From an uncultured Bacteroidaceae bacterium (GTDB lineage Bacteria; Bacteroidota; Bacteroidia; Bacteroidales; DYOH01), in assembly GCA_964421365.1 (NCBI GenBank), contig CAYQXT010000001.1, forward strand, positions 1 through 36,613: a stretch of 36,613 bases of DNA. The letters are read 5' to 3'. The notes beneath the pieces are model-generated. The model ran no database searches. It was not told the DNA's origin and was given only the letters and a program-made list of their open reading frames with translations. The position numbers and the translations under genes are program-made. This document shows, piece by piece, positions 1 to 36,613 of this stretch (the first letter of the stretch is position 1; each line of letters opens with the position of its first letter).

Positions 1-67
1 CTATCGGGCTTAAAAAAACACATTTTTTGATGTTTTTCGCAAGTCCGTAGGACGACCCTATTGTTAG

Positions 68-87
68 CCCATAATTTTAATTATGGG
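68..87 (-). terminator. Palindromic hairpin 10 nt 3' of the folC stop
   Basis: cccataatt-tt-aattatggg forms perfect 9-bp arms. No U-tract follows, so the call is weak. Confidence 0.35.
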
Positions 88-96
88 AATTATTTA

Positions 97-1407
97 TCAT
101 TCTCCATTATTTAGAAGGTCAGCGACAATAAAACTACTACCGCCTACGAAAATAAAATCGGAAGATTCCGCCTTATTTTTTGCAGCTCGAAAGGCCTTTT
201 TTACGGTATCGTATTTTGAACCTTTTAAACCTTTAAGCCTTGCTTTTTTATATAATATATCAACCTCTAAAGCCCTCAGAATACTCGCTTGTGTGAAATA
301 ATATTCGGCTTCTTTGGGCAAAAGAGACAAAATTTTATCTATATTTTTATCGTTTACCGCACCATATATAAAATGTAATTTCTTAAAGGGATATTTATAA
401 ATTTGTTCTACAACTTGCTTAATCCCGTCTTCGTTATGCCCTGTATCACAAATAGTTAATGGATTTCTGCTAATGATTTGCCAACGCCCCACTAATCCGC
501 TTATTTTTTGTACCTTAGACAATCCTTTAGCCATGGCTACATCGGATATAATTAGATTTTTTCTGAGAATTTCGAGTGTCGTTAGTACGCTTAAAATATT
601 TTTATGCTGATAATGCCCCAATAAATCTAAATCAATTGGTGTAGAGAGGGCATTCCCAAATCGCGACAGATGTATTTGTTGATGTTCTTCGGTAGTTTGT
701 AGCGCATAGTCGAAATGATAAATATCTTCGGCAAAAAATAAAGGCGCTAGTTTGTCAAGGGCTTTTTCGATGAAAACGTCCTTTGTTTCGGAGTGTTTTT
801 CTCCTATAATTATAGGTGTATTCTGTTTGATAATTCCTGCCTTTTCTCCCGCAATATCTGTTAGAGTATGTCCCAAAAACTGCGTATGGTCAAAGCCTAT
901 GTTTGTGATGATGGTGAGTTCGGGACTAATGATATTTGTCGAATCCAGACGGCCTCCCAGACCTACTTCCACTACTGCAATATTTATTTTTTTATCGGCA
1001 AAATAACTAAAAGCCATAGCTACAGTCATCTCAAAGAAGGATGGCTTTAATTTTTCAAAAATAGCATGATTTTGTTGGATAAAATTAAGCACAAAGGATT
1101 TTTCTATCATTTTGCCATTCACTTTTATACGTTCTCGGAAATCGATTAGATGCGGCGAAGTGTACAAGCCTACTTTATAGCCGGCTGCTTGTAAAACTGA
1201 TGCCAGCATATGCGAAACAGAGCCTTTACCGTTTGTTCCGGCCACGTGAATGCTTTTAAACTGCTGATGTGGATGGCCGAAATGCTCATCTAAAGCCAAG
1301 GTGTTTTTTAAATTTGCTTTATAAGCTGCTTTTCCTTGTCTTTGATACATCGGTAGTTGTGAAAACAACCATTCTAAGATTTTTTTATATTCTGTATTTT
1401 CATTCAT
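97..1407 (-). CDS. folC: Folylpolyglutamate synthase / dihydrofolate synthase
   Basis: Mur-ligase P-loop HVAGTNGKGSV, plus EVGLGGRLDSTN and ITNIGFDH motifs. The start is moved to the second ATG (MNENTEY) because the 27 nt upstream belong to a conserved non-coding block shared with two other genes. Confidence 0.9.
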   Translation of the reverse strand: MNENTEYKKILEWLFSQLPMYQRQGKAAYKANLKNTLALDEHFGHPHQQFKSIHVAGTNGKGSVSHMLASVLQAAGYKVGLYTSPHLIDFRERIKVNGKMIEKSFVLNFIQQNHAIFEKLKPSFFEMTVAMAFSYFADKKINIAVVEVGLGGRLDSTNIISPELTIITNIGFDHTQFLGHTLTDIAGEKAGIIKQNTPIIIGEKHSETKDVFIEKALDKLAPLFFAEDIYHFDYALQTTEEHQQIHLSRFGNALSTPIDLDLLGHYQHKNILSVLTTLEILRKNLIISDVAMAKGLSKVQKISGLVGRWQIISRNPLTICDTGHNEDGIKQVVEQIYKYPFKKLHFIYGAVNDKNIDKILSLLPKEAEYYFTQASILRALEVDILYKKARLKGLKGSKYDTVKKAFRAAKNKAESSDFIFVGGSSFIVADLLNNGE

Positions 1408-1434
1408 ATTTTTATATTTTAAGAAAAACCACAT
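1405..1434 (-). promoter_or_regulatory. Conserved start-proximal block ATGTGGTTTTTCTTAAAATATAAAAATATG (copy 1 of 3)
   Basis: Nearly identical 30-mer to 15351-15380 (minus). Related to 24653-24693 (plus). Confidence 0.5.
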
Positions 1435-1707
1435 TTATTTAACGGTATTCTGTAAGCTTTAACCATTTACAATTAACAATTATATTGAGCCAGATAAGTC
1501 ATTTTAAGTAGTGAGACCTATTAAATCGACCCTTCTATTATTCGTAATCTAATGATTATAAGGTGAGAGCAAAATTTACAATTTACAATTTACAATTACT
1601 TAGTACATTTTAGTGAAAATTTTCCCAAAAAAAATACATTTTTTTATTTTTCAACTTTGTTTATTAATCAAAAAAAGCGTATTTTTAAAAAAACAAAAAT
1701 AGTTATT

Positions 1708-3036
1708 ATGGGAAAAGAAACAAAAATCTTCGTGTTGGATACCAATGTAATTCTTCATGATTACCATTCAATCCATAATTTTGATGATAATGATGTAGTT
1801 ATCCCTATCACGGTCTTAGAAGAATTGGATAAATTTAAAAAAGGAAATGATACGGTAAATTTTAATGCCCGTTCGTTTATGCGCGAATTAGATAAAGTAG
1901 CAGGGAAAGAACTGTTTAATCAAGGTGTTTCTTTAGGTGTCGGCAAGGGAAAGTTATTTATCGAAACAGGTAAGAAATTTAGTGAAATCATGCAGGAATC
2001 TTTTGCCGAAGATATGCCGGATCATCGGATATTAGCCGTTGCTGAGTTCTTACATTATAAATATCACGACCGGAAAGTAATTTTGATTTCTCAGGATATT
2101 AATCTCCGCATGAAAGCCAAAGCTATTGGTGTTTTGGCAGAGGATTATGAAACCGGTAAAGTGAAAGATATTGAAAAACTCTATAAGAATGTGCATGAAG
2201 TACACATAGAGAAAAGTGAGTTAATCAATAAAATGTATCAATCTAAAACCGGAGTAAGTGTCTCGGAATTAGAAGAATTCTATCAGCCTAATGTAAACGA
2301 ATATTTTGTTTTAAAAGATGGAAATTCAAGCATCTTACTTTATAATAACCCCTTTGAAAAACGTTTGGAAAAGGTGGATAAAGTTCCGGCTTATGGAATC
2401 AAACCCAAAAATTCCGAGCAGGCATTTGCTATGCACGCGCTTCTTAATCCGGATGTGAAGTTAGTGGCTTTAACCGGAAAAGCCGGTACCGGAAAAACTC
2501 TTCTGGCTTTGGCAGCGGCACTTCAGCAGCGGCATATTTTCAATCAGATATTTCTTGCGCGTCCTTTGGTGGCCTTATCCGATAAAGATATGGGGTATTT
2601 GCCCGGTACAGCTAAAGAAAAAATAAACCCTTTCATGCAACCGCTTTTTGACAACCTTTCGGTAATAAAAAATCAGTTTAGTTCGCAAAGTAAAGATTAT
2701 CAGCGTATTGAAGATATGCAGAAGGAAGAAAAATTACTAATTACCCCGCTGGCTTATATTCGCGGTCGGAGTTTGACAAAGGTGTTTTTCATTGTTGATG
2801 AGGCGCAGAATCTTACGCCACACGAAGTAAAAACCATTATTACAAGAGCTGGCGAAGACGTGAAATTAGTCTTTACCGGAGATATTTACCAGATAGATTC
2901 GCCTTATTTGGATGCAAAATCCAATGGTTTATCTTATTTAAGCGACAGAATGCAAGGTCAAAAAATATTTGCTCATATTAATTTAATGAAAGGCGAGAGA
3001 AGCGACTTGGCAGATTTGGCCAGTAATTTATTGTAA
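1708..3036 (+). CDS. PhoH-like ATPase with N-terminal PIN domain (PhoH2/YlaK type)
   Basis: PIN acidic motifs (FVLDTNVILHD, VLEELD, ISQDINL). Walker A GKAGTGKT and Walker B FIVDEAQN. Start taken at MGKETKIF. Confidence 0.85.
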   Translation: MGKETKIFVLDTNVILHDYHSIHNFDDNDVVIPITVLEELDKFKKGNDTVNFNARSFMRELDKVAGKELFNQGVSLGVGKGKLFIETGKKFSEIMQESFAEDMPDHRILAVAEFLHYKYHDRKVILISQDINLRMKAKAIGVLAEDYETGKVKDIEKLYKNVHEVHIEKSELINKMYQSKTGVSVSELEEFYQPNVNEYFVLKDGNSSILLYNNPFEKRLEKVDKVPAYGIKPKNSEQAFAMHALLNPDVKLVALTGKAGTGKTLLALAAALQQRHIFNQIFLARPLVALSDKDMGYLPGTAKEKINPFMQPLFDNLSVIKNQFSSQSKDYQRIEDMQKEEKLLITPLAYIRGRSLTKVFFIVDEAQNLTPHEVKTIITRAGEDVKLVFTGDIYQIDSPYLDAKSNGLSYLSDRMQGQKIFAHINLMKGERSDLADLASNLL

Positions 3037-3165
3037 TCGGAAAGAACCAGAAATTTAGAACGCCGATTTATTATGATTTGAGGGTGTAATATATTGGAGG
3101 TATCCTTTTTTACTGTTGGAAAGCTTTGAACTTATGACGTTTCCAAGTGCCTATTGGCACGTTGA

Positions 3166-3297
3166 AAAGTCTGCCGGATAATCTTTCCAACGTGCCGACA
3201 GTCAATTGGAAACGATTTTATTATTACTGACGAAATCCGATTGCAACAAATAGTAACAAACCTTATAGAAAATACCGTAAAATTCACAAATTACTAA
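3166..3297 (+). pseudogene. Histidine-kinase remnant (N-box region only)
   Basis: The open frame after a TGA reads ...FIITDEIRLQQIVTNLIENTVKFTNY*. This is a classic HATPase_c N-box (RLxQIxxNLxxNxxKFT). There is no start codon and no HisKA part upstream. Confidence 0.55.
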
Positions 3298-3362
3298 TGA
3301 CGAATTACTAATGCGGTTCTACAATCCTGAATCCCAATTTCTGATTCCTAAATCCTAAATCC
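3288..3362. repeat. AT-rich motif mosaic (family R3: ATTCGTAAT / TACAAT / GAATCAGG-type words)
   Basis: The reverse complement resembles 20738-20808. Related words occur at 13758-13836 and 1537-1600. Confidence 0.5.
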
Positions 3363-6300
3363 CATGACTAGTACATCGTCAATTTGGTCTAATTCTCCTT
3401 TCCATTCCTCAAAGAAATCATCAAGAATCTGATGTTGTTCTATCATTGGTTTCTGATGAATTTCCTTTAGTTTAAGTCTGAAAGGTTTGTATTTCAACTT
3501 TTTGGCTTTTGGCCCTCCAAATTGGTCGGCATAACCATCGGAAAAGAGGTAAAAAACATCCCCTTTTTTCATCTCAATAGTAGTTGTGCTAAAGGAATCC
3601 ATAATATCGAATATAGCAATGGGCATTTTGTCTGGCTTATAGATTAAATCCTCTCCCTCACGGAATACATAAAGTGGATTATTGGCTCCTGAATATTCTA
3701 AAATATTATTTTCTATATCTATGGTACAAAGCGATATGTCCATACCATCCTTAGATTGGTCTTCTTCTTCTTTGTGTGATTGATGTAGCGCTTTTATTAC
3801 ATTATCTCTTAATGCATTAAGAATTTCGTGAGGCTTGTGGATTTCTTTTTCGTTTACAATTTTGTTTAAAAAACTTATTCCTAACATACTCATAAAAGCT
3901 CCTGGAACGCCATGACCAGTACAGTCGGCAGCTACAACAATCATTTTATTTTTGGCATGGCCTATCCAGTAAAAATCACCACTAACAATGTCTTTGGGTT
4001 TAAAAAGCACAAAAGAGTCGGCAAGTGTCCCATTGGAAAAGTTCTCGCCTGGTAATGCAGCTTTTTGAATTCGTTTGGCATATTTAATACTATCGGTGAT
4101 TTCTTTTTGCTGCAAGGCTATTTCGTCTCTTTGTATTTCGATTTCTGTCAGATGTTCCTGAATTTCTTCTTTTTGTTTTACGACTTCGGCCGTACGTTCT
4201 TTTACTAATTTTTCAAGGATTATTTTTTGTCGTTCGATTCTTTTTATCCGTGCTCTAACAAAGAAATAAACCAAAAGAATGAGTAGAATAATTCCGCTGT
4301 ATTGGGCAATCTTTGTTTGCCACCACGCCGGGTGGATATTCAATTGTATTTTCTGTCCGGTTTTATTCCAAATACCATCATTATTAGAGCCAATAACCTG
4401 AAAAGTGTAGTTTCCGGGGGGAAGATTTGTATAATTGGCAAATCTGCGGTATTTTACTTTATTCCAGCCTTTATCATAACCAATTAGTCGATAAGAATAT
4501 TGATTTTTTTCTGAAAAAATATAATTCAGCGCCACAAAATCAAATGAAACAAAGTTTTGATACCATTTTAGATCGATTCTTTTTTTAACAGCAATGCTAG
4601 AATCCAATTCATAGTCTGTGTTGAAAACCTGAAAACGGGTAATCAGTACATCGGGGATATTGGGATTATCCTTTATGTCTTTGGCATAAAAAGCATTCAA
4701 GCCGTTAACGCCACCAAAAAGTAATTTGCCATCATGGGCTTTAAAGTAGGAGCCTACCAGAAATTCATTACTTTGAAGGCCGTCATTTACATCATAATTG
4801 CGTGTTGTGCCATTTTTGGGGTTGAATTTGCAGAGTCCGCCATTGGTACTCAACCATAAGTATCCTTGCGCATCTTCAATTATCCCCATTATCACGTTAT
4901 TTGCGAGACCATCTTTTTCTGTAAATTTTGTAAAACTTTCATCATTGGGGTTGAATCTATTCAAACCTGCCCCTTTCGTACCTATCCAAATTCGGCCTTT
5001 TGAATCCTGGAAGATAGAGTAAATCCGGTCTTCACCAATAGAAGCTGGATTGTCTTCATTGTTTTCGAAATGCTTGAATTCTTCGGACTTTCCATCCCAA
5101 AGATCGATACCGCCTCCATAAGTTCCAATTAAATAATTCCCGTTTTTATTCTGCATGATACACGTTACATAGCTACTACTCAATGATTGCGGTTTATTCG
5201 CAATATGTTGAAAGGAAGTAAAAGTTTGATTTTCATAATTAAAGCGATTTATTCCTCCGCCAAATGTGGCTATCCAGAGTTGTTTTTGCCTGTCTTCAAA
5301 AATTTTATAAATTTTATCGTTACTGATAGATTTCGGATTATTTGCTTCATGTATGAAATGTTTAAAAGTTCCTTTTTTTCTGTTCATCAAATCTAATCCA
5401 CCGCCATCTGTACCAATCCAAAAATTGCCACGGCTATCTTCAAATATTGCTCTTACATGATTGTACGATAGTGAATTATCTTTTCCGAACTTATGCTTAA
5501 AATGGGTAAAAGTATTATTATTCTCGTTCCACCGATTTAATCCGCCATCCACTGTTCCAATCCAAAAAACCCCTTGTGCATCCTGATAAATAGAACGAAT
5601 CTGACTCGTGGATAGAGAATTAGAATCATAAGGATTATGCCGGAAAACATCCATTCCCTGAGTCGTTTTATTCCATTTATTGATTCCTCCTAAAGAAGTT
5701 CCTATCCAAAGTACGCCTGTTTTGTCTTGATAGAGTGATTTTACATTGTCCACACTCAGGCTGAAAGCAAAGGTTGGGTCGTGAGTGTAACTTATATATT
5801 TTTTTGTTTTAGGGTTGTATAGGCTGAGGCCTCTGTTTTCTGTCCCCACCCACAGCAAATTCTCTTTGTCTATTAAGATAGAGCTTAAGTTATTGCTCCT
5901 CAGCGAATTTTTTATTTTTGTATTGACCACAAGATGCTCAATAATGTCCAATTTATTGTTTAATAATTTAACATGAAAAAGTCCGGTATTTGTAGTTATC
6001 CATAGTTTATTGTCAGAGTCGGTAACAACATCTTTTATTTCATTAGACTTGCTGTCTTTCGTAAGCGTGAAATTTTTAAAATTGCCGTTTTTTTTATTAA
6101 AGTGGCTAAGTCCTTTGTTCGTTGCTACCCATATTTCTGATTTCCAATTGAATATCTTGTGGATTTGCTCGCTCGAAATACTACTTTTATTGGCAGGATT
6201 GGGATGAAATTCGAGTACCATCTTTGTTCCTCTATTCAGGAAAAATAGCCCCTTTTGAGTACCTATCCAGATGTTTTTTTCCGCATCCTCGGTAATGGAT

Positions 6301-6710
6301 TTTACGTTCAACATCAGTGGGGAAACATTTCGGGAACGCAGATAACTTACGTTATAAAATTTATCTTTTGTGCGGTTATAAATCGAAATACCCCGATTTT
6401 GAGTTCCAATCCAGATTAAACCTTTGCTGTCTTCAAAAAGAATGTTTATAGAGTTTCCGGCGATAGAATACGGATTATCCGGTTGGTGATGGTAAACACT
6501 TACACTATATCCATCAAATTTATTTAATCCATCGATGGTGCCAAACCACATAAAGCCCTGACTGTCTTGTAAAATTGTATTTACTGTGCTTTGCGAAAGA
6601 CCTTGCTCTATAGATAAATGTTCAAATTTTATACTGTTATTTTGGGCATATACCCTATTAAATACTCCCAGTATGGCGATTAAAGAAATAAGAAGGAATT
6701 TTTTTTTCAT
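3348..6710 (-). CDS. Periplasmic double-propeller/Y_Y_Y sensor fused to a cytoplasmic PP2C/SpoIIE-type phosphatase
   Basis: Signal peptide MKKKFLLISLIAILGVFNRVYAQ. Many two-component-regulator propeller repeats (WIGT/WIAT/WVGT..GL..F). TM helix IAQYSGIILLILLVYFFV followed by a coiled coil. SpoIIE motifs SGDFYW, DCTGHGVPGAF and FSDGYADQFGG. Confidence 0.85.
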   Translation of the reverse strand: MKKKFLLISLIAILGVFNRVYAQNNSIKFEHLSIEQGLSQSTVNTILQDSQGFMWFGTIDGLNKFDGYSVSVYHHQPDNPYSIAGNSINILFEDSKGLIWIGTQNRGISIYNRTKDKFYNVSYLRSRNVSPLMLNVKSITEDAEKNIWIGTQKGLFFLNRGTKMVLEFHPNPANKSSISSEQIHKIFNWKSEIWVATNKGLSHFNKKNGNFKNFTLTKDSKSNEIKDVVTDSDNKLWITTNTGLFHVKLLNNKLDIIEHLVVNTKIKNSLRSNNLSSILIDKENLLWVGTENRGLSLYNPKTKKYISYTHDPTFAFSLSVDNVKSLYQDKTGVLWIGTSLGGINKWNKTTQGMDVFRHNPYDSNSLSTSQIRSIYQDAQGVFWIGTVDGGLNRWNENNNTFTHFKHKFGKDNSLSYNHVRAIFEDSRGNFWIGTDGGGLDLMNRKKGTFKHFIHEANNPKSISNDKIYKIFEDRQKQLWIATFGGGINRFNYENQTFTSFQHIANKPQSLSSSYVTCIMQNKNGNYLIGTYGGGIDLWDGKSEEFKHFENNEDNPASIGEDRIYSIFQDSKGRIWIGTKGAGLNRFNPNDESFTKFTEKDGLANNVIMGIIEDAQGYLWLSTNGGLCKFNPKNGTTRNYDVNDGLQSNEFLVGSYFKAHDGKLLFGGVNGLNAFYAKDIKDNPNIPDVLITRFQVFNTDYELDSSIAVKKRIDLKWYQNFVSFDFVALNYIFSEKNQYSYRLIGYDKGWNKVKYRRFANYTNLPPGNYTFQVIGSNNDGIWNKTGQKIQLNIHPAWWQTKIAQYSGIILLILLVYFFVRARIKRIERQKIILEKLVKERTAEVVKQKEEIQEHLTEIEIQRDEIALQQKEITDSIKYAKRIQKAALPGENFSNGTLADSFVLFKPKDIVSGDFYWIGHAKNKMIVVAADCTGHGVPGAFMSMLGISFLNKIVNEKEIHKPHEILNALRDNVIKALHQSHKEEEDQSKDGMDISLCTIDIENNILEYSGANNPLYVFREGEDLIYKPDKMPIAIFDIMDSFSTTTIEMKKGDVFYLFSDGYADQFGGPKAKKLKYKPFRLKLKEIHQKPMIEQHQILDDFFEEWKGELDQIDDVLVMGFRI

Positions 6711-6961
6711 GATATATTAAGCTTTTTTAGCATCTTTATCTTTAGTTTAATATAAGAACTAATTTTCTTTCTTGCAAATTACAAAAAATATGCAAATATG
6801 AAAAAATTTAGGCCTGAAAAATTCTTATGCCGAATCTGTATCATGTTAGCTATGCATATTTTTGTGATATTTCGAATGAAAATGAAATAAAAAATCATTT
6901 TCGCTATTTTGATAGTGCTTGAGAATAACTAGTTTCTACGAAAAACAAAATTATCAATTCT

Positions 6962-7082
6962 GCATTAAGACAAAAAACGGTCGGACGGATAGTTTTATTT
7001 AATTATAGAAAACAAACAACTTATTTACAATTAGTTAATGAATTGGTTAGACCAATTTTATGTAAAATTATTAATTAAGCCT
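6962..7082 (-). mobile_element. Degenerate copy of the 129-bp MITE family (copy F)
   Basis: aaaaaacggtcggacggatagttttattt...caattagttaatgaa aligns with copy C (31831-31959). It supplies the fake N-terminus (MNWLDQFYVKLLIK) of track ORF 7038-7721. Confidence 0.6.
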
Positions 7083-7765
7083 TCTTTGTTGGAAATTTAC
7101 GTAAAAGACACAGGAATTGGAATAAAACAAGAAAGTCAAAAAATAATATTTGAACGATTTTTGCAGGAAGAAAAAAGTTTAGAACGAAATGTTGGAGGAC
7201 TTGGATTAGGACTGTCAATAGCCAAAGAAAACGCAGAGCTACTTGGTAGCAAAATTATGCTTCAGTTAGAAAAAGGAAAGGGTTCTACATTTTTTGTTAC
7301 AATTCCTTATAAACCTGTAAATTCTAAAATTGAAAATGGTAATTCAATACCTAAAAAAATATCACCAAAAGAGGATATATACATCATTCTTATCGTTGAG
7401 GACGAAGAAGTAAATTATTTGTATCAGGGGACATTACTCGAAGATCTTGGCCTTAATTTGAAAACTTTACAGGCAAAACAAGAAAAAGAAGCTCTTGATA
7501 TGTGCAAAAAAAATACAGAAATTGACTTCGTTTTAATGGATTTGAAAATGCCGATAATGAATGGTTTTGAAGCAACAAAGTTAATCAAGGAATTTCGCCC
7601 AAATTTGCCAATAGTTGTCCAAACAGCCTATTCGACAGGAGGGAGAGAGAACAAGCAATTTCGGCAGGTAGTGATGATTTTATTTCAAAACCCATATGCG
7701 AAAAAACTTTTATCAGAATAATTAATAAATACTTGATAGCAAAAAAAGATAACTCGAATATATAA
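7080..7765 (+). pseudogene. 3' part of a hybrid sensor histidine kinase (HATPase G1/G2 boxes plus receiver), frameshifted
   Basis: EIYVKDTGIGI (G1), FERF and GGLGLGLSI (G2), then a receiver domain ILIVEDEE...VLMDLKMP...VVQTAYS. Near 7638-7645 the frame shifts. The shifted frame continues EREQAISAGSDDFISKPICEKTF...* to 7765. Confidence 0.75.
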
Positions 7766-7918
7766 GGTATAGGTAAATAATGGTGGATGCTGAATGTTGT
7801 TTGTCGGTAAAGAATAGTTTGTTTCTAAAATATAAATAATACTTACTGAATACTTAATAAGGAAGTTGTGAAAAAAAATACGAAAAAAAAGTGAAATCTC
7901 GCCTATTAGTATTAAGTA

Positions 7919-7954
7919 AAGTCATAGTATGAATGCGAAATCATACTATGACTT
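7919..7954. terminator. Perfect 14-bp hairpin between the convergent HK remnant and the GH13 gene
   Basis: aagtcatagtatga-atgcgaaa-tcatactatgactt. Confidence 0.55.
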
Positions 7955-7962
7955 ATTAATCC

Positions 7963-10710
7963 CTATTTTTTGATGAATAATTTAGATTCCTGAGCTTCGG
8001 CAGTTGAAATTTGAAGAATATAAATTCCTGATTTTAGATTCTGCGTTTTTATTTTCACCTGTTTACCGGATAAACTGAATTTTACCGGATAACTCTTTCC
8101 GTTTATGCTGATTAAACTTAATTGAAATTTACCTATTTTTTTCATCTCTAAATAGATGTAATTTTGTGTTGGATTCGGATACATGCTGAGTATTTGGCTA
8201 ATTGGTTGTTGTATTCCTGCATTTATTTCCGGCTTAGCTATTTTTTTATCAGTATAAATTCGGTATTCACTAGCTTTAAAATCTAAATTTTTACTTTCGG
8301 ATAAAATTTCTATCGAATCACCGCTAAAATATTCGTACCATGTTCCGGTATGTGCAAATTTTGCATTCATAGTCATTGCATTCACATCAAAATTACCGGC
8401 AACCACTACTTCCATACTATCTCCGTGCAGATAGATTAGTTTTGCTTTGCCGGATACATCCATTGTGTAATTTTGGGTGGCAAAAGCCGGATAATATTTG
8501 CGTAAATGGTTTAAGGAGGTATAAACCTGATAAACGCGTTTGCGCGAATTGTCGTCAAAATAATCCCAACGCACAGGTTTACGTCCTACTCTGTCGTTAT
8601 AGTCGATGCTGTAATCGTAGCCTAATTCGCCAAACTGCCATATCATTTTGGGGCCAGGAACGGTGAGCATAAAAACGGCAGCCAATTCGGCACGAGGAAG
8701 CGCTGCAAAAAGATTATCCTTTAAGTTGCCATTTCCATAATTTAAAACTTTATACATCAAACGTTCCTCATCGTGGCTCTCAAAATAGCCTACCAAATTA
8801 GGCTCTGCCCAGCCTCGTTTTTCGTACGAGATCCACGACAAATCAGATTTGTCGCTCTCTGTCCAGCCCATGGCTGCTTCTAGATAGTTATAATTTGAAT
8901 TTCCCCAAATCATTAGTCCTTTTCCCGATAGTTCTTTTTCTTCGGTATTATCGGCAAAAAGTTCTAAAATAGTGTAAGCATTTGGATTTGTGCGTTTAAC
9001 CACATTATTGTATTGCTCTAATATGGCGATACGCGAGGCATCATAAGCACCGCCATCGCCCGGAGTATTGGTAAATCCTTTGGCAAAATCGAAACGATAA
9101 CCATCTATTTTATACTCTGATAGCCAATAAACTAAGGAGCTGTCGATAAACTCGCGGGTAGCCAAACTTTGGTGATTAAAATCAAAACCCCAACTATAAG
9201 CTGAATTAGGTGAATTAACATTATACCAAGGATTTGAAGGTAAAACTTTTGTGCCGTCCCAATATAACTGAACCAGAGGACTTTGACTGAAAGAATGGTT
9301 ATAAACTACATCCTGAATCACGGCTATTCCCCGTTTATGACATTCATCCACAAAGTTTTTGTAATCGTTTTTTGTACCATAAGCTTTGTCTAGCGCAAAA
9401 TAAAACGAAGGATTGTAGCCCCAACTGTCGTTGCCTTCGAATTCGGAAACGGGCATGAGTTCAATGGCATTAATCCCAAGATTTTCTAAATAATCTAATT
9501 TAGCCGTAACCGCTTGAAAATTTCCGTCTTTAGTAAAATCGCGTATATGTAGCTCATAGATAATTAAATCTTTAGACTTAGGAGCAGTGTAATTCGTTGT
9601 TTGCCATGTATATTTTGGCTGTTTTATTTGTAATACAGAGGCTATTCCTTGTGCTTTGCCTTCGGGATAGACAATTAAATTGGGGTAAGTAGTGTCTGGA
9701 ATGTATTTATCATTCCAAGGATCGCTGACTTTTTCGGTGTATGGGTCGGCAATATGAATGTTGCCATCTACAAAAAACTGATATATATACTCTTTGTTTG
9801 GGTCCAAATGATTTATGGTAATCCAGTAACTGTCTCCATCGTTGGCGCGTTTCATCAGACTACTGTCGCTCAGTTGCCAATTGTTGAAATCGCCTAGTGC
9901 AAACACATAATTTTTATAAGGAGCCCACAAAACAAGAGTTACAGAAGAGTCTCCAACAATGTTTATGCCTTTGTGCATTCCGGAAGGCAGATTCTGAATG
10001 GTAATTTTATTCATGGTATAGAATGTGGCTGTATCGCTTAGCATTCCTGTGGCATCAAAAGCCTTAGCTACTATATTATGACTTCCGCCTTTGTCTGTCG
10101 TATGATTTTGTGAAAATGTACTATTTACGCCATGATATAATAAGGAATCATCTAGTAAAACCTGTATTGAATCAGCGTAAGCAGAGGCAACAGAGATTTT
10201 TACCGTATCATTAAGCGAATATACTTCCTGTGTGCTATTGGGCGAACTAATGGCTATACTCAAGCCTTTTTCATATACTTCATAGAAGATATCGCCACCG
10301 GTTTCGGTTTTTCCTGTTTTTGTAGCATCATCGCTTCTGAAAACAAAGGCTAATTTTAGGATTTTTTCGCCATCAGGTACTCCATAGTATGATTTTATAT
10401 CCGGTGAAATTTTAAATTTATAATAATTGGCTGATATTTTTTCTAACTTTGTGTCGGCGGTATTTTCACCCCATGCTGTTTTTACGTATTTCCAGTCGGA
10501 AGAAGCAGTACTTTTGTCTGTTATTACGCCTGTATGTGCATAAATGTCACCGCTGTAATCCATCAATCCTTTGCTGCCTTGTGTGGCATTAAAATATACA
10601 TAAACGCTGTCTGTTTCCATCGGGAATTGTGGTGTGGTAGTAATAAGCTGTGCTTTAATTCCTGTATGTATCAACAAAAAAAGACTAAGAAAGGTATAAA
10701 TCGTTTTCAT
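7963..10710 (-). CDS. Secreted GH13 alpha-amylase-family glycosidase with T9SS C-terminal sorting domain
   Basis: Signal peptide present. GH13 regions VIQDVVYNH, DGYRFDFAKG, TILELF and FESHDEE. C-terminal tail YPNPTQNYIYLE...SGIYILQIS is typical of Por/T9SS cargo. Confidence 0.85.
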   Translation of the reverse strand: MKTIYTFLSLFLLIHTGIKAQLITTTPQFPMETDSVYVYFNATQGSKGLMDYSGDIYAHTGVITDKSTASSDWKYVKTAWGENTADTKLEKISANYYKFKISPDIKSYYGVPDGEKILKLAFVFRSDDATKTGKTETGGDIFYEVYEKGLSIAISSPNSTQEVYSLNDTVKISVASAYADSIQVLLDDSLLYHGVNSTFSQNHTTDKGGSHNIVAKAFDATGMLSDTATFYTMNKITIQNLPSGMHKGINIVGDSSVTLVLWAPYKNYVFALGDFNNWQLSDSSLMKRANDGDSYWITINHLDPNKEYIYQFFVDGNIHIADPYTEKVSDPWNDKYIPDTTYPNLIVYPEGKAQGIASVLQIKQPKYTWQTTNYTAPKSKDLIIYELHIRDFTKDGNFQAVTAKLDYLENLGINAIELMPVSEFEGNDSWGYNPSFYFALDKAYGTKNDYKNFVDECHKRGIAVIQDVVYNHSFSQSPLVQLYWDGTKVLPSNPWYNVNSPNSAYSWGFDFNHQSLATREFIDSSLVYWLSEYKIDGYRFDFAKGFTNTPGDGGAYDASRIAILEQYNNVVKRTNPNAYTILELFADNTEEKELSGKGLMIWGNSNYNYLEAAMGWTESDKSDLSWISYEKRGWAEPNLVGYFESHDEERLMYKVLNYGNGNLKDNLFAALPRAELAAVFMLTVPGPKMIWQFGELGYDYSIDYNDRVGRKPVRWDYFDDNSRKRVYQVYTSLNHLRKYYPAFATQNYTMDVSGKAKLIYLHGDSMEVVVAGNFDVNAMTMNAKFAHTGTWYEYFSGDSIEILSESKNLDFKASEYRIYTDKKIAKPEINAGIQQPISQILSMYPNPTQNYIYLEMKKIGKFQLSLISINGKSYPVKFSLSGKQVKIKTQNLKSGIYILQISTAEAQESKLFIKK

Positions 10711-10845
10711 ATAATAAATTATTTTAAGTTCAATTCTTTCAAAAATAGGAATTGAAATTTGAATAAAAAATTATTTTTTGATAGTAAATAGAGGAATTAT
10801 AGGCTAATTCATATTTAAAACGATTGCGCTTATAGCTATGTTTTT

Positions 10846-13215
10846 CTATTTTTTTTTGATTATAAATTCTACTCTTCGGTTTTTTGCCTGTGGTTTTTCA
10901 GAGTGAATCAATAATTGCGTTTCACCATATCCTTTATACGAAAGTCTTGTATCCGATATTCCTTTTTTTATAAGATAATTTTGGACTGCTTTGGCGCGCT
11001 TCTCCGAAAGTTTGAGATTGAAATTTTTATCGCCAACAGCATCAGTGTGGCCGTCAATTTCAATTTTTATGCCTGGATTTTGCTCCAAAAAGTGGAGTAA
11101 ATGCTCTAATTCAGGAAAGGAAGCGGGCAGAAGTCCGGCTTTATTGAAAGAAAAATAAATATGTTTGAGTATGAATTTTTCTGTTGTGGATATGGGAACA
11201 GGCTTAAAATAAATCTTTTGAATTTTATTTTTTTGTATAGAAGTATCAATTGCCGGTACAAAATAATCGGGTGTATCTAAATAGAAAGTATATTTACCAG
11301 CAGGAATATAAAATTTAAAATCTACTTGTTGAGGCACAAATTCACCTATTTTATTTCGATTTTTATCTGTCCAGTAAATTTTTGTTTTGCCATTAAAATC
11401 TACCGGAATAGGTAGTCGTCCGCTGATCAAAACTACCGGATTGGGTTTTACGTGTTTGGGCAAAGTTGCAGTATAAATATCAAAATTTCCGTTTTCGCGG
11501 CGGGCAAAATAGGCGAGCTTACCATCGGTAGTGATTTTAAATCCCCAATCATCGCCAATGGTGTTTATTTCTTTGCCAAGGCTAACCGGTTGAGACCAAT
11601 AAACCCACGAAGTATCGTAGAGGCGCGTACTTTTAAATACTTCCAATCCGCCCAAGCCACCATGTCCGTTGCTGCTGAAATAGAGCGTTTTCATGTCGGG
11701 ATGCAAAAAGGGGCTAAGTTCGGCGTAAGGCGTATTTATAGTGCTGTTTAAGTGGATGATAGAGTCCCATTTTCCGTTCACAGATTTTAGGGCAAGATAT
11801 AAATCGGTATTTCCCCACAAATTACCATGAAACAGCCGGTTTCGTTTGTGAAACAGACCCTTATTTTCTAATCGGTCAGAAGAGAAAACCAGCACAGACC
11901 CATCGGCAGCGAGGGAGGCCTCACCCTCGAAATAGGAACTGGAAATTTTGGGGATTTCTTTGGGCGTATTCCAGCCATTTTTACCCCTTTGTGAATAGAC
12001 CAAATCACCTCCATTATTGCCGGAAAACAGTATAATGGTGCTTTCATCGGCTGAGACACTTTCGGGTGCTTCGTTGCCATAAGTGGTGTTAATCCCTTGC
12101 AAACGTTTTACTTGTTGCCATTTCCCGTGGTGCATTTTTGAATATAAGATGTCTTCGCCGCCGAGGTTTTCCAGTCGTCCTAATGAGCAGAAATACAGCG
12201 TTTGTCCATCGGCAGAAATTACGGGACTATATTCATTCTTTTTGGTGTTGATTAGCGTGCTTAATTTTTGAATTTTTACATCCTGCGGAAAATGCTTTAT
12301 TACGCGGGCTGTTTCCATCAATTCAGGCATATCTTTCAGATAATTAACATAGTGTGCCAAGGTGTCGAAAGCACTGAGATAATGCTTCTGCCGGAGTGCC
12401 GGCTCCATTAATTTTTGTAGCACTACTATCCGTAAGTCTGTTTTAGCTGTTTTTAAATAGTTTACATAATCGGTATAGAACTCAGGATTATAGGGTTTTT
12501 GTAAACGTAGCTCTTTGGCTTTTTCTGCCCACAGCATATCTTTTTTTAAGGTATCGATAAAAGGGAAACGTACAAATTTTTGGCGAAAAAGTTCTAAACT
12601 TTCTAAATCGCCTTCTTTTTGAAATTGATGGTATATAGCCCACCATGCTGAATCGTAGGTTGCTTTAGCTCGTTTGTGAAAAGAGGAATTGGGATATTTT
12701 TCCATAAATTCGGCATAATTCTCAAAAGTTTTGCTTTTAATGAGCTGCAAATAGGTCAAACTGTCCCGCATATAAGATATTTTATTTGCGTTTTTGTTTT
12801 GAGGATAACTTTTAATATATATATCGGCTAGTTCGGTATCTTTCTCGTTCAAAATTTGTCGACTCAAGGCAGATAAAAAATCGGACTTCTCTTTTTTATA
12901 AATTTCTGTATCACAGCCAAATTTTTTATTCCATTCTCGGAGGTCATTTTCATCGGCCAAAAGAAATTTTGTATCTAATTTTTTGGATAGGTATAAGATG
13001 AATTGTTGCTGTGTTTTTTTGTTTAATTTCAGCGCGCTTCGGAATTTAAGGTAATCGGCTGGGATTTTTGATTTATCAGTTGATTTTATAGAACTTGATA
13101 ACTGGTAGGCTGTTTTGTAATCTCCTTTATCAAAACTTTTAAAGGCTTTTTTTAGGTTTTGGGCGGAAGTATTGAAGACCACAAACAAAAAAAGTAGTGA
13201 AAAAATTTTATTCAT
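10846..13215 (-). CDS. OmpA-family protein with TPR-like N-terminus and PD40/TolB-like propeller repeats
   Basis: Signal peptide present. Repeated S.DG..L.FSS motifs. C-terminal OmpA motif GHTDAVGDKNFNLKLSEKRAKAV. Confidence 0.85.
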   Translation of the reverse strand: MNKIFSLLFLFVVFNTSAQNLKKAFKSFDKGDYKTAYQLSSSIKSTDKSKIPADYLKFRSALKLNKKTQQQFILYLSKKLDTKFLLADENDLREWNKKFGCDTEIYKKEKSDFLSALSRQILNEKDTELADIYIKSYPQNKNANKISYMRDSLTYLQLIKSKTFENYAEFMEKYPNSSFHKRAKATYDSAWWAIYHQFQKEGDLESLELFRQKFVRFPFIDTLKKDMLWAEKAKELRLQKPYNPEFYTDYVNYLKTAKTDLRIVVLQKLMEPALRQKHYLSAFDTLAHYVNYLKDMPELMETARVIKHFPQDVKIQKLSTLINTKKNEYSPVISADGQTLYFCSLGRLENLGGEDILYSKMHHGKWQQVKRLQGINTTYGNEAPESVSADESTIILFSGNNGGDLVYSQRGKNGWNTPKEIPKISSSYFEGEASLAADGSVLVFSSDRLENKGLFHKRNRLFHGNLWGNTDLYLALKSVNGKWDSIIHLNSTINTPYAELSPFLHPDMKTLYFSSNGHGGLGGLEVFKSTRLYDTSWVYWSQPVSLGKEINTIGDDWGFKITTDGKLAYFARRENGNFDIYTATLPKHVKPNPVVLISGRLPIPVDFNGKTKIYWTDKNRNKIGEFVPQQVDFKFYIPAGKYTFYLDTPDYFVPAIDTSIQKNKIQKIYFKPVPISTTEKFILKHIYFSFNKAGLLPASFPELEHLLHFLEQNPGIKIEIDGHTDAVGDKNFNLKLSEKRAKAVQNYLIKKGISDTRLSYKGYGETQLLIHSEKPQAKNRRVEFIIKKK

Positions 13216-13268
13216 TTTGTGAAATCTAATGTATTTTGTAAATTTAAGTAATTTTTAAAAGCCAAACA

Positions 13269-13619
13269 ATGAAAAGAATTATTTTTACAAGTATTTTGTT
13301 ATTTATTAGTAGTTCAATTTTTTCTCAGATTTATATAAATGGGGCAAAATTTGATGTTTCCGATAGGCATTATATTGAAGTATCGTACTATAATAATATT
13401 TTTTTAAAGGGAGCTTATTTAAAGGCGAATTCATCAGTTGGTATTTCTTCAACACAAGTTTTTACCGATTCACTAAAAAAAACACTTTCTTTTAAATCAA
13501 GGAGTGATTTTTTTAATTATTTATACAAACAGGGCTGGAAATATGTGGAGGCAGTGGAAAATTCAACTAGTTCAGAGGGCTATTATAATACTTCTTTTAT
13601 TTTTGAGAAAAGAGAATGA
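13269..13619 (+). CDS. Small secreted hypothetical protein
   Basis: Signal peptide MKRIIFTSILLFISSSIFSQ. No recognisable family. Confidence 0.55.
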   Translation: MKRIIFTSILLFISSSIFSQIYINGAKFDVSDRHYIEVSYYNNIFLKGAYLKANSSVGISSTQVFTDSLKKTLSFKSRSDFFNYLYKQGWKYVEAVENSTSSEGYYNTSFIFEKRE

Positions 13620-13651
13620 ATAATAAAGCATATAAATCGGAAACTGCCTTT

Positions 13652-13757
13652 TAACTAATCCACTTTTGAAATTTGTAAATGTTTCTTTACAATTTATTGA
13701 TGTTCTGGAATGAGCAAAGTCTAGCACGCAAAATGTGATACCGTATCGGTATAAATT
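13652..13757 (+). repeat. 107-nt intergenic element family R2, copy 1
   Basis: Aligns with 26080-26187 (plus) and 20978-21084 (minus). Shared blocks are GAAATTTGTAAAT, TTCTGGA and GCAAAATG.GATACCG..CGGTATAA. Confidence 0.7.
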
Positions 13758-13935
13758 AATAATTAGAAATGACTAATTCCGAATTCTGTTTTACTATTTG
13801 TAAGCTGTACTGATTTTGAATCAGGATATTGATTCTTTTATATTTTTTCACAGTTGATTATAGTCTTTTTGTGGATTTTGGAGAATGTAGTGTTCATTTA
13901 TAGATAAATTTTTTACTAAAAAAGTTTCTGTTGCC

Positions 13936-14118
13936 GTGTTGGTGAATAACAAGTACACGAAATTAACAAATGAAAAAAATGAAGTTTTAAAGTTTAGAAA
14001 TATAGTTGAAGTTTTGGATTATTTCTACACAAAAGGCTGGGAACATGAAGATCAGGTTAGTTTTATGTTGTCTGAAGCGGGTAATGCCTATTTTTACCTT
14101 TTAGTGAAAAGAAACTAA
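13936..14118 (+). CDS. Possible truncated paralog of 13269-13619
   Basis: FRNIVEVLDYFYTKGWEHEDQV resembles FKSRSDFFNYLYKQGWKYVEAV. It has only a GTG start, no signal peptide and no in-frame ATG back to the stop at 13888. Confidence 0.3.
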   Translation: MLVNNKYTKLTNEKNEVLKFRNIVEVLDYFYTKGWEHEDQVSFMLSEAGNAYFYLLVKRN

Positions 14119-15353
14119 GGAACGATACTTGTTTTTGGCAAAATAAGAATGAAATTAGCATCTATTTGATTATATAGCATTGTATTGCCAAAAATCAGTA
14201 GTTGTGGATCAGTGTCATTAATCCAAAAAGCATCGGTAATCTCAGCTTCGTATCTGCTTCCAAAAGAAAAGTCGATTTGGCTATTTTCGCCGGAGAAAAC
14301 CCGTATCTGGTTATCGTAAGAAGTACCCAGAATTATTTTTGTTTGTTCGCTTGAAGTTTGATTCTTAACAAAAATAATATTTTTTTGGGCATTTATTTCA
14401 TTCAAACTAATGGTTCTGATTATTTTTTTAGCATCCAAATCATATTCCTGAATTTGAGAGCTTTGATTTATTATGTTGTAAGAAATAGGGAAAACGATAG
14501 TGGCGTTTAGGAAATTTGCTTTTCGAACAAAAATATTTGGCCTATAAAATATAGGGTATGACTTATTTATTTTTTCTGTTAGCGAATTAAAAAGGAGTAA
14601 GCTAAAAGACAGAGGGCTATTGTTGTCTGGTTGATAGGGAAAATTTAGATAAAGGCTTGATCCATTTTTAATAAGAAAGCAATAATCTTTTAGCAAGCCA
14701 TAAAAATAATAGGTGCTGAATAAGTTTTTACTCTCTATTGTACTAAATGGCTCTGCATTGTATGAAAATGAATCTAAAATGGAGAGTTGTTGAAAATCAG
14801 TACTTGCTTTTATGAGAAATATTTTGGTATTCAATGTTTTATCAAGAGTGTCATTGGTTAGTAATAAGTAGCCCGCATCGTAGTCTATTACGGATAGGGG
14901 AACTTGATTATCAAACCCGGCCAGTATATGTTCGACCGTATATTTTCCGTCTTTATCAAAATGATAGACTACTATTTTTTTATCGCTTCGCAGTGCCAAA
15001 AAAACTGAACTATTATCTTTATTAATTTGTAAATTAGAAGGAAACGCTATTTTGTCGGCTGGTACAAATACATTATCGTACGAAACAGAGTCTTGAGAAA
15101 TAAATTTAATCCGTTTTTGTTTTAAGGTACCGAAATCGTATTTTGTTTTTTGCTCAATACCTAATAATGAAAAAGTATTTGAGCCTAATGCTTGTACCGC
15201 AAAAGCCTGATTAACTCCGGGAGTGATGTTTTTATAATAAGTGATGGGAGCAAAGTTCGCCTTTTTCTGCTCGCAGGAGAATAGAGCGAATAATCCGATT
15301 ATAAAAAAGAAAGTAAATAAGCTTTTCTGAGTATGATATTGTTTGTTTTTCAT
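14115..15353 (-). CDS. Hypothetical lipoprotein
   Basis: Lipobox LFALFSC after a hydrophobic leader. The start is moved to MKNKQY because the upstream 27 nt are the conserved block. Confidence 0.7.
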   Translation of the reverse strand: MKNKQYHTQKSLFTFFFIIGLFALFSCEQKKANFAPITYYKNITPGVNQAFAVQALGSNTFSLLGIEQKTKYDFGTLKQKRIKFISQDSVSYDNVFVPADKIAFPSNLQINKDNSSVFLALRSDKKIVVYHFDKDGKYTVEHILAGFDNQVPLSVIDYDAGYLLLTNDTLDKTLNTKIFLIKASTDFQQLSILDSFSYNAEPFSTIESKNLFSTYYFYGLLKDYCFLIKNGSSLYLNFPYQPDNNSPLSFSLLLFNSLTEKINKSYPIFYRPNIFVRKANFLNATIVFPISYNIINQSSQIQEYDLDAKKIIRTISLNEINAQKNIIFVKNQTSSEQTKIILGTSYDNQIRVFSGENSQIDFSFGSRYEAEITDAFWINDTDPQLLIFGNTMLYNQIDANFILILPKTSIVP

Positions 15354-15380
15354 TCGTTTATATTTTAAGATTAACCACAT
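15351..15380 (-). promoter_or_regulatory. Conserved start-proximal block ATGTGGTTAATCTTAAAATATAAACGAATG (copy 2 of 3)
   Basis: 25 of 30 positions are identical to the folC copy, with identical spacing to the start codon. Confidence 0.5.
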
Positions 15381-15562
15381 ATACAACACATTAGAAGACA
15401 TGAATTTTTGGGGTTAAATAGATATTTTGAGTGCATATAGTGAAAATTTTTCTACAATTTTTGTTTCACTTTTTGCTGATGCTCGTAGGTGAGCAATCGC
15501 CCATACCACGAGGTTGCCGCTTTTCATTTTTTACTTAAATTGTGGTGTCCATACACTCTATA

Positions 15563-16675
15563 TTATTTTAATTTATTCAGTGTTTGTTTGGCTTGTTTCT
15601 TTACTATATTATTGAAAATTTTGTATTTAAGAAAATAGGAAAAACTGAGCTCAAATTTTAGATAATTTAGGCTTATTGCATCCATATTTTGGTAGTAATC
15701 AAATATAAGTTCATCTCCTTGACCATAAAAAAATATATTTGAAGCGGTAATCTGTTGTAGATCGTGATTTAACTCGGTTTTGAAACTCAAAATTGCCTGA
15801 GGAATAATACGGTAAGAAAATGATAATTGGGTAGTTAGACCGGGGGTAAAATGTTCAAAATAGTTATAGGTATCTATTTTCCCCGAAGCATTTTGCTCTT
15901 GGATGGATGAAGCATAACTACTCAGTAAAACAGAGTAGTAGATCCCGACACCTATATTCATATTAAATTTATTTATGTGATTATAAAAATGATTAGACGA
16001 AAAATCATAATTTATCAGCAATAAATTCTGCAAATAATTCATAGAGAGGTTCATCATGCTACTACTAATTCCCTGAATATAATTTTTCCGAATAAAATTA
16101 AGGGCAAAACGCTCTATTCCGGTTGAGAAAAAGATTTTAGGCCGTACGTAAAAGTTAGCTATTAGTCCATAAATGGTAGTGGGATTGCTCGCTTTATTCG
16201 AGCGGATAAATAAAGTATTTTCTTTGGTGATACTATTTATTCCAAAATGGGTCTTTATCATGGCAAAATTAAGTCCGGTAATTAATTCAAAACTTAGTCT
16301 TGGGCTAATCAAAGATTGCTCTGCTGTTTGTCTTATTTCAGGGAATTCATCGCTTTCTAAATGGATGAAAGGACTTAATACTAGCATCTTTTGAGTATAA
16401 TATTTAGATAGAATAGCATTTTTTTTCTGGGCAAAAATCCGGGCTTTATACAAAAAAATATCACTTTTGATTTGTTTCGAACTTCTAATCTGAACGGCAG
16501 TGTCTAAAAAATCTTTGGCTATGTTTAATTGTCCTGTTTTATAACTCGCTTTTGCACTGTCTAAAAAATTTAGCGTAGTGAGTTTTTGTGAATATACATT
16601 TATGAAACTAAATAGAATAAGCCCGAAAAAAAATAAATAGCGAATGGGTTTATTATGTGCTTTGCTTTTAATCAT
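15563..16675 (-). CDS. Putative outer-membrane beta-barrel protein with short helical (TPR-like) N-terminal region
   Basis: Signal peptide FFFGLILFSFINVYSQ. The C-terminal two-thirds shows an alternating hydrophobic/aromatic strand pattern. No named family recognised. Confidence 0.55.
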   Translation of the reverse strand: MIKSKAHNKPIRYLFFFGLILFSFINVYSQKLTTLNFLDSAKASYKTGQLNIAKDFLDTAVQIRSSKQIKSDIFLYKARIFAQKKNAILSKYYTQKMLVLSPFIHLESDEFPEIRQTAEQSLISPRLSFELITGLNFAMIKTHFGINSITKENTLFIRSNKASNPTTIYGLIANFYVRPKIFFSTGIERFALNFIRKNYIQGISSSMMNLSMNYLQNLLLINYDFSSNHFYNHINKFNMNIGVGIYYSVLLSSYASSIQEQNASGKIDTYNYFEHFTPGLTTQLSFSYRIIPQAILSFKTELNHDLQQITASNIFFYGQGDELIFDYYQNMDAISLNYLKFELSFSYFLKYKIFNNIVKKQAKQTLNKLK

Positions 16676-16748
16676 CGTTTAAAAAGTCATAAATTATTGA
16701 TTATTAAATCTCTTTGAATACGGATTTTCCATTCTGTCATAAAAAAGT

Positions 16749-19700
16749 TCAGAAAATGAATTTAGTTTTACGCTGAATATCGCCTCGTCTATAGTAATAC
16801 CACCATTTAAGGTTTTGCTTTTTGTCTAATTTTTCTTTTTTAAGTTTTAAATATAAAAATTTTTTATCAATGGGTAAATATTCGATAGCTTCATTATTCG
16901 AATATAATATGAAATTATCATCGGGGGAAAAACTCAGACTGTTAATATATTTTGTGTTTACATCTGATATGAGAATGGGAATTAATTTTTGTATTTTTTG
17001 AGGATTTAAATTATTGATATTCCATATCAAAATAGTCCCATCAAACGAACCGCTTGCTAACCACTTATGATTGTGACTTATGGCAATACATGAAATCATT
17101 CCGCCATGTTTTTGCGGAAATTTAATTACCTCCTTTTTATCTACATAGAGGATATCGCCTCTACCCGAATTTATAAATAATAACTTTGGATTTTCATTAT
17201 AGGCTATTATATTTGGCTGAAAATTGGAGCTATTCCAGTCATAAGTATTATTAAAGCGCTTTAGAATTTTTAATTCCAGATTTTTTCCTTCGAGAAAGCG
17301 TCTTCCGAAAATAGACCGGTTGCCGAGTCGTTTGGTATCAATAATCGTAGAATTACCCAGATTATCCGTGGTTTGTATTAATCCGGCTGTCGGAAGCTTG
17401 GTGATTTTACTTACACCATTAGGAAAATAGGAAGTGGAGTTTAATAGTTTGCCATTGACCATTTTAAAAATTTCGCCGCCGGATGTATTTAGCCAAACTT
17501 CTTTGTTTACTTGTATTATCGAATAAATCAAATCATTAGTGTGTGTGTATAAACTTTGTATGGAATCAAATTCTACGTTTTCCTTTTTAATTTTTAGTTT
17601 TAAAATATCCAGTCTGCCTGCGGTCGTAGCTGTGTAAATTAAGCTGTCGGTAGTTAGGATGGCTTTTGCAGAGCGCTCTGTTAAATGGGTATCATAGAGT
17701 TCCGAATAGGTGTTTTGCATGCAATGAAGTAGAATAGGCATATAGGGATGTTGCAGTCCATATTTTTGCGATAAACTGTCGGCTACATAATTGAGTTCAA
17801 GAGCTGTGGTTGATAGAAATATTTTTAATCTTTTATTTTTCGTAGATAAAGCCTCATTAGCAAAGTTCTTTGCATTAAAAGCATACAAATAATATTGTGC
17901 CTTTTCTTCGGCAGCCTGCGCCTTTTCTTTTTCTTCGTTGGCGTAATATTCATTGCGCTTGGCTTGTGCTGCAAGAAATAGGGCGCGCTGACGTTGTATA
18001 TCTGCTTTAAATCTGGACGAATCAGCTAATCTACGGGCAAAGATGGCTTCTTGCTTTTGTTGTAAGGCTTCTTTTTTTTGTTCTTCGGCTATATGTTTTT
18101 GAATCTCAGCTAATTTGCGTTGGTGTTGAGCCGAATCGGCTTGTGAGCGGGCTAATAATTCCATTTTTTTGGCCTTTATACTCTCATTCTTAGCAAGTAT
18201 GGTTTGTCTCTTAGCTTTTTGTGATTGTTGATAAGCAAAAAAGCCAAAAATAGTAGCAAATGCTCCTAAAATAAGAGAAAAAATAAGCAAAAGTTTAACT
18301 CGTTTCTGTTGCTTTTCTTTTTGTAACAAGGCGGCCTGATATTCACTACTTCTATTGATATACTCGTGATGTAGAGAAGTGGGTTTAGGTGTTTTCTCTT
18401 CTTCTTCGGCTTTTTTTAGCCAGTTTTGGGCTTCTTCTAATTCCTGGCCTCGTAGTAGGTAGTCATTATTTTTGTTCTGATTTTCCCAAATTTTTGCCGA
18501 ACGGGCAAAGTAATTATGTAAACGATTGTGTTCTTTGTCGGTTTCGAGAATACGAATCAAATCGGCTGAGACACTGTCAATATCCTTGGAGTCAAAATTA
18601 ATTTTTTGTATATTTTCCGAGAGGATTATTTCTTGAGCGGCTGAATCTATTTGGACAGCAATCATTCTTATACCTCTTTTTTTCGCTATTTCATAAGTTT
18701 TTGTACTTTTTTTATCGCTAAAAAAAGATTTACTTAGAATAAAAACAAAATTATTACTCTTATTGATTTGATTTTCAGTTTCTTCGATAAAATTAGATTC
18801 ATCAAAGGTTTGGTTCTCATTAAAATAAGTTGTTTTCCCGGATATTTGTAATTTATCGTTAATCTCACGGGTAAAATCTGTATCTTCTTCTGCAAAAGCT
18901 ATATAAATCTCTATATCCAGAGTGCCGGAAATGATTTGACTATTTTCTATATACTCATCCTGCCATTTGTTGCTCTTATAATGCTGATTTTTACTTAATT
19001 TAGACCAAGCTAATGCATTTTCCAGTTCTTTTGTACTAAGGAGCATACTGTTTAGTTTTCCGAATTTAATCCAACGCAGCGCTCTGAATAAATATAATTT
19101 ATGGAGATAAAAATAATACTTGTTCTGAAGCATTTGGGCTTCCAGTAAGTCGAGTGAAGTTTCGAATGGTTTTTTTTCTTGCCTTTGGGCTGTATTTTCT
19201 TGTTCTATTTCGGAAGTATCTGTTCTTTTTAAAAAATCTATATACTGTAAACTCCTTATTTTTATCGGAAGATCATTGTCTTCTGTGGTTGTTATAAGTA
19301 GCGGAATAAGCCTTTTCTTATATCTGATGGCAATATCTAATTCTTGCAGTGCATCTTTTGAATTTACAGAATATGGGGAGATTAGAAATAGTAAACAGTC
19401 TGCCCCCGCAATACCTTGTTCTATGGCCTCTTTAAATTTTGCTCCTCTGGGTATATCATGGGTGTCACTCCACGAGCTAATTCCTCTAAGATTTAGACTA
19501 TTGCGTAATAGCTCTTTAGCTTCGATATCTTCTCGTGCATATGCCAAAAAGCAGTCGGTCATGTTATTTTCCGAATTTTTTCTTGCCGTAATTATAAATT
19601 CTGCTTGGAGGGCAATAGGGCCACAGGGTGCTTGAAGTAAATTCCCTTGATTATCTTTAAATTGTTTAGTCAGTAACCAGTTAATTGCTTTTTTGCGTTG

Positions 19701-20657
19701 TGTGCCTCTGAGTAGATATTTTGTATTGCGTTTGTTTTGTACCCAACTTAAGGCTTGGTTAAGTAAAATGGTGTGCGCATGTACATATTTCTTGTGTTGC
19801 TTTCCAAGTTCAATTAAATTATTGATAGCCGAGTTAATATCATCTATGTCTTCCCAATCTTCCGGATTTTTTTCCAAATCAAGCTTCTGGCGGGCATAAA
19901 TCCAATTTCGTTTTCGTATTTCAGGATGAATTTTAGATTCTAAATCGCCGGGTTCTATATGCAATATAGGAATAATTCTTTTGTTGTATTTCTTTGCAAG
20001 TTCTATTTCTTTATAGCAATAGACTGAATTTACTGAATGAGGCGAAATGATAAAAATAAAATTATCGGCTTTTTTTATCCCTTCATCTATTTGTTCTTGA
20101 AAATCAACGCCTAAAGGAATATCATTCATGTCGAACCATACTTTGTATCCTTGAGAGCTAAGCTGATAGAACAATTTACGGGCAAAAACCAGACTATGAC
20201 GACGCCCGTAGGAAATGAAAATATCCCTGAATTCTGAACTTTCTTTTTTGGTAAGACTGACCGTTTCGGTGGAGGAATTTAAAAATTTCACTACTTCATT
20301 CAGATTTTTTTTCCAGATCCCACCATTGGAAAGTATCAATTTCCCAAGTTTATTAAGCGCTATTAATTGATCGGCAGAAAAACGTTTTCCTTGGTCTTCT
20401 TCTAAATAACAAAATAGGGTTTTATCCGCCTTTTTAAAAGAATCATCGCTAACTTCGGCAATGGAATAGAATCCCTCAAGCAATGGAGTTATGACATAAA
20501 GAGAGAAATCCGCACTTTCTCTTTCTGATATTTCCTTTAGCCGGGCTTCCTCATTCCAATCATCAACTACTGGGTTAAAGTAATTAACTTTTAAATGCGG
20601 AATAATTTCATCTCGCCATGTCGAGCCATTCACTGTTCCGCCTAAAAAAACTTTCAT
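16749..20657 (-). CDS. Multi-TIR transmembrane protein: NDT-like head, 3 TIR modules, TM helix, coiled coil and WD40-type propeller
   Basis: No signal peptide. aa 1-125: MKVFLGGTVNGSTWRDEI...ITPLLEGFYSIAEV. TIR1 aa ~145-235: DIFISYGRR...SPHSVNSVYCYKEIELA. TIR2 aa ~368-455: DCFLAYARED...SPYSVNSKDALQELDIA. TIR3 aa ~582-670: EIYIAFAEED...KSTKTYEIA. TM aa ~787-809: LLLIFSLILGAFATIFGFFAY. A K/Q/A/E-rich coiled coil follows. WD repeat HGGMISCIAISHNHKWLASGSFDGTILIWNI. Confidence 0.8.
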   Translation of the reverse strand: MKVFLGGTVNGSTWRDEIIPHLKVNYFNPVVDDWNEEARLKEISERESADFSLYVITPLLEGFYSIAEVSDDSFKKADKTLFCYLEEDQGKRFSADQLIALNKLGKLILSNGGIWKKNLNEVVKFLNSSTETVSLTKKESSEFRDIFISYGRRHSLVFARKLFYQLSSQGYKVWFDMNDIPLGVDFQEQIDEGIKKADNFIFIISPHSVNSVYCYKEIELAKKYNKRIIPILHIEPGDLESKIHPEIRKRNWIYARQKLDLEKNPEDWEDIDDINSAINNLIELGKQHKKYVHAHTILLNQALSWVQNKRNTKYLLRGTQRKKAINWLLTKQFKDNQGNLLQAPCGPIALQAEFIITARKNSENNMTDCFLAYAREDIEAKELLRNSLNLRGISSWSDTHDIPRGAKFKEAIEQGIAGADCLLFLISPYSVNSKDALQELDIAIRYKKRLIPLLITTTEDNDLPIKIRSLQYIDFLKRTDTSEIEQENTAQRQEKKPFETSLDLLEAQMLQNKYYFYLHKLYLFRALRWIKFGKLNSMLLSTKELENALAWSKLSKNQHYKSNKWQDEYIENSQIISGTLDIEIYIAFAEEDTDFTREINDKLQISGKTTYFNENQTFDESNFIEETENQINKSNNFVFILSKSFFSDKKSTKTYEIAKKRGIRMIAVQIDSAAQEIILSENIQKINFDSKDIDSVSADLIRILETDKEHNRLHNYFARSAKIWENQNKNNDYLLRGQELEEAQNWLKKAEEEEKTPKPTSLHHEYINRSSEYQAALLQKEKQQKRVKLLLIFSLILGAFATIFGFFAYQQSQKAKRQTILAKNESIKAKKMELLARSQADSAQHQRKLAEIQKHIAEEQKKEALQQKQEAIFARRLADSSRFKADIQRQRALFLAAQAKRNEYYANEEKEKAQAAEEKAQYYLYAFNAKNFANEALSTKNKRLKIFLSTTALELNYVADSLSQKYGLQHPYMPILLHCMQNTYSELYDTHLTERSAKAILTTDSLIYTATTAGRLDILKLKIKKENVEFDSIQSLYTHTNDLIYSIIQVNKEVWLNTSGGEIFKMVNGKLLNSTSYFPNGVSKITKLPTAGLIQTTDNLGNSTIIDTKRLGNRSIFGRRFLEGKNLELKILKRFNNTYDWNSSNFQPNIIAYNENPKLLFINSGRGDILYVDKKEVIKFPQKHGGMISCIAISHNHKWLASGSFDGTILIWNINNLNPQKIQKLIPILISDVNTKYINSLSFSPDDNFILYSNNEAIEYLPIDKKFLYLKLKKEKLDKKQNLKWWYYYRRGDIQRKTKFIF

Positions 20658-20737
20658 AGGGATTCATCTTGTTATTCTCTTGCAAGAAACAACATTTTTT
20701 TCAAATTGTCAATATAATTTGAATATAAATTAAATTG

Positions 20738-20808
20738 GAATTTGAAAGTCGGGAATCAGGAATCCGAATTGTAAAACGGCATTTGTAATTAATAATTCGT
20801 AATTAGTT
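20738..20808. repeat. AT-rich motif mosaic R3, copy b
   Basis: gggaatcaggaatccgaattgtaaaacggcatttgtaattaataattcgtaattag resembles the reverse complement of 3288-3362. Confidence 0.5.
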
Positions 20809-20851
20809 GGGGCGCTGAGTGGGCTTTTCGTTTATACTCCTCCTTGTCTCA

Positions 20852-20917
20852 GCCCGCAAAACTACGACAAAAAAAGAGTTCCATTCCTACACTCTTTTTT
20901 GCCGTGTTTTGCAGGGC
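20852..20917. other. Long imperfect hairpin inside a GC-rich island (20811-20975)
   Basis: gcccgcaaaactacgacaaaaaaagagt / actcttttttgccgtgttttgcagggc gives about 27 bp of pairing with two small bulges around an 11-nt loop. Confidence 0.5.
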
Positions 20918-20977
20918 TTCGTTTGCGGCGGGTATCGCTTCAATCTCTTGCGTAACCACACTTTTCAGCAAGAGCTT

Positions 20978-21084
20978 TAATTATGCCGTGCCGGTATCGC
21001 ATTTTGTATGCTTATTTTTGTTTATTTCAGAACATCCAGAAGTTCTCAGAAAATATTTACAAATTTTAGGAGCGATTGAGTATA
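20978..21084 (-). repeat. 107-nt element family R2, copy 3
   Basis: The reverse complement aligns along its whole length with 26080-26187. Confidence 0.7.
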
Positions 21085-21210
21085 AAAAGGAAGACTTCGG
21101 TGATGTTAGAGGATAGTTATAAATGAGTATATGATGGTTATAGATGGTTATAAAATTGAGAAATCGTAATATCAATTATATTACTACGATATCTCAATCA
21201 TATTAAGCTA

Positions 21211-21804
21211 TTATCGCCTTGAGCGAATATCTTCCTGTGCTCTGTATAAGGCTTTTGAATCTTCTGCTTCGGTATAATCATTAAAAGGTCCTACGGCTAG
21301 CATTTCTTGAACTAAGCCCTCGTTAAGTGCGTCATAAAATTCCTGAACAGTTCCGCTCGCAACCCTTGCTGCTGTTGCCTCTAATTTATAACCGGCTCTT
21401 TTCTTCTTTACTTTTAAATAATACCAATGTACTTGATCGTCTTTAATTGCTAATAATACATTAGTGTTTTGGTTTCTTCTGGATAACTGACTGTAAATTT
21501 TCTGAGCATTTTTAGCCGTTTGTTTTTCCCAGTATGGACCTACCGCTAAACGCAGGCTTGTTCTGTTTCCCCAGAGTGCCTTCTTAAATTTTTCGGTAGA
21601 GCCAGAATAGAATCCTCCACTTGGACGTAATTTGTATTCATTCATTTTGGTTTCTTTATTTTTTTCCATGCTTATGGTTATAAAGAACCAATTTAATTTT
21701 TCCGGTTTTTGTAATATTTCATCTGTCAGCTCTTGAGCTAAAGAAACTTGACCGAAAAATGTGATAAACATTAATAGTAAAATAATTTTTGGCGTAGCTT
21801 TCAT
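21211..21804 (-). CDS. Secreted protein with two SPOR-like repeats
   Basis: Signal peptide present. Internal duplication ending LRLAVGPYWEKQTAKNAQKIYSQL and MLAVGPFNDYTEAEDSKALYRAQ, similar to the SPOR consensus (rV.vGpf.s...A). Confidence 0.5.
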   Translation of the reverse strand: MKATPKIILLLMFITFFGQVSLAQELTDEILQKPEKLNWFFITISMEKNKETKMNEYKLRPSGGFYSGSTEKFKKALWGNRTSLRLAVGPYWEKQTAKNAQKIYSQLSRRNQNTNVLLAIKDDQVHWYYLKVKKKRAGYKLEATAARVASGTVQEFYDALNEGLVQEMLAVGPFNDYTEAEDSKALYRAQEDIRSRR

Positions 21805-21847
21805 ATTTCTGAGTTCTTTTTCTTATGTAATTCAATAAAATTGCACA

Positions 21848-21873
21848 AAAATCACACCATTCAAAGTGATTTT
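21848..21873 (-). terminator. Hairpin 3' of the 21947 gene
   Basis: aaaatcac-accattcaaa-gtgatttt. On the minus-strand RNA the stem is followed by UUUU. Confidence 0.4.
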
Positions 21874-21946
21874 CTTGTTAAATTGACGAATTTTAAGTGC
21901 AAAAGGTTGCAGAATAATTGTTAATTGTGAAGGAAAAATTGTTAAT

Positions 21947-22525
21947 TTATAAATCATCATCAACGGGGGGCTTTTGAATACCCACTAAAACGCTGCTCCA
22001 GTTGGAGATTTTCCATATTCCTCTGTTATTTTTTTTCATAGTCATGGGGCGAGGCGAAGCTGCTCCCGAGCATTTTACAAACAATTTTATATTTCCAGAT
22101 TCTACTGTTCCGCTGTATGGATTAGTAGAAAATTCGTATTCGTAAGGTAAATTTGCTTTGTAGTGCTTGTCTGGTGTTGCTCCTTTAATATAAGAATTGG
22201 GTAGGTTTTTATTGTTGCCCAATTGACTTTTTATCAGGCTTAAATCGCTGTTCAATAATTGATAACCTTTGTAAGTATTTCCTTTGCGTAGTAAATTTCT
22301 ATCCACAATGGTAACAAAACATTTTTTTGCTAACTCGGGATTTTTTGTATATAGTTTCATACCTATCAGAAACATAGCAGCACCACCCTCTGGAGTTGTG
22401 GCTATCTTATTACGCATTTGTACGAATTCTTCAACAGAGCCAGGTATTTTACTTATTTTTTGAGTTTGTGCATTCAAACCCGAATAAATGAACCCAAGCA
22501 TTAAAATAACGAATATTGTCTTCAT
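21947..22525 (-). CDS. Secreted hypothetical protein
   Basis: Signal peptide MKTIFVILMLGFIYSGLNAQ. The longer track ORF starts at a TTG, so the ATG at 22525 is preferred. Confidence 0.6.
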   Translation of the reverse strand: MKTIFVILMLGFIYSGLNAQTQKISKIPGSVEEFVQMRNKIATTPEGGAAMFLIGMKLYTKNPELAKKCFVTIVDRNLLRKGNTYKGYQLLNSDLSLIKSQLGNNKNLPNSYIKGATPDKHYKANLPYEYEFSTNPYSGTVESGNIKLFVKCSGAASPRPMTMKKNNRGIWKISNWSSVLVGIQKPPVDDDL

Positions 22526-22640
22526 TTTATTTAATTTAGGATGAAAAAGCAATATAGGTGTTTTTTAGCGTAAAATCAATAGATCGCTATTTTTTTTTAA
22601 TATATTGCCATTATTAAACTATTTTTGTCATTCCGTATTT

Positions 22641-23672
22641 ATGCGAATTATGGTAAAGAAATACTATCGAAAATTATGTTATGTCTTTAAGGCTTATTAT
22701 AGTGAATTTAAGAAAATCAGGATAGACCGACGAATTGTAATATTTTCCTTCTTTTTTCTTATCTCTGCTTTTTTATGGTTTTTGCAAGTTCTTGGTAGTC
22801 AGTATATTACTACTTTGCCTCAGCCTATTGAATTTACTGGTACTTACGATACTATTGTGGTTCAGAATCCAGATAAATTACCAAAAAAACTGGACATAAA
22901 AGTGCAAGCAAAGGGTTATGATATTTTACGTCATAATTTTAGTTTCTTTCGTAAAAAAATTAAATTAAATTTTCAAAATTTGAATCTTATCCCCGAAAAT
23001 CCAGGAGATTCCATCCATTATTATTTTTATACGAATACGGTGAAAAATTATTTTCAGTCGAAAATTGGTAACGATTTAAAAGTTTTAGAGATATTACCTG
23101 ATACGTTGAGTTTTAATTTCACACGCTATACTTTCAAAAATTTACGTATTGTTCCGCATGTAACCCTTAACTATTTCGCTGGCTATAAACTTAAGGGAAA
23201 ATTGAGTTTAAAACCCGATAAAATTAGAGTATATGGTCCTGAGTTTATTTTAGATTCGCTTGAAGCAATTTATACCCAAAAAAGGGTACTAAAGGATTTG
23301 AATGAAGACTTGAATCAAGAAATAAAACTGGTTCTTCCGAAGAGAATTGAATCTGAAACTAACTATACCATTGTTTATGCACATATTAGTCAGTTTACAG
23401 AGCTATCAAAAAAAATACCTATAAAAATAATTAATAAACCGGATAGCCTTAGGATTATTCTTTTTCCCAATAGCATAAATATTAGATATCAAATTTTTAT
23501 TGAGGATATTTCTATGCATGAGAATCTGCGCACACAAGGAATTATTGACTACAAACAAACGCTTCATCAAAAAGAAAAATTAGGGGTAAAACTAATCAAT
23601 CAATCCAATGAAATGTTTAATATTCGTTATTATCCAAAATATGTAAATTTTATCATCGAAAAAATAAAATAA
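22641..23672 (+). CDS. YbbR-like domain membrane protein (tentative)
   Basis: N-terminal TM (IVIFSFFFLISAFLWFL). It lies directly upstream of coaE with a 2-nt gap, an arrangement I recall as common in Bacteroidota. The name rests on synteny and size only. Confidence 0.45.
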   Translation: MRIMVKKYYRKLCYVFKAYYSEFKKIRIDRRIVIFSFFFLISAFLWFLQVLGSQYITTLPQPIEFTGTYDTIVVQNPDKLPKKLDIKVQAKGYDILRHNFSFFRKKIKLNFQNLNLIPENPGDSIHYYFYTNTVKNYFQSKIGNDLKVLEILPDTLSFNFTRYTFKNLRIVPHVTLNYFAGYKLKGKLSLKPDKIRVYGPEFILDSLEAIYTQKRVLKDLNEDLNQEIKLVLPKRIESETNYTIVYAHISQFTELSKKIPIKIINKPDSLRIILFPNSINIRYQIFIEDISMHENLRTQGIIDYKQTLHQKEKLGVKLINQSNEMFNIRYYPKYVNFIIEKIK

Positions 23673-23674
23673 AT

Positions 23675-24265
23675 ATGCTAAAAATAGGGATCACCGGAGG
23701 AATAGGTTCTGGGAAAACATTTGTGGCTCAAATATTTGAAAAATTACATATTTCGGTTTATTTTTCTGATAAGGAAGCTAGGCGACTGATGAATGAGAAC
23801 TCTGAAATTCAGGAGAAATTACTGAAACTGCTTGGCAAAGAAAGTTATGACATGGAGGGACACTTAAATAAAAAATACTTAGCTGATAGAATATTCAGAG
23901 ATAAGGATTTAATACAAAAAGTGAATTCTATTGTTCATCCTGTTGTTAGGCAGGATTTTAATCAATGGGCAGAAGAACAAGAATCAAAATACGTATTACA
24001 AGAGTCAGCCATTTTATTTGAAATTGGCGCTGATAAATTAGTAGATAAAATGATTATTGTTACAGCACCTGTGGAGCTTAGAATTAGGCGGGTAATGCAG
24101 CGCGACCAAATTTCTAAGGAGGCAGTTTTACAACGAATGAAAAATCAGTGGAAGCAGGATAAAAAACAAAAATTAGCTGATTTTATAATTAGAAATACGG
24201 AAGAGGAAATGCTTATGCCTCAAATTATCAAGCTACATAATTATTTGCTCAGCTTGATAAATTAA
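23675..24265 (+). CDS. coaE: Dephospho-CoA kinase
   Basis: N-terminal P-loop IGITGGIGSGKT, about 196 aa, typical CoaE layout. Confidence 0.9.
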   Translation: MLKIGITGGIGSGKTFVAQIFEKLHISVYFSDKEARRLMNENSEIQEKLLKLLGKESYDMEGHLNKKYLADRIFRDKDLIQKVNSIVHPVVRQDFNQWAEEQESKYVLQESAILFEIGADKLVDKMIIVTAPVELRIRRVMQRDQISKEAVLQRMKNQWKQDKKQKLADFIIRNTEEEMLMPQIIKLHNYLLSLIN

Positions 24266-24415
24266 ATTTTATTTTAAAAAGCGGTTTTTTAACTTTGTCA
24301 GTCTTTAACTCTGACGAGGGTTTAAAACCAGTCAACGTTTTATAATGCTATGTATTTGATTATGTGGTTTTTATTATCTGTACTCATCAGCATCCTGATA
24401 TATTTATTTATATAT

Positions 24416-24544
24416 GAGTTCAGTATAAAAAGGTGAATTTGCATCAAAATCGGTTGGATGGCTTCATTAATCAATTGTGAGTGAGCTGTCTATTTTTACA
24501 GTTTTAATAAATCTATTCGTCCGACCGGTTTTTAGACCGAACTC
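24416..24544 (+). mobile_element. 129-bp MITE, copy A
   Basis: Terminal inverted repeats GAGTTCAGTATAAAAAGG ... CCGGTTTTTAGACCGAACTC. About 9 in 10 positions match copy B by eye. Confidence 0.75.
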
Positions 24545-24652
24545 ATATATTATATTTTAGAAACAAACTGTTTTTTAGCGAGAAACAGAATTAATAATTT
24601 ACCATTGCTTAATATCTTATTAATCAAAAAAAATATGTTTTCTAATGTGTCT

Positions 24653-24693
24653 TTGTGGTTTTTCTTAAAAAAATATTAAAATATAAACAGATG
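24653..24693 (+). promoter_or_regulatory. Conserved start-proximal block, expanded version (copy 3 of 3)
   Basis: TTGTGGTTTTTCTTAAAAAAATATTAAAATATAAACAGATG has the same ends as the other two copies, with about 10 extra A/T bases in the middle. Confidence 0.45.
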
Positions 24694-25506
24694 AAAAAAT
24701 GGTTATTAGGAGGTTTGGGCTGGGCATTGTTGGGGCCAATTGGTGGGATAATCGGCTTTCTGCTGGGCTCGGCAATTGATAAGCCTAAAAATGTTCTGGA
24801 AGATGGTCGCCGGAATCGCTCTGATTATAGGCGGAATACTTATACAAGTACTAATAGGCATAATTTTGATTATGAGCGTTCTAATACACAAAATAAGCAA
24901 AATTATGCCTACGGAATTCCTACTCAGTTAGGTGATTTTATGGTGAGTATGCTCATTTTTATTTCTGAAATTATTCGGGCCGATGGCAAAATTTTGAAAT
25001 CAGAATTAGACTATGTTAAAAGTTATTTTAAACAGAAATTTGGCTTGGAAAAAACCAAAGAAGCCCTACGGGTTCTTAAGATTCTTTTACAGAAGGAGAT
25101 ACCTTTATATCAAGTAAGCCGCCAGATTAAACAAAATTTGGATTATCATTCGCGCTTGCAATTGCTGCATTTTTTGTTTGGCTTGGCCGATGCCGATGGT
25201 GAGATTCATCCTTTTGAACTTCAAAAAATAGAAGTGATTTATAAAGCCATGGGAATAAGCGAGCATGATTTCAGGTCGGTAAAAGCCATGTTTATTGAGG
25301 AAGAAATGTCGCCTTATGAAATTTTACAGATACCGGCAAGTGCTAATGTGGAAGAAATTAAAACCGCCTTTCGAAAATTAGCCAAAGAGTTTCATCCTGA
25401 TAGAGTTGCCTATCTGGGTGAAGAAGTGCAGTCGGCAGCAAAAGAAAAATTCCAGAAAATTAATCAGGCTTATGATAAATTAAAGAAAAGAAAGGGATTT
25501 GTTTAA
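24691..25506 (+). CDS. DjlA-like membrane co-chaperone (TM, TerB-like domain and C-terminal J domain)
   Basis: Gly-rich N-terminal TM (WLLGGLGWALLGPIGGIIGFLLG). C-terminal J domain YEILQIPASANVEEIKTAFRKLAKEFHPDR with the HPD motif. Confidence 0.75.
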   Translation: MKKWLLGGLGWALLGPIGGIIGFLLGSAIDKPKNVLEDGRRNRSDYRRNTYTSTNRHNFDYERSNTQNKQNYAYGIPTQLGDFMVSMLIFISEIIRADGKILKSELDYVKSYFKQKFGLEKTKEALRVLKILLQKEIPLYQVSRQIKQNLDYHSRLQLLHFLFGLADADGEIHPFELQKIEVIYKAMGISEHDFRSVKAMFIEEEMSPYEILQIPASANVEEIKTAFRKLAKEFHPDRVAYLGEEVQSAAKEKFQKINQAYDKLKKRKGFV

Positions 25507-25572
25507 TAAAAAAGCTTAATCAATAAAAATAAATTATTTTTGCACTCGTTAAAAAATAAATTAAAAAAATAA

Positions 25573-26064
25573 ATGATGATAGATTTAAAAGAAATACTGG
25601 CCATTTCAGGTCATCCGGGGCTCTATAAAATGGTAAAACATGCCAAAAATAGCATAATCGTTGAATCCATCGTCAATGGAAAGCGAATGCCAGCTTATTC
25701 TACACATAAAATTAGTGCATTAGAGGATATTGCTATTTTTACAAACGGTGAAGATGCACCGCTGGGTAGTGTCTTTTTCAAAATTTATGAATTAGAAGAT
25801 AAGAAACAAAGTTCGGTTAGTCATAAAGCATCTTCTGAGGAATTAAAAGCTTATTTTGAAAAGGTTTTACCCGAATATGATAAAGATAGAGTTTATGTTT
25901 CCGACATTAAGAGGGTAGTGCAGTGGTATAACGTATTGCAAGTTTCGGATTTGCTTAAAATAAAAGAAGAAAAACCGGAAAACACAGATTCTAAAGAAGA
26001 ACAAAAAATTGAAGATATTGAAAAATCGCAACAGGGACAAGAGAATGCCGAGAATAAAGCGTAA
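25573..26064 (+). CDS. Conserved Bacteroidota hypothetical protein (DUF5606-like by recollection)
   Basis: N-terminus LKEILAISGHPGLYKMV...IVES..GKR is familiar from Bacteroidota hypotheticals. Acidic low-complexity tail. Confidence 0.5.
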   Translation: MMIDLKEILAISGHPGLYKMVKHAKNSIIVESIVNGKRMPAYSTHKISALEDIAIFTNGEDAPLGSVFFKIYELEDKKQSSVSHKASSEELKAYFEKVLPEYDKDRVYVSDIKRVVQWYNVLQVSDLLKIKEEKPENTDSKEEQKIEDIEKSQQGQENAENKA

Positions 26065-26079
26065 GTAAGGAATTGATTG

Positions 26080-26187
26080 TTATACTCAACCGCTTCTGAA
26101 ATTTGTAAATCACTTTTGATAACTTCTGGATGTTTAGAAATGAACGAAAGTAAGCATGCAAAATGCAATACCGGTACGGTATAATTC
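26080..26187 (+). repeat. 107-nt element family R2, copy 2
   Basis: Starts 16 nt after the stop of the upstream gene, in the same orientation as that gene. Confidence 0.7.
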
Positions 26188-26190
26188 TAT

Positions 26191-26309
26191 GTTGGTTGGG
26201 TAAAAAATGGAATGAAACTGGTTTGACGGATTTATGATTAATTGTAAGCGGCTATCCATTTGCTGCAATTTTAATAAAATTATCTGTCTGACCGTTTTTA
26301 GATTCAGCT
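26191..26309 (+). mobile_element. Degenerate MITE copy E
   Basis: ...ggtttgacggatttatgattaattgtaagcggct...ttaataaaattatctgtctgaccgtttttagattcagctt aligns with the copy A/B core and right end. Confidence 0.55.
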
Positions 26310-26341
26310 TAACAATTGAACCCGACATTTCGGAAAACGAC

Positions 26342-26375
26342 CTCGTAGCGTGCTTGCACCTACGAGCGTTTTTTA
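26342..26375 (+). terminator. Intrinsic terminator-like hairpin with T-run
   Basis: ctcgtag-cgtgcttgcac-ctacgag followed by cgTTTTTT. A related hairpin lies at 15481-15513. Confidence 0.5.
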
Positions 26376-26429
26376 TATATTAAAATTTTTCTTTTCTATT
26401 TTTTTTGTAACTTATAGCAAAAAAAGATT

Positions 26430-27140
26430 ATGGATACTTTACTAAATTGGGCTTTTCTTATTTTGTTTCCTTTATTTTTTATCCTTTTTATTGCTTCTAT
26501 TATATTTCTTATTGTCCGTCATTTCAAAACAAAATCAAAACTACAGAATTGGGCAGAAGAACAGGGGTGGAGCTATTTTCTTAAATACCAAAACCAAGAA
26601 GAATTAAGCCAGTTTTACACAATGGTCAAAAAATCGGTTGTAAAAACAAGTGGAAATACGACTGTGAAAATTGAAAATATTATGAATGGCAAATATAAAG
26701 GCGATGAATTTTGGTTTGCCTTTTATCGTGGTTTCTCTGGTTATAGTGGAAGCAATAATACCCGAAAATCTACAGCTTTCAATATTTTTATTATTCCTGT
26801 GGAAGGACTAAATCTGGAATTAACGCTGATTTACCGTAGCAAAATGATTAAATTTTTACACATTGATAAAATGGCTAAGCTTTTAGGGATGCCCCTTTTT
26901 GTGCCCGATGAAAATGAATTAGACTGGTTGCTGCTTACAGATGTAGAAAAATTTAAGTCATTGAAGTTAAGTAATTACAAACTAGACTCACTTAAAGAAG
27001 TACTTAGTGATGCGCACAGCATATTGTTAAGTTCCGGTTTTCTGGTATATGCTATTGAATATAATATGACTTTAAAGAAAGATCGTATCGCGCATTATTT
27101 GGATAAATTAGAACAGGTTCAGAAAATTTTCACCAAATAA
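26430..27140 (+). CDS. Single-pass membrane protein of unknown function (paralog 1)
   Basis: N-terminal TM; 236 aa. Shares WAEEQGWSYF, FWFAFYRG, LIYRSKMIKFL, LDWLLLTD and a C-terminal KIFTK motif with the next gene. Confidence 0.65.
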   Translation: MDTLLNWAFLILFPLFFILFIASIIFLIVRHFKTKSKLQNWAEEQGWSYFLKYQNQEELSQFYTMVKKSVVKTSGNTTVKIENIMNGKYKGDEFWFAFYRGFSGYSGSNNTRKSTAFNIFIIPVEGLNLELTLIYRSKMIKFLHIDKMAKLLGMPLFVPDENELDWLLLTDVEKFKSLKLSNYKLDSLKEVLSDAHSILLSSGFLVYAIEYNMTLKKDRIAHYLDKLEQVQKIFTK

Positions 27141-27528
27141 GCATTCTGAGCTATTTATTTGTATATTATATTTTCGAAACTGGATAAGTTCAGTGACAAA
27201 CAAAATTCACCATGGCTTAGACTAAGACGTTGGTTAATTTTTTTAAAATACCTAAATTTGAATTTTATTTAAGTTAATATATTAAAAATCAATAAATTTA
27301 TCTCTTAATAATGATTTTGATAGAATTTTATATGCAGATATTTGTGAAAAGGTAACAGAATAATATAGTGTAAGAATTTTGCTGTTGGTTTTATTTTTTT
27401 GAAAAAATCTGATTGTTAGTAGATTAAATGTTGTGTTGTCTTGGCTTATTCGAAGTTTAGCGATGTATTATTTATTTGGAAGTATTTTTAAAAATAATAT
27501 AGTTAAATTTGGAACTAAATTATAGATC

Positions 27529-28239
27529 ATGGAAAATTCAAGTAGTATTCGAATTGTTATTTTTGTTCTCTTCTTTGTTATTTTTATAGTCATCTCTTTA
27601 ATTTACGCTTTTATTAAATCCAAAAAAACGAAGCAAGAGTTGTCGCTATGGGCCAAAGAAAAAAAGTGGCAGTATTTTCAAAAATATGAAAATCAGCCGC
27701 AGTTAGAGTCGTTTAATTCTATTGGCGTGCAAGCTGTAAAGGAGTTTAACAGAGATAAGGAGGTGAAAATTACCAATATTTTAGTGGGGAAAGTTAAGAA
27801 TTTTGATTTTTGGTTTGCCTTTTATAAAGGTAGAGCAGGTGCTACTGCCAGTAACAACCGTAGGGAGAATACTACCTATAATATTTTTAGTACTCCTATG
27901 CCAACTCCTGATGGTGAATTGATACTTTTATATAGAAGTAAGCTCATAAAGTTGTTGCAAACTGAAAAATTACATAATCAGTATGGAGTTTCGCTTACTA
28001 TTCCTCAAAATTTGGATTTAAACTGGTTATTGCTAAGTGATATAGAGGGGTTAAATAACCTGAATTTAGATAGTTTCAAGCTAAAGATGCTTAAACAATG
28101 TATTTCTGAGGCAAATAGTATTATTTTGGGAAATGGACAACTTACTTACATCGTACAGCATAATCAAACTTTCGGAAAGAATAAAATTGAATATTATCTG
28201 GGTAATCTGGAAAAGCTAAGAAAAATATTCTCAAAATAA
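27529..28239 (+). CDS. Single-pass membrane protein of unknown function (paralog 2)
   Basis: Also 236 aa and collinear with 26430-27140 (WAKEKKWQYF, FWFAFYKG, LLYRSKLIKLL, LNWLLLSD, KIFSK). Confidence 0.65.
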   Translation: MENSSSIRIVIFVLFFVIFIVISLIYAFIKSKKTKQELSLWAKEKKWQYFQKYENQPQLESFNSIGVQAVKEFNRDKEVKITNILVGKVKNFDFWFAFYKGRAGATASNNRRENTTYNIFSTPMPTPDGELILLYRSKLIKLLQTEKLHNQYGVSLTIPQNLDLNWLLLSDIEGLNNLNLDSFKLKMLKQCISEANSIILGNGQLTYIVQHNQTFGKNKIEYYLGNLEKLRKIFSK

Positions 28240-28347
28240 TAAGTCCATCTTTACTTTTGATACCAAATTCGGTATCCGTTAATACAATAGTTCGTTAAAC
28301 TTTGGCAAAGTTGCAGCTTCTAAGTTGAAATATCATTAATAATCAGT

Positions 28348-28476
28348 GAGTTCGGTTTAAAAAGGTGAATTTGTATCGAAATCGGTCAGACGGCTTCATT
28401 AATCAATTGTAAATGAGCTGTCTATTTTTATAGTTTTAATAAATCTATCTGTCCGACCAGTTTTTAGACCAAACTC
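28348..28476 (+). mobile_element. 129-bp MITE, copy B
   Basis: TIRs GAGTTCGGTTTAAAAAGG ... CCAGTTTTTAGACCAAACTC. Confidence 0.75.
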
Positions 28477-29093
28477 TTAAATTATAAATAGCCTTTTCCT
28501 GAGTTTTATTCAATAACTTTTGTTGCTTATTATCAAGTAATCGCGTTTCAAATGAAAACAAATTCAGTTGATTATTGGCTTTAAAGATAGTTACATAAAT
28601 TTTACTTCAAAAACAATAAGTATATTATTGATAACCAAATATTTAACTCGCTTTTTCTTAAAAAAATAAAAATATTTTTTAAGTTCTTAAAATTATAAAT
28701 TATCTTTACATTGTCTTAGAAAATAGTTTTTAGACCCAACTCATTATATTAACTCGAAAAAAAAGAAGGGCAAAGTTTTTTTTCTTGGCCCAAGTCAACA
28801 AACCCGTAGAAAGATAATGGATAAATTGAATTGTGATTATCCAAATATTGCAGCGCAAAGCTATTCACATCCATTTACTGAAAAAATTTGGAACTGGAAA
28901 ATGAAATAATTTGTTTTTTCATTGTTCAAAGTTCATTATGTTTTCTGTTCGATAGTTTTTGATTTTGTGAAAGCTTCGTTAAAAGTATAAAAATGAAACC
29001 AATATATCCTTTTCTTCTATCAAAATAGGGTTAAATTTGTGTAATAATAAACTAAAATAAAAACGAGTACAGATAAAAAATATTGCTTTGATA

Positions 29094-29211
29094 AGACAGG
29101 TCTAAAAAATAGTCTCATTAAAATTACAGAAAATAACTAACTTATTTACTGTCGATTAATGAAACCTTCCGACCGATTATAATGCAAATTTTACTTTTTT
29201 ATACTGAACTC
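29094..29211 (-). mobile_element. Degenerate MITE copy D
   Basis: gacaggtctaaaaaatagtc...gattaatgaaaccttccgaccgatt...ttttttatactgaactc. It ends 18 nt before the HAD gene start. Confidence 0.55.
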
Positions 29212-29228
29212 ATTAATTCTTATACAAG

Positions 29229-30329
29229 ATGGCACAAAAAAAAGTTAGTTTACAAGGAAATTGGTACACCCCGACAAGGGATAAATTAGAGCAAATAATA
29301 AGCAATAACGCTTTTTTGGGACAATTTGCCGTTTTTGATTTTGATAATACAACATTATGCAGGGATATTGGCGAAGCTACTTTGCAACAATTAGTCATAG
29401 ACGGAGTAGTAAAAATTACGCCAGAACTTAGTGCAATAAGCCCGGATTTATCAAAAAACATACAGCTTAAAAGCATCCCCGAATATTATGAAAATTTGCT
29501 TAAAGCCACGACACATCAAAGCAATGATGAGATGCGGCACTCTAATGGCTATCTTTGGGCAGCACAAACACTCAGTGGGCTTCGCTTGCCACAGATTTTG
29601 GCGGCTACCGACAGGGCTTTTTCGCAGGAAATTGCTTTGAAAGATGTAAGTTCAGGCATTATTTCCAAAATCGGGGATTATGCACGGCCTTATTTCTACC
29701 CCGAAATGGTCAATTTAATGGGAAATTTGCTCAAAAATGGAATCCAAGTTTATATTATTTCAGCTTCCAATGTTTGGACGGTAAGGCATTTGGTATTGAG
29801 ATACTTAAATCTAAAATTAAAAAAAGACTTTGGTGAAAACATTGCTATTTCGCCTGAAAATATTTTTGGTATTTCTACCTTAATGAGGAAAACCGAGGAT
29901 GCTTTGCTTTATAAAGATGCCTATTTGGTTCGTGAAAATTTAGATTATACCGAAATGAAACCCAATGAAATGGTAAAATATATAGCTACCAATATGCCCG
30001 AATTTCCACTTTCTGCCTATGCCGGTAAAACCGCCACTATCTTGCAGTTTATCAATACAAAAAAGGCATTGCTCATTGCAGGCGACAGTCCAAATGACAT
30101 ACCTATGTTTAATAGAGCCAAAAACAAACTTTGGATAACGCGCTTAGACAAACCGGATTATCAGCAAAAAATAGTAGCGAAGAATTTTGAAAATTTACTT
30201 TTTCAGCCGGTTCTTAATTCGGCTTTTCCCGGATTTATCTCCACTGGAAAGAATTTAATTTTTGAGCATAAAGAAAAGCAGGCTGCTATTGAAAAAAGCC
30301 TCGAAGTACTAAAACTTAAAAAATTTTAG
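29229..30329 (+). CDS. HAD-superfamily (subfamily IB, phosphoserine-phosphatase-like) hydrolase
   Basis: Motif I FDFDNTT, motif II IISASN, motif IV AGDSPNDIPM. Confidence 0.7.
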   Translation: MAQKKVSLQGNWYTPTRDKLEQIISNNAFLGQFAVFDFDNTTLCRDIGEATLQQLVIDGVVKITPELSAISPDLSKNIQLKSIPEYYENLLKATTHQSNDEMRHSNGYLWAAQTLSGLRLPQILAATDRAFSQEIALKDVSSGIISKIGDYARPYFYPEMVNLMGNLLKNGIQVYIISASNVWTVRHLVLRYLNLKLKKDFGENIAISPENIFGISTLMRKTEDALLYKDAYLVRENLDYTEMKPNEMVKYIATNMPEFPLSAYAGKTATILQFINTKKALLIAGDSPNDIPMFNRAKNKLWITRLDKPDYQQKIVAKNFENLLFQPVLNSAFPGFISTGKNLIFEHKEKQAAIEKSLEVLKLKKF

Positions 30330-30343
30330 TGAGGGTAAAGACA

Positions 30344-30368
30344 CTCGCAGGCCTGAAGGCGCTGCGAG
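30344..30368. terminator. GC-rich hairpin between the convergent HAD and trpB genes
   Basis: ctcgcag-gcctgaaggcg-ctgcgag. Confidence 0.5.
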
Positions 30369-30384
30369 GTCGATGACTCTTCAC

Positions 30385-31584
30385 TTATTTGGGAAGACCG
30401 TATTTATCAACTACAAAATCAATGTCTTTATCGCCCCTACCACTTAAATTTACCAGAATAGATTTCGTGGGATGTTTTTGAGCCAGTTTTATGGCATAAG
30501 CCACCGCATGAGCACTTTCTAAGGCCGGAATAATTCCTTCCATGCGGCTTAATTCATAAAAAGCATCAATAGCCTCTTTATCGTTTATGTAATCGTAATT
30601 TACTTTCCCTAAGTCTTTTAACATAGAATGCTCAGGGCCAACTCCTGGATAATCCAAACCGCTGGCTACTGAATAAACCGGTGCGGGCTCCCCCTTTTCA
30701 TCTTGTAAAGTATAGCACTTAAAACCATGAATAATACCAGGTGTTCCTTTGGTCATGGTAGCTGCATGTTCACCGATTTTAAAAGACAAACCAGCTGGTT
30801 CTACACCGTAAATTTCACATTCGTCATCAGCCAAAAAAGCCGAGAATAGACCTATGGCATTGCTTCCGCCGCCCACACAAGCAACCACTTTGTCTGGTAA
30901 TTCGCCGGTCATTCCCTGAAACTGTTCACGCGCCTCAATTCCTACTACCCGCTGAAAATCGCGTACCATCATCGGAAAGGGGTGAGGCCCAACCACCGAA
31001 CCAATACAATAAAGCGAATTGTCGAAATCCTGAATATAAGCATCAAAAGCAGAGTCAACCGCTTCTTTCAAGGTTTTTAAACCATGCGAAACAGGCACTA
31101 CTTTGGCACCAAGAATTTCCATACGTACTACATTGGGGTGCTCTTTGGCTATATCTACCTCACCCATGTGAATTTCGCATTCCAAGCCAAAATAGGCGGC
31201 AGCAGTTGCCAGAGCCACACCGTGCTGCCCGGCTCCGGTTTCAGCAATAAGTTTCTTCTTGCCCAGGTGCTTAGCCAGCAGCGCTTCGCCCATACAATGG
31301 TTTAGTTTATGAGCACCCGAATGGTTCAAATCCTCGCGTTTTAGGTAAATCCGTCCGCCATATTTTTCCGATAAGCGATTGCAGAAATATACCGGCGTAG
31401 GCCTTCCCTGATAATGTTTGCGGATGCTACGGAGCTGAGAAATAAACTCATGCGATTTGCTTATCGAATAATAGGCAGTCGTTATACGATCCATCTCTTT
31501 CTGTAAATGTTCGGGTAAAAAAGAACCACCAAACTCACCAAAGTATCCTTTTTCGTCAGGATAAGTTTTAAAATAATTTTTCAT
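30385..31584 (-). CDS. trpB: Tryptophan synthase beta chain (TrpB1 type)
   Basis: [13 protein letters not shown]-lysine motif [27 protein letters not shown]. Collinear with E. coli TrpB as I remember it. Confidence 0.92.
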
Positions 31585-31609
31585 CAGGATTAAATTTAAA
31601 ATATAAAAT

Positions 31610-31645
31610 AAAAAAAAGCCGCCTGTACGTTAACGTACAGGCGGC
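31610..31645 (-). terminator. Attenuator terminator upstream of trpB
   Basis: On the minus-strand RNA: GCCGCCUGUACG-UUAA-CGUACAGGCGGC, a perfect 12-bp stem, followed by U8. It ends 25 nt before the trpB ATG. Confidence 0.85.
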
Positions 31646-31671
31646 TTTCTAAATAATTGCTATCTAAAAAA

Positions 31672-31749
31672 TCAAATACACATATAGCGCATCCTGTACT
31701 GATGTATCAGAATTTGCCAACGCCAAGTATTTGAATTATTTTTTCTCAT
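31672..31749 (-). CDS. Trp leader peptide (25 aa) MRKNNSNTWRWQILIHQYRMRYMCI
   Basis: Two UGG codons (31723-31725 and 31717-31719) separated by one codon. The segment CAGUACAGG (31693-31701) duplicates the 3' arm of the terminator, so it can pair with the 5' arm as an antiterminator. Confidence 0.7.
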   Translation of the reverse strand: MRKNNSNTWRWQILIHQYRMRYMCI

Positions 31750-31830
31750 TTACCGTACAAATGTAGAAATTATTTTTTATAAATCAAAACTATATCCAAC
31801 CAAAGCTCCAAAAAAATTAGCTGAATCGCC

Positions 31831-31959
31831 ATGTTCGGTCTAAAAAACAGTCGGACGGATAGATTTATTAAAACTGTAAAAACATACAGCTCACCTACAA
31901 TTGATTAATGAAGCCGTTCGACCGATTTCGATGCAAATTAACCTTTTTATACCGGACTC
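31831..31959 (-). mobile_element. 129-bp MITE, copy C
   Basis: The reverse complement aligns end to end with copies A and B. It sits between the TlpA-like stop and the trp leader promoter region. Confidence 0.75.
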
Positions 31960-31969
31960 AATTAACAAT

Positions 31970-32584
31970 TCATTCTTTTGTCAACTCATCTATAAAAGCT
32001 ATTGTTTTTTCACTATGCCATTTTTTAGCCCGATGCTCTTTCATTATTATTTTCCCCGATTTGTCAACCAAAAAAGTAGTAGGAATGGTCTGAGAGAAAA
32101 ATTCTTGCGGTGTTTTTGTGACCATTAAATAAATTGGAAATCTGAATTGATACCTTTTTAGAAATTTCATAATCGCATTGGGCTTGTCGGTAGTAGCCAA
32201 AATAAAAGCAATATTCGGATTATCCTTATAATGATTATATAACTTTTGTATCGAAGGCATTTCTGCCACACAAGGCGGACACCAGGTAGCCCAGAAATTC
32301 ATAAAAATCACTTTCCCTTTAAAATCTAAAAGTTTGTACGATTTTCCGTCTAAGCCTACCAATTGCCAATCGTAAGCCTGCCCACTAATCTGCACCTGCT
32401 CCTGTGTCGGCAGCTCACTTGGTCCCCACATAGTAAGGCGTTGGAAATTTGAGACCATCCACATTCGAGAGCTTGGAAATAACAGACCAAGCACTATAAT
32501 AATAAATAGTATATCCGAAAATTTAGACCAAATGGATTTTTTTAGTTTATAATTAGTCCACCAGTTTTTAATTTTATCCAGCAT
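31970..32584 (-). CDS. TlpA-like membrane-anchored thiol:disulfide oxidoreductase
   Basis: N-terminal TM; thioredoxin motif FWATWCPPCVAEMP. The ATG at 32584 is preferred over the TTG at 32611. Confidence 0.8.
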   Translation of the reverse strand: MLDKIKNWWTNYKLKKSIWSKFSDILFIIIVLGLLFPSSRMWMVSNFQRLTMWGPSELPTQEQVQISGQAYDWQLVGLDGKSYKLLDFKGKVIFMNFWATWCPPCVAEMPSIQKLYNHYKDNPNIAFILATTDKPNAIMKFLKRYQFRFPIYLMVTKTPQEFFSQTIPTTFLVDKSGKIIMKEHRAKKWHSEKTIAFIDELTKE

Positions 32585-32794
32585 ATTCTTTGTTTTTTTA
32601 ATGAAAGCCAAAAGTAATAAAAAATACGGACAAGATTTTTTATTGCATATACCATTATCCTAAGAAACTTTGTTTTTCAAACACAGTTTCGTAAAAAAAA
32701 GAATAATAGGACACAGCTTGTTTATGATTACTATCTTAAATTTAGATTTTCAGTAATTTATCCTGAATTTTAGCGTTCTATTTTTCTGCTGAAT

Positions 32795-33010
32795 TCAAGC
32801 TGCAAATGCAACTTTATTACTGTTAATTAATATTTCAAATTTAGATAAAAATTCAATAGGTGAAAGAAAACCTATTTTTTTTCTTGGTCTATTATTTAAT
32901 TTGTGTTGCACATAGTGCAAATATTCCTGAGTTACATCCTGAAAATCAGTTTCAATTTCTCCATATTTTTCTTCTGTAATTGTGTAAGTTCTACCATCAA
33001 CTTTATGGCT
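32795..33010 (-). pseudogene. IS30-family transposase, C-terminal remnant only
   Basis: ...ETDFQDVTQEYLHYVQHKLNNRPRKKIGFLSPIEFL...* matches the IS30 C-terminal signature (LNxRPRKxLGFxTPxExF). The frame is closed by a stop at 33011-33013, and no catalytic DDE region is present. Confidence 0.65.
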
Positions 33011-33059
33011 CTAATTTCGTAAAAATATTTATAGGTTCAAAAAAAAACTTAAACCTTTT

Positions 33060-33186
33060 GAGACCTAAAACCGATAAGACCGGAGATAAGACCTCCTTAA
33101 AGACCTTCAAGGTTTTAAAAACCTTGAAGGTTTGGTGTGAGTCCCACCATATAGGTAAATCAAAAAAATAAGGGCTTGGTGGGACT
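33060..33186. repeat. Iteron-like AGACC direct repeats plus two strong palindromes
   Basis: gAGACC, gatAAGACC, gatAAGACC and aAAGACC start at 33061, 33077, 33089 and 33101. A 29-nt perfect palindrome (accttcaaggtttt-a-aaaaccttgaaggt) spans 33103-33131. A 10-bp stem agtcccacca/tggtgggact pairs 33140-33149 with 33177-33186. Confidence 0.6.
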
Positions 33187-33268
33187 TGTTTCGGGGCTTT
33201 TTTTGCGAAGCGAAGCAAGCAAAAGAAAAGACCAAAAGCCTAGCAACCAAACCTATGTTTAGAAACAT

Positions 33269-34384
33269 TTATTGATTTGAAATAATTATTTTTTGTTCAG
33301 ATATTTCATTATCCACAATAACTTGTAAAATGTAGATTCCTGTTTTTAAATCGCTTACATTTATTGTCGTTTGATTGCCTGAAAAAGATATTTGTTTATT
33401 TACCACCTTCATTTTGTCCATGATACGAATTTTAATTGCTTTGTTTTGTATATTTTTGGGTATTTTATTCGCATCAATTTCAATTGTTAGAATATTTTTT
33501 GCCGGATTTGGATATGCCTTAAACATTCTTCCGCCTCCTCCTGAAGTAACATTTACAGTATCACCACCATTCATACTGTAGCCACATTCATTTTTTGTTT
33601 TCACTTTAAAATCCCCCAAGCCCAAACGTGCTGCTTCAATTGTAACACGATCTGCTGTTCCGCTAATCCAATCAATACTTCCTGATATTTCCCAAATATA
33701 TTGGGTCGGAAATCCACTGGCCGATCTTACTCTTATAGATTTGATTTCGCCAAGTGACATTTGAACTGTCGGATAGCCGTAAGGATCTGTTACCGGTTGA
33801 CCAGGTTTTCCTACCCAAATAGTTTTAATTATTGTTAAATTGCATCCATTATAACTAATATTTGCTTTTACCCAAGCGTTTTAGCTAATAGAACATTTTT
33901 TTGCTCTAACTTTGTACAAAGTTGTTCCTTGACCGCTTACATAAATAAGATTACTACTTTGCGTCCAAGTAATTGAAGTATTATTTGGTAGATTAGGTAA
34001 CGAAAAACTATAATTTCCAGAATAACAAACGGTATTACCATTTAATGCAGTAATATTACTTTCAGTTATACTTATATCATCAATAGTAAATTCAGACCAA
34101 TAATAATGATAAATTGTTTGCTTTGGATATATCCATAATTGACTATAATCTTTATTAGGAATAAAAGACAATGTTATTTTCTGCCAGCCTCCCGGAACTA
34201 AATTTTGTCCATGATAAATTACCATTGAATCTGTAAATGAAGGCCAAACATTATTGGCATCATAGAAATTTTCCAATCCGTTGGCTGCTACAATATAATA
34301 ATCACTCAAAGTTATATTATTTGTTGATGGGTTTCTTACCCAGGAATATGTTATAGTTAAGAGAATATATTTTTTTATTTTTAG
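33269..34384 (-). pseudogene. T9SS-cargo gene remnant (no start or signal peptide, in-frame stop)
   Basis: Track ORFs 33881-34309 and 33269-33760 are in the same frame, interrupted by a single TAA at 33881-33883. The frame opens right after the upstream gene's stop with no ATG. C-terminal T9SS tail AYPNPAKNILTIEI...TGIYILQV. Confidence 0.65.
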
Positions 34385-35052
34385 TTATTTTTCAAGTTGA
34401 ATGAATAATTAAATTGAATTCCGAAATACTGATTATAACATGGGATAAATATCATTGTTGTTTCAGGAATATTCCGATAGTTAAATGTGTATTGTTCCTT
34501 GAATAAAATATCAAGAATTAAATGTTCCGATATTCTTTTACCTATACTAATATTTAATGTTGTATATTCTGTAATATAATTTACCTCGCTACTACTGTAT
34601 TCTGTTAGTTCAACGGAATGTTCCACAAAAGAATTATGTGGACTAACGCCATAAGCATAATTATAGTCAATTATCAAAGACAGTCGGTAACTCTTGCCAA
34701 TGCTAAATTTAAGATAAGGGCCAAAACCAAGTTGTTTATGTTTTATTGTCCATTCTTCAAAAAGGATTCTGTCGGGTAAAATAATGTATTTTCCTTTACT
34801 ATGGTATTTATCATAATAATAATTTGTAGATAATCCCATACTGAAATGCGGAAATATATTATAACCTAACATTAAATTATTATTTAAGAATATCTTATCT
34901 TCAATTTCCGGTAATTCTCTTTGGTTTTTATCGTACCATCCACTAATACCATATTGTATTTCTATTTTTTTTATTTGAGATATAGCATTACCGTGGAAAA
35001 AAAATATAAAAAGAATGATTAATTTTATTTTGTTCGTTTTTGAGTATTTCAT
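34381..35052 (-). CDS. Small outer-membrane beta-barrel (porin-family-like) protein
   Basis: Signal peptide LIILFIFFFHGNAISQ, alternating aromatic strands and C-terminal ...FGIQFNYSF. Confidence 0.55.
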   Translation of the reverse strand: MKYSKTNKIKLIILFIFFFHGNAISQIKKIEIQYGISGWYDKNQRELPEIEDKIFLNNNLMLGYNIFPHFSMGLSTNYYYDKYHSKGKYIILPDRILFEEWTIKHKQLGFGPYLKFSIGKSYRLSLIIDYNYAYGVSPHNSFVEHSVELTEYSSSEVNYITEYTTLNISIGKRISEHLILDILFKEQYTFNYRNIPETTMIFIPCYNQYFGIQFNYSFNLKNN

Positions 35053-35384
35053 AAACTTAAAATTTTAATTAACTGTATTATAGCAATTTTTTTTCATTCC
35101 GCAAGTCATTGTATCAATCTACTAATAAACAGCAAGTTGTTAATTAAAGATTATCGTTTTTTTCAACCAATTTATACGATGACTATCATTTGGTTAAATA
35201 CCGACCTTCGGATTTAAGGATTTAAATGTTTCAATTTTGGTAGACTTTTGTTTTTCATTTTTAACCGCATTGTTTCTAACAGGTAAGTATAAAAATAGTA
35301 GCCGGCTGCGGGCACTTTCTTGTCAAAATACAAGAAAGTTGAAGCGGACTAAAACCCTTGTTACTACTATCTCGGCTATTATTT

Positions 35385-36509
35385 TTATACATTGTTACCG
35401 CCAGGTATTTCTTTTAATTCATAATTTGTACTTCTTCCTCCGCTTGATTCTTTTTGTAAAATATCTTTTTCTATTAAATCCTGAATATCTCTTAGTGCTG
35501 TATCTTGTGAACATTTACATATCTTTCCCCACTTAGATGTCGTTAATTTACCTGTAAATCCATCTAAAAGCCTATTCAACATTTTTTGTTGGCGTTCATT
35601 TATAATTGTCTTTGAGTGGATTTTCCAAAAATCAGCCTTTTGTAGAATCTTCGCTAATGCGTCTGTTGTAGAATAAAAAGCATTATCCAAACACTCTAAA
35701 AACCATAAAATCCATTCTGTTATTTCAGAACTTCCTTTTTGTGTTTTCTCTAACTTCTCATAGTATTGTTTTCTCTCCAATCTTATTTGAGAAGACATAC
35801 TGTAAAATCTTTTAACACTGTCGTCTGAGCGAGCAAGAAGCATTTCTGTAATAGCCCTTGTTATTCTTCCATTTCCATCTTCAAACGGATGGATTGTTAC
35901 AAACCATAAATGGGAAACTGCAGCTTTTAAAACAGGATCAACTGTTGTTTCTTTTTCAACCCAATTAATAAACTTTCGCATTTCATCTTCAATTCTATCC
36001 GAATCAGGAGCTTGATAATGAACTTTTTCTTTACCCATAGGACCAGATACCACTTGCATTGGTCCTGTTGTGTCTTTCCGCCAATCAGCTACAGTAATTT
36101 TATACATATTACTCCACCCTGTTGGAAAAAGAGCAGAATGCCAACCAAAAAGTCTTTCTTTGGTTAATGGTAATTGATAACGCTGTGTTGCATCAAGCAT
36201 CATCTCAACAATACCGTCAATATGCCGTTCTGATTCAATTGCTCCAGCAAGTTCTATTCCAAGCCTTCTTGCTATTGATGAACGAACTTGTTCTAAATCA
36301 AGAACCTCTCCTTCTATTTCTGATGATTTTACAATTTCAATTGTCAAAGTGTTTAAAACAGCCTCATCTTGCAAGTCAAACCCTAAAGATTCCATTTTTC
36401 CCAATAAACGACCTTGCAAATTTCTTGTTTCAGCTAATTTTAAAGACACTTGCTTTTCGTCCCAAACAAAATCTGTCCAATTATCATTTTCGTGTATGTA
36501 TAATTTCAT
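35385..36509 (-). CDS. Fic-family protein (class II arrangement) with C-terminal winged-helix-like domain
   Basis: Intact Fic motif HPFEDGNGRITR. N-terminal inhibitory-helix motif SSEIEG fits (S/T)xxxE(G/N). The start could be 36518 (MRRM) or 36509 (MKLY). Confidence 0.85.
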   Translation of the reverse strand: MKLYIHENDNWTDFVWDEKQVSLKLAETRNLQGRLLGKMESLGFDLQDEAVLNTLTIEIVKSSEIEGEVLDLEQVRSSIARRLGIELAGAIESERHIDGIVEMMLDATQRYQLPLTKERLFGWHSALFPTGWSNMYKITVADWRKDTTGPMQVVSGPMGKEKVHYQAPDSDRIEDEMRKFINWVEKETTVDPVLKAAVSHLWFVTIHPFEDGNGRITRAITEMLLARSDDSVKRFYSMSSQIRLERKQYYEKLEKTQKGSSEITEWILWFLECLDNAFYSTTDALAKILQKADFWKIHSKTIINERQQKMLNRLLDGFTGKLTTSKWGKICKCSQDTALRDIQDLIEKDILQKESSGGRSTNYELKEIPGGNNV

Positions 36510-36585
36510 TCTCCGCATAATTTACTGCAAATATAATATTTTTTCTCCGCAAATAATCTTGCGAATAAAGTGGCTTTTCTCCGCA
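36509..36585 (-). promoter_or_regulatory. Three phased direct repeats TTGCGGAGAA upstream of and overlapping the fic start
   Basis: Plus-strand ttctccgca occurs at 36509-36517, 36543-36551 and 36577-36585, an exact 34-bp spacing. Confidence 0.5.
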
Positions 36586-36613
36586 ACTGTTGTTTTTTGC
36601 TTGGCGGTAACGG

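Follow-up and report, generated by a model that had tools for sequence, protein, structure and literature searches.

The gene at positions 16749-20657 on the minus strand of the window, the whole stretch of 36,613 nt that was analyzed, belongs to a large, undescribed bacterial receptor family that has the layout of a Toll-like receptor. Judged from its sequence, the product is predicted to be a bitopic (type II) inner-membrane protein with its TIR domains inside and a WD40 propeller outside. The 1302-aa open reading frame proposed in an earlier, sequence-only reading of this DNA is real: its start, MKVFLGGT, is invariant among homologs. The receptor has 981 homologs at E <= 1e-5, and the best of them reach E = 0, so the match lies far beyond chance. 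Along the chain, a nucleoside 2-deoxyribosyltransferase-like (NDT-like) domain is followed by three units of a TIR domain and a helical module, a transmembrane (TM) helix, a stalk and the propeller. The AF2 models of the N- and C-terminal parts have pLDDT values of 86.3 and 84.5. The sequence-only reading knew of no described system with this layout, and our literature search likewise found no description of it; according to a 2024 paper, TM and LRR features seem to be missing from bacterial TIR systems (PMC11350192).

Domains of the receptor

The features of the receptor gene and the evidence for each are as follows.

16749..20657, minus strand: receptor gene, whole, 1302 aa (ORF, Pfam, homologs, AF2)
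20268..20657, minus strand: NDT-like domain (PF15891), aa 1-130 (Pfam, AF2, invariant columns)
20454-20456, minus strand: E68 codon of the NDT-like domain (invariant column)
19872..20231, minus strand: TIR1, aa 143-262 (best TIR_2 stretch, 146-258)
20007-20009, minus strand: catalytic-type Glu217 codon of TIR1 (SARM1 alignment, family alignment)
19572..19838, minus strand: helical module 1, four helices, aa 274-362 (AF2 secondary structure, unit alignment)
19218..19562, minus strand: TIR2, aa 366-480 (ThsB_TIR, 370-458)
19341-19343, minus strand: Glu439 codon of TIR2 (family alignment)
18930..19169, minus strand: helical module 2, aa 497-576 (AF2, unit alignment)
18588..18914, minus strand: TIR3, degenerate, aa 582-690 (family and unit alignments)
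18696-18698, minus strand: Thr654 codon of TIR3, catalytic column (family and unit alignments)
18303..18581, minus strand: helical module 3, aa 693-785 (AF2 models)
18237..18293, minus strand: single transmembrane helix, aa 789-807 (Kyte-Doolittle 2.52)
17844..18230, minus strand: predicted periplasmic stalk helix, aa 810-938 (AF2 continuous helix, Ala register)
16788..17834, minus strand: two connecting helices (aa 942-990) and WD40-type beta-propeller (aa ~995-1290) (Pfam, AF2, Foldseek)

The N-terminal domain had been overlooked: rather than forming a leader without assignment, the first ~130 aa resemble Nuc_deoxyri_tr2 (PF15891), with a marginal score of 31.1 bits in the receptor against a cut-off of 30, and 46 bits in the homolog P0075. 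The domain contains 33 invariant residues, including G6, G7, T8, W14, R15, E42, E45, R46 and E68, and strands and helices alternate in its AF2 model; no sequence relative of it was found in the PDB. This domain and TIR1 are conserved more strongly than any other part of the receptor.

Three stretches of the receptor were matched by the Pfam model TIR_2 (E 1.7e-59, 200 bits against a cut-off of 28), and the TIR and ThsB_TIR models and PADLOC gave TIR matches as well. In the AF2 model the first TIR strands lie at residues 144, 367 and 584, and Foldseek searches with this model recovered the TIR folds of AbTir (7uxu, TMt 0.80), SARM1 and SPARTA, along with those of the non-catalytic MyD88 and TLR. 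The three TIR modules of the sequence-only reading were thus found again by Pfam, AF2 and Foldseek. Its claim that all three keep the NADase glutamate held for TIR1 and TIR2 and failed for TIR3. The K-E217-I of TIR1 falls on the SARM1 'HKEI' (alignment, E 4e-6), the Glu of which we take to be the catalytic E642, and E217 is invariant in the family alignment (50/50 homologs). Glu439 of TIR2 is aligned to 'LKEL' of the SPARTA TIR-APAZ protein and is kept in 47 of 50 homologs. The catalytic column of TIR3 is occupied by Thr654 here, by Glu in 44 of 50 homologs, by I in P0002 and by Q in P0005; the Glu of 'TYEIA' is E656, at +2 from this column in both the 50-sequence and the internal three-unit alignments. 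Further motif losses in TIR3 include AFAE for SYSR, Y for W, N for D and the missing BB-loop Gly, and on its own this domain matches the PDB weakly (E 0.02). From these residues, TIR1 and TIR2 are of the catalytic type and look catalytically competent, and TIR3 is probably inactive, a structural copy beside the membrane. Aligned with one another, the three units show the same motif after every TIR, H..A..W....LL.G..L..A..W.

In the AF2 models, the last helix of helical module 3 (761-785) continues into the TM helix, and the helix is unbroken over residues ~781-938. The stalk is rich in K/Q/A/E and would be about 17-19 nm long if straight. Its alanines keep an exact 7-residue spacing through 16 heptads, with 16 of the 26 in one heptad position, and the family consensus is A-x6-A; the ~130-aa K/Q/A/E stalk noticed earlier is therefore borne out by the continuous helix and the Ala heptads. 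The WD40 propeller was confirmed by Pfam (WD40 at aa 1182-1213, 43 bits against a cut-off of 27), by AF2 (pLDDT 85-95) and by Foldseek, whose top matches are the WD40 propellers of TLE1, WDR55 and PkwA (E 1e-12 to 1e-10).

Mean identity to orthologs falls from 74% in TIR1, the most conserved region, through the NDT-like domain (62%), TIR2 (50%) and the helical modules (~40%) to 30% in TIR3 and a similar 27% in the propeller, the fastest-evolving part of the receptor. This gradient fits a constrained enzyme core joined to a fast-evolving sensor.

Membrane topology and family variation

Residues 789-807, the one strongly hydrophobic helix of the sequence-only reading, form the sole segment of the receptor whose Kyte-Doolittle mean over 19 aa is above 1.2; an N-terminal hydrophobic segment is absent, in agreement with the lack of a signal peptide stated there. 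About 110 of 120 homologs have one TM helix after the TIR module, and the distance from the last TIR to this helix is about 90 aa in nearly all complete homologs. The receptor's own TM flanks are charge-neutral, with 5 K/R on each side, and are uninformative. Across the family, K/R residues flanking the helix are in excess N-terminally in 71 of 89 proteins and C-terminally in 4. Furthermore, paralogous members bear classical extracytoplasmic sensors past the TM helix, namely dCache_2 with a second TM helix and CHASE2 with further hydrophobic segments. These variants and the positive-inside bias support family-wide the N-in/C-out topology proposed earlier, still a prediction, in which the TIRs would be cytoplasmic and the propeller extracytoplasmic. 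WD40 propellers in known biology are for the most part cytoplasmic.

At least 463 clusters (50% identity) share a core in which three TIRs and a TM helix are followed by a variable C-terminus, which may be WD40, LRR, dCache, CHASE2, lectin-like, FGE-sulfatase-like or LamG; P0057 has an LRR ectodomain, and a separate LRR gene lies at locus L023. The distribution is patchy, single genomes carry several paralogs, and tandem copies occur, so the receptor is not a core gene, a status that the sequence-only reading had named as counting against its proposal. The family is enriched among filamentous or gliding taxa, and viral contigs yielded no relatives.

Partner genes and proposed function

Two genes follow the receptor gene.

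15563..16675, minus strand: g2, 370 aa, with a signal peptide, a TPR-like N-terminal region and an outer-membrane beta-barrel (family profile matches)
14115..15401, minus strand: g3, lipoprotein, 428 aa as listed (lipobox, synteny)

The g2 gene begins 74 bp past the receptor gene; OMP_b-brl_2 is matched by 6 of 11 members of its family (best E 9e-13), and its N-terminal region gives a weak match to a TPR (IFIT1) profile. The real start of g3 is probably Met17 (nt 15353); its lipobox Cys43 is invariant, and no match was found for it in Pfam, PDB or PADLOC. Orthologs of both genes lie downstream of the receptor in eight of nine other distinct loci with the same propeller type, directly in seven, and the linked loci span Bacteroidales and Cytophagales. 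At locus L003 the receptor gene and g2 are separated by an inserted RM gene. Of all recurrent neighbour families, g2 is the commonest. Upstream of other relatives lie LSDAT_prok SLOG (7 loci) and patatin (6 loci) genes, and DUF4231/SLATT_3 adjoins relatives in 7 loci, directly downstream in 4; SLOG and patatin or SLATT neighbours are found in cyanobacterial relatives. Some relatives adjoin an inositol-monophosphatase-family gene. Neither a defence island nor a SLOG, SIR2 or SLATT effector was found in the window, which encodes T9SS substrates, and the flanks of the receptor locus, like the context of locus L001, consist of housekeeping genes.

From the observed domain identities, catalytic-type residues, TM helix, three-gene order and partners of the relatives, we infer the topology, the sensed cue, the activation of the TIRs and the output. 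We give somewhat better than even credence to an envelope-sensing receptor that would switch on a cytoplasmic NAD+-cleaving or signal-making TIR activity. The cytoplasmic part (aa 1-786) would combine an NDT-like nucleotide-processing domain with three TIR/four-helix units, and one long helix would extend from the final cytoplasmic module across the membrane and on into the Ala-heptad stalk, holding the propeller far into the periplasm. There the propeller may act together with the g2 beta-barrel and the g3 lipoprotein, and an outer-membrane or envelope event (phage docking, damage or ligand) would alter the packing or the oligomeric state of the stalk. This change would travel along the continuous helix and let TIR1 and TIR2 assemble an active site, and cleavage of NAD+ would then lead to NAD+ depletion and/or an ADP-ribose-derived signal. 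In the cyanobacterial relatives the adjacent SLOG, patatin or SLATT proteins would read the signal; in the Bacteroidota clade studied here, that downstream function may fall to the fused NDT-like domain. Conflict or danger response is the most likely class for the system, by way of abortive infection or programmed death among filamentous or gliding bacteria.

The same architecture and topology would also suit a non-immune envelope or environmental sensor of, for example, contact with surfaces, cues passed between the cells of a filament or the state of the outer membrane, in which the TIR and NDT-like domains make or consume a nucleotide second messenger for ordinary physiological regulation without cell death. 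We regard this as unlikely. In its favour are the housekeeping surroundings here and at L001, the ordinary signal-transduction sensors (dCache, CHASE2) among the C-terminal variants, the overrepresented filamentous or gliding taxa, and the inositol-monophosphatase-family neighbours, which are not killer effectors. However, the patatin and SLATT partners of relatives are typical suicide effectors, the RM gene sits inside the L003 module, and both the fast evolution of the propeller and the expansion of paralogs with variable ectodomains resemble immune receptor repertoires. To our knowledge, moreover, every catalytic TIR system characterized in bacteria serves in defence or as a toxin.

It is improbable that the hydrophobic helix is a tether or buried, or that the propeller is cytoplasmic, as in a STAND-WD40-like membrane-associated cytoplasmic sensor. 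Soluble bacterial STAND/NACHT-WD40 proteins do have a helical region before their WD40 repeats, and the receptor's own flanking charges are symmetric, but two large domains cannot share one side of a single membrane-spanning helix, the folded 786-aa N-terminus has no signal peptide, and the family-wide charge bias (71 vs 4), the matching extra hydrophobic segments of the dCache and CHASE2 variants and the conserved outer-membrane barrel and lipoprotein partners all argue for a sensor outside. The retention of TIR3 despite the loss of its catalytic Glu and other motifs, the possible assembly platform offered by three TIRs per chain, and the MyD88 and TLR matches could suggest that the TIRs only recruit proteins upon receptor clustering, as in TLR/MyD88, without catalysis. 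This seems decidedly improbable, since the Glu is kept throughout in TIR1 and almost throughout in TIR2, the TIR1 motifs are conserved at the level of an enzyme, the neighbourhoods have no separate TIR adaptor genes, and the SLOG partners imply a small-molecule product. Bacterial TIR NADase toxins are known, and T9SS substrates are encoded in the window; yet a delivered toxin (a polymorphic toxin or secretion-system effector) in place of a receptor is very improbable for a protein with N-terminal, cytoplasmic TIRs, a conserved TM-plus-sensor architecture and neither signal peptide, Por_Secre_tail nor toxin-delivery domains, near which no immunity gene was identified.

Comparison with known systems

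Like Thoeris ThsB, the receptor has a TIR_2/ThsB_TIR fold with a catalytic-type Glu. ThsB and other signal-producing TIR proteins are soluble, have a single TIR and are activated in the cytoplasm, whereas the receptor joins three TIRs in one chain to an NDT-like domain, a TM helix and a large sensor predicted to be extracytoplasmic. ThsB/Thoeris models match it over the TIR domain only (ThcB4, 74 bits against a cut-off of 220), and no ThsA-like gene was found in the window. The SLOG, patatin or SLATT neighbours of the cyanobacterial relatives suggest the same signal-to-effector logic as in Thoeris, a signal producer beside a reader or effector; the contrast with soluble Thoeris TIRs drawn in the sequence-only reading was thus overstated.

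TIR1 aligns with the SARM1 TIR across the catalytic motif, and Foldseek gave TMt values of 0.72-0.80 to the TIR domains of SARM1 and AbTir. The receptor lacks the ARM/SAM or coiled-coil N-terminal regulators of these proteins, and the regulatory input is predicted to arrive from the other side of the membrane. A cytoplasmic enzyme, a TM helix and an extracytoplasmic sensor are also combined in bacterial bitopic one-component receptors, such as dCache/CHASE2 cyclases and Ser/Thr kinases with propellers or PASTA domains outside, and in caspase-TM-CHASE2 proteins. In the receptor family as in these proteins, the enzymatic module stays constant and the sensor domains attached to it are exchanged; caspase-CHASE2 and "constant component + variable C-terminus" proteins have been described (PMC3501461, PMC8195603). 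Their output is a kinase, cyclase or caspase, in contrast to the TIR triplet with or without the NDT-like domain, and the receptor subfamily has outer-membrane partner genes of its own.

Like Toll-like receptors, the protein crosses the membrane once, with a sensor built of repeats outside and TIR in the cytoplasm, and the family includes LRR ectodomains and paralog repertoires with variable ectodomains. The LRR variants make the Toll-like-receptor comparison of the sequence-only reading apt at the level of layout. However, Toll-like receptors are type I proteins with an LRR sensor and one adaptor-type TIR, whereas the receptor has the opposite polarity, with its N-terminus inside and no signal peptide, a WD40 sensor, three TIRs, with catalytic Glu, and no MyD88-like adaptors. 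The likeness lies in the layout, and the analyses made here gave no sign of common descent of the whole architecture.

Domain organization and predicted topology of the putative receptor

The open reading frame at 16749–20657 on the minus strand (1302 aa) is a real gene with 981 homologs at E ≤ 1e-5, the closest of which is 53% identical over its full length, and an identical protein is recorded from the same NCBI contig. A sequence-only reading had proposed three TIR domains of the NADase type, and the Pfam search recovered all three: TIR_2 was matched in three stretches (E 1.7e-59, 200 bits against a cut-off of 28), and the TIR (59 bits, cut-off 21.3) and ThsB_TIR (43.6 bits, cut-off 21.2) profiles were matched as well. 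The AF2 model of residues 1–786, built with homolog alignments (pLDDT 86.3, pTM 0.74), shows a strand/helix N-terminal domain and, after it, a unit of one TIR domain and one four-helix module that occurs three times. Foldseek searches with this model recovered TIR structures at TMt 0.72–0.80, with AbTir, SARM1, SPARTA TIR-APAZ and Hydra TRR-2 among the matches.

To place the catalytic residues, we aligned the N-terminal module with its homologs and with characterized TIR domains. The "HKEI" motif of SARM1, the Glu of which we take to be the catalytic E642, is the counterpart of K-E217-I in TIR1, and the "LKEL" motif of SPARTA TIR-APAZ is the counterpart of the E439 motif in TIR2; E217 was kept in 50 of 50 aligned sequences and E439 in 47 of 50. 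The earlier expectation of a catalytic Glu in every copy therefore held for TIR1 and TIR2 and failed for TIR3, in which the catalytic column is occupied by Thr654 (Ile in homolog P0002, Gln in P0005, Glu in 44 of 50 homologs). The residue originally assigned in TIR3, E656, lies at +2 from this column, and an internal alignment of the three units gave the same placement of Thr654. The SYSR, W-x-D and Gly motifs have been lost from TIR3 as well, and its identity to orthologs is only about 30%. By sequence criteria, two of the three copies, TIR1 and TIR2, belong to the catalytic TIR class.

The extreme N-terminus, overlooked in the sequence-only reading, matched Nuc_deoxyri_tr2 (PF15891), a nucleoside deoxyribosyltransferase (NDT)-like family. 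The match is marginal in this protein (31.1 bits against a cut-off of 30, residues 2–58), and homologs match more clearly (P0075 at 46 bits, others at 36–37 bits). Within a "YSIAEV" motif of this domain, E68 is invariant, and from the family motif it may be the equivalent of the NDT Glu nucleophile. A PDB sequence/profile search found no meaningful relative of the domain, and among the relatives surveyed it is present in some, all of them Bacteroidota-type forms. Mean identity to orthologs falls from TIR1 (74%) through the NDT-like domain (62%), TIR2 (50%), the helical modules (about 40%) and TIR3 (30%) to the propeller (27%). Because of this gradient, the protein looks like a constrained enzymatic core joined to a structural membrane-proximal TIR domain and a fast-evolving sensor.

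The hydropathy scan agreed with the earlier proposal of a single membrane helix, since it detected exactly one strongly hydrophobic segment, at residues 789–807, and none at the N-terminus. In the AF2 model of residues 780–1302 (with homolog alignments, pLDDT 84.5), an unbroken helix spans approximately residues 781–938 and is followed by two short helices and a beta-propeller. The stalk carries Ala at an exact seven-residue spacing over 16 consecutive heptads, and A-x6-A also occurs in the family consensus; the stalk (17844–18230, residues 810–938) is otherwise rich in K/Q/E/R and may form either an Ala-zipper coiled coil or a single stable helix that acts as a spacer. The propeller assignment was also borne out. 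PF00400 scored 43 bits (cut-off 27) on one canonical WD40 repeat at residues 1182–1213, Pfam gave partial propeller-family matches at residues 1144–1280, and the remaining blades are too divergent for the WD repeat profile. Foldseek aligned the model over about 320 columns to the WD40 propellers of TLE1, WDR55 and PkwA (E 1e-12 to 1e-10).

We predict from sequence a type II (N-in/C-out) orientation, as proposed before. The flanks of the transmembrane helix of this protein, with five K/R on each side, are uninformative, but the family as a whole shows a positive-inside bias: of the 89 homologs in which the helix is clear, 71 have the K/R excess on the N-terminal side and 4 on the C-terminal side. 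The orientation is further supported because residues 1–786 form a folded N-terminus without a signal peptide, because variants with dCache and CHASE2 domains have matching extra hydrophobic segments, and because the conserved partners are envelope proteins.

A putative receptor family with exchanged C-terminal domains

Every relative surveyed contains the same core of three TIR domains, about 90 residues of helices and one transmembrane helix, with a higher TIR count (6 or 8–9) in a few. With the 786-aa fragment alone as the query, 463 representatives of 50% identity clusters were matched at E ≤ 1e-30. Scanning GTDB with each species represented by one genome gave 387 loci in Bacteroidales, Cytophagales, filamentous cyanobacteria, Gemmatimonadota and other groups; the closest, in a MAG of Acetofilamentum sp. 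(Bacteroidales), is 56% identical. The homologs are not universally conserved core genes with a housekeeping role. Several paralogs occur per genome, with tandem copies at some loci, and a scan of viral contigs found no relatives. The names given to the proteins in public records go no further than "TIR domain-containing protein" and "WD40 repeat protein". After the transmembrane helix, the C-terminus is swapped among several domain types.

C-terminal types and giant members among the relatives
Canonical multi-repeat WD40
LRR
dCache_2, then a second transmembrane helix (P0075: TM 985–1003, dCache 1015–1264, TM 1270–1288)
CHASE2, then more hydrophobic segments (P0080)
FGE-sulfatase/lectin-like
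Laminin_G_3
Giant member, locus L026, 6293–13795: 8 TIRs
Giant member, locus L027, 5699–13612: 9 TIRs
Giant member, locus L083, 9965–15322: 6 TIRs

The presence of 8, 9 and 6 TIR domains before a single transmembrane helix suggests that the giant members arose by duplication of the three-TIR unit.

Partner genes and genomic setting

The gene g2 (15563–16675, minus strand), which encodes 370 aa, starts 74 bp after the receptor gene on the same strand, and g3 (14115–15401, minus strand), with 428 aa, follows about 160 bp after g2. A sigma-70 promoter and terminator scan, the model of which does not cover Bacteroidota promoters, gave results at the level of shuffled sequence and is informative only in that it placed no terminator-like site between the three genes. 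When 84 retrieved loci were searched with profiles, both genes lay downstream of the receptor in eight of the nine other distinct loci with a C-terminus that aligns with this propeller. They follow directly in seven (L001, L005, L006, L026, L030, L041 and L047); for L041, the tblastn alignment covered just the distal third of the C-terminal region. In the eighth, L003, both are present and g2 is separated from the receptor gene by an MmeI-type restriction-modification gene, and the ninth, L027, departs from the pattern. Both Bacteroidales and Cytophagales are represented among these loci, and the NDT-like domain is present in some of the receptors and absent from others.

The g2 family is the most recurrent neighbor overall. 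Its assignment as an outer-membrane barrel comes only via orthologs, as 6 of 11 family members matched OMP_b-brl_2, while Pfam and PADLOC gave no direct match for g2 or g3 of the window and a PDB sequence/profile search with g2 returned only a weak TPR match. In g3 the lipobox Cys is invariant. No PDB match or relative of known fold was detected for it; a word-indexed search found three related proteins, and scanning metagenomes with a narrower alignment of the family turned up none. We also considered a PD40-OmpA gene as a fourth member, but it probably lies outside the module because its homologs occur near relatives only in L012 and L046.

Genes at or near the module and beside other relatives
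10846–13215, minus strand: PD40 (TolB-like) plus OmpA protein, 789 aa, about 900 bp downstream of g3
L003 7416–10526 (and L004): MmeI-type restriction-modification gene, 1036 aa, metagenomic ortholog locus
L003 (and L004): dynamin-like gene after the module
L047 16377–21848: 1824-aa LRR/Ig/beta-helix protein after the three-gene module
L009, L023 (13016–15043), L024: separate 675-aa LRR protein after short-tailed Bacteroidales receptors
L039 13684–15045: Porin_O_P-like gene after the receptor
L025, L028, L029, L031, L032: inositol-monophosphatase-family gene at +1 of the receptor

Other relatives have other partners. Cyanobacterial genes with three TIRs, a transmembrane helix and WD40 repeats have an LSDAT_prok SLOG gene upstream in 7 loci and a patatin phospholipase gene upstream in 6, and a DUF4231/SLATT_3 gene lies beside other relatives in 7 loci, directly downstream in 4. 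By analogy, SLOG together with a lipase or pore follows the signal-reader/effector logic of Thoeris-like systems, and this points to a small-molecule product of the TIR module. The receptors beside the inositol-monophosphatase-family gene are proteins of about 835 aa with three TIRs and a transmembrane helix from Bernardetia/Flexibacter-type Cytophagales, and the product of this gene could be a partner that processes nucleotides or phosphate esters.

Elsewhere the window resembles any Bacteroidota chromosome, with genes for T9SS substrates, coaE, a Mur ligase and others. PADLOC called no system in the window, with matches at the TIR-domain level only; no SLOG, SIR2 or Macro gene was found in it, and tRNA and Rfam scans of it returned nothing.

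Other genes of the window
1657–3036, plus strand, contig end: PIN_4 plus PhoH gene
3348–6710, minus strand: 1120-aa protein with Reg_prop repeats, Y_Y_Y and a SpoIIE-type phosphatase
7038–7721, plus strand, adjoining the preceding gene: short ORF with only a HATPase_c end and a receiver domain; may be a truncated hybrid kinase
26430–27140 and 27529–28239, plus strand: tandem paralogs of 236 aa each, 43% identical, both anchored to the membrane at the N-terminus and outside any Pfam family
35385–36518, minus strand, contig end: DUF4172 plus Fic/DOC gene

Proposed mode of action and comparison with known systems

From the observed domains, residues, conserved gene order and partner sets, we infer topology, stimulus, activation mode and output; the best-supported model is an inner-membrane receptor with a predicted periplasmic propeller. 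The propeller would be held in the periplasm on a rigid stalk of about 17–19 nm, where it would monitor the lipoprotein and the outer-membrane barrel as a pair, or a ligand presented by them. A signal may then pass down the continuous helix (residues 761–938), reach the helical module next to the membrane and the degenerate TIR3, and thereby control the assembly of the catalytic-type TIR1 and TIR2. Their output could be NAD+ depletion or an ADP-ribose-derived signal, which the fused NDT-like domain may process in this Bacteroidota clade.

Several alternatives were considered beside this model. The TIR domains may act as a scaffold only, a reading to be set beside the altered catalytic column of TIR3 on one side and the retention of E217 and E439 on the other. 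The topology may be wrong; here the symmetric flanks of this protein stand against the bias of the family. The same receptor may have a non-immune signaling role, or the protein may be a delivered toxin. In the inner-membrane receptor model, residues 1–786 form a compact, conserved and confidently modeled cytoplasmic fragment suited to biochemistry.

A wider reading, which we consider possible but rather doubtful, is that bacteria hold a large, diversifying repertoire of outside-in pattern-recognition receptors, each with a variable extracytoplasmic sensor, one transmembrane helix and a catalytic TIR triplet, that convert envelope threats into TIR-made nucleotide signals or NAD+ collapse and are thus a functional counterpart of Toll-like receptors. 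Such a repertoire would extend over Bacteroidota, filamentous cyanobacteria, Gemmatimonadota and others, with WD40, LRR, lectin-like, dCache and CHASE2 sensors. The partner barrel and lipoprotein would signal threats such as a docking phage or a breach of the outer membrane, and detection would come before, or be independent of, genome entry. If anatomy reflects function, bacteria can couple TIR enzymes to sensors outside the cytoplasm, TIR receptors occur as paralog repertoires with swapped ectodomains, and in one subfamily or more the receptor forms a three-gene module together with outer-membrane partners. This raises the questions of whether NAD+-based responses are triggered from the cell surface in bacteria, what role a three-TIR chain with one degenerate copy has in activation, and how a fused NDT-like domain affects the TIR products.

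As judged from computation throughout, the protein is a TIR effector fused to a predicted transmembrane receptor. Full-text literature searches found no description of the triple-TIR/TM/sensor architecture, only analogous ideas. Thoeris, TIR-STING, TIR-SAVED, SPARTA and retron-TIR are not known to respond to cues from beyond the cytoplasm. In Thoeris, a ThsB-type TIR gene adjoins a ThsA-type effector gene (SIR2/SLOG or TM/Macro), whereas the window has no such gene; the Thoeris protein model ThcB4 was not matched over its full length (74 bits against a cut-off of 220, residues 111–232 only). The likeness to Thoeris lies in the cyanobacterial relatives with SLOG and patatin neighbors. By its defining features, the receptor is not a SPARTA system. 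Animal Toll-like receptors are type I proteins with a signal peptide, an LRR ectodomain and one C-terminal adaptor-type TIR domain, whereas this receptor has no signal peptide, three N-terminal TIR domains and a WD40 ectodomain. The Toll-like shape proposed in the sequence-only reading thus survives as a resemblance in layout, but the polarity is opposite and the defining features are absent. A 2024 survey noted that the TM/LRR features of Toll-like receptors seem absent from bacterial TIR systems (PMC11350192). In its logic the receptor is similar to bitopic bacterial receptors and to caspase-TM-CHASE2, which likewise joins a constant effector module to a variable sensor, a class of proteins discussed for multicellular bacteria (PMC3501461, PMC8195603).
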